The position numbers and the translations under genes are program-made. From NCBI GenBank assembly GCA_977862235.1, contig OZ374559.1, positions 2,356,001 to 2,420,000 on the forward strand: 64,000 nt of DNA. The letters run 5' to 3'. The stretch is from Dudresnaya verticillata (taxonomy: Eukaryota). Under the pieces are notes generated by a model that saw nothing but the letters and a program-made list of their open reading frames with translations, was not told where the DNA came from and did no database searches. This document shows positions 1 through 64,000 of this stretch, piece by piece. How positions within the stretch are numbered: the first letter of the stretch is position 1; the number at the start of each line of letters is the position of its first letter.

Positions 1-14
1 GCAGGAGCAGCAGG

Positions 15-2004
15 CTAGATCCTATCCTCAACCCTCTCGCTGGCCGGTGCCGTTGCTACCGCCGTGGATGTTGGATCTTGAGACAGGGTTGCCCCAAGGG
101 CAGCTTCCGAAGCGGGAGGGAGAGACGCCATGGCCGCGTCACCCTCGCGACCCTCGCATCCCTCTGCAAGTGGGGCATTCCCCGTGTTTCCAGGAATGGT
201 GACGCCCTGGATGGCCAAGCCTTGCGCTATCTCCTCTTCTTGACGGGCTCGACGCCCAGCTGATCCAATGCCATGACGACCCCTGGGTCGAGTCTCTCCA
301 ATAGGAGATGCCGACGCGACTCCCCCGTGGCCGGTAACGATGGCTGTAGAAGCCCCTGGAGCCGGACTGGTCGTAGTGTTGACCCCCTCCTCTCGCGCGA
401 CAGGCGCTTCGCGTTCCTCCTTGGCTTGTTCGCCCAAACGGGGCAATCCCCGGAAATGTTCCGACATCCGATGGATGGGGCCAGGCACTGTTAGCCACGA
501 GGCTTCGTAGTCGACCATGGTCGCCTCGACCCAATCCGCCAGGGAATTCACCCTCAAGTTTTGGATGTTCCAGTGGGTTTGGAGGCGCACGGCCAAACCA
601 CGCTGACGAAAGACTTCGCGAATGACGGCATCGGCCTTGCTTCGCCCATGGATCACCGGCGGCGCGTAGGGGCCTAAAGGCTGACCATCGGTAAGCGCGT
701 CATACGCGGGCACCTCCGCGGGATTCTGCGGCTCGTGCCAGTTGTTACAAACCCACCCCGCGGTGAAATCGGACCGCAGGCGCATGCCTTCGTCCGCCTC
801 GATTGACTGAGCGTCCACTGGGACCGATTTGATCAGATATTCGGGAATGTCGGGAGCCCAGGCATCGGGGTCGAAATCGACCCAATCCCCGCGGTCAAAC
901 ACCGGCGTGATGGTGCCCGTGTCTGCGGGCAAGAACCGGTTTTGCTTCGACACTCGTTGCCAGACGATACGCTCGACGAAGAGTAGGAGCGAGTCCAGGT
1001 CGACTGCGTCATCGGCATTAGCCGTAAACTCCGACGAGCCGATCTCGCGAATATCATCGCGTATCTTCTGATTGATGAAGAACAGGGCCCTTCCGCGCCT
1101 CGTACATGAAGACCTGGGTGATGAGGACGATCCGTTCGTGCCGATAGATGAGCCATAGCAAACTACTACTCGAGGCCTGCATCAACTCCAAGCCGAGATA
1201 GGCCACAAGGGTCGGGACCCCCACGGGCATCGAGTACGAGACTTCGTAACAACTGTAGTCTGGAGGGATCTGCGGGTACTTGCTTGTGAACAATTCCGGC
1301 TTAATAGCTGAGACCTCCTGGCAGTGGAACGGGACCAGGCACCCGGTGCGATGCCTCTGGCGACGCTCAAAGCGAGCAGCTTCGTGGGGAAGAGCCGTCT
1401 GCGGCGTGTCCAACTGGTACTTATAGGCGGTGCGGTTGTTGGGAAGAGTGCTCCTGGTTGTGTTGTACGGGAAATTGTCCCTGCCTGCCCGGATGAAAGG
1501 GCGCGGATGGCCAACTGCCCTCATATCGTACTTCTCGGACACAAATATCTCGTCCAACACGTACTTCTCTTCGCCCAAGAAGCGGGCCATCTTCTCAATC
1601 CATGGAACCTCCCACCGATATCGGGCTCGTGCCAAGTCAAAGGGGAACGGCCCCGGCGTCGAAATACGCAGAGTCGTTAACGACAAATGGCTCACACGGG
1701 TCCTCAACAGGGTATTCCAAGCCTTGGCTTCCGCCCTCTTTCCGCCTAGGCGGCGCACTTCGTCGCGGTTCGCCCCAGCGCGGGGTCGCACATGATTTAG
1801 GTCAGTGCGCACTCGCCAATCGCGGCTAGACGCAATATCAACAGGGACACCTCCCGCGTCCACAGCGACCGGCGCTATGTTGTCCGGCGAGCCAGCTTGC
1901 CCATAGTGGAAGCTGGGGTTTACGGGCATGATGATGACGAGCCCGGGCTCCTGCTTGTGTAATACCACTTGAAAGGGGCCTGCCCAGAACTCTCCTCTCG
2001 CCAC
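15..2004 (-). pseudogene. Antisense accessory ORF of G0, frameshifted near 1060
   Basis: ORFs 1054-2004 and 15-953 join across a frameshift. W/Y-rich globular middle and low-complexity tail, in the same position as the G1/G3 antisense ORFs. Confidence 0.5.
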
Positions 2005-2076
2005 TTGGACGATCGCTCACGGAGCGGCCAGCACGCAGCGAGTTGCTGCGCTCACGCACCCCTCGGCGGGGTTGGC

Positions 2077-3146
2077 TCTAGCAACCACGCGGGCGCAACA
2101 GCGCGACGTGGCACAAATGCGGTTCCTGCTCGCTACAAACCAGAAAAGCGACGCCGAACAACAGCGCCAGGCGCGACGATGCGGAAGTTATGGCCACGGC
2201 GCCCACGCCGAGAACCTGCGGAGGGAAGAAGAAGCGCACCCGGTGCGAGTGTCGGCAGTGAGCTGTCGCAGCGCTTGAGGACGATGATGAAGCGGGCGCG
2301 CAAGAGTTGTGGCGGGTGCCGGTGCAAAAACACTTTGCGCAGACGCGGGTACACACCCTGATATACGCTCACGATTTTGGGAGCGCTGGCTCAGCGTGTG
2401 GGACTTCTCGACGACGGCGTCCCAGTCGCAACGTTGCGCTGCACTGGCTTTGGCCCGACAATTCTGGCGGAACGCCAATGCAAATTGGAAACTGTGGCAC
2501 CGAAATGGCTCAGACCTCGCGGGGCTCTCGGTCTTACGAGTGGGGCCGTGTGGCACAACGGCGATCTGCGCCAAGTGGGCGCTCGACGCTGTAAGTTGTA
2601 ACGGGCCAATGCCCTGTAAGGCGCTGGCATTGCTGGACTGCGCCATGATGCGACACGTGATTGGCGCCTGGCGCGAAATCATCTGCGCCTCAGACGCGCA
2701 ATTGGCGCCTGATCATTGGTGCGGCGTTGGGATATTTCCCGATTATACGCCGCCACAGGGGCGTAGATCCGCCTCCCTTGCTCAATGTAATTCGTGTACA
2801 GTACACTGTAGTAGTTAGTATTAGCACGGGCACAAGCCCTATTTATTGGTCCCCTGAATAGCAGGGAACCCCTGATTGAACCCCACGGGGAGTTTCTCGG
2901 TCTTGACCGTTTTCTGGATTCCGGGCGCTTCCGGTTCCCTTTTTGGACGCCAACTACAGGCTCGTCACCGTACGGCAGGTTCCCTGCGGAATACCGGGTC
3001 GCGTCCCCCTTTTCCTTTTCCTTTTTCCTGGCCTAGCGCCATTCTACCAAGCCTCTACCACACCCGAGCTACCTGTGAGCACGACGGTTCAGGACAGGTT
3101 TCCTTTGTTCTTTTTGCTCTTCCTGGGCTGGACCCGTTGTGCTACA
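2077..3146 (+). repeat. Probable 3' LTR of G0 (start approximate)
   Basis: TCTAGC (possibly a mutated TGTAGC) at 2077 follows GCGCTCACGC..GGCGGGG, resembling the G3 PPT context. Ends GCTACA. The partner LTR is not in the window. Confidence 0.4.
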
Positions 3147-3618
3147 CCTGGTGGCGCTTGGCTTCGACACGGGTCTCGACAAGCTCAGCGATTTGATTGG
3201 CTTGAGTCTGTCCTTTCGAAAGAACGGTTTGGAAATGGGCTGTACGCATAGAGAGAACTTCTTTAGCGCCACGAAGACCTTCTTCGATGAGCCCCAGAAG
3301 CCGGGACTGCTTGTCGACATCAGATTCCGCCCCGAGGAGCGAGAGAGCAGCCAGAGACTGCTCAATCCAGCACCCAGCGGAGTGAATATACTCCAGCTCT
3401 TTGGCATTACGGCGGTCCTTGCGGTGGGTCTCCAGGTAGAGGGTAGTCTAGGGCTTGAAGAAGCCCACCTCGTTAGGAAGAACGAGACTGGAGCGAGGCC
3501 ACAGGGCCCTACGGCCGACCATGCCAGAAGCAAGCTGATGATTGACAAGTTCAGCATAATCGCTGGGAATGGCGGGAGAGATTGAGATAGATGAAGAGGG
3601 AGGGGTTGGTTCAGTCAT
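3147..3618 (-). pseudogene. DIRS ORF1 (gag-like), truncated, with an internal TAG
   Basis: Manual translation MTEP..ALWPRSS..FFKP*TTLYLETHRKDRRNAKELEYIHSAG..AKEVLSMRTAHF aligns with ORF 62030-62629. Confidence 0.8.
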
Positions 3619-3788
3619 GAGTTTGAGTGGTTCGCCTGTCGGAGTGACGGAAATCCTTTGTTCTCAACCGGCTTGAGAACGAAGGAAAGAACTTGCCGAG
3701 TAGGACAGTGAGCTACTGTAGGGTGAGTCTTATATACAGCTTGGCCGAGTTAAAACTCGGTCATGGGATCGCTGCTTGTGTGAAGAAG

Positions 3789-3878
3789 CCACCCACAAAA
3801 TTGCGCGACCTAGCATCATCCAGAAGCTGTGTATCAAACCACCCACAAACTGCTCGACCTAGCATCATCCAGAAGCTG
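3789..3878. repeat. Two-copy ~50-bp tandem repeat inside the D0 terminal repeat (also at 10619-10708)
   Basis: CCACCCACAAA..GACCTAGCATCATCCAGAAGCTG occurs twice. Confidence 0.85.
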
Positions 3879-5731
3879 GGGTGCAACTAAGAGTCCCGAT
3901 TTGGAGCTGCAATTCAAACAGCGTACCCAAAAAGGGTGTGAGTTGTGGGACGCTCGGCCTATGCTCGCTACCCTTGGCATGTCTTTTCGGAAGTGTAAAG
4001 CGATTAGGACACCCTCTGAAAGTGCTGCACCATGAGGCGATATTCTCAGATCACGCTGCAATAGTACCAGACTTTCCTGAGACGATCTTCTCATAGTGAG
4101 ACACTTCGAACTATGTCACTCCCACCTCGTGAAGACTTTCTAAAGTGCATGAGCTGCTCCTCAGTCATTCCAACAGTTTGTTTGCCTCAACAAGCTTGTC
4201 ATTGAGATAACAAGCTTGCAGCTTTCTACATGAGCAGTCTGTACGAGTTTGTCGTTTTGTTGCATATCTACTCACTTTTAAGACCGCTATGACCACGCCC
4301 TTGGATTAATGGAGGGTAGCTCGTAAGCCTTGCCTGATGCTCTCCATACTGCTTCAACTTTAATTGACAGCGCAAACTCGATACCCATTATTGCTATTCG
4401 CAGGCCTAAACCTGAAGTGTCAATAGTCATTTCTTTGTCTCCCTCGTTCATTTCCAGGCCTGCGCAAGTGGAAGGAAATGGACAAAGGAAACCGCACTGT
4501 TCTGTTATACTTCAAATCTTATCAGCGAAGGGGCTACAAGGCACAAGGATCAGCAAGGCAGTCGATCAGATGATGGAACCTCCTTGAGGGACTGCAGGTT
4601 ATTCTTAGAGCAAAGTGTTGTACTACATAACTCATTCAATAATAATAATAATAATTGCTTGTGAGAATACAAATGTTGCACTTGTACTCGCGGCCACGAT
4701 GACAACCAGGAAGGTCTACGGTACAACAGGCGCGATAAAATAGAGGTTATCATTCCCATTCCTCCTCTGCACACGGTTTGATCCTCTTGTTTAGAGGATG
4801 GACTGGAAAGTGGATAAACTGCGAGTAGAATTATTAGGGACTGATCTGATAGGGTTCCTTGGAAGTGAAACAATTTTCGCTTCTCAAATTCGCTTGTCCG
4901 CAGGGCTTTGAACGAAGAGGCTCAAGAGTGTCTTTACGCATGACACCAGTGCCTAAACCGCCATTGAAGCCGCATTCAAACCCTGTTCGCTTCCAAACCA
5001 TGTGTTAACATAAACAGGCTGTACGGCCGTACCAGCTCCACAGCCATCTCCCGTTTCCCCCGACACTTCTATTTCTCTTTCCACTCTACTCTCAAAGTCC
5101 CGTTCGAGTTCGAATCAAGAAGATAAAGCAGGTCAGGCAAGTGGTACTGGTAAATGTGTTGGAATAGAATAGAAGCAAGCAAGCGTTACCATTATTTCAA
5201 TCTATGGATCGATCGTAGGAAGGGAAGTAAATGCCCAATCGCCACTAAACACTAAAAATAGCAGCAAGAAGAACGAGCCGGAACTGCAGTTCCGGTATTG
5301 TTAGATAGGGCGGTAGGTACTACACGTACCCTAAAAATACCGTTGAGAACCTGAAGTTTCCTTACTTCTTTTCATTCCACCCCCACAACGTACCAGTATG
5401 TTATACCACAGCGAAACACTGCATTTACGTCGTAGGATTGCCATTTGTTTCAGCCTACATTCTAAGAACGGCGCTGCTTTTAAATCCCGCATGCGTGTGC
5501 CTACGACATAAGAAAGAAGAAACTTTTGAAACAGAGCCACATCTATGTGTAACTATGATCAACTGAACTGAGCATGAGCAGGTGATACATTATCGTCTCT
5601 TTATCTTTGCTAGTTCAAACCCAGGCACTATCAAGACTTGTACTTCTCGAGACGTATTGCCTTGTGTACTATTGGTAGCAATGGTAGTATTGGTAGTATT
5701 GGTACTATTGACGTGGATCGACCTACGTGTT

Positions 5732-6145
5732 CTAACAATAGTAGATATACCAATAGCAGGAGCGGTAGCAATAGCACCGGTACGGAGAACAGATACACCT
5801 GTAGCGGCAGATAACACGCCTGCAAAGCCCACGAGATGTGGCCTGAAGCGACTGCTTCTCGTTCGCGGTAAGGCTACGAACAAGCTCCTCTTTCTTGTCG
5901 GCGCTTTCCTGAAGCATCCTGGCGGAGGTCTCCGTCTTGGAAATGAAACAGCAGGTCTTACCCAGAGATCCATCGGTCGACAACTCTGACTTGAAGACAT
6001 GGCAGTGGGAGTATCCGTCCTTGGCACATTCTTTGGCGGCCTTACCCTCGTCGTCGCCTTCATGGATTTTGCATGGGCAGTCGGGAGTGGCTGTGGCGAC
6101 AGCGAAGAGGGCGAGCAAGAGGGCGAGCAAGAAGAACTTGTTCAT
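5732..6145 (-). CDS. Secreted cysteine-rich peptide precursor, copy 1 (137 aa)
   Basis: Signal peptide MNKFFLLALLLALFAVATA, a 6-Cys domain, a charged linker ending TSR, and an 8-Cys core GLCRRVICRYRCICSPYRCYCYRSCYWYIYYC. The ORF is intact in three paralogs. Confidence 0.88.
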   Translation of the reverse strand: MNKFFLLALLLALFAVATATPDCPCKIHEGDDEGKAAKECAKDGYSHCHVFKSELSTDGSLGKTCCFISKTETSARMLQESADKKEELVRSLTANEKQSLQATSRGLCRRVICRYRCICSPYRCYCYRSCYWYIYYC

Positions 6146-6277
6146 GTTGAGAGGAGGTAGCGAACAACGGCTGTTGGTTGGTAGTGTTGGTGATGAGTGA
6201 ACAATGAAAAAATGAGCGTGCGAAGCTTGGTGCGTTTGAAAAGTGTTGAAACGCGTTCTACTGAGGTTGATGGGTCG

Positions 6278-6285
6278 TATATATA
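6278..6285 (-). promoter_or_regulatory. Putative TATA box of the peptide gene
   Basis: TATATATA ~133 bp upstream of the ATG; retained near 53165 and 63035. Confidence 0.45.
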
Positions 6286-7027
6286 CAGGTTTTGGTTTGT
6301 GGACTACTCAGAATAGGGACATTGGGATAGCGATAGAATATTGATAGCGGTTGCGATGCTGTTTCCTTATGGCACGGTTGGTATGCTATGAAGCGTTTGT
6401 AAGGCTTACAATGCGTATAATGCGTTCCCACGCGTGGTTCGACGTCTTGAGGTGATTTGGTGCTGGGCACTGGAGCTGCCTCATTACCAGCTCTGAAAAG
6501 TAAATGACAGTCTTTATAGATGTAAAGCCTTCATTCCTAACCGATGTCTTGATGAAATTAAAACTAAGAAAGACCATACACACGGTTGTTCTAAACAAAG
6601 AAAGGATAGACTTGATGGTCAATGGATAAGCAGAAGAAGGGTGGGAGGGAGGGGAAGAAAGGATAGACTTGCCGTCTCGTAGGGAGAGCGACCGGCGGTG
6701 GCTATATATACTGTAGCCACCATGTGGGGAGAGACCCCGAGTTGCACTTCGCAGATTATGTTTCCATTGCAAGAACAATATGAACTTTGATCTTCCGACG
6801 CGCGCATGCATCTGTTCTGTTGGAGTCCTTCTGATTCTGCTTGCGACGGATGACCCAGATTCGTTGCAATTGAGTCCAAACTGGGAACTCAGCCTCATGC
6901 TACTCGATCGGGGTTTCGGACGCTCAGCCGAGTTCGCTATTCCCCGTAGTCATTATCTTTTCATCAGCGTAAACCATTGACACCATATGAAAATCCCGTC
7001 TCGGAACCGTGCATGGCACGGGAGAGG

Positions 7028-8105
7028 CTACTGCGGGGGCGGGAACCGAGCTGTAGGGAGTAGTGACCAGAAGTAGTCCGAGATTTCCGGTGTAACCTCC
7101 AGGCGACCATCAAAGTAGACGTTAACCAGCATGCGGTCAGGACTCCACTGTCCACGAAAGTGAACAACAGGAATGGGGACCCCAAGCAGGATGAGAGCAG
7201 TAACGCTGCCGCTCTGTAGACTATGGGAAGAGTAAGAAGTAAAAGGGGGAGGCACAATCTGAAGTGCAGAGAGAATACTTTGCAGAGCAGCCGTCACGTG
7301 TTGCGCTCCAGGAGTATCTCCTGCAAATGACCAGTACAAGCGAGAAGGGGGAGCTCGTCGTTGCGCTTCGAAGTACTGTGCTTGAAGGGAGAGAGGGTTT
7401 ATGCCCCCGCTCCAGCACAGCGAAGACTCATAGCGGGAGCCCCCCGAACGGGACGCCCTTTCAGAGTTCGAGGCCGTGCAGTTATGCAGAGGATATCAGA
7501 GCTATATTCTTGTACTTCATGCCGTACATGGACATCTTGAACTTGAACGGTTCTCCCAGAAGCCTCGCGCCATGACATTAGGTACTGAAATTCAATGAGT
7601 GCAGCGTCCCTTTCCTCTCGCGTTCCCGTTGCTTGCTGTAGCCCAAACTGGCGAATGTGAGCAGCAATATTTGCGGGTAGACCCGCGCGGACATCGCGAT
7701 ATGCACCTCGAGCGTCATCCTGTCGCCGAAAGGCACGAATGAGGTCTTGCAGAGCTTGACCTGCACAAGGATCGGGAAGCTCTGCACGTGCATGTGTTGT
7801 CCTAATGGCGGATAGGTAGTGGTCCAAGGACTGGCCGTGGATACGATTCTCTTCAAACAAATGTCGTACATAGGCCAAGACTGTCCCTCGAGACGCTGGG
7901 AGTGAACGATGTCCTTCATCCATGCAAAAAGTGGTAAACTTTCGCCACTGACTTGACTTCGACTGCACAGTACTCTGGCTCAGTGCATGAGCAGCCAGTC
8001 TTATACTGGACGATCCACCCCTAGTGCGAGGGACGCGATCTCGGATGGCAGACTGGATCGCGAGAGAGGCCGTCGGCCGACTTCGGCTATCTCGATTGCC
8101 CATTG
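7028..8105 (-). pseudogene. Tyrosine recombinase of D1 (frameshift ~7400; HSLR mutated to HSLQ)
   Basis: SQWRKFTTFC..LPAS..YLSAIRTTH N-domain, MSWRE (catalytic R), HSLQSG, RGQW, VNVYF (catalytic Y). Confidence 0.88.
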
Positions 8106-10034
8106 TGGATTGACGGACGCGGAGTCGAATAGGGAGCCGTGTCCGGGATGTATCACGCGGGAGGTTAGACAAAGCCGTTGTAGTAGCTTGTACCAAGACG
8201 TCCCGGTCCAGTGTGGCACTAGAATGACCCCGTGTGCTTCCTCTGCTTCGATTTTCAAGAGCGTGAACGCGATGAGCTGAGGTGGGGGGTTCCAAAAACG
8301 ACTCAGTCCGTCCCCCCAATACTCCTGGAACTGTGCGCGTATGACCTTCGAGCGGGCCGCGGGGGCCTCCTTGAGTGGCCAGAAGCGCCGAACGAGCTGT
8401 AACTTGAGAGAGACTTCTAATGAGTGAAGTAACGAAGGGGTTGCGGCTAGATCCCGGCTGTCCCATGTGCGGCTCAGGCGGTCCGCGTGACGGTTCAAGG
8501 CGGACGGGATCCAAACCGCCTTGAGAGTCACCTTCATTTCCCGTAGGAGGTTGTGCAGGAGGCGTAGCTCTGACATGAGTTCGGGGCTGGAAGAAACCAT
8601 ATTGTTGACGATATGGAACACGGACATATTGTCTACATGTAACCTGATCCTCCCTTGATGTCCTTGGAGCCGCGCGTGAACCAAGTCCTCTTCCAGTGTC
8701 CGCCGTGCGGCCACGAGCTCCCTGTAGTTGATAGATTTCAACCTTAGGAAGGGGGACCACACCTGTCGCACATGCACGTCGCCATCCGCTCCAGCCGACA
8801 AGTCCCTCCCAAGGGTGCCACCAAATCCAATGTCCGAGGCATCCATGTGGAGGTTCCAGGATTCCTGGCCCCCGTAAATAAGACGCCCATCGCCCACCAA
8901 CATCTCGCTCCAGGCCTTTAGATCTCTTAGGCCAGAATTGCTCAGACGAATTTTGCAGGATGGATATCTTCCAATGCGACGACGGTCCTGTAGTAGATCG
9001 TTGTATAAACCTCGAGTGAAGAAACGCGCCAGCGGAATTGGGGTTAGCTGCGAAACAGCCTTCCCTGTGAAAGTCCGGACTAGGGACTCCCGTACCCAGC
9101 GCTTGGACTTCGCAGCAGTAGTGAGGAGGGCTTTGGAAAAGTCCCGGAGCTTTCCAATCTTTTGGTCCGTAACGAAATATCTGAATTGCTCTGTGTCTAT
9201 GACCACCCCCAGATGTTCTAGGCAAGTAGTACCTCGGCCCCAGACTCCTTTGTCTGGATGTCTTAGTAGTCCAAGCTTGAGAAATAACGAATCTAAGACC
9301 TCGCATAGCTCCATGCAATCCATTTGGGTGCTTGGCGAGGTTCCAACACCAGGGACCAGTAGATAGTCGTCGATCCATGTTAACACACGGCAGTTTAAAG
9401 CAGACCTGATGTATCTGGTTAACGGGGCCAGCAGATGGCAAAACCAAAAAGGGGACCGTGTCCACCCGAAGGGAAGGGCAATACATCTGTAGAACTTGCC
9501 CTGATATCGAAATATAAACCAGTTCCACATCCGACTGTGCAGAACAAAATGGCGATACCCCTCTTTCCAGTCGAAGGAAAGCATATGGTCCCCAACCAGC
9601 AGGCAAGCCCCAAAGGCGGAAAGCGTCTCCATAAGCACTGACTTTTTGCACCAGTGGGTTGACTGCTTCTTTAAATTGATAATAAAGCGCCCCTTTCCTT
9701 GACTCCAGTCCACGAATGCTGAAGATACGTAGTTGCCTTTCGCCACTTGCTGCAGGGCGTAATCCTTTGTTATCGCCTGATACACTCCGGCGGCACAGCC
9801 TTCCTCTAGGTCCTTCGCAGCGAATTCTTTGTCGGCCGCATTCTGGGGAATCTCCGGAAGCATGACACCTTCTGTAAAGGGAACATCCGGGGGATCCCAG
9901 ATTCCAAAGCATAAGCAACGTATTATGTACGCCGATGCCCCGATGGTACGCCAAGCCTCGGCATTTCTCCTTGTGAATGCCCATCTGGCGTGACGCCAAG
10001 TAGGTGGTCGGTGTGGTTCCGTGCTGTTCATCAC
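8001..10034 (-). CDS. DIRS pol: reverse transcriptase, RNase H and methyltransferase-like domain (677 aa)
   Basis: GRFIINLK, SFDWKEGYRH, ALPFGWTRSP, WIDD, HMDASDIGFGG, INYRELVA, VDN, NRHADRLSR, WNPPP, ILVPHW. Confidence 0.92.
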   Translation of the reverse strand: MMNSTEPHRPPTWRHARWAFTRRNAEAWRTIGASAYIIRCLCFGIWDPPDVPFTEGVMLPEIPQNAADKEFAAKDLEEGCAAGVYQAITKDYALQQVAKGNYVSSAFVDWSQGKGRFIINLKKQSTHWCKKSVLMETLSAFGACLLVGDHMLSFDWKEGYRHFVLHSRMWNWFIFRYQGKFYRCIALPFGWTRSPFWFCHLLAPLTRYIRSALNCRVLTWIDDYLLVPGVGTSPSTQMDCMELCEVLDSLFLKLGLLRHPDKGVWGRGTTCLEHLGVVIDTEQFRYFVTDQKIGKLRDFSKALLTTAAKSKRWVRESLVRTFTGKAVSQLTPIPLARFFTRGLYNDLLQDRRRIGRYPSCKIRLSNSGLRDLKAWSEMLVGDGRLIYGGQESWNLHMDASDIGFGGTLGRDLSAGADGDVHVRQVWSPFLRLKSINYRELVAARRTLEEDLVHARLQGHQGRIRLHVDNMSVFHIVNNMVSSSPELMSELRLLHNLLREMKVTLKAVWIPSALNRHADRLSRTWDSRDLAATPSLLHSLEVSLKLQLVRRFWPLKEAPAARSKVIRAQFQEYWGDGLSRFWNPPPQLIAFTLLKIEAEEAHGVILVPHWTGTSWYKLLQRLCLTSRVIHPGHGSLFDSASVNPQWAIEIAEVGRRPLSRSSLPSEIASLALGVDRPV

Positions 10035-10590
10035 TTCTTCGCGCCGCCCGCCTTGGGCGCATCGCGATCCTTTTCTGCGGACGGGTTGCTGTTGCCTGCC
10101 TTAGCAATACTCTTGGCAGCCTCAACAACGTACTTGTTAGATAGCTCTTTATATACGGAGGCATACATTTCGGATTGGACCTGCGCATGTTTTGCCTCAA
10201 CTTTGGTTTCCACGAGTTCTGCAATCTGTCTAGCCATAGCAGGACCTTTTGGTGAGCACGGCGTAAAAATGGGAGGTACGCATAGCCAATACTTCCTTGC
10301 TGGCCAAGAGAGAGTCATACAGGATCTGTAGCATCCTTCCTTGCTCGGCAGCGTCTCCAGAATCCTTGAATAAGTCAAATGCACAAAGACCCTGCTGAAT
10401 CCAGGTCCCCGCACTGTGTATATACTCCAATTATTTTCCATTTCTCCTATCCTTCCGGATAGTGTCCCGATAGAGATTTGTATCGGGCTTAAAGTAGCTC
10501 GGCTGGTGCGGCTGCACGAGTTCAGCGCAAGGCCACATAACTGAACGACCAGCAAGACTGCTGGCAAGAAGATGGTTGATGACCTTGCTG
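10031..10590 (-). pseudogene. D1 ORF1 (gag-like), frameshifted and 5'-truncated
   Basis: YFKPDTNLYRDTIRKDRRNGK*LEYIHSAG..KEVLAMRTSHF / KGPAMARQIAELVETKV aligns with D3 ORF1. Confidence 0.85.
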
Positions 10591-10837
10591 TCATGGGATC
10601 GCTGCTTGTGTGAAGAAGCCACCCACAAAATTGCGCGACCTAGCATCATCCAGAAGCTGTGTATCAAACCACCCACAAACTGCTCGACCTAGCATCAGCC
10701 AGAAGCTGGGGTGCAACTAAGAGTCCCGATTTGGAGCTGCAATTCAAACAGCGTACCCAAAAAGGGTGTGAGTTGTGGGACGCTCGGCCTATGCTCGCTA
10801 CCCTTGGCATGTCTTTTCAGAAGTGTAAAGCGATTAG

Positions 10838-11601
10838 TGTGGTGCAACGGCAAGGGGGCCGCCGAAAGGAAGCAAATCGACGGGCCAACTGTACGATCGG
10901 CCCAACCAAACGAAGACAGCTGGCCAATGAAGTCGCGCCGTCGGCGCGCGGACGGCGGTGAGCGCGCGCAGGTATGATACGTGGCCACCAGCTGTACACG
11001 TGGCTCACACGTGGCCACCTACGACACTGAAGCGCACCACGTGTCCTGCTGTACACGTATGATCCGGTTCTCGGTCAGACGCAAATGGAAATTGGATTTG
11101 GCCGCAAGGTGAATCAAAGGGAAGACAGTGGAAAAATCAAGGGAAAATCTAACTCATTTGGCCAACCACTAACGAACAAGTACTTGGTTTAGTCTGGTAA
11201 GGGTACAACATTGGCCCGACGCCGGAACACAAGTAGATATTTATGGCCGACCTGAGTAACCTAGGCCACTAACTGTAGAATAGCTCTAGATTAGCTCAGA
11301 TGGCCGATTTTGAGCCTACTTAGCTGGCCACACACTACGGCTAAGCCGAAAAAGGTACGAAGCCGTCCCGCCAGAGGTTGGGAGTACAGTTTTGCAACCT
11401 TTTCCCAACTTGGCCATTCTCCGTCCTCATCACGGATTCTGGCCACGACTTCGTCTGCGCGCTCCCGCTCTACCACGCTTGCTACCGGCGCGCAGGTCCG
11501 TTCTACGTTCTGGCCAGTTTTGGTTGAATCCGACAGGTCTTTGTGGTCTTCTTGGGGTCTCGTTGGGCTGCCGTACGCGGCGGTGCCTCAGAGATACTAC
11601 A
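10838..11601 (+). repeat. G1 5' LTR
   Basis: Direct repeat of 23394-24157; 2 mismatches seen. Confidence 0.97.
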
Positions 11602-11602
11602 C

Positions 11603-11615
11603 TGGTCTCCCGACC
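11603..11615 (+). promoter_or_regulatory. Primer-binding site TGGTCTCCCGACC (tRNA-Tyr-like, inferred)
   Basis: TGG 1 nt after the LTR; identical in G3. The complement ..GGGAGACCA resembles the yeast tRNA-Tyr 3' end. Confidence 0.8.
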
Positions 11616-12078
11616 TAGAAGATCAGTTGTGATTCCGGCCGTATTGCTCCGTTAGAAGACTCGAGTAGCTGGCCGTAGTCGACGACGGCCAGTTTCTTCC
11701 TCGCTACTGTGGTGGCCAAACCCCGCAAGTTGCAGATTGCGGGTTAGTAACTACCCGGTTCCGCAATCTGATTGTCAGTTTACTTCAACCCGTTTCTCTG
11801 GCCACAGTCTAGGTCACAGGCCAGATACCCGTCGCTTGGTTCGTTCCCAGGTTGGCTACTTTGCACACTCGCTGGTTCGTTCCCAGCACAGGGAGCTTTG
11901 CACACGGCAGTGTCCGGCCCTTGGTATAGGGACTATTAGCTCGGAATCGTCCGTTCCCACCCCTGTGTTTTGCACACGACAGTGTGGTTCCCAGGAAGGC
12001 CACTTTGCACACGTCGGCCACGGGGTGGCCACGAATCGCTAGAAGTATCTGGCCAATCAGTCTCCGACGTACTTCGTC

Positions 12079-14418
12079 ATGTCTTCTTCTTCTTCACAGG
12101 CAGGCGGACAACCGCAGTCCTTACAAGACTCGGCTCCGCCTCCCTCCACGTTGGGCGCTCCCATAGGCCCACCCCCTGCTCCTGGCCTGTATCCACCGTT
12201 ATCGGGGCCAACACCAGCTCCTCCGGTCCCGTTATCGACTGGCCAGTTCATTCCTCCGACAGTTGGACGAGCAGGCTCGGCTTCCACAGCAGGCGCCGTC
12301 CGTAATGAGGCACTGCCGCGGACAGCCCCACCGGTCTCGCCATGGCGCACGCCACCGGCGGCCACAGCGCCACCGATGACTCCGCTGGCCGCTCCTGCCA
12401 ATCTTCGGCCGCCTCCGGTTGACGATGATTCCCAGCCAGAACATGATGTCTGGTTGGGCCGGCAAGAGTTCTACCAGTATAAGCGTCGTACGGCCGATTG
12501 GCAACAAGAGGTGAAGAACCAGTTTGGCGAGATGCAAGTCAAAATGTCCACCACGGCTCTGATTAGGGACCAGCAGCTTCGCCAGGAGATACACTCCGTC
12601 ATCCTATACGGTGCACTTACGGCCATAGCAGAACGTTATGATGAGCGTCTGGAAAAGGTGGAGAAGGCCGTTTTCTCTTCCGACGGGAAGGGGAAACTCC
12701 CCGCTCCTCCTGGCCAGACAAGGTCCGAGTCCGCTCGGATAACACCGGCCAACCTACCAGTCTTGGCACCGCAGGTGGGTGAACCGGTAGCAGCAGTGCA
12801 GAAGCAACTGGATAAGTTGCAAGATGAGATAACGGCCTTGTCGCATCCTGACAAGGCTCGGCCCAATATTCCTGAAGAAGGGGTACCACCGCAAGAGGGC
12901 AACACTCAGAACAGTGGTGCCGCCCCACGGCCTGCTTTAGTTGGACCTTCGGGGCCAGTTGATGCAGGGGAACCTTCCATGGGATACACTGGCCAGTTGG
13001 ATGAAACAGGTCTTCCTGTCGCGATGATGGGGCCAATGGAACCAGGTCTAGAGCCTCTCAAGACCCTCCAAGAACCCTTCCGGCGGGTGGTCGACTACCG
13101 AACCCACCGCCTGTTCGATACTCGGCCAAAGATGACTATGGAGGATGCGCGGCGCTTGTCCCGGATGACTCGCCAAATCCGGAACTTGTTCCCGCAGATG
13201 AACCCATTTGATGGCCGACGTCCGATCGAGCTCCTGTCCTTCCTCAAGGAGTTCAAGGATGCGTGTGATGGGACAAACGTCCATGAAGGGGCCGCTTTGC
13301 GTCTTCTGGACTTCTTTACGGCCGGTAATGCGAAGAGGTTCTATTCTGGCCGGATGTCCCGTGGTATAAGGTCAGTACACTCCATCTTTCCGATGAGTGG
13401 ATTTTCACAAATCAGCTGGCCACACTTAGTCCACGCTCTCATCAAGCGCTACTGTACCGAAGATGTTCTGGCCGCTGCGTTCGACAAAGTGGCCAGGAGC
13501 AAACACAAAGATACAGAGAACGAAGCGGAATTCGCTGACCGGTTGGGGGATGCGGCGCTGTCGTGCGCCCATGTCTTCTCGGAGAACACCCTGATCAACC
13601 ATTATGTGAGCGGTTTACCTTCGACCACTCGTTCGGCCGTAGCTGAGAAGCTTATGCAGATGCGGCAGGAGGAGAAGGACTTCTCGACGGTGCGCCGAAT
13701 CGCCATCGCCGAGGGGGAGACACACAGAGCCTACTTGGCTTCTGCACGTCCCAAAACAAGGTCGGCCAGTTCTCGAAGTGCGTTGGTCATCCCTACCCTT
13801 GCGGCCGAACCTGCTTGGCAGGCGGAGCCCGAGGATATAGCGGCCAACTATGATGATCCGTTTGACACCATACCGGTTATGGCCATTACTTCTGGCCAGA
13901 ATGGTGCTCAGCAAACACCGACAATGACGCCGACCACGCCGTCACCGGCAGGGTCGGTGTCCGGGGGTAATACCCCGGACCCACTCCGGAAACCTCTGAC
14001 GTTAACGTCGGATGAGCTGGCCAAAGTCGCTATTATGCTACGCAGTGACAAAACCAGTGCCCGTTGTTGGGGTTGTCGCGAATGGGGCCATGATTTGTAC
14101 ACTTGTGTGTACCTACCATTGGCCATCAGGAACTTGTTTGCCATACGTAACTTCCGCTTCCGAGATGAATTCGCTAGATGGCACCCCGAACAGTTTGCTG
14201 GCCGAGGTGGTCGAGGTTATCGCCCCGACCAAAGGAATGCCTCCTTTGGGGATGGAAAGGGACGCCCTCCCCCTCAGGGAATACTCCGACGGCCACAACA
14301 ATCATCTTCGAACCGTAGGAATCGGCAGGCCACGTTAGTCACTACGCAAGAACATCCATTGGATGAGGTGGTGGCCGACGTGGAGTCCGATAATTCTTCG
14401 TTGGCATCGGGAAACTAG
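12079..14418 (+). CDS. gag: G1 Gag (779 aa)
   Basis: Follows the PBS; FDGRRPIELLSFL capsid-like region; zinc knuckle CWGCREWGHDLYTC. Confidence 0.88.
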   Translation: MSSSSSQAGGQPQSLQDSAPPPSTLGAPIGPPPAPGLYPPLSGPTPAPPVPLSTGQFIPPTVGRAGSASTAGAVRNEALPRTAPPVSPWRTPPAATAPPMTPLAAPANLRPPPVDDDSQPEHDVWLGRQEFYQYKRRTADWQQEVKNQFGEMQVKMSTTALIRDQQLRQEIHSVILYGALTAIAERYDERLEKVEKAVFSSDGKGKLPAPPGQTRSESARITPANLPVLAPQVGEPVAAVQKQLDKLQDEITALSHPDKARPNIPEEGVPPQEGNTQNSGAAPRPALVGPSGPVDAGEPSMGYTGQLDETGLPVAMMGPMEPGLEPLKTLQEPFRRVVDYRTHRLFDTRPKMTMEDARRLSRMTRQIRNLFPQMNPFDGRRPIELLSFLKEFKDACDGTNVHEGAALRLLDFFTAGNAKRFYSGRMSRGIRSVHSIFPMSGFSQISWPHLVHALIKRYCTEDVLAAAFDKVARSKHKDTENEAEFADRLGDAALSCAHVFSENTLINHYVSGLPSTTRSAVAEKLMQMRQEEKDFSTVRRIAIAEGETHRAYLASARPKTRSASSRSALVIPTLAAEPAWQAEPEDIAANYDDPFDTIPVMAITSGQNGAQQTPTMTPTTPSPAGSVSGGNTPDPLRKPLTLTSDELAKVAIMLRSDKTSARCWGCREWGHDLYTCVYLPLAIRNLFAIRNFRFRDEFARWHPEQFAGRGGRGYRPDQRNASFGDGKGRPPPQGILRRPQQSSSNRRNRQATLVTTQEHPLDEVVADVESDNSSLASGN
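14409..14415 (+). promoter_or_regulatory. -1 ribosomal frameshift slippery site G GGA AAC
   Basis: Directly before the gag TAG; the protease ORF is open in the -1 frame. The same heptamer occurs at 40496-40502 in G3. Confidence 0.75.
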
Positions 14419-17400
14419 CCGGGCCGAGATCTTCGATCGTGATCCCGTTGCCCGTACACGTCCCAAAACCGGCTAGTCTCGTTTCCATTAAGTTCTTCCC
14501 TTTTAGTCACCTCCATTTTTCTTCTTTGTTAGCCATTGCATGGCGTTTGGCAACGCCAATCCAGGTTTGGTCAACCGATGATTTGACCTACCACTGCCCA
14601 TTTTCATCTAACGGTCTGGTGTGGTCACCGCCCTTGAGGTCTGGCCATACTACATCATCACCCACCCCCATAGACAATGGGGGTTCCTTGCCAAAGAGTG
14701 GCCGCAAATCATCGAACGACGAACAGAAAGAAGAATCCCAACTGGCCAGTGTTTCATCACAAGGTATGGTCTGCATCCTGGGTGGGGCCAACTATACCCT
14801 TTCGGGTTCATTTGGCCTCACAATGACTGCCTTGTTACCCGGGCCAATTGTCTTAGACACGTGCTCGGGTTGGAACATCATCCGGTTGGATGCGTTGCCT
14901 CCCAATTGGAAGGACAACGCACTTGAGTTGACGTCCCCGCCTCTTCTGGGGGACGCCAACCAACGGCCAATTCAGTTTCTTGGGGCCGTTTCCTTGGTCG
15001 TGCGCTTGGGCCGTCATTCATATCGAGTGCCGTTCCTTATCGCCGACCTTCGCTTTGCAGTACCCGTTTTGTTGGGTACGGCATTCTTGAACACGCACGT
15101 GGATAGCATCCAGTGCCGTGGTCAAACCGTGCACTTAGTGCGCCGAGATATCCTTCCGCTGCTTCCTGATAGCACTTCGATGGCTCTGGGGGCAGAGCCA
15201 ACCGCTGCGAAGGGGGCCCCGCCTCCGGGTAATTCCAATCCGGCCAGTACGGAGCGCAAGACACAGCGACACTACGCGGCCACTGTACGCTTGACGAAAG
15301 GTCTAACCATACGGGCAGGCCAACAGGCCACCGTGTCTGTTCGCAGTGATGGCCGAGGATTATGTGTGTTGGAGCCCAAACATTCTTTGAGCTTCCGGCA
15401 CCATACGCGGATGGCCAATGGAGTTGCCGAGGTTCGGCCGCAGAAACCATTCCAGGTAATGCTGGCCAACTGGGGAAGAAAGGATGTCTTACTGCCAAAG
15501 GGTACCGTGGTCGGCTATGCTGTCCGCCACCCCATGGCAATCTTGACGCCACACCGACGGAGTGTGGAGAATATGGCCAGTGTACTTGGGCTGACTCCAC
15601 TTGTGGATCAGGATAGTAGTCAAGTAGAAGTAGAAGAATCTGGCCAAGAGAGAGTTGAGCCTTCGAAACCAAAGGTACCTAGACAAGAGGCACAAGAATG
15701 GCAGGATAAGATCAAGCTTGATCATATCCCGGACAAGAAACAACGCGAAAGGATAATGGCCATTCTAGAGAAACAGTGCAATGTGGGACGGTTCCCTGGG
15801 ACAGATCATGACCACCGAGCATCGGATAGACTTGGAAGATGGAACCCGGCCAATAAGAGCGATGCCCTACCGACAAGGGCCAGCGTTACGCGCGATCGCA
15901 GAGGCCGATATTAAGAAGCAGTTGGAGGCCGGAGTGATAGAGCCATCGCACGGAGAATGGGCCTCGCCAATTTTGATGGTGCCGAAGAAGGATGGCACCC
16001 TCCGCTTCTGTGTCGACTATCGCCGGCTCAATGCGAAGACAGTTTGTGACGCATACCCGCTCCCGCGCATGGACGATTGTATAGACTCCCTTGGGGATGC
16101 GGCCGTGTTTTCAACCTTGGACTGCAACTCCGGATATTGGCAAATACCAGTGGCCGAAGAGGACAAGGATAAGACGGCCTTCACCTCACACCTGGGGACA
16201 TTCAGGTACAATCGAATGCCGTTTGGCTTGAAGAACGCACCGGCCACATTTCAGCGTGCGCTTGACATAGTTCTCTCTGGCGTCCGATGGCAGATCTGCC
16301 TCATCTACCTGGACGATGTCATTGTGTTCTCCAAGAATGTGGAGGATCATCTTGGCCATCTAGACGAGGTACTAACCTTGTTGAAGGCGACCGGCATTGC
16401 GTTGAAGTTGAAGAAGTGTTCCTTCTTTCAGGCCAAAGTAGATTATTTGGGCCATGTAGTGACCCCCGGAAAACTAAGTATGGCCATGCAGGGTACCAAG
16501 GCAATACAAGAGGCCGAGTTTCCAGGGTCCCTTACGGAACTCCGGTCTTTCTTGGGAGCTTGCAATGTCTACCGAAGGTTTGTGGCCAAATAATCCATGA
16601 TCGCGAGGCCACTTACGCGCATGTTGTGCAAGGATGCCGAGCCAGACTTCGAACGGCCAACAGAGGAACAACGTCATAGCTTCGAGAAGCTGAAGGCTGC
16701 TCTCGTCTCGCCGCCGATTCTGGCCTTACCTAGATACGGCCGGCCATATGTGATCGAGACTGATGCCAGCGCATACCAGATTGGATGCGTCCTGCTCCAA
16801 GAACAAGAGGATGAGTCGTACCATCCCGTAGGATATTGGTCTCGTTCCCTGACGTCGGCCGAGAAAAACTATTCGGCCACTGAGCGCGAGTGTTTGTCTG
16901 TGGTGTGGGCCATTACATCATTACGGCCATATGTTGAAGGTACCAAGTTCACAGTCCGTACGGACCATGATGCCCTCCGCCGGTTGATGTCGCTCACTGA
17001 TTCATCTGGCCGTCTTACAAGATGGAGATTACGTCTGGCCGAGTTCGACTTTGTGATTGAGTATAAACCGGGGCGTAAGAACCAAGTTCCCGATGCCTTG
17101 TCCCGCTTGGTGGCCCCGCAAGAGCGCGGAGATGCACGGCCAATAGATGATACTGTACCTGTATTGGACGGTACCCCCTCTATTCTCACGACCACGCGGT
17201 CCCGGAGACATCGAGAAATTAATAAGGCCGACAGGAGAGAACGGGACAATGATGTCGACGCATGGAAGGAGGAACATTTGATGGCCGATTATACAGACTA
17301 TGGCCGAGCGGAAGTCTTCAGTCGTGCACAAATGGAAGGGAAGACAGCAGAGACTCTTCCAACACCAGTAACACAGACTGAAATAATAGAGGTCCAGAAA

Positions 17401-18846
17401 AGCGACGACTTCTGCCAGACCATTCTCGCCACGAGAGCTGGACTGGCACGATCCAAGAAGCCCCTCTTCTTCGAAGGGATTGAGGGAGTCCTCTATAGAC
17501 GATGTCCGACAGACGGCCGAAAACAAATAGTGCTTCCAGCTTCGTTGCATGGCCGGATTCTTCGGTTGTGCCATCATGCCGTTCTGGCAGGTCACCCTGG
17601 CCAGAATAGAATGTATCGGACCCTTCGACGGAGATACTATTGGCCGCACATGGCCGCTGATTGCTTAGCAACAGTTCGGAACTGTGGCCATTGCGAGAAG
17701 AACCGGATTCATCGCCTACGACATACATCGAAGTTACAGCTGTTCCCGGCCAGTCAACCATTAGAGAGTGTGGCCATGGATCTTCTCGGGCCACTCCCCA
17801 GGACGAAGAAGGGGTTCGAACACATATTAGTCATCACGTGCTGCTTCTCGAAGTTGACTCAGGTGGTGCCTCTGACGAAGATAACCGCCAATAATGTGGC
17901 CACGGCGTTCTGCGTTCACTGGATTTTCAAGTATGGCGCACCAAAGACAGTTCTCACTGATAACGGTGGGCAGTTTGCGGCCAAGTTTTTCCAGGCCGTC
18001 TGCCGACAATTACAGGTGGCCAACATCTTCACAACCACATACCACCCACAAACAAACGGCCAGGTGGAAAGGTACAATCGAACACTGGTCGCAATGCTGA
18101 GAAGCTACGTGAATGAACATCAGACCGACTGGGATGAATACGCTGCGGCATTGACGTATGCTTATAATTGCCATATACATCGCTCGACTGGAACCACGCC
18201 GTTTGACTTGGTTCTCAGTCGGCCGCCGAGCCCATTCTCACTTGAGGCTACGTTAAACCGGCCAAAGCCAACAGGGACTGTGAAGGAAGCGTTTTTGCGC
18301 CGATTGTCAGAGGCCGTGGATAAAGCTTCGGCCAGTTTAACTCGCACACAAGCGCGCTACAAGAAGGACTTTGACCGCTCGGTGAGAACGGGGAATAAGA
18401 TGCTGGCCGCTGGAGGGTTTGTCTTCTTAGACAATCCAGAAAAGCAGCCAAAGAAACTAGAGCATCATGCCCAGGGGCCATACAAAATTATAAGCAATGA
18501 CGGCCGTACGTTCGTCATCGACAGAGCTGGCCAACTAGAGCGTGTTAGCTCGGACCGAGTAGTAGCCGCACCCAGGCCACAGGGGCAACCGATGGCTAAG
18601 GAGACAATGGCCAGCGCCGCATTGGGAACCCTTCCGGAAGGAGTCGCTGCGTCGGCCGAGGAGTATGTCATTGACAAGCTCACGGACATGCGTGAGGATT
18701 CAACTGGCCAGCGGTGGTTTCAGGTCAAGTGGTATGGGTATAATGGCCGAACGTGGGAACCCGAGGCTCTTTTGCCGGCCACGTTGGTGTCTCGCTTCTT
18801 CGCGCGCATGAAGCGCCGAGCTACGCCGGGCCAAAATAGTTCGTAA
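14415..18846 (+). pseudogene. pol: G1 Pol (PR-RT-RH-IN-chromodomain), with a frameshift ~15775 and TAA at 16591
   Basis: LDTCSG protease, YLDD, ETDASAY, HHCC zinc finger, TDNG..NGQVER integrase, VKWYGY..TWEP chromodomain. Confidence 0.95.
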
Positions 18847-19767
18847 GTTCAACATCGAAATGGCCAGGGAAGTCAAGCGAGAAGAGTCAGAGTCTGGCCA
18901 AAAACTTGTGAAGACGGAGATGCGTGGTGATTGTAGATGGGGGGGAGAGAAGGAGATGCTGGGTGACAAAATACCCCGGCTGGAACCCCACCACCAAAAA
19001 CACGACGGCGGTGTTTAGGGTTAACCCAGAATAATGTAAGCTGGCCAATCATGTGTGAGAAAGTTGTGGCCAGCAAATCTCCCGGTGCACGCCAAAATTC
19101 AGTGGGTGTAAATGGACGGTAGAAACTACCTCATCTTTTGCTACCTTTTTCGGGCAACTCTAATTCCCACATATCGTGCTCCCAAGCGGGGGGCTTGCGC
19201 AGAGTGAGGGGACAGGGGAAGCGACGATAACCCCTACCGACAACAAGAAGAAAATTGGCCCAGAGAAGAAGACATGGCCAGATGAGAAGCTTGAGGCTGA
19301 TGAGACGAAGACAATAGCTGGCCATTGCTCTTCCTACTGCGCCTTGAAGAAGGTAGCCTCACACCAAGACCATTCCACCACCACTCGCACTGGCCATTTT
19401 TGTGCTTTGACTTAACCACTAACTCCCTTGACCCCGTTTTTCCAGCTGTGCTCATGAGCATTGGCCAGGAGCAAGACTTACGACCCGAACTAACAAAGGT
19501 CCTACAGCCCCATTGACTAACAACTGGTCATGATAACACACAAAGTTTTTGAAGGTAACCAGTGCACTTTAACTCAAGACTGGCCGGACAGACTCATTAA
19601 CTCCCAAGAACAAGGGGAGCTGTCCAACCTTAAGACGCACTAACTTGGCCACCAACTTTTGATAACGCAAACACAAGACATAGGAAATCACAAGACTAAC
19701 AACAACTCATTGGCCAGCATAAGAGCACAAGACGAGCTGGCCAACTACTAACCCAAGACCTTGACAA

Positions 19768-22700
19768 CTAACGGCCATAGGGACTTGGCGAGCGAGGAGA
19801 ACCCGAAGCATAGGGCTCCCTGCTCCTCGACTGCGAAGGCGCACGAGGCGCTGTCGCGGGAACACGAGGGGCCGCCGCAGGAACGGTTGGCGGCGTCACA
19901 AAAGGCGAAGTGGCCGGCAGAGATAAGCTTCCAGGAACCTGGCCAGGCTGAGCAAAATTGGCCACAGGAGTCGGCGGAGCCGACACAGTCGGACGAGTTG
20001 GCTCTGGTTGATAATCGGCCGGTCGAGACGGCGCACGTGGATGACTGCTGATATCTCCAGCGTGAGATGGCGTGGGGGTTGTGGCCAGTGCCACTGAGAC
20101 CCCAGGATATGGCGGCATGCCCGGCGCAGGCGTAGGCAAGGAAGACAGAGGAAACTGAGGCATCTGGCCAAAGACGGAGGGCGCATAAGCTGCGCGCAAA
20201 CTGGCCAGCTGATGAAATCCACGATTGCGCTCCATGTCAAGTAAGGCCTGTTGATTGTGCGTCTCATCGCACCAGCGATCGCGCTGTCTCTTCCACTCAA
20301 GACCCTGCTCGTTAGATCTGGCCAACGTCTCCTTTGTGGCCTGCAACTCGGCCTCGACTTGGTCTTTCTACCTTCTAACATTGGCCAGCCGCTCTTGGCC
20401 CCGCCTGATCACTTCTTCCATTTCATCAACATGACGACGAACGCGGTTGAGCTCTTCGGACTGGCCACGCTTCATATCGCTGAGACGGCCAAGGCTCTGA
20501 TCCAGCTGCCGCAAGACGTTGGCCAAAGACATTTGGTTAACATGGCCACGTACAGAGAGTTCGGCCACCACATGCGGATGAGGATGTAAGATAGCGGGCC
20601 GCACGATGGAAGCGTCGTTGGCCACATCAACTCCAAAGCTGCTACCATGGCGAAAAGTCACTTGCTTGTTCCAGTCGAAACCGCAATACTTCTCATCATG
20701 GCCCGCTCGACGTTGGAACAAATGGTCGCGTTGTAGCACTGTATCGGCCAGCTTCTCGTACAACGATACAACATCTGGCCAATATACGTGGTTGAACTGA
20801 TGCTGGTGCTCCGGGCTGACGGGAAGATAAGTAAGGCCTTTCACCACTTCAATCCGCCGAGCAATGGCCTGCGGAGTCATCCACCACATTCTCTTCGACG
20901 CTTGCGCTTCGTAGCGGAAGAAGATGCTGGCCATTATGTGCAACTCTATGACAGCGGTCTCTTGGAAGCACTCAACCCAAGAGGGGTCGAGCGCATGACG
21001 ACGATACTGGCCAACAAAATAATAAGCCAGTGGGCTGAGCAGACAAGCTTCACCCTTCGATGGCCACTCCTTCCAAAGAAAAGCGGGGACGCTAGGGAAG
21101 TATTCAACTGATGGCCAAAACCCTTCCTGGCCACGAGTGTTGCCATGGTAGACATAGCTACCACCCGTGCGATGGGCCAGTCAATCTCCCGGTGCTATGA
21201 TGCGACGAAGGTCGGTACTGGCCATTTTCGCGTTTCGCACGGTTGTCTGCTCCCAGCGCTCAAGCATCCACGCGTGAGGGAAGGCGTAATACCAGGTGGA
21301 AGTGTGAGGATACACGCTAGACTTGCCCTTGAACATCAGCCAAGCCCCGTGGACGAACATCACGTCCTGCGCGCACAACAAAAAGGCACGATCGCACTCA
21401 ATCTCCAGAGGGATCCAATAGAGATGGCCATTATCGTGCGACTCGCGATACTGATGCCACACCTCGTTGAGAGGGCAATGGCTTTCCCGCACGCGAATCA
21501 TGTCCAGCTTGTCACTATTGGCCACCAACTCGGTATAAGGAATATCTACCCGAGGAAGCTTTGGCCAGATGGAAGTCCCAGGAAGTCGTTCGTCCAAAAC
21601 TAACTCAGGGCCATCATGATCTTCTAGCCCCGGTGGGACGTCAGCACGGAAAGGTACAGCAGCACGAGTGTGCGAAGCTGGTTCACAGTCCCGATGCATC
21701 GGAGCAGAAGGGCCAGCACTTGAACTTGGAATACCCTGGCCAGTCTTCGTGATATCTAAGGTTTCTTCGCGCGGAGTAACTTCCTTAGCGCGGGGATCTT
21801 CAACCTGGCCAGATGACTTGGGCTGCACGCCTACAGAAGGCGTAGAAGAAGTCTGGCCAGTTTTAAGCTCATCGGCGTCGGGGAGCAAGGCCACAAAGCG
21901 ACGACGATCGCCGTCTGACATAAGATTGGCCGGCGGGATTGGTGTAGAAGCATCGACGTCAATAACTTCCTCACGAGATGACTGGCCAGCTTCCTTAGGC
22001 GGCAGCCGCTGCTTCTTCGAGGGAGGTCCCTGAATAACGGGCTTACCGATGTTTAACTTGGCCAGTTCACGCGAACGACTCGCAGCCGTCGGCATGAAAG
22101 GCGAAGGCGCCGAGCGTAGTCGCGGCGTGGATTTCCTCGAAGCGCTTGGAGTGGCCGAACGCGACGATTTGCGTGGCACAGGAATGTTGGCCAAAGCTTC
22201 TGCAGCCTTCTGCCCCAACTTGTCTCCTTTCTTCTGTTCTGGCCCAACCTTCTCAACACTTCCAGGTAACTCCTGCTTGCTGGCCAATACTTCTTCTCGA
22301 GCGGGCACAAATACCATGGCCGAGTCGACGACCTCGGGTTGAACCGCAGCTACTTCTTCAGCTGCTGCTGTAGTAGCTTTAGTAACCAAAGGACGATAGA
22401 TGGCAATAACAGCCTTCTCAATGGCACTGGCCAATGGAGGTGGAGTAGGATTAATGGCCGTTGGCACCGAAGTGCTTGCGGCCGGCACTGACTTCTTCGC
22501 TTCGAGACGCTTCACCTCGGCCTGTACCAACCCTTTCTCAGGCGCTTCTGCTGTCTTCTGGCCAGTTTTCTTCGTCTCCTGGGCTAGCGGGCCGACGGTA
22601 GAAGATGCTGTCGGCTTACCCTTTTTGAGTTGACCTGTTGCCACCGCTGCCTCTTCTGATGAAGATGATGCAACGATGGTCACACTGCACACCACCTTGG

Positions 22701-23160
22701 CCTTCTGCGCATCCGCAAGTTTCTTCTTCAAACTGGCCAGTTGTTGTTCCTCAGCTTCGCGTCTCTTCTGACTGGCCTCTATCTCCTTCATCAACTTGTC
22801 GGTGCCAACGTCGGGCGTACCTTGCACCATGGCCGGAGTTGCGGAAGCAGCAACACTCTTCTTCTGGCCAGTTGTGATGGGCTTCTCCACCGCGGCCACC
22901 TTCGCGGCAACCAACGGATCATTAGTTGCACGGCTTGGAGTCTTGGGCGCCGGGGCGGAAGATGCCCTGGGCGCCTTCATCGCACGCGGCCTCGAACTCT
23001 GGCCGGTCTTCTTGGTGGTCGCCTTCGCTTTGGCCGTCACAACTTCTTCATCGCTTGACGGCGGCGTAGAAGATGAGCTTGAAGAAATGGTCGGCCGTAC
23101 AGTCTTCTTCTTGACCGATGCAGTGCGGCGCGGACGCGCTTTCGTAGGGCCACCCGCCAT
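19768..23160 (-). pseudogene. G1 antisense accessory ORF, ~1130 codons, with two in-frame stops (21181, 20368)
   Basis: ORFs 21181-23160, 20368-20943 and 19768-20346 are one frame when TGA and TAG are read through (checked by hand). Layout: K/S/A/P-rich N-terminus, W/Y-rich domain, coiled coil, P-rich tail. Confidence 0.8.
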
Positions 23161-23393
23161 CAAGAGCGAACTGGCCAGACACGCAAGTCGGGAGTAAGGG
23201 AAGGCGCGCGCAAGTTGGCAAGAAGCGCGGGCGTGTGCACGATATGTTGGGAAGTGTTGGTAAGGGGAAGCGCGATGCGGGTTGAAATGGGGATGGCCGG
23301 ATGCAGGGAGAGGGGTGTCGGCGCGGATCACGCGCGCTGATATGGCCAGATGAAACCCTCGCGGCCAGGAGTCCGCGCTTGCGAAGGGGGCTC

Positions 23394-24157
23394 TGTGGTG
23401 CAACGGCAAGGGGGCCGCCGAAAGGAAGCAAATCGACGGGCCAACTGTACGATCGGCCCAACCAAACGAAGACAGCTGGCCAATGAAGTCGCGCCGTCGG
23501 CGCGCGGACGGCGGTGAGCGCGCGCAGGTATGATACGTGGCCACCAGCTGTACACGTGGCTCACACGTGGCCACCTACGACACTGAAGCGCACCACGTGT
23601 CCTGCTGTACACGTATGATCCGGTTCTCGGTCAGACGCAAATGGAAATTGGATTTGGCCGCAAGGTGAATCAAAGGGAAGACAGTGGAAAAATCAAGGGA
23701 AAATCTAACTCATTTGGCCAACCACTAACGAACAAGTACTTGGTTTAGTCTGGTAAGGGTACAACATTGGCCCGACGCCGGAACACAAGTAGATATTTAT
23801 GGCCGACCTGAGTAACCTCGGCCACTAACTGTAGAATAGCTCTAGATTAGCTCAGATGGCCGATTTTGAGCCTACTTAGCTGGCCACACACTACGGCTAA
23901 GCCGAAAAAGGTACGAAGCCGTCCCGCCAGAGGTTGGGAGTACAGTTTTGCAACCTTTTCCCAACTTGGCCATTCTCCGTCCTCATCACGGATTCTGGCC
24001 ACGACTTCGTCTGCGCGCTCCCGCTCTACCACGCTTGCTACCGGCGCGCAGGTCCGTTCTACTTTCTGGCCAGTTTTGGTTGAATCCGACAGGTCTTTGT
24101 GGTCTTCTTGGGGTCTCGTTGGGCTGCCGTACGCGGCGGTGCCTCAGAGATACTACA
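23394..24157 (+). repeat. G1 3' LTR (PPT GAAGGGGG just upstream)
   Basis: Direct repeat of 10838-11601. Confidence 0.97.
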
Positions 24158-25104
24158 ATTAGGACACCCTCTGAAAGTGCTGCACCATGAGGCGATATTC
24201 TCAGATCACGCTGCAATAGTACCAGACTTTCCTGAGACGATCTTCTCATAGTGAGACACTTCGAACTATGTCACTCCCACCTCGTGAAGATTTTCTAAAG
24301 TGCATGAGCTGCTCCTCAGTCATTCCAACAGTTTGTTTGCCTCAACAAGCTTGTCATTGAGATAACAAGCTTGCAGCTTTATACATGAGCAGTCTGTACG
24401 AGTTTGTCGTTTTGTTGCATATCTACTCACTTTTACGACCGCTATGACTACGCCCTTGGATTAATGGAGGGTAGCTCGTAAGCCTTGCCTGATGCTCTCC
24501 ATACTGCTTCAACTTTAATTGACAGCGCAAACTCGATACCCATTATTGTTATTCGCAGGCCTAAACCTGAAGTGTCAATAGTCATTTCTTTGTCTCCCTC
24601 GTTCATTTCCAGGCCTGCGCAAGTGGAAGGAAATGGACAAAGGAAACCGCACTGTTCTGTTATACTTCAAATCTTATCCGCGAAGGGGCTACAAGGCACA
24701 AGGATCAGCAAGGCAGTCGATCAGATGATGGAACCTCCTTGAGGGACTGCAGGTTATTCTTAGAGCAAAGTGTTGTACTACATAACTCATTCAATAATAC
24801 TAATAATTGCTTGTGAGAATACAAATGTTGCACTTGTACTCGCGGCCACGATGACAACCAGGAAGGTCTACGGTACAACAGGCGAGATAAAGTAGAGGTT
24901 GTCATTCCCATTCCTCCTCTGCACACGGCTTGATCCTCTTGTTTAGAGGATGGACTGGAAAGTGGATAAACTGCGAGTAGAATTATTAGGGACTGATCTG
25001 ATAGGGTTCCTTGGAAGTGAAACAATTTTCGCTTCTCAAATTCGCTTGTCCGCAGGGCTTTGAACGAAGAGGCTCAAGAGTGTCTTTACGCATGACACCA
25101 GTGA

Positions 25105-25810
25105 ACACCCATTTAAGCCATTCCAGAATCTGACTTTGAAAACAGACTGGAGTCGAATAGCTATTTTATGGTATCGTTGGAAAGGGGAGCGTGCCCTAGG
25201 TACGATGGTGAAATCCGATTGCCCAACGGACCATTTGTCCCAAAGTTATAGCGGTTTGCGTGATTTTACACAAAATAATTCTAGGTTTTCCCAAATTTAA
25301 TTTCTTTGCGTCGATTTGGCCCGCCCGGGCCACTCCGTGGTCCACACTGGGCCAAATTGGTCCGTCCGGTCCCACCTGCCCCATGCGCTCGCCCCCCACA
25401 CCCCGATGCCACGGCACGCCCCCCATGGCACACAATGCCCCGATTGTACCGTGCCGCCCCGCGCAAATCCACGCAGATGCAAATCCACGCAGATGCGTGC
25501 TCGACCCTGGTTCCGCAGCCCCTACTCTGCCGCGCCACGCTTTCTCACCGCACCTGCTGTACTGTCCTGTGCGCGCCCGTACGGGAACGCATACAGATCA
25601 CCGTCACCGCGTTCTCAAGCGGTGCAGATGTGCGCCTGAACCAACAACTGCCTCCAAATCTAGCTCAGTACCTGCGCGACTACTGCTGCAGCTTCAGTGA
25701 TTTTCACGGCCTAGGAGTCGGCATTAGCGCAACGGTAGTGCGAAGTGTGGTTTCCTTGACAAGCCCACAGCGAAGAAAGGCGGTGAAGGGCTAATGGGCA
25801 CGACTGCACA
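25105..25810 (+). repeat. Left TIR (close match to ~25597, weaker to ~25810)
   Basis: Reverse complement of 31475-32263; the first ~85 bp match perfectly. Confidence 0.9.
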
Positions 25811-26406
25811 GACATGATGACAACTTCAGGTCGTCTTGTGCCCTCGTTCCACGCACCCAAGGCGCTCGCAGCATGGACATGTCGTGATGCTCTGGGTCTA
25901 CCTCGCATACCGTGTCCTGAAAAACGCCGTTACATTTCATAGCGCCCTTAGCAAACGAAGCCCGCGTCTGCAACAGGATGTGAGTTGAAAATGGTTGGGT
26001 ATCGGACTAATTACACGCAAACGACTGTGTTGGCTGCACTACCGTGGGTTTAGTGGTTGTATTTCAAACCGTGTCCAAACCGTCACGGCCCTGCTCTCCA
26101 GACGCGCGCGCCAGGGTTGAGAACATTCTGCTTGGTCAATACCCGCTGCGTGTACAATCGACGGTGCTCGGTGTGCAGAACGTGCTGGTGAATGGGGCGT
26201 GCTTGCGAACTTGGTCTCATTTGCTAGCCTTTTTGAAATTGCTTCGTGAGCTGCAATTGTGCTTTACCCTTTTCCATCCAGGACTCACTCACGCCTCTGA
26301 ATCAGGACCTACTGCCGTCCACTTGCAACTGCTACTGTGGCCAACTTGGGATGCTTGAAGCCGGATACCTCCGACAAGAGTCAATTTTTATTCGGATTGT
26401 CTTGCG

Positions 26407-26622
26407 CAGACGGTAGCTGGATTGGCCTCAAAACACCACCGGCCAGTGACTTCAAATGGTTACATTAAAAACAATTGAATTCGGACAGTATTCAGTTTGC
26501 GTTTGACAGGGAACAGACGGTACCTGGATTGGCCTCAAAACACCACCGGCCAGTGACTTCAAATGGTTACATTAAAAACAATTGCATTCGGACAGTATTC
26601 AGTTTAAGTTTGACAGGGAACA
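26407..26622. repeat. 107-bp tandem duplication
   Basis: CAGACGGTA.CTGGATTGGCCTCAAAACACC... starts at 26407 and at 26514. Confidence 0.9.
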
Positions 26623-27242
26623 AAGCATTACGGCGATCCCGCACACTCCCATTCAGAATCCTCAGAAGAACAGCAAATTGTGAGACAGGATCTAACTTAT
26701 ACTAAGAACAGCTTCGTAGCGGTTCTGGGAGATGACTGTACTGAAAATTGTCCCTTCTGGCTTGGCCAAATCATGGACTGGAATTTTAACCAACGTGGAG
26801 GATAACAACTCTGGAGGTGGAGTGGTACGAGAGGAGTACGGGCAGAGGCAATACGTTTACAGGGAGGTACAAAAGAGCAAAAGTCACCAAAGGTGTCGAC
26901 CAAACCATTCCATGGAGAGATAAAGTCCCTCAAAACTCCGTACAGGTCGAGTTCGCTCGTTTAACAAATGGTGGGATCCCGGTGACTGCGCAACGGAAAA
27001 TTAGGGAAGCCCTGGACATGCGATCGGAAAATATCGCGTAGGGACCACAAAGCCTTACGAGCGGGTATCGGTTGCTCGAAATGATGCCATGGGACGATTG
27101 ATAGTGAATACATATGTTTAGGAGTTGAGTTTGAGCCTCACGTAGTAGCGCCCAGGAGTCTGAGACCGGTTCGTGCGCTGCTATAGATACGAAGTGACAT
27201 GCAAGAACTCGCATCCTGCCCTCACCGTGAGACACCCCATCC

Positions 27243-27845
27243 TGATGAAAACCTTTACGTCCTGTCCAACATTCGCGACAATTTGGTCATTAGCAAGAAT
27301 AGAACAAACAGCAGTGGTTTGGGCCCTTGCCGTTGAAGAGCAGGTCCAAGCAAACATGAGCCCCGAGTAGTCTGACGAGTAGACCTTATCTGCCACGTCG
27401 GCAATGCCGACACTCTGCTTTGCGTGGCCGCGTATGACGGTCTTGCGCTTTCCATCGGCTCCAGTGATAAATATCTCAGAATGCAGCGAGCCGAACACTA
27501 CTTCGCCAGTGTTGCCGGCAATGGTGCAGCCCACCTGCATGTCCATGACATTAGAGCCGAAGGTGACAGTGGATAGGCACTCGCCGTCTGGAATGCTTCA
27601 CATGCGGGTAGTTTTGTCATTCGACGAGTACAGCAGTTTGGAGCCGTCATCCGCCCAACACAGGCCAGTGACAGACGCAGTGTGCCGCTTGAAAGTGGCG
27701 ATAACGTCCGCCTCGGCGACGTCGACAATGCTAATGGACCTATCCGAGGACGCAATGGCGAGCTTGGAGCTGCCCGGGGAGAAGCAGACATAGTTGATAA
27801 AGCTAGTGTGATGCTTCAAGGGCTTGGGTGAGTCAATCTCCTGAA
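27243..27845 (-). pseudogene. Captured internal fragment of a WD40 actin-interacting protein 1 (AIP1/WDR1-like)
   Basis: HTSFINYVCFSPGSSKL, HTASVTGLCWADDGSKLLYSSNDKTTRM*, DMQVGC, GHAK..SSDYSGLMFAW occur in the same order as in AIP1; one in-frame TGA at a Trp position. Confidence 0.75.
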
Positions 27846-29031
27846 CGGGGGAACGGGGGGTTGCGGCGGCGGAGAGGCCTCTCCCTTTGCACGTCCCGGG
27901 ACGTGCAAAGCAAGAGATGGTAGTACGAAGAGGTGGGCCAGGCCCTGTGTAACACATTGAGATCAGTAGCAAACCAGGACGCAGATCTGGAAAAGCTATA
28001 AACGAATATAGATATCGGCCAATAGATGTTGAGATGCGCCAAATGAAACATCTATTTTCATAGGTTTTTGATTTGCGACTCCGCCGGAGCTACATAGCTC
28101 CCCATTTAGTCAGAATGAAGAACCTAAAAAAGTAGATATTTGCCTGGAGGTAATCTCGTTAGCTACATAGCTATTCAGGAAGCGGAATCGTGAAACCTAA
28201 GAAAATAGCTTTTCGATCTGGGCGTCGCCGAGGAGCTATAATAAATATCCATATTCGTCGATAGCTCCCACGCACGAGAAACGAATTAGCTACTGCCTCA
28301 CAGAAGTACTCGACGCGGCTCTCTGCTCCACCACCACCGCTGCATGCGGGTTGGACACCCTGATTCCTGTACTATTCCTCACACTATTCCTCGCCTTCAT
28401 GCTGTTCGGGCCGGTCTACATGCTTCAACATCTTCACCTCGTTCGGCCCGGCCATCGCCGCCTCGGAGCCGCTTGCCGACGCGGCCGCAGTCCCGCTGGA
28501 AGCGCTCCGCCGCGACTTGGTCGCGCTGCTCGGCTTGCTGGATGAGCCGATCGGCGACCTTCACACTACCCTCGTGCAGCGCCTCGAGGCTGCTGCTAGG
28601 ACGTCTGCGCTGCGCACAATGCTCGACGCGAATGAACTGCTCCGGAATGCGAGCGACTGCTCAAGGAGTACTCCGAGTTTGCTTCCACGCCGTCCGCGGT
28701 GGGGCTGATGTTCGTCGAGCGAATTGCTGGTTAAAGTTCCCAACTGTCGTTCAGGCTAAGCAGACCTATCGATGGCGCGTTTTTCAAGAATCTCTCTCCG
28801 TTCAGTGATACCAGACTGCGGATGACGCCGATGCTCGCAGTCGCGGGGAGAAGCATTAATAATGGAAACCTCAAGGCAAGACGAAAGGCCGCAGCAAGCG
28901 ACTCTGCCACCGCGGATTATGCCAAGACTACTGCGAGTATTTCCGCTACTGCTGCCGATGCTATGCAAGCTACAGAGGGTGAGGGGTTGCATCCCACGGG
29001 CCCAGTCTCGGCAACGGTCCAAGGTGCAACC

Positions 29032-29740
29032 ATGCCCGGCACAATTGTCCTCGAGTATTTTCGCCAGATAGAGAGCGAAAACCTAGCGTGGATGCGCGAG
29101 CCATCTCGTCTGCTTCCTGACTTTAAGGTCGGGTAATGGCGCGCTGGCAAGACCGTAATTGATCCAAACGAAGAGCTGTGGCGCCAAGTCCAGTATCTTG
29201 TAATCTGGCACATGCCAGTACCTCAAATGTTGAGCCTACCCAACCAACACGCCATTCACCTTGTAGGAAGCAGAGCCGCCCACCCTGCTCTGCATGAAAT
29301 CCCGGAGCACATAACTATTGTTCGCCTGGTAGATCCCGATGTTGCTATAGACATGGCAGCCTATGTCATGCACTGGGTTATTCAACTTCAAATCGGCTTG
29401 GGATAATACCTCAAGTTCCAGCAAGAAAAGCGATGGCAGAAACTAGCGTTCATCCCTCGGTACAGGTTCGCAGTTGGCGGCATGGGCTCTGACACCGTCG
29501 GCTCTACCGTCGGCAAGGCCGCAGCGGCCATGGGATATCCAGTATCCGCTTGGAGTCGGAACGGCGTCGCAACAGAAGGTGTGCAAGCCTTCGCTGAGTA
29601 GCAGGTGGACGACTTTCTGAGCTGCGTCAACGCGCTTGTTAACGTGCTCATGTTGAGGCCAGAGACCGAGAATATGCTCGATACAAGTGGCTACTATTGA
29701 GCGGATGGAGCGTGGTGAGCCTGCCTTTCCCCTGGTCGAC
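29032..29740 (+). pseudogene. Captured GhrA-like D-2-hydroxyacid dehydrogenase (stops, internal deletion)
   Basis: YLVIW..LPN..IVRLVDP..MAAYV..QQEKRW..VGGMG..GYPVSAWSR..FL..LVNVL..PETENMLD, then a jump to the C-terminal TIERMERGEP..LVD. Confidence 0.78.
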
Positions 29741-29743
29741 GGT

Positions 29744-29902
29744 GTGTCGGTCGGTCTGGACTCGCTTGTTAATGGAGAGGGGCAGATTCTCGCAGAGGTC
29801 GAGAAGTGATACGAAATGGCGGGCGACAAAGAAACCCATGCGGGTAATATTCTCTCCCGTCTGCTCAATGTGGATGTCTCAGTGGGTAAGCGTGTGCGCT
29901 CG
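29744..29902 (+). pseudogene. hemA: Captured glutamyl-tRNA reductase (HemA) fragment
   Basis: VSVGLDSLVNGEGQILAEVEK*YE..GNILSRLLN..VSVGKRVRS matches the GLDSLVLGEGQIL..GKRVR signature. Confidence 0.8.
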
Positions 29903-30394
29903 AGCGGATCCGAAAACGGCATTACGAAGGTTGTCATCGCAACAGGTATGGACAATCAAATCAGATCGTTTACAACAATTGCACGAAGCCTATTCCGAGA
30001 GTGGGTCTTCTACATCGCGTTCTACTTCCTCCCTAAGTGCACGTACAGAACGATGCAAGTCCTGTACATTTCGCCGAGCATGACGAAGCGCACTTATTAT
30101 CCTTCTTCCGAATTCTTGAATGAGGTAGCGAACGAAATTGGATTCGCTTTGAACTTCGTCGCGAGATCGAAGTAAGATATATCCCCTCATTGGTGTCTAT
30201 TGAAATGCATGCCGTACGAACACACGTGGACCGTCAAAGAATTCCTCGGCTCGAGCCGAGATTGTGAAGAGAGGCTTGTCTATTTTCATTACTGCGTACT
30301 TCACCCCTTACCACCCTAGTAGATCCCCTCGCAGCTAACGCCAAGCTCACATCAGAGCAAGCAGAGCTTTCACATCATCGGGTCTATCACAAAA

Positions 30395-30928
30395 ATGTTT
30401 TCGGGCCTTGGTGCAGTTCCCGAGGACATGCAATCTGCTTTTGGAAAGTTTCACAAGCACGTCAGAGCGCAGCTGAAATGCAGACTAAACAATCGCTCGA
30501 GGAGGCTTCGGATTGAGTATTTGCAGTTTCCACGGCGGGTAATGGACGCTTTGGAAGTCCGTGAGAGCGAAACACTCATGAATGGAAGTCGAAATAGCGA
30601 GTTGAACCATATTCTATCGCAACACGAGCATGACTGCAAGATGCTGGATGCCGTGTACAGGACCGGGGTGAAGAAGTTGGAGTACGTTTGTGATGACGGT
30701 TTCTATGGTGCAACAGCTCACGACATAGATTCTGTGCTACTCGAGGCAACTAGGACGGCAAGCGCGCCCGTTCGCGACCTGGAGAGAATGTGCCGTTTAT
30801 TAGTGACATGGCATTATGCCAAGGAAAATATGGAAGGTTCGGAGGAGGTCAGGAGGGCGAGGGCCGAGCAAGCTAAACATAACATCAGCGTCTTTTATGC
30901 CACGGCTTTCTTTGATGAGTCAGGATAA
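30395..30928 (+). CDS. Unknown ORF (177 aa) inside the TIR element; possibly another captured fragment
   Basis: ATG start and protein-like composition; no recognised motif. Confidence 0.35.
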   Translation: MFSGLGAVPEDMQSAFGKFHKHVRAQLKCRLNNRSRRLRIEYLQFPRRVMDALEVRESETLMNGSRNSELNHILSQHEHDCKMLDAVYRTGVKKLEYVCDDGFYGATAHDIDSVLLEATRTASAPVRDLERMCRLLVTWHYAKENMEGSEEVRRARAEQAKHNISVFYATAFFDESG

Positions 30929-31474
30929 ATCTGAAACGATAGACATTGGGCAGGTGCATTTTGTTACACTTTGTGCAGCCAAAGTGGCTGTCTTCGATGT
31001 ACACATGCTGGTATTTTCTATACTCAGTGCAGACAATGTATCTGTGTTGAGGTCTATATGAAGAACACCGCGGACCCCAACGGTGATGCACGGTGACAAA
31101 AAGTTACCTTCCGACACAGCTCCCGAAAGGCTTGTAGAAGAACTCAGGGAGCTCCGCGCTGAAATCATCGAGGCGCGCGGAGTTGCCCTGGCTGAGCTGG
31201 ATACCACTTTTTGGCTCCGGGACCAGCTCATGGGATGGGCACGTGAAATGATCGCGAGAGCTGGGCAGGTTGGGAAGGGGGTGATGAGGGGAGCACGGGA
31301 TGTGTTAGGGATGCTGGGCTGGACGGTCCCGTTGAATTGGACCGTAGAAGATCCTGAATCAGAGGCGTGAGTGGGTTTGGATGTAAAGGGTATTAAACGA
31401 AACCTTCCTTGTGGTGTTGAATCCGTGCATGCACTAGTCGCATATGGTGGGAGCATGACTCATTTTAGCAGTAG

Positions 31475-32263
31475 AGTACAGTCGTGCCCACAAGCCCTTC
31501 ACCGCCTTTCCCCGCCGTGAGCTTACCGAGTTAACAAAATTTCGCACTGCCGTCTTGTCTGACGCCGACTGCTAGGCCCTACAACCCGCCTTCGCTCACG
31601 GCACCACACGTGGCTTGTCACGCGTTCCGCCCCCTGTCGCTGCGACGTCAAAATTCAGCAGTGGCATGGGAAGTGGGGTCGGTAGCGAGGATCTGAGTGT
31701 GCACGCTGGTGGGCACCCGCGGTAGTAGGGCTGTCCCTGGTCATGAGCCTCGCGCGGCGGGTGCGGGAAACGGGCGACGAGGCAGTCTGTATGCGTTCCC
31801 GTACGGACGCGCACAGGACAGTACAGTAGGTGCGGTGAGAAGGCGTGGCGCGGCAGAGTAGGGGCTCCGGAAACAGGGCCGCGCACGCATCTGCGGTGCG
31901 GTGTGCGGGGGGGGCACGGTACAACCGGGGCATTGTGTGCCATGGGGGGGCGTGCCGTGGCATCGGGGTGTGGGGGGCGAGCGCATGGGGCAGGTGGGAC
32001 CGGGTGGACCAATTTGGCCCAGTGTGGACCACGGAGTGGCCCGGCCGGGCCAAATCGATGCAAAGAATTTAAATTTCGAAAACCTTGAATTATTTTGTGT
32101 CAAATCACGCAAACCGCCATAACTTTGGAACAAATGGTCCGTTGGCCAATCGGATTTCACCATCGTACTCAGGGCAGGCTCCCCTTTCCAACGATACCAT
32201 AAAATAGCTATTCGACTCCAGTCTGTTTTCAAAGTCAGATTCTGGAATGGCTTAAATGGGTGT
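31475..32263 (-). repeat. Right TIR
   Basis: Reverse complement of 25105-25810, with a divergent block ~31580-31785. Confidence 0.9.
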
Positions 32264-32637
32264 CAGTGCCTAAACCGCCATTGAAGCCGCATTCAAACCC
32301 TGTTCGCTTCCAAACCATGTGTTAACATAAACAGGCTGTACGGCCGTACCAGCTCCACAGCCATCTCCCGTTTCCCCCAACCCTTCTATTTCTCTTTCCA
32401 CTCTACTCTCAAAGTCCCGGTCGAGTTCGAATCAAGAAGATAAAGCAGGTCAGGCAAGTGGTACTGGTAAATGTGTTGGAATAGAATAGAAGCAAGCAAG
32501 CGTTACCATTATTTTAATCTATGGATCGATCGTAGGAAGGGAAGTAAATGCCCAATCGCCACTAAACACCAAAAATAGCAGCAAGAAGAACGAGCCGGAA
32601 CTGCAGTTCCGGTATTTTTTGATAGGGCGGTAGGTAC

Positions 32638-33230
32638 TGTGACAAGTGGGCACGTCCGTGTCCGAAACAGTCTCGCGTACGCGAAGACGAAAAGATAAAG
32701 TGAAGGATAGAGGCGGAAAGAGGAAGGCGAGTAGATGGGTATGCCGCGCTGGTCGGGTCCGATGCAGTGGTTGCATGCCCTCGCCGTCGTTCGACACCAG
32801 CGGGTTGCCTTTATTGATACTACAGCTGGACAGCTCTGTGCGACCCACAGTAAATGTGACTTGCGTACGCAAGCTCCGTTCCGAACAGCCATGGACGAGT
32901 GCCGCCACCGGCACCAGCCATCCCGACGTCGCCGGTGATGGACAGAAAGTCGCCCAGGTCCTCGCCTTAGTCGTAGGACCTGGCAGCAGGCCAATCATGT
33001 AGAAGGCATGGCAGCCCGGCGCATGTGCGCTGGGTCTGCATTGTGAGCGTACGCTACAGTAGAGCGCATCTCTCGGAGCATCAGAACGGCGAGTCGGCTG
33101 AGTACTCAGCAGGCGTCCGTACTCTGTACAGAGCTCACCTCACGACGCCACAGCGGGTCGGGCGTTGTGCACAGGCGTCGGGGCTATTAGCCTGCGGGCG
33201 CTTCCTCGTGTTGAGCGCCCAGGGGTTACA
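32638..33230 (-). repeat. G2 3' LTR
   Basis: Direct repeat of 51420-52012; ~13 mismatches by eye. Confidence 0.95.
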
Positions 33231-33268
33231 GTGCCCCAGAGCTCCTGTACAGGAGTAACAGTGAGCTT

Positions 33269-36200
33269 TCATTCGAAGTTACACTGGGCGAGTGCCTCAA
33301 GCTTAAGCTTGCGGGACCCCGCGGTCTGCAGGAAGTCTTGAACTAGTCCTGGCATATCTTCTAACGCTTGTTGAAGAGGTTCCCAGGTCCTGTCGACTTC
33401 GTCCGGCAGTCCTGCCCATTAGATTTGGATCTGGAGTACTCCATGAGCCTTACGAATGTTGTGTAGTATCTCCGAGATTTGGTAGTTGGTGTCGGAGTGC
33501 TCTGCAGCCTTCAACAGCGCAGGAAGTACTTCCTTACCTTCCATGTCCACGCGGTAGAGAAGTAGGCGACGAGCATGTACGACATCTCGTTTGTCTGTGA
33601 GGAGGTTCTGTGCCTCGTACACCCAGTTCGAACGGATATCCGTGACTCGACGAGGTCCTCGCCATACGAATCGAAGCTTGTGTCCACGAGCTTGAGCGCG
33701 GCGCACAAGGAAGAAGTCGCCCTTGACAAAATTGACGTCACGCACGTTCGTGCGTTTGTTGTGACGATCAACCTGACGTTTGCGCGCTGCCGTTGAGCTT
33801 TCGCTAGCCTCTCGGTGCATGCTGTACAGCACGTCCTGGATCTGATCAACGTTCAGCAAGGCACGTACGCGAACTTCGTCATCAGTCTTGGCCAGACGGT
33901 ATTTGGTCATTGGTAGCGCTCGTAGCAAAGGACGCACCGGACGGTGCCCCGTGAAAAACTCCAGTGGAGTACGGTGTACACCGACGATATCCGCGTTTCG
34001 TCGACCTAGCCTTCGAAGCGGCGTTTGGTTGATAATGCTCTGCACAGACTCGGTAACAGCCGGCCAGTCTTGCGGAGACAGTTGCCACTCGCTCAACAGG
34101 GCTCGGCATGCCCGAAGTACTTCGCGGCAAACTCTCTCAACGGAACCATTGGCCCAAGGAGAGTATGCAGTAGTGAAGTGATGCTGCGTACGCAGATCTT
34201 TAACCATCTCGTGCAGTAGCACATTCTTGAAATGGGATCCCTGGTCGCTAACCAACCACTCCATCGATCCAAAGCTGCCGACCCATGTACATAGGGCGTC
34301 AGCTGCAGTTTCGGCGGACGCCTCTTCTGTCGGCCAGAGCTAAATGTAGGTGGAGAGGTCATCTCTTATGATGAGGATGTACTTCTTGCCGTCAAAGCCC
34401 TGGCCCATGTAGAGGAAGTCAATGTGGAAAACCTCGTTAGGGCGTTCGCCATGTAACGCGTGTCCAAGCGGTCGTGGTACTATCTCACCCGTACGGGTTA
34501 TGATACAGTGTAAACATCCTCGTACGAGCTCTTCGACGTCCGCGGTGATGTTTTTCCACCAAAATCTCTCAAGGATGATGCTCTTGGTAGCGTCCGCTCC
34601 ACGATGACCAATTGATCCCCAGTGCGAACACACCATCCCCTTGAGCTTGAGCTCCAGGTCTTCCTTTGGGATCCAGATCTGGTATCCCTTCTTCCAAAGT
34701 CCATCATCTTTGTCGAGGAGTACTCCTTCGCAACGATCGTGCTTCGCTTGCGAGGCACGAATGACTTCGATATCTGGCCAGATGATTGAATCAGCAGCAG
34801 GTACAAGCTGTTCAGCTTCTTGCAGTAAGACGCTGCACAGCATCGAGTTCTCGTTGCGGTATCCTCTAACCCATCGGGTGAGGATGTCAGCGAAGATGTT
34901 TTCTTCTCCCTTGACGTGCTCGATGATATAATTGAACTTGGACAAGTACAATGCCCATCGTTGGACCTTAGAAACGATATGGCGACCAAGTGCTGGTTCC
35001 AGCGCGAGCGGTGCAAATACGAACAGCAAATTGCGATGGTCCGTAAACACTCGAGTACTCGCGTGGCCTAACAGCATGTAGTCGAGTTTCTAGAACGTCT
35101 GGAATACGGCGAAGCCTTCCTTCTCAAATGTAGACCAATTACGCGATGCGCCGGTAAACTGGGAACCCAGAAAAGCGAGCGGCTCGTGCTTTTGCTCTGC
35201 AACTGGCTTACTCAGTTCGGACTCGCAGCACTGCGTGACCACGCCAGACCAGAAACGGTCCGACGCATCAGTGAATATGCAGATAGCTTTGTCCGGTACC
35301 GGATAAGAAAGTGTTACTGCGGTTTGTAGGCTGTCTTGTAGATCTTGAAAAGCGTTTTCATGCATGGGTCCCCATGACAGGCTACGGAGCGTGATCTTGC
35401 GGATAGACTTCTTCGTCCGCTTGCCAGATTGGGCGTATGCCGCTTCCAGTAGGTCGTTCAAGGGCGCGATGCGCCGGGCGAAGTCGGGGATGGAAAGAGC
35501 CATCCACCGACAACAATAGATGAACTGCGCCAGTTCGTCAGCAGTTTTGGGGTTCCCCATATTCTGCAGGCCGGAAAGGCACGTAGGGTCGAGCTTGTAG
35601 CCGTCTGCAGACACGATACGTCCGCACCATCGCAGTTCCGTACGTAACAGCTGGCACTTTCGTGCAGAAATCCACAACCCTTTCGCTTGGCAGATGCGCA
35701 GAAATTCTTCAAGCCTGTCCAGAAGAATATCCTCGTTAATTGCATGAAGGCTGAGGTCGTCCAGCCATGCCTTGAGAGAATCTCGAAGGCTCGCAAAAAG
35801 CGGCTCGACTGAGCTCTGAAAAAACGCCACGGCGTTCGCCAGGCCCTGCAGGACACGTTTCGAAATAACAACACAACGTGGTGTAATTACACCGCACGCA
35901 GTGTAGGAATCTGGATGCAGTGGAAGCTGCCAATATCCAGACACGAAATCCAGCCAGGCAAAACATTTGCTTCCACAGAAATCATACACCTCACTGTCCA
36001 GATGAGGCATTGGCCACGATTCCTTGATCGTGGCGCTGTTGACCGGGCGGAGATCCACGGTCATACGATATGCAGCCCGAGATCCGGGTTTTGGGACCAG
36101 TAGCGGTGCCGCTTGCCATTCAGCTGTTGGCATGTCCTCAAAAAATCCCATATCCTTCAGCTTGTCCACGTACGTGTTCAGAAAGCTCCGTTGTTCACCG

Positions 36201-36984
36201 GAGTATCTCCTTGCCTTGACACGTATCGGACGATACCCGTGCTTGAGGCGTATCCTCATTGGCGAGACGTCGGCTGGTGGGGATTTGCCCGGCCGAATCC
36301 GAAAACCGGGTGGCGGTCGAGAATTCCAGTCAGCCGTACGGCTCCTGCCTCGCTCAATCCATTGCGGCGAGCGTCATCGACCAAGTCAGCGAGCGCCTTC
36401 TTCAAGTCGCCAGGTGAGTCCTCGCCGAGGTCAACGTAAACGTTACTGTCTTCGAGTAGATCTTCTTCAGCACCGCCCTCACTGTGAAAGGTAGTTCCGA
36501 AGTCCAAAGCGCGTTCGCGTAGGATTTCTTGAATAGAATGGTCGGTATCGGCACAAGGCGTATCATCCCGTCCGTCATTCTGAAGTACTTCAGGAATGTG
36601 AACAACTCCTCCGAACCTGTCTGCCGCGACTTCTAGCAGAATACGGTTGTTCAACCCAAGAGACGCAAGCACATGTCGTCCGACATAAACGTGCTGTACC
36701 TCCTCATCAGCGACTAGCCAATTCATCCCACGAAGCATTAGATTGGTACCATGCCGGATGCGAAGTAGAACATCAGCGCACACTTCCTTACTGCACTCGA
36801 TTTTCTGTACAGAAGACTTTGCGTTAGAGAACTCCAGCCTCTTGGGAAGCGTGGACACGCGAATACTTGAATCGGCATCCTGAATTGACTTCAGTACTGA
36901 AGGAGAGATCAAGCTGACGTCAGATCCTTGGTCTGCTAGCACGGAAACCTCCACAGCGCCTGAGCAGAACGATGCGGAGAACAT
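33269..36984 (-). pseudogene. pol: G2 Pol (PR-RT-RH-IN-chromodomain), multiple stops and frameshifts
   Basis: LADQGSD, YRMTVDLR, LDFVSGYWQ, WLDD, FTDASD, TDHRNL, SDQGSHF, NGSVER, WAGL..TWEP. Confidence 0.93.
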
Positions 36985-37356
36985 AGATGTGTGGTCACCC
37001 TGTACAGGTTTCGCAACTGACCCAACATTTCCTTTCTTCTCAGTACCCGTACGGGCCTTTTTGCGAGCGAAGTATTCATCTCTAAGACGTTTCTTGTCCT
37101 CTTCCGAGCTTTTTGTACAGTCCCGTAGCCAGTGGAACTCATTACAGTCCGGGTTCAGGCATGGCGGCGTGTCGCCTCCGCGCTTACCCTTTCCATCGAA
37201 TTGCCGGACGGCTTTTCGTTACGTCCAACAAGAGTATCAGCAGTACTGCCCGAGCCGTCCTTGCCGCGTTTACCCTTATTACGGCCGCGCCCCAAGTTAC
37301 TCTGACGGGTACCCGTAGAAGCAGTAGGCGGAGGATCATCTCGGACGAGCTTTGCA
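36985..37356 (-). pseudogene. gag: G2 Gag, C-terminal part
   Basis: Continues the gag beyond the G3 insertion; zinc-knuckle-like CLNPDCNEFHWLRDC. Confidence 0.7.
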
Positions 37357-37361
37357 GTCCT

Positions 37362-38147
37362 TGTAGTATAGCTGTCAGCACACTATCAGCAGCGGCTGTA
37401 AGGTATGCTGGCAGCGCCGCACTGTAATGGTGCACACGATGACGCCCGCTGGCGAGTCGTGGTTGGGCAGCGTGCCCTTAGTTTTTTCGTTGAATTAGTA
37501 GCGGTCGACCGCATTGCTGCCGGCAGCGGCCGCGCGCCGTGCCGCACACGGCGCGCCCCTGTTATCACACCTGTGACGCTCTCCGGCATCGAGCCGTTGA
37601 GAGGGCCGCTGCCCGTTACGCCCCGCGCGCGCCCACGGGTAACCGTTACCCGGACGTATCGACACGTGTATGGGCGCGCGCTCGCACACCTCCCGCATTG
37701 GTGTTGTGGGGCGCACCTACTGTAGAAGTAGTCGTAGTGCACATAGTGTAGGGTATTTAAGACCGTCGGCCATCGACGGCTCAGTAAACCGGGCAAGCAA
37801 AAGCTCGCGCTGAAGCTTGCCCCCAGCCTTTTCGGGTTCGATCCCTTTGCCTTACGCCAGCGGGCGGTTTCCCTTTTTCCCCTTGCCTCGCTAGGCTTTC
37901 CCCTTTCCTTTTCCTTTCCGTCGGCTTCGTGCCGCCCTTCGACAGGGACGCTAGGATCCGGCCGCTGCCTACCCGCGTACGCTACGCCCCGTGCACGCTC
38001 CAGCATCGACACCGTTGATCCGCACCTGCGAGGCGCACGCGGCCGACACCGCTCTACCAACCCCAACAGCTACCCATCGACGGGTCTGTGTGGCGGCTTC
38101 GGACCAGCAAGTATCAGACGTCGGATCGACCCGACGTCTATACTACA
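37362..38147 (+). repeat. G3 5' LTR
   Basis: Direct repeat of 49843-50628; ~21 mismatches by eye. Confidence 0.96.
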
Positions 38148-38148
38148 C

Positions 38149-38161
38149 TGGTCTCCCGACC
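38149..38161 (+). promoter_or_regulatory. G3 primer-binding site
   Basis: TGGTCTCCCGACC, identical to G1. Confidence 0.8.
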
Positions 38162-38214
38162 TAGAAGTCGTCGAGACTCAAGTACTTCTCGCATCGACGC
38201 GATCGCAGTAAAGG

Positions 38215-40502
38215 ATGTCGAGGCCTCCTGACCCGGCCGCTGCCGCATCGGCTGCTGCCGGAAAAGTTGAGGACGCGACGCGTCGCACCTCAATACTGAG
38301 TACCATCGACGTCTCAGGTACTCCTCTACACGATGTGAGGCTCGAGCGGAGGGCCGCGCTGCAAAAGGCCCTCGCCGGGAGTCTGGTCTCGGTGGCCGAC
38401 CTCCAGTTGATGTATGAGGAGACCATGGACTCGCTAGCCGAGGTGTACGACCACCTTACAGCTTCGATAGCTGAGGCGAAGGCCGACGGCCAGCAAGACC
38501 TGGACACGCTTCGACGCGGTCCTTTGGCGTCCATCGAGGACGGAATAACCCGGTCACAGGGGCTCCTCGATGAGCTACGCCGCCGCGTTGAGTTGATAGA
38601 GCGCGCGCCGACGCGGCAACGCCAGCGGGCTACGGGCCCGTCGTCAGCGCAGCGCTCTCCTCCGCGACCGCAGTCACCAGCGGGTGCAGTTCAAGAACTG
38701 GCCGCTGCCATACTTGCCGAGCAACGAGCTCGGCATCTCTTTCCTTCACCACCGCCATCTCCACCGAGGAGTGCGGCGGGGTCGCACCATCCGAGTGGGG
38801 ACCCCAATCCGTTCTACGGGGTCGACCCCAGGTTGCTCCAACAAGCCCTCGACGGGCAAAACACAAAGGGGAGACCGACCCCCCAACAGCACGAGGGCCC
38901 CGTCTCTGCCTATTGGCATTGGGGCCCACTCATGGCAGGCATCGAGCCTTTAACCACGTTGGTGCCAGAGTTCGCTAAGGCGATCGACTACCGTTCGTAC
39001 CGTCTCGATGACGGCGATCAGCGGGACAATCAACAGCAGGTATGCAGCGGCAATACTGCGAAGATTGTCAGCCGCATGAAGGCCCTGATGCCCCGACTCG
39101 ACCGGTTCGACGGCAAGGAGCCTATTCGCCTGCTTGGTGTGCTTCGACAGCTACGCCAAGCATTCAATGGCGTTGGACTATCTGAAGGCACAGCGGCGCG
39201 TGTGGTGTCCTGGTTCCTCGATTGAACCGCGTCGCAGGTGTACTCGAGTCACCTGTTCTCTGGGGTGCGCACGACGCAGCGCGGCACCCCACCCTGCTGG
39301 GCCTCGGTGGTCAATACCCTCTTCGAGAGGTTCGTCACGGACGACGTCATCGCAGACGCCCATGACCGGCTGACCACCGCCAAGCAGAGGGACGCCGAGT
39401 CCGAGCTTGAGTTCGCTACTCGCCTCGAAGGGTATGCGGACGCCTGCGCTGGCGTGTAATCCGATGAGAACTTGACGCATCAGTTCCTTCGGGGCCTGCT
39501 GCCCACGACAAGACCCGCAGTGGCGGAGAAGGTCAGGCAGCTGCCTATGGTCGAACAGACCAATTTTAGTACCGTTCGTCGGATTGCCCATAGCGAGGGC
39601 ACAACCTACCGCGCCCGTTCGGCAAAGGCAGCGCAGCCTACGAACACCTCAGGGCGCGGCAGGTCAGGTGGCAGCTCGGCAAGCGGCCGTACACTGCTCA
39701 TCGAGGGCCCACCAAGCTATCCCAGTGGGGACGTTGCTATCGACAGCACAATGCTGGTGGACCCTGACGCCGACGGGTTCGAACCCGTGATGGTCGCGCC
39801 CGCGCTATCGACAGCCGGGTCGACCGAGGCCGTCGAGACCCTCGACATTACAGGACGCATCGACGCGGTCCTACCCAAGCGCATACCACCGCTCACTCCA
39901 ACGCAGGAGGCGATGGCACGCGCAGTCATCCCTGATCGACAGGGATGGTACATCTGCTGGTTCTACCGCGAGGTCGGGCACATCATGTATTCGTGCCCGT
40001 ACCTCACGAAGGAACAGCAGACGTACTGCGCGTATGCGAACTGCAACCATCGAATGGAAACGCAGCCGCATTCGCGCAATATGCTCCAACAGCTCATCGA
40101 CGAGCGCGCGCCAGCGGGCGAAAGGACAAGGAACCCCGCACGGCGCTACGACGCGCCGCGGGTGGGGACCGACGCTTCGACGCGAGAGGTCCCCCGCAGC
40201 GCATGGGCGCACCAAGGTACCGCGGAGAGCCGCAGGGGTACCGCGGGGATCGTCGAGACCCACACCGCGAGTACCGCCAAGGCGACGCACCGCGGTTCCT
40301 GCTGCGCGATAAGCGGGTCGGCTTCGACGAGCCCGCTGGCCGTCAACCTCAGGCATCGACGCCTCCGAGGGCTGACCCGCGTCGCGAACTGCTCCGAGAA
40401 GTTATGACGGTGCAGGAGCACACAGGCCTCACCGCCGACGAGTGGCTTCCGCAAGTGCTCGACGCGCGGCACAAGGGAGAGACAGCCAGCGGGCAGGGAA
40501 AC
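38215..40502 (+). pseudogene. gag: G3 Gag with stops and a frameshift
   Basis: GIEPLTTL..IDYRSYRL..FDGKEPI..FSTVRRIA..CWFYREVGHIMYSC aligns with G1 Gag; ends at GGGAAAC. Confidence 0.85.
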
Positions 40503-40653
40503 GATTCCCCTCTCCTTTTGACACGCCTCCGCGATCGACGCGAGGCGCCTCAGGGGTTACGAAACACCCAATCGGAATCGAGCAAGAAAGTTCGGATTCC
40601 GAGGATAATTCTGACCGGGTCGATCCGGAAAAAGAATAAAGGCGGCGCCGCTC

Positions 40654-43600
40654 GTGCGGTCGCGCGCACCGTCTTGTCCAACACCAGACCCACCATCCCT
40701 TCCACCTTCGACGGCGTTGGGGGCAGCGAGCCTCCGCGTCGGGCGCAGCGGCGCTTCGAAGGACACGAGCGACGTCCCGGTCGACGGGACGTCGTGGGCG
40801 ACGCGTACCAAACCACCCTGGCCGCCGCGGCGTCGACGCAAGCGACAGGCCAGGCGGAAAGGGCGCAGCTCCCCAACGGCGGGACAGGCGGTACCCGACG
40901 CTCGAAGCGAGGGTACCGGGGCTCCATGCAACGACGCAGAGCCGTCCACCACCCCCGATGGGTACGTGTGCCTCCTGTCCTCCGATATTTACCGAGTGTC
41001 CGGGTCCCTCGGTGCGGACCCGCGGGTTATGATACCCCACACCATCGCGGTGGACACCGGCTCCGGGTACAACCTCATCGCTCGAGGTGCCCTGCCCGCA
41101 GGCTGGGAGGAAAACGCGTCAGAGATCGACTCCACGCCACGCCTGGCAGGCGCCGACAAGACTCTGCTGAGGCTGTCCGGCGTCGTCCACCTCTCGATGA
41201 GGTTAGGGAACACGACTTTCCGCGTGCCTGTCATCGTCGCCGACACGCTCGCGGTCGACGTACTGATAGGCACGCAGTTTATCAACGCGCACGTGCGCGG
41301 AATCGACGTCGAGTCGAGAAGGCTGACGCTGAGGAAAGGAGGCTCGGTGCCCATCCTCAGCCGCAGGACCCCTAGCGAGGGGACCGGTCCGGCAACGCAG
41401 CCGAAGAACCCATCGAAGGGTTTGTCGAAGAAGCACCAGCGGGAGCTCCTCGACTGGGATCACGATACCCACACCATACGCCTCGCTAGGCAGGTGGTTG
41501 TCCCAACCTACTCGCAGCGGCTCGTCTCGGTAACGTCGGGGGCTAGTGGGTTAGTCCACACGGAGCCCAAGCCCTCGTTGCAGTTCCGCCACGGCGTGAG
41601 ACTGACCAACGGGGTGCACGACATCGAGTCGGGGCGACCCTTCGGGGTTATCTTGGGCAACTGGACGGACAAAGCCCGGACCCTACCGAAGGGTACCGTG
41701 GTTGGCTATGCGGTCCGCAACCCAGTCGCCCTAATAACCCCGGACCGCGACGTCGCGGAAGAATTCGGGAGGGTGATGAATATCACCACCCTTCCCCACA
41801 AAGGGCAGCGGCCCAGGGGTAAGGGGAGCAACGACCCCCCAGTCACGCCGTCGATGGCAAGGGGCCCCGAGCCCACAAAGCTCCAAGGAGCAGCGACCGC
41901 AGCGGCGGAGAAAAGAGAGTCCGTCGAGGACTGGGAGTCGCAGGTGGACCTTTCGTCTATCGAAGACAAGGTCACCCGCGAAGAAGTCCTCACCATTCTT
42001 CGGAAGCATCAGTCCATGTGGGACGGGAGGCTCGGCACGATTGCCGCTACGCAACACCACATCGACGTGGAACCCGGCACGCGGCCGATTCGCTCAATGC
42101 CCTATCGACAGGGCCCCGCTATGCGGAAGCTCGTACAGAACGAGGTCGAGACCATGCTGCGTGCAGGGGTAATCGAACCCGCCACGTCGGAGTGGGCATC
42201 GCCAGTCGTTCTGGCGCCCAAGAAGGATGGCACGCTCAGGTTTTGCGTGGACTATCGACGTCTTAACACCAAAACCCTGAGCGATGCGTACCCACTCCCA
42301 CGCACGGATGACTGTATCGACAGTCTTGGGGACGCTGCCATTTTCTCCACGCTGGATTGTAACGCGGGGTACTGGCAAATCCCTATCGCAGCGGCTGACA
42401 GGGATAAGACCACGTTCACGACGTTCCTAGGGACGTTCCGCTACCTGCGGATGCCCTTCGGACTGAAGAACGCCCCCGAGACTTTCCAGCGTGCACTGGA
42501 CATCATACTCAGCGGAGTTAGATGGCAGTGTTGTTTGATCTATCTCGATGATGTGATCATATTCTCGCGGTCGATCGCGGAGCACGTCGGTCACCTAGAC
42601 CGCGTGCTGACTCTGCTTCGCAAGGGCGGCGTGTCCCTGAAGCTGAAGAAGTGCCACTTCTTCCAGTCCCGCGTGGACTACCTCGGTCACGTGATCGAGC
42701 CGGGGAAACTACGCATGGCCAAGACAAGCATCGACGCGTTCCGCCATGCGCAGTTCCCGACCTCCCTAACGAAGGTGAGTTCGTTCCTCGGGGCGTGTAA
42801 CGTTTACCGCCGCTTCGTCAGGAACTTCGCGAAGATCGCTCGTCCGCTGACAGATATGACCCGCAAGGATGCGGATGTGGATTTCGATAATCCAAGCGCA
42901 GCGGCGCTAGAGGCATTCGAGACGCTGCGAGCGACACTCTTATCGCCTCCTATCCTACGGCTCCCTCGCAAGGGCAAGCCGTACGTCCTCGAAACGGACG
43001 CATCGGCGTACCAACTCGGATGCGCCCTGCTCCAGGAGCAAGAGGAAGGCCAGTTACACCCCCTTGGGTACTGGTCTTACTCACTAAGCTCAGCGGAGCG
43101 AAACTACTCGGCCACGGAGCGCGAGTGCTTTGCAGTGTGTGGTCGATCACAACCCTGCGTCCCTATATCGAAGGGACCCGGTTCACAGTACGAACCGACC
43201 ATGACGCCTTGCGCTGGCTCATGTCTTTGACCGATTCGTCCGGTCGCCTCACCCGCTGGCGGTTACGACTCGCGGAATTCGACTTCCAGATTGAGTACCG
43301 CCCGGGTAGGGTCCACCAGGTGCCGGACGCGCTGTCCCGCCTGGTGAGGCCTCGACGGCAGCAAGAGGAGGTTGACGACGATGTCCCTACCTATGACCCC
43401 CCGGCGGTCGACCGCCAGAAGGAGGGTGCCTCGAGTACCGAACCCAAGGCACCGTCGGTCTTGCTGACCACGCGGTCCCAAGCCAACGCGTCGACGCGGA
43501 AGGCGCCGGATCGACCAGCTGCAGTGGGCGGCACTGGCAGCGAAGCCAAGGAGCCCTCGGACAGCGACGAGCCACCGGGGCTTGCCGACGACGAAGCCTG

Positions 43601-45194
43601 GGACGACTGCGACGACGTCGACCTTTTCGACCTTGGCCGCATCGACGCGAGCCAAGAGCCGACGGACCTCACCCGGGTCGAACCGGTGAAGCTCCCTTCA
43701 CCAATAACCGTCGAGGAATTGGTGGATGCGCAGCGGCGCGATTCTTTTTGCCAAACAGTGTTGGCACGGCAGTCCCGTCGACGGGATAGCCACTTCTTCG
43801 AGGACGAGGACGGGCTCTTGTGCCGGCGTCACCCCGTCATCTCTTCGTTGGAGCAAATAGTGGTGCCCGAAGCGCTACAGCCGCGGCTTCTCACGCTCGC
43901 GCACCACTCCCTCCTGGCTGGCCACCCTGGCCAGAACAGGATGTTCTACACGCTCCGCGAGAGCTACTACTGGCCACACATTTCAGCGGACATAGCCATG
44001 ACAGTTCGGAACTGTCGGCACTGTGCCAGGAACCGCATACGCTTGCGGAGGTCCCTTCATCGGTTGAAGTTGTTCCCGGCCACGAGGCCGCTCGAGTCGC
44101 TCGCGATCGATATCCTAGGGCCGCTGCCCAAGACGAAGTCAGGAAAGCGATTCCTGCTCGTCATGACGGATCGATTCACGAAGCTGACTCAAGTAGCGCC
44201 GCTGCGCACCATCACAGCGTACCACGTCGCAGTGGCGTTCTGTGAGAGGTGGATCTTCCACCATGGACCACCGAGGTCTCTGTTGTCCGACAACGGGAAG
44301 CAATTCACCTCTAAGTTCTTTCAGGCAGTGTGCCGCTACCTCGGACTGAACAACGTGTTCACGTCCGCCTACCACCCGCGGGCGAACGGTCAGGTTGAGC
44401 GCTACAACCGGACCGTCATGGCCATGTTGAGGAATTACATCAACGATCACCAGGACGACTGGGATCGATACGCAGCGGCGTTGACGTATTCCTACAACTA
44501 CCATGTCCATCGCACGACGCGGACGACACCCTTCAGCCTCGTGCTGTCCCGGCCGCCGCCGGAGTTCACTAAGTTTCATAAGGCAGCGGCCAGACCGAAA
44601 CCTAGTGAGGACGTGCGCGCGGACTTCCTCAAGCGGCTCGACGCCGCCTTCGCAAGCGCATCGAGCGCTCTCGACAAAACGCAGCGGCGTGACAAGAAAG
44701 ACTTCGACAAGCGTGTCAGAAAAGTCAACTCCCGCATTCGAGCGGGAGACTACGTCTTCATTGACGCGAGCGACGGGGTTAAGAAACCCAAGAAGCTCCA
44801 GAGCCCAGCGATAGGGCCCTACCGCGTGCTGCTTAACGACAAGCGCACGCTGTTTATCGACAGAGGCGGCTTGGTCGAACGCATCGCAGCGGACCGCGCC
44901 GTCTACTGTCCCCCGCCGCTGCGGGAGGATACTGCGCAGCGCAGCGCCTACTTACCCACCACTGAGGAACTCGCGTCCAAAGCCGTCGACGGCCCGCGGT
45001 TCGTGGTGGATAAGGGCCTTGACCACGGTACAGCCGACGATGGCACGCTCTTGTTCAAGGTGAAGTGGACCGGCTATCGCAAGCCGACGTGGGAGCCACG
45101 TTCCCATCTCCCCGAGGAGATGGTGAGCCACTATTTCGCATCGCAGCGGCGGCGAAACACCAATCGGCTCGAAGCCGTTCGCTCCTCCTCATAA
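40654..45194 (+). pseudogene. pol: G3 Pol (PR-RT-RH-IN-chromodomain), frameshift ~43135
   Basis: VDTGSG, YLDD, ETDASAY, GHPG..C..C, SDNG, NGQVER, VKWTGY..TWEP. Confidence 0.95.
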
Positions 45195-46517
45195 CCCCTC
45201 GGCGGGGGCGCCTCGCGCTTGAGGAGGGAGCCGCAGGCATTCGTTGCCTTTTTGCAAAGGCAATCGATGCCTCACCCTACCATGCGCTGGGCACCGAGCC
45301 CAGACAGGTCACCCTTGCGCCAGCAGCAGCGGCAGCAGCGCAAGAGGGGGGCAGCAGAACGCTGATTCCGGCGCATCGATGCGCGCAGGGCCGCTTCCAG
45401 CTAACCAAGCCTGGGGCAGCGGCCCCGGGCTGGTTGCACGCACTCGCAGGCGGCGAGGAGACGCAGCCGATACCTCGCCTTCGCGCGTGAGAGGCGTCGA
45501 CGCCTCACGCACGCAAGGTAAGGGGCGCTGACCAACGGCTACCGAAGCCGCTCATCAGCGCCGCGCACGCGGCGCTACCGTCGCTCACTCCAGTGCAACC
45601 CTACGCGCCAGCCGCAGCGGCTGCTGAGCGAGGAGGGGTCACACCAGCGTGAGTGCGGAGCGGGCGCGTCGACGCGCCCAAGGCCGTCGCTGTCGAAGCG
45701 AAGTGGTGTGGGACAAAGGGCAGCGGCCCGATCGCCATTTCACTCGGATGCACCGGAGTGCCGTTGCACTCGATGTGCAACGGCACCCCAAAAGCGAGCG
45801 TCACTTTTGGCGTGCGCCTCGGCGCGGGGCGCACGCAGCGCATCGAGCGCGAAAAGTGTTCCGGCTACAGTACGTACTGTAGCCGCGGGTCGGGAAACAC
45901 CCAACCAGGCCAGCGGGCCGGAAGGCAACAGCCAATGCAAGGGGTTGCGAAAAAATCCCCAGCAAACGATTGGCTAAAATTTCGGCGCAAACCGCCTCCC
46001 GGCGGGAGCAACAGCAGCGGCTGATCGAGTAGCCAGAAGCAGCACGCCGCCGGCAAGTGGGTGCGAGGCAGCGGCCTTGCCGAAGCTAGCCGCCGTGGCA
46101 CCAGGCGCCCAAGACGGGCGCGCAAGTGCAGCCACTGTGGTCTCCCCCATGCCAAGGCGGCATCCCGCGCAGCGGCGCCGGGGCACCACATGGGATCGGC
46201 ACGCTTGCCTATTGCCCCTGAGCAGCGGCTCACGCAAGCCCCGCACGACCGCTGTCGTGACGCAGTGGCGACGCACGCGGGCTCGATGCGCGCGCGCGCG
46301 CAGCACTCACCTTGGGCAGCGGCCCGACGTGGTGAGCTGCTGCGCCGGCGAACGCTCTCGCCACAAATAAGTTCGCATCGACGCGGGACGAAGCCATATC
46401 CCACCCCTTTCCCTTTTAACATGTCTAACGACGCAGCGGCGTAACTGGACTAAAAGGCGCAGCGGCGCTCTAATCGCTGGGTGCCGCGGCACCCGCGGAT
46501 ACTATGAGTCGATCGCA

Positions 46518-49500
46518 CTATTGGGCAGCGTTGCCCCCGGCCCCCGCTTCCGGCTGAGCAGTCATCGACGACACAAAGCCAGGGGCGGAGGGTTCATAAC
46601 CGGTCGCCTCGGCCGCAGCGCGCGGCTGAGTTGGCGCGGCAGCGCCCGCCGCGGCACCCGACGCGTGGTACACCGCAGCGGCGCCAGCGGCAGCGGCCGC
46701 TAACCCAGCAGGGCTCACTTGCCCCACTGGGGGACCATACCCCTGCGGCATGTAGCCCGGGGGGACGGGCGCAGCGGCGCCCGGCTGCTGTGGGACTCCA
46801 CTGCCCTGCACCACCATCGACGGGGTGTAACCGGAAGGCCCCCATGGGAGCATCTGGCCGGTGGGCCTGACGGCATAAGGCAGCATCGGTTGCTGTGCAG
46901 CCTGCGCTGGCGCATATGACGGCATCGGCTGCTGCGTCAGCGCCAGCATCGGGGGCGGCTGGTACTCCTCTCGTGGCCGCTTGCCGAGGGACCCGACGAC
47001 TGGGGATGAATGGGCAGCGCGCCTCAACTCTTCCTGCAGTCGTTGCGCATCGTGCGCAAACCTGTCCCGCTCGGTGCGGTAGCGAAGGGCGATGGCGTTC
47101 GCAGCGGCGAGATCTTCATACGTTCCCGTTAGATGGGCCGCAAAGGCGGCAACGAGGTTCTGTCCCGCTCGGTGCGGTAGCGAAGGGCGATGGCGTTCGC
47201 AGCGGCGAGATCGTCATACGTTCCCGTTAGATGGGCCGCAAAGGCGGCAACGAGGGTGCGCAGCGGCGCGTCCTCACCCAACTGTACCAGCGCAGCGGTG
47301 CGGCGTACATTTTTGTCGCTCCAGAGGCTCGCTGCCATCGGCGCATCGAGTGCATCGGTTGTGGGCGGCGGCACATAGGCAGCCACCGCCATCGATGGCG
47401 GTGGGCCATACCTCACCGCCTGCCTCGACAGCGTATAGGCAGCGGGCAGCGGGTCGACTGCTGCCTGCTTCTCCTGACCTCCACCCATGGCGGCCGGGGG
47501 AGGTGGTCCACAGCTCGAGGTGCTGGTGCCGCGGCACGCGGCACCGGTGGCAAGTAGGGCTCGGCCTCCGAGGCCATAACGGCAGCGGCCGACTTGGATG
47601 CCCCACCTAGGCCCCGACGGGCGCGCGGCTTAGCGGCCCGCTCGACGCGGGCCATGTCCGCCATCGAGGCGTAGCCACGATCCTTCCGCGGCGCGCGTGC
47701 GCGTTGGATCTTGTGAAAGGTCCCCGCCACTGGGTTGACCCCGCAAATGAACGAACGCATCGACGCGTGTTGCAAAGTGGCGGCGACGGGTGTGCTTCTC
47801 TCTGGCAGCGGCCACGAAGCGCGTCGTGTTCAACAGCTGCTTGAACTCGAACGTCACCGAAGTGTTGTCCGGGACTGCCGCGTCTCGGAGGCGTGGGAAG
47901 CCCCGGCGCCCGCTGCGCCACAGTACATCGAGGTACACCAAAATGCGGTCGTCGAGGACCCAGCAAATTTCCTTCGATAGGATGTCGGAGGCGTAGCGAC
48001 GCCCCACCTCAAAGGCATACTCGTCGGAGCGCCTAGCGAGGAGCTCTCGACGAACTGCCTCATTCCCCGCCGCGGCGTAGTGGAAATATCGCTCGATGCT
48101 GGGCCACGGGACGATCATGCCAGCGGGCACGTCCCGGTGCGAGTACCACTCCGCGGAGGGAAACCACGACGCGTCGAGCGCCGGGTGCAAGCGGGCACCC
48201 GTGGTGATGAGCCCATCACTGGGGGCGCGGCAGGTGGCCCAGTCCCGCTCCCCCATGCACAGCCCGAGGATGCGGCGCGCGCAGTCGGCATTGGCCAGAC
48301 CGCGCGCCTCCTCCGGCGTCTCCTCGATGGGGACGTCCCTCAACCAGGCCAACGAGGCCGCGAGGGGCTTGTGGGACCCATCGACGGGTTTCACAAAGAG
48401 GGCTTCGGCGCCCTTATACACGATCAGCAGCTGCTTGATCGTGGTGACGAACGAAACGTCATACGGTAGGCCGTTCGGTACAAGCCATACCGGCGATGCG
48501 GGCATAAAGGCGTTGTAGGCAGCGGCCCCGCCATCGTCGCTCGCATCTGCCACGCGCAGGAGACGTTGGACGTCAATCCTTTGCACGGGCAACCGACGCC
48601 ACTGGTCCAGCGGGATCTGGTGGCGCGGTGGCTCCCACGCGAAGACAGTGGGAGGCAATGCGGCTGCATTGGGCACCGCGACACCGAGTCGCTGGGGCCC
48701 AATGGTCAGAGACACCCCTCGCATGGTGATCACCGGCAGAGGGGGAGCCACGACAGCGGCCGATGACGACTCAATGGCAGCGGCCACGCTTGTGCCAGGG
48801 GCGGTCGAGGTCCCTGCTCCGGGGTCACCTTGCGCCGATGCGCTGAGGCCCCGGCGGGGCATGAAGGGAGCCGCAGCGGGCGGCATCCTGCTCCCCCTTG
48901 ACGCGGAGGCCGTCGACGACCCCGTCAGATCAAGGGCACGAGCCACGGGTGGCGCATCGACGCGCGGAGCAGCAAAGGGTACAGCGACCGGAGCCGCCTC
49001 CTCTGGGCATGGGGCGGCAGCGGCCGCCCCACTCCGGTCCAAGCCACCCAAACCTCGCAGCGGCGTGTCTTGGGTGGCCACCTCGACCTCCTCGTAGCTC
49101 GGCAGAGGTCGGGTAGCCTTACCTTGGGCCAGCGCAGCGGCTGCTGGCTCCGGAGGCACTTGGGCGGGAGACGTGTCAACCGCAGCGGCGGCGGGACGCA
49201 TCTCCGATGTCTTAGCGGGCGCAGCAGCGCCCGCTCCAATTCGGTCAGCAGCTGCTGGACCGATATGCGCAGCGGCGCCGGCCCCAGCCGTCGGACCAGC
49301 AGCGCGGCCACTGGGCACACCGAAGCCGCCACCGCAGCGGGCGGTGGTCGTGGCGGCGCAGCGGCGCTTTCCCCCAGCGCATCCTGCGCCTGGGGTTGCT
49401 GGGTATCTGCCACCGCTTCCGCCGGTGCAGCCGTCGATGGCGCACCAGCGGGCAGCGGCGGCGTGGTTGCGGGCGCCCCTTCGTCAGGGGCGCCCCGGGT

Positions 49501-49524
49501 GGCAGACGAGCGCGTCTTGGCCAT
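46518..49524 (-). pseudogene. G3 antisense accessory ORF, frameshifted
   Basis: MAKTRSS start at 49524; A/P-rich N-terminus, W/Y-rich domain (47630-48700), P/Q-rich tail (46518-47027); same position as in G1. Confidence 0.7.
47062..47256. repeat. 98-bp tandem duplication
   Basis: CTGTCCCGCTCGGTGCGGTAGCGAAGG... starts at 47062 and at 47160. Confidence 0.9.
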
Positions 49525-49842
49525 ACCGCACGTCGACGTGGGCACTCGCGTCGAGCGAAGGGGGCGGAGAAGGCGTAGCACGATACACACACACGACAGC
49601 GGTCACTGGTATGCTGAAGCGTGTGGGCGAAGGGGGGGTCGTGGAGAGCGATACCCGCAACCTCCCCAGCGCTGACTCCGCGTTGATCCTTATATGCGCA
49701 GCGGCGCAGACGGGCGAGCACGCGCATACACCGTCGACGGGCGCGCGTGCCAATCACTGTCAACGGCCACTCGGGATTGCCATCGTGGCCCCGGGAAACC
49801 TCAACGGCCGTGAGCGGGGCGCTCACGCTTGAGGGGGGGCCG

Positions 49843-50628
49843 TGTAGTATAGCTGTCAGCAAACTATCAGCAGCGGCTGTAAGGTATGCTGGCAGCGCCG
49901 CACTGCAATGGTGCACACGATGACGCCCGCTGGCGAGTCGTGGTTTGGCAGCGTGCCCTTAGCTTTTTCGTTGAATTCGTAGCGGTCGGCCGGATTGCTG
50001 CCGGCAGCGGCCGCGCGCCGTGCCGCACACGGCGCGCCCCTGTTATCACACCTGTGACGCTCTCCGGCATCGAGCCGTTGAGAGGGCCGCTGCCCGTTAC
50101 GCCCCGCGCGCGCCCACGGGTAACCGTTACCCGGACGTATCGACACGTGTATGGGCGCGCGCTGGCACACCTCCCGCGTTGGTGTTGTGGGGCGCACCTA
50201 CTGTAGAAGTAGTCGTAGTGCATATAGTGTAGGGTATTTAAGACCGTCGACCATCGACGGCTCAGTAAACCGGGCAGGCAACAGCTCGCGCTGAAGCTTG
50301 CCCCCAGCCTTTTCGGGTTCGATCCCTTTGCCTTACGCCAGCGGGCGGTTTCTCTTTTTCCCCTTGCCTCGGTAGGCTTTCCCCTTTCCTTTTCCTTTCC
50401 GTCGGCTTCGTGCCGCCCTTCGACAGGGACGCTGGGATCCGGCCGCTGCCTACCCGCGTACGGTACGCCCCGTGCGCGCTCCAGCATCGATGCCGTTGAT
50501 CCGCACCTGCGGGGCGCACGCGGCCGACACCGCTCTACCAACCCCAACAGCTACCCATCGACGGGTCTGTGTGGCGGCTTCGGACCAGCAAGTATCAGAC
50601 GTCGGATCGACCCGACGTCTATACTACA
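49843..50628 (+). repeat. G3 3' LTR
   Basis: Direct repeat of 37362-38147. Confidence 0.96.
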
Positions 50629-50633
50629 GTCCT

Positions 50634-51368
50634 CAAGTTGTACTTCTCGAGGTCCGCAGCGGTGAGCTTGAAACCCTCGTGGCTAGACACCTGGTCGATC
50701 AGGCGAGCTTCTTCAACAACCTTTCGTACGAAAGAGTGAAAGTGTTTCTTGAGTTCTTCTCCCTTCTTCGAATGTAGAAGTCCTGCCATCTTGTGACGTA
50801 GATCTACATCAGGTTCGATCCTTAATAGATATTCCACAGCGAGCTTCGGTTCCTGTTCGGAGAACTCCTCGTACCCTATCTGTTCCAAAGCTTTGTTGGA
50901 TTCCATGAGTATTCCCCAAACTTCGGACTCTACAGTACTGTAAAGTGAAGGTTTGGTTAACTTCAAGTCCTTGAGAGTTTTTCCAACGACACCTAGATCG
51001 TAACGATCCGGCTCGACCAGAGCCTTCTTCTCGAAAAAGCTTTTGAGGTGATCCTCTGTCATTTCACCAACGGTGTCCACCGGAATAGTATCATCTCGAA
51101 CGATCGTCTTTAGGATGAACGAAGAGATTGAGTCCTTGTAGGTAGTTGGTAGAACATTAACATTCGAATCCAAGCTTTTCTCCGTAACTCGACGTTCGTA
51201 GATGTCGCGGTCCTTCTTGAACGAGATCAGATGCGCTGGTGACAGTACTGTCAGCCTTGGCGCTTCGATCGTCTCTACGATAGTTTGACGTACAGTAGCG
51301 CTGGTACCAGCTCCAGAAGGTCCAGCGTTTCCACGTCGAGGACGATTAGCAGCAGTCATCTTAATCAC
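50634..51368 (-). pseudogene. gag: G2 Gag, N-terminal part
   Basis: First ORF after the G2 5' LTR; cut by G3 at the TSD. Confidence 0.75.
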
Positions 51369-51419
51369 GATTCTGTATCTTCCACAGACGCACTATTTCC
51401 TCCCGGGAAAAGCAATTTC

Positions 51420-52012
51420 TGTGACAAGTGGGCACGTCCGTGTCCGAAACAGTCTCGCGTACGCGAAGACGAAAAGATAAAGTGAAGGATAGAGGCGGAA
51501 AGAGGAAGGTGAGTAGATGGGTATACCGCGCTGGTCGGGTCCGATGCAGTGGTTGCATGCCCTCGCCGTCGTTCGACGCCAGCGGGTTGCCTTTATTAAT
51601 ACTACAGCTGGACAGCTCTGTGCAACCCACAGTAAATGTGACTTGCGTACGCAAGCTCCGTTCCGAACAGCCATGGACAAGTGCCGCCACCGGCACCAGC
51701 CACCCCGACGTCGCCGGTGATGGACAGAAAGTCGCCCAGGTCCTCGCCTTAGTCGTAGGACCTGGCAGCAGGCCAATCATGTAGAAGGCATGGCAGCCCG
51801 GCGCATGTGCGCTGGGTCTGCATTGTGAGCGTACGCTACAGTAGAGCGCATCACTCGGAGCATCAGCATGGCGAGTCGGCTGAGTACTCAGCAGGCGTCC
51901 GTACTCTGTACAGAGCTCACTTCACGACGCCACAGCGGGTCGGGCGTTGTGCACAGGCGTCGGGGCTATTAGCCTGCGGGCGCTTCCGCGTGTTGCGCGC
52001 CCAGGGGTTACA
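51420..52012 (-). repeat. G2 5' LTR
   Basis: Direct repeat of 32638-33230. Confidence 0.95.
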
Positions 52013-52016
52013 GTAC

Positions 52017-53180
52017 TACACGTACCCTAAAAATACCGTTGAGAACCTGAAGTTTCCTTACTTGTTTTCATTCCACCCCCACAACGTACCAGTATTTTAT
52101 ACCACAGCGAAACACTGCATTTACGTCATAGGATTGCCATTTGTTTCAACGGCATCAACTATTGCCTATGCACACCACCTGTCATGAATTCAGCCTGGAT
52201 ACAAAGCCCTACGGGAACGCTTTCTTCAAGTTTACAACAACAAATCCTATCGTAAGTATGCGGGGCAATCAGTGCAAGGTGCAGTGCGAACACCCAAACG
52301 CAGCGCCCACCAAACAATCCGAGCAACTCTGTTTTTGCAGCCTACATTCTAAGAACGGCGCTGCTTTTAAATCCCGCATGCGTGTGCCTACGACATAAGA
52401 AAGAAGAAACTTTTGAAACAGAGCCACATCTATGTGTAACTATGATCAACTGAACTGAGCATGAGCAGGTGATACATTATCGTCTCTTTATCTTTGCCAG
52501 TTCAACACCAGGCACTATCAAGACTTGTACTTCTCGAGACGTATTGCCTGCTGTACTATTGGTAGCAATGGTAGTATTTGTAGTATTGGTACTATTGACG
52601 TGGATCGACCTACGTGTTCTAACAAAAGTCCTTACGCCAAATGCAGGAGCGGTAGCAATAGCACCGGTACGGAGAACAGATACACTTGTAGCGGCAGATA
52701 ATACCCCCGCAAAGCTTACGAGGTGGGGCCTGAAGCGACTGCTTCTCATTCACGGTAAGGCTACGAACAAGCTCCTCTTTCTTGTCGGCCCTTTCCTGAA
52801 GCATCCTGGCGGAGGTCTCCGTCTTGGAAATGAAACAGCAGGTCTTACCCAGAGATCCATCGGTCGACAACTCTGACTTGAAGACATGGCAGTGGGAGTA
52901 TCCGTCCTTGGCACATTCTTCGGCGGCCTTACCCTCGTCGTTGCCTTCATAATTTTTGCATGGGCAGTCGGGAGTGGCTCTGGCGACGGCAAAGAAGGCG
53001 AGCAAGAGGGCGAGCAAGAAGAACTTGTTCATGTTGAGAGGAGGTAGCGAACAACGGCTGTTGGTTGGTAGTGTTGGTGATGAGTGAACAATGAAAAACT
53101 GAGCGTGCGAAGCTTGGTGCGTTTGAAAAGTGTTGAAACGCATTCTACTGAGGTTGATGGGTCGTATATATATAGGTTTT
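52017..53180. repeat. Tandem unit copy 2, last segment
   Basis: Matches 5321-6293; at 53183 the sequence jumps back to the equivalent of position 4678. Confidence 0.9.
52619..53032 (-). CDS. Secreted cysteine-rich peptide precursor, copy 2 (137 aa)
   Basis: ATG at 53032 by homology; core KLCGGIICRYKCICSPYRCYCYRSCIWRKDFC. Confidence 0.88.
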   Translation of the reverse strand: MNKFFLLALLLAFFAVARATPDCPCKNYEGNDEGKAAEECAKDGYSHCHVFKSELSTDGSLGKTCCFISKTETSARMLQERADKKEELVRSLTVNEKQSLQAPPRKLCGGIICRYKCICSPYRCYCYRSCIWRKDFC

Positions 53181-53918
53181 TAGCACTTGTATTCGCGGCC
53201 ACGATGACAACCAGGAAGGTCTACGGTACAACAGGCGCGATAAAATAGAGTTTGTCATTCCCATTCCTCCTCTGCACACGGTTTGATCCTCTTGTTTAGA
53301 GGTTGGAAAGTGGATAAACTGCGAGTAGAAATATTAGGGACTGATAGGGTTCCTTGGAAGTGAAAAGAAATGGAAGCCTTTACTTGTAAATAGAACTCCA
53401 TTTGACAAACCGATGACAACTAAGATAAGAGGATAGAAGCACTTCTAGGCGCTCTTGTCAAGGTATAGGAAGGAGGAGGAAAAGGATGAACTTGTGAGTG
53501 TCAAATCCTTAGGGAGGGAGGGCGGGAAAAGGATGAACTTGCGGAACTCTCTACGAAGAGTTTCCGGCTCCCTTAAGTACAGCCTAGATGTCCCCGAGAG
53601 TAGCGTACAAGGCATTGCGGAGTATCGTTCGGCAGTCGTATTGGGAGTCACTGTTGTTGACACCATTTTCGGCACTGTACCCAAATTAGCGTCCTGCATT
53701 TGTGAACCATCTTGAGTCGGCGTCAATCCTGGTGACAACTATTCGGTGGACCATATACAGTACCCTAGATACCCCTTCGGGACGCTCAGCGAAGTTCGCT
53801 GTTCTTGGTCAGTCTTTTCATACCTGTAAAGCGGCATCTTTGACACAACATGGAAAACCGATTTCGGAGACGATGTAGAGCGGCAGGGACTAGAACATGG
53901 AGAGCTACACGTCGTAGT

Positions 53919-54960
53919 CTATTGCAGGGACGGGAGTGTTGTGCTTGGGAAGAGCGACCAGAAGTAGCGCTCCATTTCCGAGTCTTGACGGAGTCGACCG
54001 TCGAAGTAAACATTGATGACCATTCTGGATGTGCGCCAACCCCCACGTTGAACAATCACCGGGAGCGGAACACCTAGTAGGACTAAAGCCGTCGCAGCAC
54101 CGCTTCGCAAACTGTGTGAAGCATAAAACCCAAACGCCGGAGGCACCACTGATAAACTCTCTAGGATGTTTTGCAAAGCTCGGGTCACACATTGTGGGGA
54201 CATTGTCATGCCATCCAGTGACCAATACAAACTCGATGGAGAGGAGAATGTCTGGTGCTTAAAGAAAGAATCCTGCAGTGCCAACGCGTTATCTTCTCCT
54301 GATCCGGCACAAACCAGTGCGTGAGCCTCAATGCCGCGGACCGGGCGGCCTTTGAAGGAGCGTGGGCGTGCGGATATCGAAATGTAGGCTGTAGTTACCG
54401 AGGTATAATGCGTAACCGATACATCCTGCTTTTCAATAGACCGTGCAGACGATTCACACCACATCATGAGGTACTGAAACTCTATAAGAGCCGAATCGCG
54501 GTGCAGAACGGAACCCGCCTTCTGTGTCAAGCCGAAGCATCTAATACGCCATATGGTAGACCCGGGGAGGGCCACACGAACATCTTGTAGTGATCTTCGT
54601 CCGTCGTCCTCCCGTTTAAAAGCCCGAACGAGGTCGCTCAGTGCTGGTCCCTGGCAAGGATCTGGAACTCCGTCGCGTTGATGCCTTGTCCGTATAGCCG
54701 AGACGTAATGCTCGATAGATCGGGAATGCACTCTCCCTTCTTCGAAAAGGAATCCGACATATGCCAGGACAGACCCTTTGGCCGCGGGCAGTGCCATGAG
54801 GTCTTCCTGCGCACAGAACGTGGCGAACTTCTTCCACTGGCTTGACTTCAAAGCCCCTGTCGTGGAAGCGAGTGCAGATGAAGCTAGTCTTCGGCTTGCG
54901 CGCCCAACCGAAGTTCTAGGGAGCTGAGTCTCGATGGAAGCTTGGACTGCTGCTTGTGCC
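53919..54960 (-). CDS. D2 tyrosine recombinase domain (catalytic R appears as C)
   Basis: SQWKKFATFC, MMWCES, HSLRSG, RGGW, INVYF; fused in frame to RNase H by the deletion. Confidence 0.8.
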
Positions 54961-54969
54961 GGGGTCCAA

Positions 54970-56448
54970 CTTCGGGGGGGAGGGTTCCAGAGTCTGCTCT
55001 GGCCGTCTCCCCAGAACTCTCCCAGTTGCGCCTTGATTACCTTGGCTCGAGCCGCCGGGGCGTCCCCTAGAGGCCAATAACGCCGCACCCGCTGAAGCTG
55101 CAAGGACTCCTGCAACGATTGCATCAGTGAAGGAGTCGCTTTCAGGTCCTTCGGATTCCAGGTACGGCTGAGGCGATCCGCATGCTTGTTGACCGCGGAA
55201 GGAAGCCATACGGCGCGTAGGGTGACTTTCATCTCCACTAAGACTTGGTGAAGGGCGCGTAGCTCGTCCATTAACTCCGGGGTACTGGATACCATGTTGT
55301 TGATAATATAAAATACGCTCATGTTGTCCACATGTAGAATCAGCCTCTCGTGGGTACCAGAGACTCGAGCGTGGACTAGATCGGACTGAAATGAGAGTCG
55401 GACTGCTAAAAGCTCGCGGTGAGTAATGGATTTGAGACGCAAGAACGGAGACCATATACCTTGAACTTACACGTCTCCGGGAGAGCCAGCAGCCATATTC
55501 CGCCCCAGTGTTCCTCCAAAACCTACATCTGCAGCGTCCGTGTGCAGGTTCCAATGTGGGTTGCCGCCACCTATCAATCTGCCATCCCCCTGTAGCATAT
55601 GTCGCCAAGCCTTGAGATCTCGAAGGCCTGCATTTGAAAGGCGCACACATTGCTCCGGATACCTTCCTCTCCGCGGTTTGGAGTTCTTCATGTCGTCGTA
55701 CAAGCTCCTCGTGGAGAAACGTGCAAGAGGGAGGGGGAGCAGCTGGGATATAGCGCGTCCCGTAAATTCTGCTATAGCCCGCTCCCGTACCCACCGAGAA
55801 CCTTTGGCTGCTGTCTTGAGCAAGTACGCCCCATGATCTTGCAGTTTCCCTAGCTTCTCCTGGGTTACAAAGTAGCGAAATGCTACTGTATCTATTGTAA
55901 CTCCGAGATGTGACAGGGTAGTGGCGCCGGATCCCCAGACGCCTTTGGATGGGTGTCTCAATAATCCCAGTCGGTTGAACAGGACGTCCAGAGCTGACGA
56001 GAGACCCTCGCAGTCCTTTGAGGTGCTGGGCGAAGAACCGTTTCCAGGGACGAGGAGGTAATCGCCTATCCTTTGGAGGACGCGGCAATACAATGCAGAG
56101 CGCATATACCGAGTCAGCGGACTTAGGAGATGGCAAAACCAGTAGGGTGACCTCGTCCAACCGAAAGGTAATGCAATGCAGCGGTAGAAACCGCCGTCGT
56201 AGTGAAACAAGAACCAATCCCACATGCGTGAGTGGAGTCGGAAATGTCGATATCCACTCTTCCAGTCGAACGACAGCATGTGGTCCCCTTGAACAAGGCA
56301 GGAAGCAAAGGAGCTGAGCGATTCCATCATAACAGTATTCTTGTCCCAATGCGATGACTGGCGTTTTAGGTTGATAACGAATCGACCTTTGTCATCGGTC
56401 TGAGACGTTCCCACTCGGAAATGAGCGTGACACCTTTACCAACTTGTT
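54970..56448 (-). pseudogene. D2 RT-RNase H, 5'-truncated, TAA at 55467
   Basis: GRFVINLK, ALPFGWTRSP, degenerate RIGD at the WIDD site, HTDAADVGFGG, WNPPP. Confidence 0.88.
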
Positions 56449-56780
56449 GGAAAAGGATGAACTTGCGGAACTCTCTACGAAGAGTTTCCGGCTCCCTTAA
56501 TTACAGCCTAGATGTCCCCGAGAGTAGCGTACAAGGCATTGCGGAGTATCGCTCGGGAGTCGTATTGGGAGTCACTGTTGTTGACACCATTTTCGGCACT
56601 GTACCCAAATTAGCGTCCTGCATTTGTGAACCAATCTTGAGTCGGCGTCAATCCTGGTGACAACTATTCGGTGGACCATATACAGTACTCTAGATACCCC
56701 TTCGGGACGCTCAGCGAAGTTCGCTGTTCTTGGTCAGTCTTTTCATGCCTGTAAAGCGGCATCTTTGACACAACATGAAA

Positions 56781-58331
56781 CAATTTTCCCGTCTCAAATT
56801 CGCTTGTCCGCAGGGCTTTGAACGAAGAGGCTCAAGAGTGTCTTTACGCATGACACCAGTGCCTAAACCGCCATTGAAGCCGCATTCAAACCCTGTTCGC
56901 TTCCAAACCATGTGTTAGCATAAACAGGCTGTACGGCCGTACCAGCTCCGCAGCCATCTCCCCTTTCCCCAAACCCTTCTATTTCTCTTTCCACTCTACT
57001 CTCAAAGTCCTGCTCGAGGTCGAATCAAGAAGATAAAGCAGGTCACAGGCAAGTGGTACTGGTAAATGCGTTGGAATAAAATAGAAGCAAGCAAGCGTTA
57101 CCTTTATTTCAATCTACGGATCGATCGTAGGAAGGGAAGTAAATGGTAAATGCCCAATCGCCACTAAACACTAAAAATAGCAGCAAGAAGAACGAGCCGG
57201 AACTGCAGTTCCGGTATTGTTAGATAGGGCGGTAGGTACTACACGTACCCTAAAATGCCGTTGAGAACCTGAAGTTTCCTTACTTGTTTTCATTCCACCC
57301 CCACAACGTACCAGTATGTTATACCACAGCGAAACACTGCATTTACGTCATAGGATTGCCATTTGTTTCAACGGCATCAACTATTGCCTATGCGCACCAC
57401 CTGTCATGAATTCAGCCTGGATACAAAGCCCTACGGGAACGCTTTCTTCAAGTTTACAACAACAACTCCTATCGTAAGTATGCGGGGCAGTCAGTGCAAG
57501 GCGCAGTGCGAACACCCAAACGCAGCGCCCACCAAACAATCCGAGCAACTCTGTTTTTGCAGCCTACATTCTAAGAACGGCGCTGCTTTTAAATCCCGCA
57601 TGCGTGTGCCTACGACATAAGAAAGAAGAAACTTTTGAAACAGAGCCACATCTATGTGTAACTATGATCAACTGAACTGAGCATGAGCAGGTGATACGTT
57701 ATCGTCTCTTTATCTTTGCCAGTTCAACACCAGGCACTATCAAGACTTGTACTTCTCGAGACGTATTGCCTTGTGTACTATTGGTAGCACTGGTAGTATT
57801 GGTAGTATGGGTAGTATTGGTACTATTGACGTGGATCGACCTACGTGTTCTAACAATAGTAGTAATACCAATAGCAGTAGCGGTAGCAATAGCACCGGTA
57901 CCAAGGAGCACAGGTACACTTGTAGCGACAGACAAGAAGCCTGCAAAGCCCACGAGATGTGGCCTGAAGCGACTGCTTCTCGTTCACGGTAAGGCTACGA
58001 ACAAGCTCCTCTTTCTTGTCGGCCCTTTCCTGAAGCATCCTGGCGGAGGTCTCCGTCTTGGAAATGAAACAGCAGGTCTTACCCAGAGATCCATCGGTCG
58101 ACAACTCTGACTTGAATACATGGCAGTGGGAGTATTCGTCCTTGGCACATTCTTCGGCGGCCTTACCCTCGTCGTCGCCTTCATGATTTTTGCATGGGCA
58201 GTCGGGAGTGGCTCTGGCGACGGCAAAGAGGGCGAGCAAGAGGGTGAGCAAGAAGAACTTGTTCATGTTGAGAGGAGGTAGCGAACAACGGCTGTTGGTT
58301 GGTAGTGTTGGTGATGAGTGAACAATGAAAA
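56781..58331. repeat. Tandem unit copy 3, main segment (continues at 62968-63251)
   Basis: Matches 4871-6209. Confidence 0.9.
57850..58266 (-). CDS. Secreted cysteine-rich peptide precursor, copy 3 (138 aa)
   Basis: Core GLCRLLVCRYKCTCAPWYRCYCYRYCYWYYYYC; one extra codon in the turn. Confidence 0.88.
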   Translation of the reverse strand: MNKFFLLTLLLALFAVARATPDCPCKNHEGDDEGKAAEECAKDEYSHCHVFKSELSTDGSLGKTCCFISKTETSARMLQERADKKEELVRSLTVNEKQSLQATSRGLCRLLVCRYKCTCAPWYRCYCYRYCYWYYYYC

Positions 58332-58780
58332 GGAAATGTAGCCTTTATTCTTAAAGACCCACTTCATTCAGAAATGAGTAATGCAAAGAAAGTCTATTTC
58401 TGCATTGTTTTGCCAGGTCTGCATGACCAGGATGGACGGTAACTTGTGAACTTAAAGTCTGTGTGAAAAGGAGCGGGTGGGTGGGAGAAAGGACGGAACT
58501 TACCACGGTAGATTGGTGGCTCTAGGACTGTTAATGTCCTTATATGGAGGCCTCGAACATTCTGCGTTGGTCCTGTTCTCGTTGGCTTGAGCGCATTCAT
58601 CCTGATGGCATATCGGGATTGCTCATACGATATATATAACAGAGTATCGACGAAAGTATCGTTGATAGCTTATGATCGATAAACCGTAGAACGATCGGCA
58701 TTGCTCTCTATCCTTAGTAGCACCTTTTCATTTCCGTACAGGCTTTACAGCACACGAAAACCCATAACGGAGAGGGCGTT

Positions 58781-59833
58781 TCAGGAACGCCTCGGAGCAC
58801 CTTGCGGGGGAGGTGCCGAGTTTGAAGGGATGAGGCACCGGAAATAATGGACCATTTTCTGTGTGAACTTCAGTCTTCCATCAAAATAAACGTTCGTGAC
58901 CATCCTGTCCGAGCTCCATTGGCCGCGCTGTACGACTACTGGAAGAGGAACCCCTGCCAGGATCTGGCTTGACACCGAACCACTACGCAAGCTGTGAGAT
59001 GCGTAGTAACAGTGTGGTGGGGGATGAACTTGGAGATTATGTAAAAGGCGACGTAATATGTTGGTAACATCCTGTGGGGATGGTACGGTTCCCTGATACG
59101 ACCAATACTGTTCCGTCAGTGGCGTGTTCAGTTGCAAATTAAAGTAACGGAGTTGCAAGGCTAGGGCATTATTGCTGCCTTCTCCATAACAGGTTAGAAT
59201 ATTTGCAGGAGCTCCCCTCACTGGTCTGCCTTTCATATTGCGAGCTCGGGCTGAGATAGTGAGTGCTGAGTTATCTGTGTCGTCTGATGGTGAACCGATC
59301 CACATTTCCACGTCTTCGCGCCGCAGTGTTCGGGCTGAGCTCTCCCGCCAAGACATGAGGAACTGGAACTCTACCAACGCCGCTTGATATTGGATCTCGG
59401 AACCGTCCTCTTCTAGTAGTCCCAAGGTACGGATTCGATATAATATTGAAGCCGGCAGTGCGGCACGGGTATCTTGCAGCTGACCTCTTGCGTCGTCAGC
59501 CCTAGCAAATGCACGGGAAAGATCCTTATGGGCCTGTCCTGTACAGGGATCAGCCAATTGGTGCCTCTGGTGTGTAGTTCTTATTGTAGATAGATAGTGT
59601 TGTAGGGAACTTGAGTGTACCCTACCTTCCTCATAAAGATAACCGATGTAGGCCAGTACTGTTCCAATGGACGCTGGAAGGGATTGGTGTCCTTCTAACT
59701 CACAGAAGCGTTTGAATTTTTCCCACTGGGAGGACTTAGTAGCATCGGTACTGTGGGCGATAGAATGCCGGGATAAGTCAAGTGATGCTCGTCCAGCTGG
59801 TGTATTGGGAAGTTGAGACCTGATAGATTCCAT
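58781..59833 (-). CDS. D3 tyrosine recombinase (catalytic residues intact; true start uncertain, frame open to 60538)
   Basis: SQWEKFKRFC, MSWRES, HSLRSG, RGQW, TNVYF. Confidence 0.88.
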   Translation of the reverse strand: MESIRSQLPNTPAGRASLDLSRHSIAHSTDATKSSQWEKFKRFCELEGHQSLPASIGTVLAYIGYLYEEGRVHSSSLQHYLSTIRTTHQRHQLADPCTGQAHKDLSRAFARADDARGQLQDTRAALPASILYRIRTLGLLEEDGSEIQYQAALVEFQFLMSWRESSARTLRREDVEMWIGSPSDDTDNSALTISARARNMKGRPVRGAPANILTCYGEGSNNALALQLRYFNLQLNTPLTEQYWSYQGTVPSPQDVTNILRRLLHNLQVHPPPHCYYASHSLRSGSVSSQILAGVPLPVVVQRGQWSSDRMVTNVYFDGRLKFTQKMVHYFRCLIPSNSAPPPQGAPRRS

Positions 59834-62006
59834 GATATACCCGGAGGCCGCACGCCGACCTCTGCCAGAATTAGAGACCAAGCTGGGTTGGGGTGATGGG
59901 TGCTGAACAATGGCCCCTGCGATGGTTTCAGCTTGCGTACCGAGAGAGTGATGCACTGTAAGAGCCGCCACCAGTTCGTCCCGGGCCAGAACGGGGCGAC
60001 CAAGATTCCATGTGCTTGCTCGCGCTTGATCTTCATTATGGTCGCTGAGAGCCATTGTGGAGGTGGGTTCCAGAGTCTGCTCCTCCCGTCCCCCCAACTC
60101 GCGTTGAATTGAGCGCGGATTGTCTTCATCCTGGCTGCGGGTGCGTCTCCCAAGGGCCAGTACCGGCGGACCTGCTGCAACTGGAGTGATGTGGTTAGCG
60201 ATCGCAAGATGGAGGGCGTAGCTCTCAGGTCGTGGGGATTCCACGTCCGACTCAGGCGGTCTGCCCATTTGTTCACTGCCGAGGGGAGCCATTCGGCCCT
60301 GATCTGGATTTTCATCCGTTCTAGAAGGTGGTTTAGCCTGCGGAGTTCGTCCATTAGTACCGGACTGGACGAAACCATGTTGGTGATAACTCTCAGGACG
60401 ACCTGGTTGTCTACGTGCAACAATATTCTTTTGTTGCATCCTGTTAGTACCGCCGATACTGCTGCGTCCTCTAGGGATTTTCTGACGGCCACTAGCTCTC
60501 GTAGGTTGATTGATTGTAATCGCCGGAACGGAGACCAAACGCCCTGCACCTCGATAGATCCTGGTGCCCCGGGTGTGAGGTCTCTCCCTAAAGTGCCCCC
60601 AAAACCGACATCTGCGGCGTGTAGCGAGTTTCGGAGTCGCAGCGTCGCGTCAGGAAAAAGAGCTCGAGCCTCCCGCTCGGAGGCTCGAACCTGCGACCTT
60701 TCACCCTGTGCTGGGCTACTCCACACGGCTCACAGACGACTAGACCAGATAGGTTCTAGTACGCTCTCTCCTTCCCGCTCGCAGAGCGGAAGGGTGTGCT
60801 TATAGCGCAGGGCGTTAAAGGCGTCGGTGTGCAGGTTCCACGAATCTCGGCCGCCGTACAGTAGGCGTCCGTCCCCCTGTAGCATTGTGCGCCAAGACCG
60901 TAAGTCCCTTAAGGATTGGTTTGACAATGACACGCGACGTCCCTTTCCAACCCCCCGTCGGGGGCGGTCTCGGAGGTCCGTATAAAGCGAGCTGGTAAAG
61001 CATCGGGCAAGGGGGACTGGAAGCAGCTGGGATACAGCTCTGCTCGTGAAGGAGACTAGGAGTGACTCGCTCACATATAGACGACCTGTAGTGCTCTGCT
61101 GTAGTAGTAGGGATGCCATTCCATGAATTGATTCCAGTTTCTGCGGTGTTATGTAGAAACGAAACGACTCGGTGTCTATTATCACTCCTAGATGTTCTAT
61201 TCGCGTGGCACCGGGGCCCCAAACCCCTTTTTCCGGATGGCGGAGCATCCCGAGCTTTGCAAAAAGGTTGTCGAGGATATGACAGATATGGCGACAGTAC
61301 TCGGGCGTGCTTGGACTGTCGTCGGTCCCAGGGGCTATGAGATAGTCGTCTATCCAGACCAAGACCCTTAGTCCCATCTTCTCTCTCATGTATCTCGTTA
61401 AAGGGCTCAGTATATGGCAGAACCAGTAAGGGCTGCGCGTCCACCCGAACGGGAGGGCTATACAGCGGTAGTACTGTCCGTTGTAACGGAAAATAAACCA
61501 ATCCCACATACGTGGATGTAGTCGAAAATGACGGTATCCAGACTTCCAGTCGAACGACAGCAAGCGGTCCCCCCGTACTAAGCAGGATGAAAACGAGCTC
61601 AGCGACTCCATCTGCACGGAACGCTTCCGCCAATGTTGACTCTGTTTTTTCAGATTGATAACGAAGCGAGGTTTCCCTTTTGCCATTCTACAAATGCAGA
61701 CGACACCAGCTTGCCTTGATTTACGCAGCGCTTGGCATATTTCGGACTGATGAGTTGATAATAGCCCAGCTCGCACCCTTGTTCGAGGTCCTTGGTTGCA
61801 AATTGAAGGTCCTCGGGTGACTGAGGTATTTGTGGAAGGATTAAGCCCTCGGTAAATGGAATATCCGCGGGATCGCAGATACCGTACTGTAGCAGGCGGA
61901 TGATGTAAGCTGTTGCTCCGATCATCTTCCACGCCAGGGATTTCTTCTGAATGTGGAACCAACGGCCCTGTGACCAGGACTGCATCGACGAGGAGGGCTC
62001 CACCAT
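59695..62006 (-). pseudogene. D3 RT-RNase H-MT, frameshift ~61680 and a solo-LTR insertion
   Basis: WIDD, LPFGW, HTDA|ADVGFGG split by the insert, INLRELVA, WNPPP. Confidence 0.9.
60620..60819. mobile_element. 200-bp solo LTR-like insertion
   Basis: Splits HTDA/ADVG; flanked by GGCG (60616-60619, 60820-60823); ends TGTAGCG..CGTTAAA, i.e. TG..CA with one change. Confidence 0.7.
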
Positions 62007-62029
62007 GATCGATGCGAGCGAATCCCTGT

Positions 62030-62629
62030 TTAGGATTCCTTGGATTTCGCGGAACTCCCTTTTGTCTCCGCGTTACCAACCTCCTGTTTAGCCAGTGATT
62101 TGGCTGTCTCGATAGTATACTTCGCAGATAATTCCTTAAACACAGAAGAATAGATTTCAGACGGAATCTGTTCCCGTTGTGCCACCACTTTTGTCTCGAC
62201 CAAGTCAGCCAGCTGTCGAGCAATTGCAGGGCCCTTCTCCAAAACAGTCTTGAAATGCGTCGTGCGCATCGCCAGCACCTCTTTGGCACCTTCCAAAGAC
62301 AGGAAAACAAGTTTAAAGAGACGTCCCTGTTTTGCAGCATCAGCCTCGACCTCAGCGAGGACAAACGCTTCGAGAGCCTGCTCGACCCAGGCGCCTGCTG
62401 CGTGGATGTACTCCAGCTCTTTGCCGTTGCGGCGGTCTTTGCGGTAGGTCTCGCGGTACAAGACTGTCTCTGGTTTAAAATAGCCTGTCTGATTAGGTTG
62501 TACGATCCCCGATCGGGGCCAAAGTGGTGCTCTTCCGGCGAGTTGAAGATCACTAAGGCGATTAATAACGTCAGTGTAATCAGTCGCCTCGGGACTGAGG
62601 AAGTGATCTGTTGGTAGAGCATTACTCAT
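62030..62629 (-). CDS. D3 ORF1 (gag-like, 199 aa)
   Basis: First ORF after A1; homologous to D0 and D1 ORF1. Confidence 0.82.
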   Translation of the reverse strand: MSNALPTDHFLSPEATDYTDVINRLSDLQLAGRAPLWPRSGIVQPNQTGYFKPETVLYRETYRKDRRNGKELEYIHAAGAWVEQALEAFVLAEVEADAAKQGRLFKLVFLSLEGAKEVLAMRTTHFKTVLEKGPAIARQLADLVETKVVAQREQIPSEIYSSVFKELSAKYTIETAKSLAKQEVGNAETKGSSAKSKES

Positions 62630-64000
62630 ATTCTGAAGGTTCACACTGTAAATGACCAGCGTCTCCTTTCGACTCAGAGAACAACTCTGAAGAGAAAGGA
62701 CGGAACTTACCACGGTAGATTGGTGGCTCTAGGACTGTTAATGTCCTTATATGGTGGCCTCGAACATTCTGCGTTGGTCCTGTTCTCGTTGGCTTGAGCG
62801 CATTCATCCTGATGGCATATCGGGATTGCTCATACGATATATATAACAGAGTATCGACGAAAGTATCGTTGATAGCTTATGATCGATAAACCGTAGAACG
62901 ATCGGCATTGCTCTCTATCCTTAGTAGTACCTTTTCTTTTCCGTACAGGCTTTACAGCACACGAAAAACTGAGCGTGCGAAGCTTGGTGCGTTTGAAAAG
63001 TGTTGAAACGCATTCTACTGAGGTTGATGGGTCGTATATATACAGGTTTTGGTTTGGGGACTACTCAGAATAGGGACATTGGGATAGCGATAGAATATTG
63101 ATAGCGGTTGCGATGCTGTTTCCTTATGGCACGGTTGGTATGCTATGAAGCGTTTGTAAGGCTTACAATGCGTATAATGCGTTCCCACGCGTGGCTCGAC
63201 GTCTTGAGGTGATTTGGTGCTGGGCACTGGAGCTGCCTCATTACCAGCTCTGTAAACTAAACACAACAGCGAATGTGAGGTGTTGTTGAAGATGTAATAA
63301 TAGACCACGTCCACCTCCAGAGTCAGTTGTTGTGAATATCATACCCCGCACGCAACATACACTCCTTGAATCGCCACAATGAACGCAATCGACCAAGTTG
63401 GACGGAAATGAAGCTTGGCTGCAGGACTGGCCGCAAATTGCAACACTGGGTGTGCCTCGAAATGGGCCTTAGTTGCCCGCACAGGACCACGTTAAACAAA
63501 ATAAACAATACAACCTGACAACGGTGACGAAGATCGAGAGTGCCGGTCAGGCAGTCCGGCACACCAGCAATGGCCTGGGCACTTGTTGTCGCGTTTTCCC
63601 ATAAGTCACAGCTCTCTGAATTTGTTGTCATTGCATAGGCCTCTGCACCTATTGCTTTCGGTAGGTACATTGCCGAGGCCGGAGGTTGGTTGGTCGTCGT
63701 CTACTAACACACGAGTTTGCCAGTAGATGGCCGCTAAAATACCCATTAGCTGAAGCCACCGCGGTACAGTAATTGGACAACGGGAGTTGTCTCTCCCATG
63801 AACCGCGTGGGAAACGATCATCGCGAAGGTGAAGAAGACGAAGAGAGCTTATTAGCCGAGGCAGCGAGGATGGGAAAAGTTGAGATACATACGTGCAGAT
63901 ATGTTTACATCGTCAAGTGAGTGAAGCGTTCAAGGAAATTATACATAGTAGGGCTCTCCAATCTGTGCGCACTCCTCGCCGCTGCCCTCGAGGCACGAAC

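Follow-up and report, generated by a model that had tools for sequence, protein, structure and literature searches.

Likely secreted cysteine-rich precursors ending in a predicted disulfide-laddered β-hairpin, encoded in a eukaryotic transposon nest

Three related precursor genes in a transposon nest

We analysed a 64-kb stretch of eukaryotic DNA (the window) that encodes three intact copies of a small cysteine-rich precursor (Table 1). A tblastn search of the window with the copy A protein returned copies B and C as the sole other significant matches. Gaps of ~46.5 kb and ~4.8 kb filled by nested transposons lie between the copies today, and when these insertions are cut out the three genes fall head-to-tail in units that are 94.5–98% identical. 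The preliminary description had called the genes a tandem family, which holds for the three related intact copies and their ancestral head-to-tail order but not for their present spacing; because nested transposons now separate the copies, we use "tandem" for the ancestral array only. In a tree of the three copies and three outside relatives described below, copies A, B and C form one well-supported clade (97/99). A candidate TATATA box accompanies each gene, and the box of copy C now lies far from its gene because a DIRS-like insertion separates the two. Two further open reading frames overlapping copy A (5590–6063, minus strand; 5681–5989, plus strand) were taken as shadows of its coding sequence, and a bacterial promoter scan was set aside as irrelevant to eukaryotic DNA. 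Directly past the stop codon, and matching the 3′ ends of copies B and C too, is an imperfect 9-nt repeat of the ATACTACCA type, which differs by one unit between copies.

Table 1. Features of the precursor genes and of the surrounding transposons (positions in the window)
Feature	Position	Strand	Description
Copy A	5732–6145	minus	intact single-ORF precursor, 137 aa; coordinates and translation checked
Copy A likely signal peptide (~residues 1–20)	6086–6145	minus	hydropathy; model helix 4–15; putative cleavage site
Copy A N-terminal six-Cys domain (residues 21–66)	5948–6085	minus	acidic; predicted strand-helix-strand-strand
Copy A linker (residues 67–105, 39 aa)	5831–5947	minus	invariant KEE (85–87) and invariant R105; likely processing site, putative cleavage
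Copy A core (residues 106–137)	5735–5830	minus	8 Cys, net +6, 9 aromatics; predicted β-hairpin 107–119/124–136
Duplicated unit, part common to all three copies	4678–6293 (copy A coordinates)	minus	80/1605 ungapped columns vary
Candidate TATA box TATATA, copy A	6280–6285	minus	putative; 140 nt upstream of start codon
9-nt repeat past copy A stop codon	5690–5730		imperfect
Copy B	52619–53032	minus	intact, 137 aa; 85% identity to A; TATATA retained 142 nt upstream of start codon
Copy C	57850–58266	minus	intact, 138 aa; 89% identity to A; extra Trp in turn
TATATA of copy C	63037–63042
DIRS-like element	58332–62967	minus	RT and tyrosine recombinase; ~66 nt upstream of copy C start codon
DIRS-like element	~6505–10837	minus	RT and tyrosine recombinase
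DIRS-like element	53366–56780	minus	RT and tyrosine recombinase
gag remnant	3145–3561
Ty3/Gypsy element	10838–24157		764-bp LTRs 99.7% identical; ATTAG target duplication
ORF in Ty3/Gypsy element, 659 aa	21181–23160	antisense to element	no confident Pfam family
ORF in Ty3/Gypsy element, 188 aa	20368–20934	antisense to element	no confident Pfam family
LTR element	32639–52012		GTAC target duplication; encloses the GC-rich element
GC-rich LTR element	37359–50628
ORF in GC-rich LTR element, 523 aa	47630–49201	antisense to element	no Pfam family
Element with inverted repeats	25105–32263		~490-bp terminal inverted repeats 91% alike; CAGTG duplication at flanks
WD40 gene fragment	27181–27957		intronless; one in-frame stop

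The window as a whole is a nest of eukaryotic transposons in which Pfam finds reverse transcriptase, RNase H and tyrosine recombinase domains. A GAAA(A) stretch precedes the insertion point of each of the three DIRS-like elements, none of which lies more than a few kb from a peptide gene; two of the three contain direct repeats of 276–332 bp, and the closest database relatives of their reverse transcriptase are 69% identical and unnamed. Several Ty3/Gypsy LTR elements are also present, including a very recent insertion that carries two antisense open reading frames besides gag-pol, and the GC-rich LTR element has one extra antisense frame of its own. The element with terminal inverted repeats, which holds the WD40 gene fragment among other open reading frames, looks like a putative gene-capturing DNA transposon, in which no transposase was found. 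Sequence comparison of the DIRS reverse transcriptase, of the WD40 fragment and of a Gypsy gag pointed to no host lineage; for the gag, the best three clusters carry no recorded taxa and lower-ranked ones are from Oomycota and Streptophyta.

Architecture of the precursor

The copy A reading frame, its coordinates and translation, the signal-peptide-like N-terminus, the Cys-rich domain, R105 and the core are all as first described. The N-terminus is hydrophobic, with an 11-residue Kyte–Doolittle mean of 3.2 from residue 6, and the domain that follows has its Cys residues at positions 23, 25, 40, 48, 65 and 66. In the core the eight Cys are spaced x4-x3-x1-x4-x1-x3-x6 within 32 residues, or 33 residues with a central x5 in copy C, and the inner CxC-x4-CxC spacing resembles that of protegrin-1. 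All six sequences of the family have a core net charge of +5 to +7 and 6–13 aromatic residues per core, and the six cores together contain one acidic residue. The linker had been described as charged and ending in R105. It is charged, and this arginine is invariant in 6/6 sequences, but the linker is near neutral overall (+1 to +2); acidity resides in the N-terminal domain, at −3 to −6, and the pro-region as a whole carries −2 to −4.

The boundary between linker and core is marked by a conserved (S/T)-S-R-(G/A)-(L/I)-C motif. A single Arg is the putative processing motif in 6/6 sequences, a dibasic site is absent, and the last core Cys directly precedes the stop codon, with no amidation signal. 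Linker length varies from 32 to 41 residues between Cys. Copy B departs most from this pattern: APPR stands ahead of its core, the family TSR having become PPR, and its core is the most divergent, with the RR pair changed to GG and the Tyr run replaced by charged residues while all Cys are retained. These three losses make copy B a candidate for altered function or altered processing.

A family with three distant relatives

A phmmer search of 1.84 billion representative sequences returned four matches at E ≤ 0.001, three of which are true relatives (P0004–P0006, E 1e-27 to 1e-21). These are unnamed singletons from sequencing-run assemblies and are 47–50% identical. The fourth (P0007, a 1586-aa fish protein, E 2.7e-4) was excluded from the alignment as a chance match. 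All six sequences align end to end and share an invariant GKTCC, KEE, R105, RCYCYR and terminal Cys. A profile search confined to subjects of 73–268 residues, with longer multi-domain forms outside its range, yielded only the three input relatives from 2527 candidates.

Searches against characterised families agreed with the earlier view that the family is an unrecognised one. No Pfam family was found for any of the six proteins at E up to 1 or 10, and a Gloverin match on the linker (E 0.03–0.06) was rejected as sub-threshold. A PDB sequence search gave chance matches only, a word-indexed search with the single protein found no relative among 73 candidates, and the ESM Atlas gave no usable match (recognition value 2126, under the 2300 mark). 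None of 521 and none of 150 stretches of JGI metagenome contigs was related, nor was any of 603 from viral contigs. Foldseek against the PDB found nothing at E ≤ 0.001. A VIA-align fold search reached a best Z of 2.7–3.0 and named no family, a result that is silent on the novelty of the fold because the search excludes chains of fewer than 30 residues and with them the protegrin, tachyplesin and theta-defensin structures. Literature searches on red algae or macroalgae turned up no such peptide family, and wider searches turned up no description, which supplementary gene and peptide tables and most subscription papers could still contain. We also considered an oomycete RXLR-EER reading of the RMLQ...KEE stretch and rejected it, since the stretch lies ~56 residues past the signal peptide, does not conform to RxLR and is missing from P0004–P0006. 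The alignment and these searches point to a real family of likely secreted Cys-rich precursors, undescribed in the libraries searched.

A predicted laddered hairpin behind a folded pro-domain

The hairpin proposed for the core was returned in both AlphaFold2 runs. Modelling the mature protein as a single sequence placed strands at residues 107–119 and 124–136 with pLDDT 90–94 over the last three blocks and low confidence for the remainder, and modelling with the six-row alignment gave an identical 13+13-residue hairpin at pLDDT ~70 and pTM 0.46. The predicted register sets C119 opposite C124, C117 opposite C126 and C113 opposite C130 on one face, and puts C108 and C137 on the opposite face with an offset of two residues. 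For eight Cys distributed randomly over 32 positions, the inner three pairs fall into one hairpin register with P = 0.008, and any three pairs into any one register with P = 0.17. A natural variant bears on the same pairing: in P0005, Tyr occupies both position 113 and position 130 and the remaining six core Cys are retained, so that one predicted pair is lost as a unit, a single event beside the Tyr run that would occur by chance 1 time in 7 if two of eight Cys were lost at random.

The preliminary description had proposed a mirror-symmetric inner spacing and a four-rung ladder. Symmetry extends to the second and seventh, third and sixth, and fourth and fifth Cys, all in the predicted register and one of these rungs lost pairwise in P0005, but not to the first and eighth, whose offset means that a fourth rung would require diagonal bonding, a bulge or a link between molecules. 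From these models a core with a three-rung laddered hairpin (C113–C130, C117–C126, C119–C124) is supported as a prediction, and a C108–C137 rung, reached by elimination, is plausible. Lys and Arg number two on one predicted face and two to four on the other and aromatic residues occupy both, and because charge and aromatics are spread in this way the core is not sharply amphipathic.

With the six-row alignment, AlphaFold2 predicts the strand-helix-strand-strand order of the N-terminal domain at pLDDT 70–78, and 18–26 of its 43–45 aligned residues are identical across distant members. P0004 is without both C23 and C48, in an alignment gapped near its position 23, and P0004 and P0005 both gain C27 and C53 together, which suggests pairs C23–C48 and C27–C53; P0006, with C53 but no C27, is a misfit to the second. 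In cysteine-stabilised αβ defensins, a helix CxxxC is bonded to a CxC of the last strand. The topology predicted for the N-terminal domain agrees with that of these defensins, but their signature is lacking in 6/6 sequences, where A36-x3-C40 sits in the helix and the adjacent C65–C66 in the last strand. Fold matches to the self-incompatibility ligand SP11 (Z 2.0, rmsd 2.9, 43 aligned) and to plant defensins, namely PsDef2 (Z 2.5, rmsd 3.5, 45 aligned) and AtD90, all fall within Z 2.0–2.5, which is background level.

Recent change focused on the core

Variable sites among the three paralogues are concentrated in the core, at 21/96 positions by ungapped columns (22/96 by a codon-based count) versus 17/315 in the rest of the coding sequence. 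The flanks vary at 8/287 and 31/756 sites on the 3′ side and 3/148 upstream, so that variation outside the core is ~4%, and none of 20000 permutations matched the variability of the 96-nt core window. These substitutions are overwhelmingly nonsynonymous, with 14 nonsynonymous and 0 synonymous between the cores of A and B, 9 and 2 between A and C, and 18 and 2 between B and C. With a null in which Cys and stops alone are protected, the A–B comparison gives P = 0.002–0.012 and a total of ≤2 synonymous among 22 changes gives P = 0.006–0.039, and a plain binomial gives P 0.04–0.05, all of these tests being made on three sequences and ~22 changes. The real copies keep all eight Cys, an outcome reached without a stop in 17 of 20000 trials of 22 random changes.

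Across distant relatives the core is the best-conserved region, with copies A and C matching P0004–P0006 at 19–26 of 32 positions, and the linker is identical at 5–11 of 22–31. The copy A core is closer to that of P0006 (26/32) than to that of its own paralogue B (22/32), even as the linkers of A and P0006 share 6/24 residues, which indicates that the fast change happened recently and chiefly in copy B. Our reading is of a peptide long under constraint, the young duplicates of which may be undergoing retuning. Gene conversion from unseen paralogues could mimic such fast core change, and the strong conservation of core and Tyr run across distant relatives would also fit a structural or binding role.

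Comparison with known hairpin peptides

Several classes of cationic hairpin peptides resemble the core. Tachyplesin, protegrin and gomesin are antimicrobial cationic disulfide-braced hairpins, and theta-defensins are cyclic primate 18-mers with six Cys and three disulfides, made by splicing together two nonapeptides that come from truncated alpha-defensin precursors (PMC10096437). Like theta-defensins (PMC10096437), the core would form a cationic two-stranded hairpin with parallel laddered disulfides, hairpin and register being predicted here; it differs in being, as encoded, a linear 32–33-mer with eight Cys (six in P0005) from an unrelated precursor, and none of the six proteins has a defensin or defensin-propeptide Pfam match. 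With tachyplesin, polyphemusin and gomesin it shares a cationic, aromatic-rich hairpin, which in our core is predicted, but those peptides have 17–18 residues, two disulfides and a C-terminal amide (PMC10096437), whereas the core is about twice as long with up to four disulfides and lacks an amidation signal. Protegrins offer the parallel of a cystine-bridged hairpin released from a folded pro-domain, a release that would have to occur here too; theirs are 16–18 residues with two disulfides (PMC10096437), and a cathelin pro-domain was detected here neither by Pfam (E up to 1 or 10) nor by PDB sequence match.

The precursor layout has its closest counterparts elsewhere. Polychaete BRICHOS-related peptides such as arenicin, alvinellacin, capitellacin and nicomicin are preceded by folded acidic pro-domains (PMC6265681) and have in common with the layout predicted for our precursors a signal peptide, a folded acidic pro-domain and a C-terminal cationic peptide that is often a hairpin (PMC6265681, PMC11767717). 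The polychaete precursors are longer, with 239 aa in nicomicin, contain BRICHOS and usually use a dibasic site (PMC6265681, PMC11767717), whereas ours have 137 aa, a single Arg and a 46-aa Cys-rich pro-domain for which no family was detected; Pfam finds no BRICHOS domain in the proregion, which totals 85 aa. A conserved prepro region followed by a hypervariable Cys-framed mature peptide is common to many antimicrobial peptides and neurotoxins, and the mussel MgCRP-I family carries the same evolutionary signature yet tested negative for antimicrobial, antifungal, insecticidal and cytotoxic activity (PMC4558851). MgCRP-I also shares recent duplications and an Arg at the cleavage site, putative in our family, and differs in its array of six Cys, a comparison by layout and not by sequence (PMC4558851). 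On this reading, the precursor is laid out like the BRICHOS and cathelin types and the peptide resembles the tachyplesin, protegrin and theta-defensin class without membership in it, given its length, Cys number, pro-domain, processing site and lack of amidation.

Discussion

We lean towards the view that these prepropeptides, likely cut after Arg105, deliver a cationic Tyr/Trp-rich laddered hairpin directed, at the surface of the host, against microbes or other organisms. After removal of the signal peptide, a monobasic protease would cut at (S/T)-S-R and free a peptide of 32–33 residues, in which a diagonal C108–C137 bond on the opposite face might clamp the ends of the hairpin. Together with the KEE motif, the acidic folded N-terminal domain could shield or chaperone an aggregation-prone cationic hairpin until release, comparable to BRICHOS and cathelin pro-domains. 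Once released, the peptide would bind anionic microbial surfaces through its Arg and aromatic residues, and new duplicates, copy B above all, may shift the target range. In favour of a defence role are the invariance of R105 despite a divergent linker, an architecture kept in 6/6 sequences, the charge of the core and a focused change of the core with its Cys kept. Against it are the greater conservation of the core over distance, the missing dibasic site and amidation, the only mildly acidic pro-region and a hairpin that is not sharply amphipathic. We do not grade the antimicrobial reading higher because charge segregates weakly between the faces and because the mussel MgCRP-I precedent was inactive.

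Among the alternatives, the one that survives best is a structural or adhesive extracellular peptide, in which the Tyr-rich hairpin would stack or cross-link through dityrosine, halogenation or intermolecular disulfides into a wall, cuticle or glue, with the pro-region keeping it soluble until secretion. We regard it as unlikely but deserving of weight, given that the core and Tyr run are the best-conserved part of the precursor, up to 13 aromatics fall within 32 residues on faces predicted not to be amphipathic, and the out-of-register C108 and C137 could bond between molecules. However, focused nonsynonymous change among young duplicates is unexpected of structural proteins, copy B has exchanged its Tyr run for charged residues with every Cys in place, and the product is a single short unit and no repeat protein. 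The same diversifying change around fixed Cys would fit a ligand as well as a weapon, and paralogue divergence could instead track a partner if the peptide were a recognition or signalling ligand, for example in gamete or self recognition, or an enzyme inhibitor. This we consider rather improbable: the weak alignments to plant defensins, SP11 and PsDef2 that would favour it score no better than background and involve the slowly changing N-terminal domain rather than the core, the Arg- and aromatic-rich composition of the core is closer to surface-binding hairpins, and no partner gene lies within the window.

Less probable again is an uncleaved two-domain secreted protein, whose hairpin would serve as an anchor, for instance to anionic polysaccharide, and whose N-terminal domain would be the working part. 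The predicted fold and conservation of that domain, the missing dibasic site, a linker strand predicted at 86–88 by the alignment-based model and several weak fold matches that span ~80–137 as one unit all agree with it, but an invariant Arg stands exactly at the domain boundary, linker length varies and selection targets the core. A non-functional or transposon-derived frame carried by segmental duplication is very improbable and already largely refuted, in spite of the mostly transposon surroundings and the low ESM Atlas value, by three intact copies, by relatives that retain and align over the whole architecture at 47–50% identity, by Cys retention far above chance and by the lack of any transposon domain in the frame.

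Returning to the defence reading, a bolder form of it, which we hold tentatively and with more doubt than belief, is that a eukaryote outside the animals, quite possibly a red seaweed, independently evolved a four-rung ladder defence peptide that exceeds the tachyplesin, protegrin and theta-defensin types in length and bracing, has its own folded pro-domain and is under positive selection in an array shattered by transposons. The red seaweed is a guess prompted by intron-poor genes, the mix of transposons in the window and a GC content of ~54%. If true, the family would be a sequence-unrelated addition to the few laddered-hairpin defence peptides, with a longer scaffold of up to four rungs and a new pro-domain. 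The six natural variants, including three-disulfide and Tyr-poor forms, provide a ready structure–activity series, and a 32-mer is easy to synthesise. In a structural role, the Tyr-rich laddered hairpin would instead represent an extracellular building block of a new type; and if the host is a seaweed, these precursors would be candidates for a gene-encoded peptide arm of immunity in algae.

Follow-up and report, generated by a model that had tools for sequence, protein, structure and literature searches.

Short words repeated genome-wide are known from bacteria, for example the DNA uptake sequences of Neisseria and Pasteurellaceae. The HIP palindromes of cyanobacteria are described as iterated, with lineage-specific alternatives and a cognate methylase (PMC4390886, PMC5861425), and a repair model exists for HIP1 (PMC4390886). 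The VANDAL elements of Arabidopsis are Mutator-like DNA transposons with 8-9-nt non-palindromic motifs that are bound by VANC anti-silencing proteins; these motifs share one orientation and are found for the most part in tandem repeats outside coding sequence (PMC5735166). In RNA viruses, stem-loops with a shared motif dispersed along the genome are an established packaging mechanism, and packaging-signal-mediated assembly is described for MS2, the pgRNA of HBV and picornaviruses (PMC6281560). Our literature search, with most subscription papers and supplements outside its coverage, returned no report of element-wide marks in LTR retrotransposons.

The window analysed here comprises 64,000 nt of Dudresnaya verticillata DNA. 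It contains an element, G1, with the following parts:

10838..24157, plus strand: G1, Ty3/gypsy LTR retrotransposon (250 GGCC, 92 TGGCCA)
10838..11601, plus strand: 5' LTR (TG...CA), 764 bp, 16 GGCC
11603..11619, plus strand: primer-binding site, begins TGG
12079..14418, plus strand: gag with one CCHC knuckle, 40 GGCC
14394..18846, plus strand: pol (protease-like, RT, RNase H, integrase, weak chromodomain), 82 GGCC
18847..19767, no strand: non-coding spacer, 13 GGCC, 11 of the 13 as full TGGCCA (counted to 19747)
19768..23160, minus strand: antisense accessory ORF, 1,130 codons, 68 GGCC, 32 TGGCCA
23394..24157, plus strand: 3' LTR, 16 GGCC

The LTR pair, the target-site duplication, the primer-binding site and the domain order identify G1 as a Ty3/gypsy element. 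It is inserted in a DIRS-like repeat unit with a 5-bp target duplication, and its two LTRs show 2 differences. Pfam matches were RVT_1, RT_RNaseH, Integrase_H2C2 and rve, which place RT, RNase H and integrase in this order downstream of gag and protease; the CCHC knuckle of gag and the protease motif were identified from the translation only, gag having no Pfam match. The integrase C-terminus matches the chromodomain PF00385 at E=3e-4 and 21 bits, under the 25.1 cut-off, and PF00385 is present in many close relatives. The 3' end of gag overlaps a GGGAAAC heptamer, where pol starts in the -1 frame. Pol itself is disrupted twice: its frame changes near 15770, and a stop lies near 16592. An Rfam scan of 10500-52500 gave no match. 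A sequencing-run lookup for 19000-24157 listed none, which says nothing on expression.

TGGCCA occurs at 6.9 per kb in G1 against 0.37 per kb in the rest of the window, where 19 copies are spread over 50.7 kb; the DIRS-like repeats and the host-gene region carry no such mark. The earlier note had described G1 as saturated with a TGGCC(A) motif, and our recount reproduced all of its figures: 16 GGCC (12 TGGCC) in each 764-bp LTR with 4.4 expected from base composition, 8 GGCC in 20401-20705, 1 in each 593-bp LTR of the neighbouring element G2 and 4 in 1.2 kb of flanking unit. LTRs, UTRs, gag, pol and the antisense ORF are enriched alike, as had been stated, with 14-25 GGCC per kb in 12 of 12 parts and a drop to background at both LTR ends; a mark (TGGCCA or the GGCC core) is found about once per 50 bases along the 13-kb element. 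Counted with one LTR (12,556 nt), G1 contains 234 GGCC and 84 TGGCCA, compared with 73 and 4.6 under an order-1 Markov model and with 141.5 GGCC expected from its own trinucleotides. The excess also survives synonymous-codon shuffling of four ORF blocks (8,811 nt, 500 shuffles), with 168 GGCC against 84 ± 6 (shuffle maximum 107) and 52 TGGCCA against 10 ± 3 (shuffle maximum 21). These controls rule out a codon or composition artefact. Tandem repeats are likewise ruled out as the origin, as only 1 of 13 TRF rows, a two-copy 21-mer, falls in G1. CpG decay of CGGCCG would leave the GGCC core unexplained, and CpG is only mildly depleted (0.91). Target-site preference was rejected as a source of the marks, since the duplication of G2 alone matches its own word and those of G1 and G3 do not.

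The mark governs codon choice in G1 and alters amino acids, motif-compatible residue runs being twice those of 40 relatives. The claim that it shapes the proteins holds for the antisense ORF (GQ 15 against 2.7, LA 15 against 8.2, WP 4 against 1.7) and for pol, but in gag the effect is weak (14 against 8.1) and lies inside the shuffle maximum of 17. Rare residues at TGGCCA codons were counted in 10 of 22 cases in variable columns and in 0 of 5 in conserved columns.

Refined, the motif reads TGGCCA, a palindrome whose GGCC core does not vary; each of the 12 possible single changes to GGCC occurs at background level (0-6 against 2-5 expected). CGGCC and GGGCC are the second-best forms, mainly within coding DNA. 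The flanks are A+T-rich out to 7 nt per side (0.53-0.57 against 0.478). Sites avoid close neighbours: 9 pairs lie no more than 15 nt apart, with 47 expected, and in a second comparison close pairs numbered 8 against 37.9, with a minimum of 19 over 2,000 random fills. Coding opportunities were used in 2 of 39 cases at a spacing of 5-9 nt, in 12 of 55 at 10-15 nt and in 51 of 89 at 16-25 nt. Helical phasing of 10.5 bp was not detected, and neither arm covariation at any offset, centred or off-centre, nor extra pairing between neighbouring sites was found, which rules out a stem-loop reading of the G1 motif. Folding z-scores are similar on both strands (-0.87/-0.75 in G1, -1.43/-1.24 in G3). In non-coding DNA the motif is strand-symmetric (TGGCC 33, GGCCA 32), and over the whole element TGGCCG and CGGCCA number 32 and 31. 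This symmetry and the missing hairpin arms speak against reading on RNA, and a symmetric motif is the trace expected from a dimer that binds double-stranded DNA.

Each LTR family in the window has its own, different mark. The neighbours of G1 are:

32638..52012, minus strand: G2, distant LTR element with 593-bp LTRs and a target duplication of 4 bp (GTAC), split by the G3 insertion
37362..50625, plus strand: G3, gypsy element from the same clade as G1, with LTRs of 783 bp, inserted within G2
47630-49483: antisense ORF of G3

In G2, 30 of the 48 GTAC words are centres of perfect 10-14-nt palindromes with variable arms. G3 has GGCC at background level and instead carries AGCG-loop hairpins with 4-bp stems (42 sense, 13 antisense) as well as TCGA-loop hairpins. 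The arms covary in both (z 5-8 at positions 1-4 in G2, z 5-7.5 for AGCG in G3); being variable but complementary, they would be readable only in a folded single strand. Stems end at ~4 bp whether or not the DNA is coding, and hairpins inside ORFs far exceed codon shuffles (18 against 0.27 in G2, 8 against 0.13 in pol of G3, 6 against 0.26 in its antisense ORF). Other non-palindromic loops share the sense-strand bias of AGCG (ATCGAC 12 against 3, GAAC 6 against 1; TCGC 13 against 3 in the relative L002), and in G3 the bias follows the sense strand of the element even within its antisense ORF. Near-perfect G3 hairpins show no G-U excess (3 G-T and 4 A-C of 24), and G-T exceeds A-C in only 19 of 30 sequences. 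G1 and G3 belong to one well-supported clade (100/99, 18 rows), with 70% RT identity and 20 identical nucleotides at the primer-binding site.

G1 was analysed as one copy, and specificity to its family was judged by comparison with the rest of the window and with retrieved relatives. GGCC/TGGCCA saturation is absent from all of the best 80 of at least 400 confirmed metagenome loci (RT identity 55-65%). A clear loop word was seen in 4 of 29 representative relatives and TGGCCA in 0 of 29; the motif is enriched in G1 and rare in the other families of the window and in these 29 loci. Hairpin density is limited to the region between the LTRs in the relatives L034, L039 and L006, and in one related clade perfect stems are generically 3-7-fold more frequent than expected. 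Viral contigs yielded one distant RT (L001). The single match of a primer-site pattern scan, L082, was a chance match and unrelated.

The Ty3/gypsy elements Grande of maize and Boty of Botrytis (brtn) also have an antisense ORF that separates pol from the 3' LTR, with the extra gene in the same position and orientation as in G1; the G1 protein is much longer and has no Zn-cluster or Pfam family. Its ORF is interrupted by stops near 21182 and near 20369, and the protein consists of a disordered N-terminus, a globular part of ~270 aa, a coiled coil and a Pro-rich tail. Pfam returned coiled-coil noise only, without a DNA-binding or methylase domain. The AlphaFold models are of low confidence (pLDDT 39 and 44), and Foldseek gave no match at E<=0.001 with a model too low-confidence to be informative. 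Three weak, unnamed homologues were found; a profile search gave no matches, and the Atlas lookup for the homologue P0137 was blank. Between G1 and G3, BLAST aligns the antisense proteins collinearly over ~200 aa at E=0.054, a pair that a four-sequence HMM missed. The earlier note had suggested the antisense protein as a possible reader of the mark. This idea is not supported: G2 is marked yet has no antisense gene, and thus an accessory protein is not required for a family mark, and neither a DNA-binding or methylase domain nor a fold match was found.

We tentatively propose that the marks are a selected, element-wide self-recognition code that acts at the RNA or particle stage through Gag or the sister genome. 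A self-recognition code had been suggested before, together with a VANC-style antisense reader. The reader part lacks support; the code itself is supported by the confinement of the mark to the element, by its persistence under the Markov and codon-shuffle controls that the note had named, by its cost in codons and residues and by the different marks of the neighbours. We infer that selection rather than mutation underlies the marks, that linear and hairpin marks have a common function and that single-stranded RNA is the target. A family's own Gag or a sister genome copy would read the mark on RNA, and the family could thereby package and pair its own RNA despite the crowd of other retroelements in the genome. 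The self-complementary hexamer of G1 may act as a short helix or a pairing site, and sites closer than ~16 nt would be selected against, either by trapping in cis or because they share one protein footprint. As G1 and G3 share a clade and a primer site, a common reader is parsimonious. Reading on RNA is favoured by the fixed stem length that is kept in ORFs and by the sense-biased loops of G3 and L002. The marks of G2, G3 and L002 closely fit viral packaging signals (PMC6281560), as dispersed word-bearing motifs that overlap coding sequence and whose spacing matters. Shared-loop stem-loops are found in G2 and G3 but not in G1, whose mark is linear and strand-symmetric; a sense bias, as expected for signals on a packaged strand, is seen in G3 and L002 and not in G1, and a clear G-U excess is lacking. 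Binding of Gag or capsid to the marks is putative and drawn by analogy.

The main rival, which we regard as possible but rather unlikely, is that an element-encoded homodimer, either the antisense protein or integrase, coats double-stranded DNA at TGGCCA with a 16-18-bp footprint and protects it from silencing, as VANC does, or from self-integration of the cDNA. It keeps this rank because the two-fold symmetry and the 16-nt exclusion of G1 fit a DNA-binding dimer. The invariant core, the symmetric A+T-rich flanks of 7 nt each, which agree with the exclusion zone, and the large antisense ORF with its globular part and coiled coil also suit it, and hairpins are not required in G1. However, it does not account for the hairpins that mark G2, G3 and L002, and G2 lacks an accessory gene. 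Searches of the antisense protein found neither a DNA-binding domain nor such a fold, and homology between the antisense proteins of G1 and G3 is no more than putative. VANDAL elements (PMC5735166) resemble G1 in a dense short motif that is rare in related families, in differences between related families and in an accessory gene. The likeness drawn in the earlier note breaks down on layout: the G1 mark is a 6-nt palindrome generated by point change, dispersed across all ORFs and mostly coding, with a minimum spacing and neither tandem arrays nor concentration at a promoter. VANC-like binding in G1 is putative, by analogy. If DNA coating were true, G1 would be a retrotransposon with a system like that of VANC, and its protein would found a new family.

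Quite improbable in our view is a mutational or repair drive without benefit, in which methylation-directed repair or deamination writes TGGCCA in a HIP1-like manner and RT, by switching templates at fold-backs, perfects the short palindromes of the other families. An even density that ignores gene boundaries, residue changes confined to variable columns, strict Watson-Crick arms without G-U excess and the generic stem excess in one related clade would all be in line with it. But mutation acting site by site would not avoid close pairs, stems keep to ~4 bp even where the DNA does not code, words differ among elements of one genome with DIRS-like repeats and the host-gene region free of any such mark, and the few LTR-pair differences show no motif-linked hypermutation. 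HIP and uptake sequences share with G1 a short palindrome that is many-fold over-represented inside and between ORFs, with alternatives by lineage; they are distributed genome-wide in bacteria, whereas the far denser G1 mark is confined to one mobile element of a eukaryotic genome. In the G1 ORFs, which the search covered, no methylase was found. Recruitment of a host transcription, chromatin or RNA-binding factor, a different one per family, that would promote expression of the element or shield it is the least likely reading: it needs no element-encoded reader, so that G2 fits, and the G1 spacing is footprint-like, but TGGCCA is at background in the nearby host-gene region (2 in 5.7 kb) and the word differs between the close G1 and G3, for which co-evolution with an element protein is easier.

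How families sort their RNA, escape parasitism and diverge while sharing a nucleus is a question whose answer has mostly been looked for in one packaging element at the 5' end. Marks that recur at intervals of 50-120 nt in all genes, differ per family and bend codons and residues offer a direct handle on it. With the words known, Gag, integrase and the accessory protein are open to immediate binding tests, and the marks could serve to sort fragments into families. Under the self-recognition code that we tentatively favour, we speculate that a lineage writes a barcode through its whole sequence, genes included, which takes the form of either a linear palindrome or a hairpin with a 4-bp stem and a private loop, and that Gag or the sister RNA co-evolves as reader. 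Such a fast-diverging self/non-self system might keep families from cross-packaging and recombining and would amount to a reproductive-isolation code for retroelements.

The saturation of G1 with the palindrome TGGCCA and its core GGCC is real, strong and broader than first reported. G1 carries 250 GGCC and 92 TGGCCA (6.9/kb), compared with 19 TGGCCA (0.37/kb) in the remaining 50.7 kb of the window. GGCC density is 14–25/kb in 12 of 12 parts of the element, so the claimed spread across all compartments holds, and the enrichment stops at the LTR edges. On recount every GGCC and TGGCC count of the earlier note proved correct, and the enrichment persisted in both controls which that note had named. 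An order-1 Markov model predicts 73 GGCC and 4.6 TGGCCA where 234 and 84 were counted; synonymous shuffles of the ORFs gave 84 ± 6 GGCC and 10 ± 3 TGGCCA, and the observed 168 and 52 exceeded 500 of 500 shuffles. These results describe one copy per LTR family in one 64-kb window, which is composed as follows.

10838–24157, plus strand: G1, a Ty3/gypsy LTR retrotransposon with LTR pair, target duplication and primer site
32638–52012, minus strand: G2, an LTR element distant from G1, without antisense gene
37362–50625, plus strand: G3, an LTR element nested within G2, with its own antisense ORF
3353–10837, 24158–25119 and 52013–64000: several DIRS-like elements that have RT, tyrosine recombinase and split repeats but neither word nor hairpin mark
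27181–28089, minus strand: WD40 host gene fragments, located in the sole non-repeat stretch, with background motif density
1–3352: GC-rich fragment showing a mild hairpin excess; its two long ORFs, both on the minus strand, have no Pfam match

The G1 LTRs (764 bp each, TG...CA ends) differ from each other at 2 sites and are flanked by a 5-bp target duplication; the primer site begins with TGG. Gag has a single CCHC knuckle, and pol lies in the −1 frame with RT, RNase H and integrase matched by Pfam and a chromodomain match below the Pfam cut-off. Pol and the antisense ORF of 1,130 codons contain a few breaks. The heptamer GGGAAAC (14410–14418) directly precedes the gag stop, where the −1-frame pol begins, and fits the pattern of a programmed −1 frameshift site. 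The insertion sites of G1 and G2 are both copies of the DIRS-like repeat unit. G3 RT is 70% identical to that of G1, both elements fall in one clade (support 100/99), and they have a common primer site; the shared 20-nt stretch (11602–11621 and 38145–38164) appears to resemble the 3′ end of a tRNA-Tyr. The proteins closest to G1 are metagenome sequences (RT up to 75%), and the host is possibly a red alga.

Codon choice in G1 tracks the motif, as seen from the dependence on the neighboring base: Ala is GCC in 100/147 cases after G (36/187 otherwise), Gly is GGC in 56/87 cases before C (19/116 otherwise) and Pro is CCA in 24/34 cases after GG (59/259 otherwise). TGGCCA occupies 52 of 76 places permitted by the residues, compared with 7/20 in G3 and 3/13 in G2. 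The proposal that the motif also shapes the proteins stood for pol and the antisense ORF, while in gag the effect falls inside shuffle noise. G1 pol has 22.4 TGGCCA-permitting residue runs per 1,000 aa versus 11.0 ± 2.4 (maximum 17.5) in 40 polyproteins, those of 120 fetched that passed length and identity filters, and the excess goes the same way against every one of the 19 sequences translated for comparison, 18 from fetched loci plus G3. In the antisense ORF there are 39 such runs versus 12 in shuffles (maximum 24), and GQ occurs 15 times versus 2.7. Residues rare in relatives stand at 10/22 TGGCCA codons in variable columns of pol (93/554 elsewhere) and at 0/5 in conserved columns; bare GGCC codons of pol show no such excess (13/102 versus 101/817).

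An exclusion zone, two-fold symmetry, an invariant core and A+T-rich flanks are new properties of the G1 mark. Gaps of ≤15 nt occur 9 times versus 47 expected; in coding DNA there are 8 versus 37.9 (minimum 19) in 2,000 random placements of equally many sites over the allowed positions. In G3 and 13 of 14 related loci, close GGCC pairs are as frequent as in random placement or more so; L020 has 6 versus 8.9. TGGCC and GGCCA are balanced in non-coding G1 DNA (33 and 32), the flanks of the core tolerate change, and A+T-rich sequence lies at 3–7 nt on both sides. G1 sites have no hairpin arms, centered or offset, no added complementarity between neighbors and no location in tandem repeats. GGCC–GGCC distances in 10838–23393 show a weak 4.75-nt period (P 0.002–0.004 against gap-permutation and jitter nulls), which is the best in both halves; the absolute-position spectrum is not significant.

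The neighboring LTR families carry different, hairpin-type marks of their own. GTAC is enriched 3-fold in G2 and TCGA 2.75-fold in G3, where CAGCGG is enriched also; no word of comparable enrichment was found in the DIRS-like and host regions. In G2, 30 of 48 GTAC are flanked by perfect 3–5-bp arms of variable sequence (perfect palindromes, 10–14 nt). GAAC-, GGAC- and GTCC-loop hairpins also occur in G2, and its 4-bp target duplication is GTAC too. G3 has AGCG-loop hairpins with 4-bp stems, 42 on the sense and 13 on the other strand, most of the form NN-GCAGCGGC-N'N', besides TCGA-centered loops with 4-bp stems. G3 hairpins use codons unusual for this GC-rich element, conserved RT motifs included (e.g. 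42511). The hairpins hold up in ORFs against codon shuffles: 18 versus 0.27 in G2, 8 versus 0.13 in G3 pol and 6 versus 0.26 in the G3 antisense ORF. Stems extend past 4 bp at about chance rate, non-coding DNA included, and spacing follows no rule beyond hairpin size.

Among 29 representative relatives, drawn from the best 80 of 400 confirmed loci, none has the TGGCCA mark and four have a clear loop word: TCGC in L002, CTAG/CAAG in L008 and L048, and AGTGG in L017. TCGC hairpins of L002 (1–2850) are sense-biased (13 versus 3), with 7 in the RT ORF versus 0.06 after codon shuffles; the loop words of L017 and L009 do not hold up in ORFs under such shuffles. One related gypsy clade (L006, L008, L009, L025, L026, L034, L037, L039, L048, L051, L073) has a generic 3–7-fold excess of perfect 5-bp stems with recurrent CTAG and CAAG loops, limited to between the LTRs where flanking sequence exists. 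L007 and L063 lack a perfect-stem excess.

Arms that vary in sequence yet stay complementary, and the preference for the sense strand, suggest a folded single strand as the putative readout molecule, in the simplest case the element's genomic RNA. Together with the G1/G3 clade they lead us to favor, tentatively, a self-recognition code, for which Gag or sister RNA would be candidate readers. The earlier note had suggested such a code with the antisense protein as possible reader; as a necessary reader this protein drops out, because G2 is marked without an antisense gene and the mark thus does not generally require an accessory protein. The G1 antisense protein has three weak homologs (best E 8.5e-10), no family by Pfam or profile search, no usable structure model and no fold match. 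It matched the G3 antisense protein weakly in BLAST (E=0.054, collinear over about 200 aa), and a four-sequence HMM did not recover that match. At 46518–47629 the G3 antisense gene closes with a tandemly duplicated stretch of 98 bp and a tail rich in Pro and Gln, which echoes the coiled-coil-plus-tail layout of the G1 protein, its homolog P0137 and a further compared protein, P0139.

Coating of element DNA by a putative element-encoded protein is rather unlikely but remains a close rival, since the G1 mark resembles a dsDNA dimer site and RNA-specific pairing tests were flat. Quite improbable is a mutational drive that writes the marks: it matches the even spread of sites but accounts neither for the exclusion zone nor for stems of fixed length and words private to each family. 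Reading by a host protein is more doubtful still.

According to PMC5735166, VANDAL motifs are family-specific and dense like the G1 mark, but mainly non-coding, co-oriented and built via tandem repeats. G1 may work like VANDAL motifs, yet it is not a member of that system. As described in PMC6281560, dispersed packaging signals of RNA viruses match the layout of G2 and G3 and not that of G1. HIP1 (PMC4390886 and PMC5861425) shares palindromy and coding overlap with G1 but is genome-wide. A preprint from 2026 (10.64898/2026.08.24.746577), which deals with transposase-derived regulators, concerns DNA transposons. Element-wide family marks in LTR retrotransposons were not found described in the literature covered, which was incomplete. 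By analogy, the G1-type mark may be akin to known self-recognition systems, with a putative reader.

Follow-up and report, generated by a model that had tools for sequence, protein, structure and literature searches.

A maintained and fast-drifting antisense protein behind the integrase of chromodomain-bearing Ty3/gypsy retrotransposons

Background

Is the long minus-strand open reading frame (ORF) between pol and the 3' LTR of a retrotransposon a gene, and what could its product do for the element? A window of 64 kb, the whole stretch of DNA analysed here, raises this question; its retrotransposons form a nest. ORFs in antisense at the 3' end have been described in Grande, RIRE2, Retand, PvRetro13 and Boty (PMC7264820). 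TRP28 is carried by 97 % of the Retand clusters (PMC11963269), and the share of elements with an eORF-3'R was given as 86 % for Retand, 60 % for Ogre and 47 % for Athila (PMC6317226). What antisense ORFs do in LTR retrotransposons is still debated (PMC7264820, PMC11963269). The initial annotation of the window regarded them as not known from chromodomain-bearing elements, which was too strong, as 3' reverse extra ORFs occur in 8 % of the Tekay chromoviruses (PMC6317226, Additional file 5). The arrangement is already known; new here are a protein family and family-specific motifs.

Results and discussion

G1 is a complete Ty3/gypsy LTR element, its plus strand encoding gag, protease and RT-RH-IN-Chromo, with the chromodomain at the end of pol (Table 1). 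Two differences in 764 bp separate its LTRs, which are flanked by a 5 bp target duplication, ATTAG. G3 has the same layout, with 21 differences in 786 bp between its LTRs (37362-38147 and 49843-50628). Both elements have paired TG..CA LTRs, a target duplication and the PR-RT-RH-IN order of Ty3/gypsy. The Pfam Chromo matches at the integrase C-terminus, with E-values of 3e-4 (G1) and 2e-4 (G3), lie under the curated cut-off. Judged by their sequences, G1 and G3 are chromodomain-bearing Ty3 elements. Chromovirus is a phylogenetic label, of which the chromodomain is the part seen here; other Ty3 lineages of algae gained chromodomains independently, and those of brown algae are unrelated to chromoviruses (PMC12477816). 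The polypurine tract of G1 lies on the plus strand at the LTR end of the leader. The putative primer-binding site of G1 is identical in G3 (38148-38166) though the LTRs are unrelated; related metagenome loci have a different one. G1 combines near-identical LTRs with a stop and an apparent frameshift in pol and two stops in the antisense ORF, coding defects that probably go back to an already defective parent copy or to errors in the assembly.

In the interrupted element G2, a gap of 187 bp between pol and LTR leaves no room for an antisense ORF. The pol of G0 lies beyond the window edge, and no G0 LTR was identified in the window. Three DIRS-like elements (7399-10314, 53919-56435 and 58781-62728), all with a reverse transcriptase and one with a tyrosine-recombinase match, lie amid a mosaic of repeated terminal segments. 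An inverted repeat pair of 494 bp, 91 % identical (25105-25597 and 31786-32263), flanks about 7 kb, possibly a DNA transposon, and 107 bp are tandemly duplicated at 26407-26622.

Table 1 Features of the window (strand relative to the sequence as presented;. = none assigned)
Feature	Position	Strand	Remarks
G1 5' LTR	10838..11601	+	764 bp, TG...CA; preceded by the target duplication (5 bp)
G1 putative primer-binding site	11602..11620	+	first 19 nt common to G3
G1 gag-like ORF	12043..14418	+	stop to stop; CCHC-like motif; no Pfam match
G1 protease-region ORF	14394..15914	+	other frame, overlaps the gag end
G1 RT-RNase H-integrase	15769..18846	+	GPY motif, C-terminal chromodomain; in-frame stop 16591-16593
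G1 non-coding spacer	18847..19767	.	between converging 3' ends; 11 TGGCCA sites
G1 antisense accessory ORF	19768..23160	-	1130 codons, two internal stops
Pro/Ser-rich C-terminal tail	19771..20235	-	part of the G1 antisense ORF
Putative coiled-coil segment	20236..20553	-	from sequence reading; weak G1-G3 match, E 0.003
Conserved globular domain	20542..21624	-	matched by the HMM at 20860-21567; prediction mostly helical; fold searches without a match
N-terminal low-complexity A/K/S/P/T region	21625..23160	-	basic; NLS-like runs, not above shuffles in G1
G1 leader between 3' LTR and ATG	23161..23393	-	pyrimidine-rich
G1 3' LTR	23394..24157	+	followed by the target duplication
YGGCCR, element-wide	10838..24157	.	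176/265 window sites; TGGCCA 92/111; median TGGCCA spacing 97 bp
G3 Ty3 with chromodomain	37362..50628	+	nested in G2; sense-biased CAGCGGC/CATCGAC motif
G3 antisense ORF	46518..49524	-	frameshifted; domain core 47912-48205
G0 antisense ORF	15..2016	-	two frames (frameshift); domain match 1087-1398
G2 Ty3	32637-52014	-	interrupted by G3; 596-bp LTRs; chromodomain-like end

The large antisense ORF that the initial annotation had placed between integrase and 3' LTR was recovered in G1, from an ATG at 23160 to a stop at 19768, together with matching minus-strand ORFs in G3 and G0. Its 1130 codons are interrupted by two in-frame stops, at codons 660 (21181-21183) and 931 (20368-20370), against 24-48 stops in each of the five other frames of the region; none of 1000 Markov simulations of this frame had two stops or fewer, the minimum being 11. 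In G1, a low-complexity N-terminal half is followed by a globular region of about 350 aa, a putative coiled coil and a Pro/Ser tail. Weak coiled-coil Pfam matches were present in the relatives P0123 and P0151, and the putative coiled-coil region of G3 contains a 98-bp tandem duplication (47062-47255). All three copies in the window are broken, by stops in G1 and by frameshifts in G3 and G0. The ORF had been described as starting just inside the 3' LTR boundary; the first ATG lies outside the LTR, on its internal side, at a distance of 234 nt in G1 and 319 nt in G3. An internal promoter appears as likely as an LTR promoter to drive antisense transcription because TATA-like boxes were found between LTR and ATG in G3 and 138 nt upstream of the ATG in the homologous locus L001. 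The maize Grande gene23 has an internal promoter (PMC7264820).

The domain was looked for in metagenome contigs behind integrase genes; the best 80 of 563 confirmed integrase matches were kept, from 22 of the 64 parts of the collection. A minus-strand domain was detected within 4 kb behind the integrase in 54 of the 80 loci, in 50 of the 58 with at least 1.5 kb of downstream sequence and in 42 of the 48 with at least 2.2 kb, counts that are not independent, as 35 clustered loci represent 7 families and some of the loci had served to train the HMM. All 7 sampled families have kept it. Among the 48 loci, the domain was never found on the plus strand, so an Env-like ORF, which would lie in sense behind pol, was rejected. 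The six misses comprise three loci that look rearranged or deleted, one that diverges after about 590 bp and two without related downstream DNA. A chromodomain-like end, assigned with a local HMM, was present in 73 of the 80 loci and in 52 of the 54 domain-bearing ones. Many of these loci have a long minus-strand ORF behind the integrase, with open ORFs of 588-848 codons. A long antisense ORF in the interval from pol to the 3' LTR of most copies corresponds to the aORF-3R type, and we consider it very likely that it is a functional protein-coding gene. Among the 120 best Pol relatives listed, a species name was attached to just 7, all from Chondrus crispus, so a red alga is the likely host of G1-type elements.

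A phmmer search of 1.84 billion representatives found three relatives of the antisense protein, with 24-26 % identity and a best E-value of 7.5e-10; P0133 and P0151 were added from cluster members and one more search, L001 and L002 from a scan of a genome collection. The homologous regions L001:714-2768 and L002:79-1194 are on short contigs within a bacterial genome bin and are likely eukaryotic contamination. The faint similarity between G1, G3 and G0 that the initial annotation had noticed is real at the profile level only. In pairwise comparison, the score of G1 and G3 was equalled by 30 of 1000 shuffles, and G0 gave nothing. A core-only HMM from 9 loci matched G0 (4e-10) and G3 (1.8e-4), with no match to G1. 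A second HMM was built from 16 loci and 4 database proteins, with all window sequences excluded. Its E-values were 1.3e-12 for G0, 2.1e-8 for G1 and 0.021 for G3, as against 0.85 for the best of the reversed decoys. Aligned with hhalign to the profile of the loci, the G1 group gave 96 % (E 3e-9) and G0 97 %; G3 was weak with 37 % (E 3.5e-4), and 1.5 % against the G1 group alone. The short motifs picked out in the initial annotation fall into the conserved core. By profile comparison G1, G0 and, weakly, G3 share one domain of about 300 aa, at 9-31 % identity across families. Its description as W/Y-rich holds for G1 (W 4.3 %, Y 4.9 %) and is clear only there, the G0 pieces having about 2 % W.

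No match to PF04195, PF10536 or PF03078 was obtained at E<=0.5 when 44 domain members were scanned singly, and PF10536 was not found in the genome containing L001. No report of this family was found in the literature covered, which is incomplete and includes the accessible parts of PMC2774666, PMC2864245, PMC4093653 and PMC8365987.

A compact fold of about 300 aa was predicted by AlphaFold2, with a pLDDT of 78 and a pTM of 0.81 for the domain of locus L042 (alignment of 44 sequences); the G1 domain, with a similar order of helices, reached 63 and 0.68. Searches of Pfam, PHROG, PDB and BFVD yielded no match to the domain, by which a new fold is not proven. No match to VANC or PMD appeared, and the VANC structure PDB 9LNK was not among the fold matches listed, although the searched copy may not include this entry. 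Conservation falls mainly on W, P, G and Y. The domain alignment has no invariant basic or catalytic residue, and an enzyme is less likely because an invariant catalytic set is missing. In the predicted structure, a variable surface encloses a hydrophobic core that is conserved.

The dN/dS check that the initial annotation had suggested was made on copies of relatives. Within-family pairs with at least 55 % identity and dS >0.05, which are non-independent and do not include G1, G3 or G0, were evaluated by NG86. All 49 domain pairs had a dN/dS below 0.5 (0.09-0.49, median 0.27), and third positions changed most. Thus the domain is under purifying selection in the relatives. For 41 of these pairs the integrase had a median of 0.16. 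The domain also had the longer tree, 18.5 vs 6.8 for integrase (2.7x), and both trees recovered the same family clusters; between G1 and G3, identity is 52 % in integrase and 15 % in the domain. The initial annotation was right that the antisense ORF diverges faster, but host conflict does not follow: faster divergence is no evidence of it because every pair stayed below 0.5 and raised dN/dS is general among accessory TE proteins (PMC13547354). No positive selection was seen in the 49 within-family pairs. This shows a maintained, fast-drifting protein rather than an arms race.

The second new feature is a motif painted over the elements. Of the TGGCCA sites, 92 lie in G1 and 19 in the remaining 50.7 kb of the window. 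YGGCCR, a palindromic motif without strong strand bias, exceeds the expectation from synonymous shuffles in gag (28 vs 7.9), pol (41 vs 12.3) and the antisense ORF (48 vs 14.8), with none of 500 shuffles per ORF reaching the observed count. G3 has different words, CAGCGGC and CATCGAC, and holds 93 of the 128 plus-strand CRKCGRC sites of the window. In each of the three ORFs tested, none of 1000 shuffles reached the CAGCGG count of G3, and CAGCGGC is biased towards the genomic-RNA strand, with 31 vs 0 sites in the 3' region and 13 vs 5 in gag-pol. The top k-mers of pol predicted the own 3' region better than all 36 others in both G1 and G3; self beat all others in 11 of 37 elements with 5-mers and in 7 of 37 with 6-mers, G1 and G3 included. 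G2 had an excess of GTAC in pol (23 vs 12.5, 0/500 shuffles); this element is without an antisense ORF, therefore motif painting needs no such gene. GTAC reaches about twice the expected number in pol and protease of G2, and about 9 per kb overall. No clear motif was found in the 3.3 kb of G0, and neither the G1 nor the G3 motif was in excess in two DIRS reverse transcriptase ORFs. The signal was weak in the metagenome loci, and the strongest painting by far was that of the two ORF-bearing elements G1 and G3. Candidate family motifs in the 3 kb behind integrase were TGATCA in L006 (6 vs 0.3 expected) and CGGCAA/AGCGCG in L048; these are not top words of the respective pol genes.

As a tentative preference, with chances somewhat short of even, we propose by analogy to VANC that the antisense protein may act in trans in the nucleus, as a regulator that recognises the family of its own element and counters host silencing. 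The gene would be transcribed from the 3' end of the element, by the LTR or an internal promoter. The protein would enter the nucleus, oligomerise via the coiled coil and bind the motif present at high density in its own family, locally relieving silencing at motif-bearing copies. The fast divergence of the protein would track changes of the motif, and the broken copies of the window (G1, G3 and G0) would rely on intact relatives. Fixed antisense position, cross-family homology, purifying selection and the family-specific motifs of G1 and G3 are in favour of such a regulator, and the antisense ORF products described so far are either nuclear or have a predicted DNA-binding capacity (PMC7264820, PMC11963269). 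Against it stand a motif in the ORF-less G2, no clear one in G0 and weak signals in the metagenome loci, as well as the lack of an invariant basic residue, a net charge varying from +29 to -36 across the antisense ORFs, the absence of NLS-like motifs in 4 of 15 sequences checked, the spread of the motifs over coding DNA, unlike those of VANC, and the lack of positive selection.

Possible, if on the unlikely side, is an adaptor in the replication cycle, comparable to Rev or Vpr, that binds RNA, Gag or the integration complex of its own element and acts in export, packaging or nuclear import. The motifs, if relevant, would be read on RNA, which agrees with the strand bias in G3 but not with the palindromic G1 motif. 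The order of low-complexity, globular and coiled-coil parts and the vertical inheritance of the domain with the element fit this role, which was proposed for plant antisense ORFs (PMC7264820). However, the gene is missing from G2 and from most plant chromovirus clades and is therefore dispensable for the core cycle.

Distinctly unlikely is an antagonist of host factors, e.g., of the small-RNA or chromatin silencing machinery, acting by protein contact without sequence recognition. The motifs would have arisen separately, for instance through a host factor, through Gag or integrase of the element, or through a mutational process. A motif excess without the ORF in G2, most loci having the ORF and little motif signal, and the variable surface around the hydrophobic core speak for contacts of this kind, and many host contacts are predicted for accessory TE proteins (PMC13547354); the strong painting in precisely two ORF-bearing elements and the lack of positive selection speak against them. 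A role mainly as antisense RNA, or a captured relic, with the protein as incidental product in either case, is highly improbable: the window copies are all broken and antisense RNA roles are known in other retrotransposons (PMC7264820), but selection at the codon level largely refutes it, and the long open ORFs, the confidently predicted fold and the homology across divergent families also stand against it.

The antisense gene resembles those of plant Retand/Tat, Ogre and Athila elements (Grande gene23, RIRE2, Retand TRP28, PvRetro13 ORF2) in position, orientation and lineage-wide retention, and some of the plant ORFs likewise combine a globular domain with an SMC-like coiled coil (PMC7264820, PMC11963269). 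Retand, Ogre and Athila, however, belong to land plants, fall outside the chromoviruses and have PF04195, PF10536 or PF03078 (PMC6317226), whereas the algal-type elements carry chromodomains and had no match to these families. With the retroviral HBZ of HTLV-1 and APH-2 of HTLV-2 they share an antisense gene at the 3' end, in the viruses for a nuclear regulator (PMC7264820, PMC11963269). The viral genes have an LTR-driven promoter, and the likeness is one of arrangement, with no homology implied. Antisense extra genes in Ty3 elements are also known from the chromodomain-bearing Tekay (eORF-3'R) and, as brtn, from Boty of Botrytis, a chromovirus. In Tekay they are a minor, heterogeneous feature, whereas here all 7 sampled families retain one homologous domain.

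For the proposed regulator, a close parallel is VANC of the VANDAL elements, Mutator-type transposons of Arabidopsis. VANC binds dense family-specific motifs, often in one orientation, in non-coding tandem repeats, with targets that differ between families (PMC5735166); it is related to MAIN/PMD and predicted to oligomerise by a coiled coil (PMC13547354). A fast-changing accessory protein encoded by the transposable element is common to both. Dense family-specific short motifs recur here in G1 and G3, against no clear motif in G0, weak signals in the other loci and a motif of its own in the ORF-less G2. VANDALs are, however, DNA transposons with motifs in non-coding repeats, whereas the elements here are LTR retrotransposons with motifs dispersed through coding DNA, and binding is at the candidate level. 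The full version of the proposal, a self-recognition system of red-algal chromodomain-bearing Ty3 elements in which a protein of new fold reads a 6-7 bp word painted family-wide, coding DNA included, and which converged on VANDAL/VANC in anti-silencing, is speculative and unlikely to hold in all its parts.

Conclusions

Element-wide, family-specific motif painting within gag-pol is unusual in itself, whatever reads it. The case offers a protein family that spans the clade, its structure predicted with confidence, and, for two families, a named candidate target motif, so that the function of an antisense ORF becomes directly testable. If protein and motif are paired, sequence-specific anti-silencing would have a second, independent example, from which new DNA-binding modules could be drawn.

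Follow-up and report, generated by a model that had tools for sequence, protein, structure and literature searches.

Evidence for episodic positive selection on a putative cationic hairpin core in a tandem gene triplet of the red alga Dudresnaya verticillata

Why do neighbouring gene copies with closely similar surroundings differ so strongly in the last codons of their reading frames, and what might the encoded peptide do? This question is raised by a window of 64,000 nucleotides of the Dudresnaya verticillata genome (contig OZ374559.1, positions 2,356,001 to 2,420,000), in whose coordinates all features are given below. Self-BLAST and reading of the junctions revealed three intronless paralogs on the minus strand, A (5732..6145, 137 aa; core 5735-5830), B (52619..53032, 137 aa) and C (57850..58266, 138 aa; core 57853-57951), in tandem units split by nested mobile elements. 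By its sequence, the locus is a young tandem triplet, and tblastn found no fourth paralog in the window. B, the fast-evolving copy, opens with a signal-peptide-like segment, recognised by eye from its basic start, hydrophobic run and A-x-A end (codons 1-19, 52976..53032, minus strand like all parts of B). This is followed by an N-terminal domain with six Cys (codons 20-70, 52823..52975), modelled as beta-alpha-beta-beta with low confidence (pLDDT ~40), and by a linker ending at Arg105, the putative processing site (codons 71-105, 52718..52822); domain and linker together are net acidic. The core (codons 106-137, 52622..52717) has 32 aa, eight Cys, a net charge of +6 and a predicted beta-hairpin fold. 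Codons 51-80 are identical in A, B and C over all 90 nt (~52793-52882 in B) and include a K-T-C-C motif that is also invariant in distant homologs; purifying selection, conversion or chance could account for this.

The 5' regions of the copies differ. A TATA-like run lies upstream of B (53165..53174, minus strand), and B has lost its upstream DNA from ~6 nt beyond this run: at 53180 the similarity to the DNA upstream of A stops and gives way to the downstream flank of unit C. The loss could have changed the expression of B. The leader of C carries a 4.6-kb insertion at a GAAAA site, 65 nt upstream of the ATG, which separates the ORF from its TATA-like run. The inserted DNA is a reverse-transcriptase element (58332..62962, minus strand), classed as DIRS-like from its likeness to the window's other tyrosine-recombinase elements. 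A is the sole copy with neither the truncation nor the insertion in its 5' region.

As a clock for the divergence of the copies, we used 1139 ungapped noncoding columns from seven flanking segments, excluding TE insertions and gap columns. A and B differ at 23 of these (2.0%), A and C at 30 (2.6%) and B and C at 32 (2.8%), in agreement with a first-pass annotation of this DNA, which had put the flanks only a few percent apart. The LTR pairs of the elements exclusive to B's flank are 0.3, 2.2 and 2.8% diverged. Since the latter two values match the divergence of the paralog flanks, the clock is credible, and these comparisons indicate that the separate existence of B's flank is about as old as its divergence would suggest. 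The unit has a mosaic ancestry. When 4678-6293 is compared with the B and C units, a breakpoint falls near A-position 5339-5368: B resembles A on the far downstream side, and C around and inside the gene (max-chi 14.5, permutation p 0.0002). A 184-nt segment with short similar ends is present in the flanks of B and C (52149-52331, 57371-57553) and missing from A, which suggests a microhomology-mediated deletion.

The window's mobile elements comprise three LTR retrotransposons, one terminal-inverted-repeat element and DIRS-like elements with reverse transcriptase and tyrosine recombinase, a make-up that we take to recall florideophyte genomes. The Gypsy reverse transcriptase is 57% identical to that of Agarophyton chilense, which is not among the closest in the best 120 of 3189 matches. 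The LTR elements lie at 10838-24157, 32638-52014 and 37360-50628 (LTR pairs 0.3%, 2.2% and 2.8% diverged, respectively), the third lying inside the second. A chromodomain integrase and a long additional minus-strand ORF (21181-23160, 659 aa) are encoded by the first (13.3 kb); the nested one has an extra ORF (47630-49201, 523 aa) and a 96-nt tandem duplication (99%, 47062-47255); neither ORF has a Pfam match. Two DIRS-like elements (53361-56780 and 58327-62967) lie in otherwise intact copies of known flank. Both have a short A-rich sequence at each end (TGAAA, GAAAA) that is single at the empty site of unit A, and a GAAA-type target preference is suggested. Their internal direct repeats (332 and 276 nt), which start ~155-160 nt inside the left end, are presumably Ngaro/PAT-like split repeats. 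The 7.2-kb element at 25105-32263 is bounded by terminal inverted repeats of 494 nt (91% identical), has a target duplication of 3 or 5 nt and contains a 216-nt near-perfect palindrome (96%, 26407-26622). Within it are fragments of cellular genes, one from a WD40 gene (27598-27957) and one, broken and with a weak Pfam match, that is 2-hydroxyacid dehydrogenase-like (29137-29601). It looks like a Pack-type DNA transposon, although no transposase was found in it.

The first-pass annotation had reported an excess of amino-acid changes limited to the C-terminal core of its copies 1, 2 and 3 (A, B and C here), with the Cys retained. A codon alignment reproduced its counts. A and B differ at 16 nt in 12 of the last 35 codons, all nonsynonymous, with no synonymous difference. 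The cores of A and C differ by 9 nonsynonymous nt in 8 codons, one synonymous change (Cys113, TGC/TGT) and one 3-nt insertion, which lies inside codon 121 of C and adds a Trp at the hairpin turn. The products of B and C differ at 5 amino acids within residues 1-102 and at 16 within the last 36, the insertion being counted among the latter. All eight core Cys are unchanged across the three copies. Rate tests used the 102 core nt that remain once codon 121 and the inserted codon of C are excluded. Core pN was 0.22 for A/B, 0.12 for A/C and 0.27 for B/C, which is 5-11x the flank rate (~10x, ~5x and ~10x, respectively), with 0, 1 and 1 synonymous differences at ~28 sites. In residues 1-102, pN ranged over 0.7-1.8x the flank rate with no significant departure in any comparison, and pS was 0.02-0.06. 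Among the 23 variable core sites, B alone differs at 13, C alone at 7 and A alone at 2; the remaining one is three-state. Relative to A, the changes in B form two clusters on either side of codons 112-130, where only 1 nt of 57 differs: codons 103-111 (52700..52726, minus strand; 7 nonsynonymous nt, 0 synonymous) and codons 131-136 (52625..52642, minus strand; 8 nonsynonymous nt, 0 synonymous). Assembly error was judged an unlikely source of the core differences, since errors would spare neither synonymous sites, Cys nor stops, all of which are spared here.

Selection was assessed by pairwise counting methods on the three close sequences, with kappa from 1 to 3. Within the core, nonsynonymous changes were in excess for A/B (16 against 0 synonymous; Fisher p 0.003-0.006) and B/C (20 against 1; p 0.004-0.007), while A/C alone was not significant (p 0.15-0.18). 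The probability of at most one synonymous change among 24 core changes was 0.004. When gene A was evolved neutrally in simulation and the best 35-codon window was taken, 16 was reached in 0/20,000 runs at both 2.0% and 2.8% divergence, in 1/20,000 at 4% and in 92/20,000 at 6.8%. Assigned to lineages, the core changes of B (13/102 nt) far exceeded those of its flank (12/1139 nt; p 8e-9) and those of C did so less strongly (7/102 against 19/1139 nt; p 0.004); A changed at about the flank rate (2/102 nt; p 0.26). Taken singly, the two B clusters were marginal (p 0.057 and 0.069). Cys codons make up a quarter of the nonsynonymous core sites and none was altered (p ~0.001-0.002 for 23 changes), so that B was still constrained. 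Collectively, positive selection on the core is well supported by these sequence comparisons, and the signal, which is probably adaptive, appears episodic, lying mostly in B and more weakly in C. Selection at some point in the history of the B core is very likely, and we consider it likely that it acted on B itself, after this duplication.

Searching 1.84 billion representatives for homologs gave four matches. Three were full-length, the Logan proteins P0001-P0003 (E 6e-28 to 3e-19, 48-51% identity to the query), each a single-member cluster. The fourth, P0004 (sturgeon, 1586 aa, E 4e-5, 26%), covers residues 30-94 only and was excluded from every alignment. A or C and P0001-P0003 were 41-57% identical in the N-terminal domain and 20-42% in the linker, against 63-80% in the core; the core of B was 34-54% identical to P0001-P0003 and 34-66% over the family set. 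At positions 104, 109, 131, 133, 135 and 136, B alone differs while the five other members are identical. Since the core, B apart, is the region of highest identity across homologs, it is an old conserved module of which B is a recent outlier. Arg105 is invariant in 6/6 members, preceded by T/S-S in five and by P-P in B. Eight of eight core Cys are present in A, B, C, P0002 and P0003, and six of eight in P0001. Core net charge is +6, +6 and +5 in A, B and C and +6, +6 and +7 in P0001-P0003. There are 8-13 Tyr per 32-33 core residues in A, C and P0001-P0003 and 4 in B; the R:K ratio is 6:0 in A, 4:1 in C and 4:3 in B.

These comparisons indicate that the first-pass framing of a conserved prepro region with a hypervariable core is wrong at the level of the family. 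The prepro region, which has a six-Cys domain of its own that was absent from that annotation, is the least conserved part of the family and evolves at the flank rate with no constraint seen, so that it is merely young. Hypervariability is likewise no family trait of the core, as that of A is nearer to the distant homolog P0003 (28/35 identical) than to its paralog B (23/35). The proposed arms race would need recurrent selection and an antagonist and is unsupported; a burst on B with a weaker one on C fits neofunctionalisation after duplication equally well.

Other searches placed the family in no known group. For A, B and C, Pfam gave only a sub-threshold Gloven match to the linker (E 0.03-0.06), an assignment that we rejected at that E-value, and for P0001-P0003 it gave no family. 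The six-Cys pro-domain had no Pfam match, to BRICHOS and cathelin included. A word-based search with A confirmed 0/73 candidates, a profile search over 2527 candidates recovered P0001-P0003 and nothing else, and the ESM Atlas gave no usable match for A or for the P0002 core. In the PDB, the best match by sequence was an unrelated helix (E 0.046), with none to the core, and the best by profile had E 0.14. Among pattern matches, 0/521 from metagenomes, 0/603 from viruses and 0/80 from prokaryote genomes were confirmed as related loci, and an exact 27-nt pattern had 0 matches in metagenomes. The literature searched, much of it in partial text and with limited coverage of subscription journals, describes no such peptide family in red algae, and the family appears undescribed.

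AlphaFold2 predicted a hairpin for the core of A from its single sequence (core pLDDT 90-94) and the same hairpin for B from a 6-row alignment (core pLDDT 69-88), with strands at 107-119 and 124-136 and a four-residue turn; outside the core, both models are of low confidence (pTM 0.20-0.25). The predicted register, i+j=243, would pair C113-C130, C117-C126 and C119-C124, with C108-C137 as a diagonal pair. In P0001, Tyr replaces Cys at 113 and at 130 alike, so that the two members of a predicted pair are missing together, as the register predicts. With this register, Arg on strand 1 of the family would stand opposite Tyr on strand 2 at 109:134, 110:133, 114:129 and 116:127. All 11 B-specific residues fall outside 112-130 (post hoc p 3e-5), and the two clusters of B would come together at the hairpin's open end, where 131-136 faces 107-112. 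There, R109G would lie opposite K134 and R110G opposite R133, both basic residues being newly gained, and four tail Tyr are lost (from 8 in A to 4 in B) while the net charge is kept at +6. The changes in C fall on strand 1 and the turn. The pI of residues 20-105 of A-C is 5.3-5.9 and that of the core ~9. Foldseek returned no match at E≤0.001. A wide fold search with model A alone gave a best Z of 2.7, with all rows on the low-confidence N-terminal part and the hairpin barely probed; among the unrelated rows was a pine defensin (Z 2.5, rmsd 3.5, 45 aligned). The CS-alpha-beta defensin motif has C-x3-C in its helix and C-x-C in a strand; in the model of the N-terminal domain (pLDDT ~40), one Cys only lies within the predicted helix.

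The reading of the locus as a whole that we favour, by a modest degree, is that of a processed cationic defence hairpin. The precursor would be secreted, with its acidic six-Cys pro-region masking the cationic core, and a cut after the invariant Arg105 would free a cationic 32-residue beta-hairpin. The freed hairpin may act on microbial membranes or walls through its Arg/Tyr face, binding anionic microbial surfaces by analogy with beta-hairpin antimicrobial peptides (AMPs), as the available text of a review describes them (PMC13001179). After duplication, A would have kept a family-type core at the flank rate and B would have been remodelled, which fits neofunctionalisation. A burst of positive selection on B, weaker on C, would have rebuilt the open end, likely for a new target; that the loss of Arg is offset across the strands, Tyr is lost and charge is kept suggests retargeting rather than decay. 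Whether the peptide is antimicrobial we judge, by analogy, to be an even matter. More tentatively, this could be the first gene-encoded beta-hairpin defence family of red algae: a long, Tyr-rich hairpin with a cystine ladder, for which the Cys-rich pro-domain would be a chaperone and whose open end would, in the young duplicate B, have been re-engineered through compensatory changes across the strands for a new microbial target.

The excess in B might instead owe nothing to selection: a low-complexity run of Tyr codons could have undergone a small number of multinucleotide or slippage mutations, which were then fixed in a redundant copy under relaxed constraint. Adjacent multinucleotide changes can mimic selection, according to the accessible text of one study (10.1101/165969). 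In B, 9 of the 13-14 changes sit in adjacent pairs or runs; by the three-way site list, adjacent same-lineage pairs number 4 in 23 core sites against 2 in 42 noncoding sites, and the doublets enriched in the core include two TA-to-AT swaps in the TAY-rich tail. Given the lost upstream DNA of B and the leader insertion of C, both copies may be weakly expressed. Collapsing doublets leaves a probability of no synonymous change of just 0.02-0.04, and if each B cluster is taken as one complex event, two in all, the excess over the flank disappears (p 0.32). However, the rate under relaxed constraint cannot rise above the neutral 1-2%, and B still exceeds its flank when adjacent changes are merged into single events (10 on B, p 3e-6) or the whole B tail is counted as one (7 events, p 5e-4). 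Five cluster-1 changes are isolated single substitutions beyond the Tyr run, Cys and stops are spared, charge is kept and the clusters are opposed in the predicted fold. We therefore regard a purely mutational origin as highly improbable. It is also improbable that an older B-type paralog, not seen here, donated the B core by conversion or unequal crossover, in which case the selection would predate this duplication. Recombination among the copies is real, as the mosaic unit attests, so a hidden donor is conceivable; moreover, A and B agree against C and all three homologs at two places, codon 129 and the first position of codon 134, and the changes in B are grouped in two patches. A donor at the observed A/B pN would, however, predict ~6/28 synonymous differences where there are none (upper 95% bound 0.10), which rejects the distant donor with matching synonymous divergence that the first-pass annotation had named as an alternative. 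The near-identity of A and B between the patches also speaks against a donor, a mismatch scan and tblastn found none in the window, and it would itself need a history of nonsynonymous changes only, that is, selection.

The selection may also be real and the peptide not antimicrobial. It would then serve at a surface, in adhesion or in recognition, with an Arg/Tyr face that binds polysaccharide or is Tyr-cross-linked, and in B it would have been retuned to a new partner such as cell wall, spore glue or gamete surface. The Tyr-rich cores and the cross-strand R:Y pairs along the hairpin in A, C and the homologs are in keeping with this. Aromatic rows of such kind bind carbohydrates. The deep conservation of the core would suit a fixed endogenous partner, and mussel MgCRP-I combines duplication and selection with no antimicrobial activity shown in the available text (PMC4558851). 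Against it, the layout of signal, acidic pro-region, single Arg and Arg-rich disulfide hairpin fits beta-hairpin AMPs in all but length, as far as the available review text goes (PMC13001179), and for tyrosine cross-linking in red-algal cuticles the literature, seen in part, yielded only a brown-algal review. We consider such a role possible but unlikely. It is textbook knowledge that duplicated secreted Cys-rich peptides come under positive selection, and the pattern by itself is therefore unsurprising. If the favoured reading of a red-algal defence peptide holds, the beta-hairpin class would be extended to a new lineage and to a longer, four-disulfide, Tyr-rich scaffold. The A/B pair also lends itself to direct testing, with 12 substitutions grouped at one end of a peptide of 32-35 residues and a background only 2% diverged.

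The central C-x-C-x4-C-x-C spacing of the A-C core recalls protegrin and theta-defensin. Like beta-hairpin AMPs, the core is cationic, uses Arg over Lys, is predicted to form a single hairpin with several Cys pairs and stands at the end of its precursor. The AMPs of this class covered in the available review text are protegrin, tachyplesin, theta-defensin, arenicin/alvinellacin and hepcidin, and the last has four disulfides, as would the A-C core (PMC13001179). Described members have 11-25 aa by the same partial source (PMC13001179), whereas the putative core, if it starts after Arg105, has 32-33 aa, and for this length we do not assign the family to beta-hairpin AMPs despite its AMP-precursor-like layout. 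It also differs in its 4-13 Tyr, C-x3-C extensions and six-Cys pro-domain, and in its red-algal host, which is outside the five phyla, animal and flowering-plant only, from which this 2026 review reports natural beta-hairpin AMPs in a main text that does not contain 'alga' (PMC13001179). With conotoxin-type peptides and MgCRP-I, of which the latter shows the same evolutionary pattern in the text available (PMC4558851), the locus shares duplicated prepropeptide genes, fixed Cys, an amino-acid excess in the cationic mature region and, by counting tests, apparent post-duplication positive selection there. Unlike in those systems, no purifying selection is detected on the A-C pro-region, which is conserved least of all parts in the family, the family core is deeply conserved with selection episodic on one or two copies, and the Cys pattern differs. 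P0001-P0003 are true homologs: although P0001 is without the C113/C130 pair and the B tail is absent from all three, the layout, the K-T-C-C motif, the invariant Arg105 and the Tyr-rich core are common to the A-C family.
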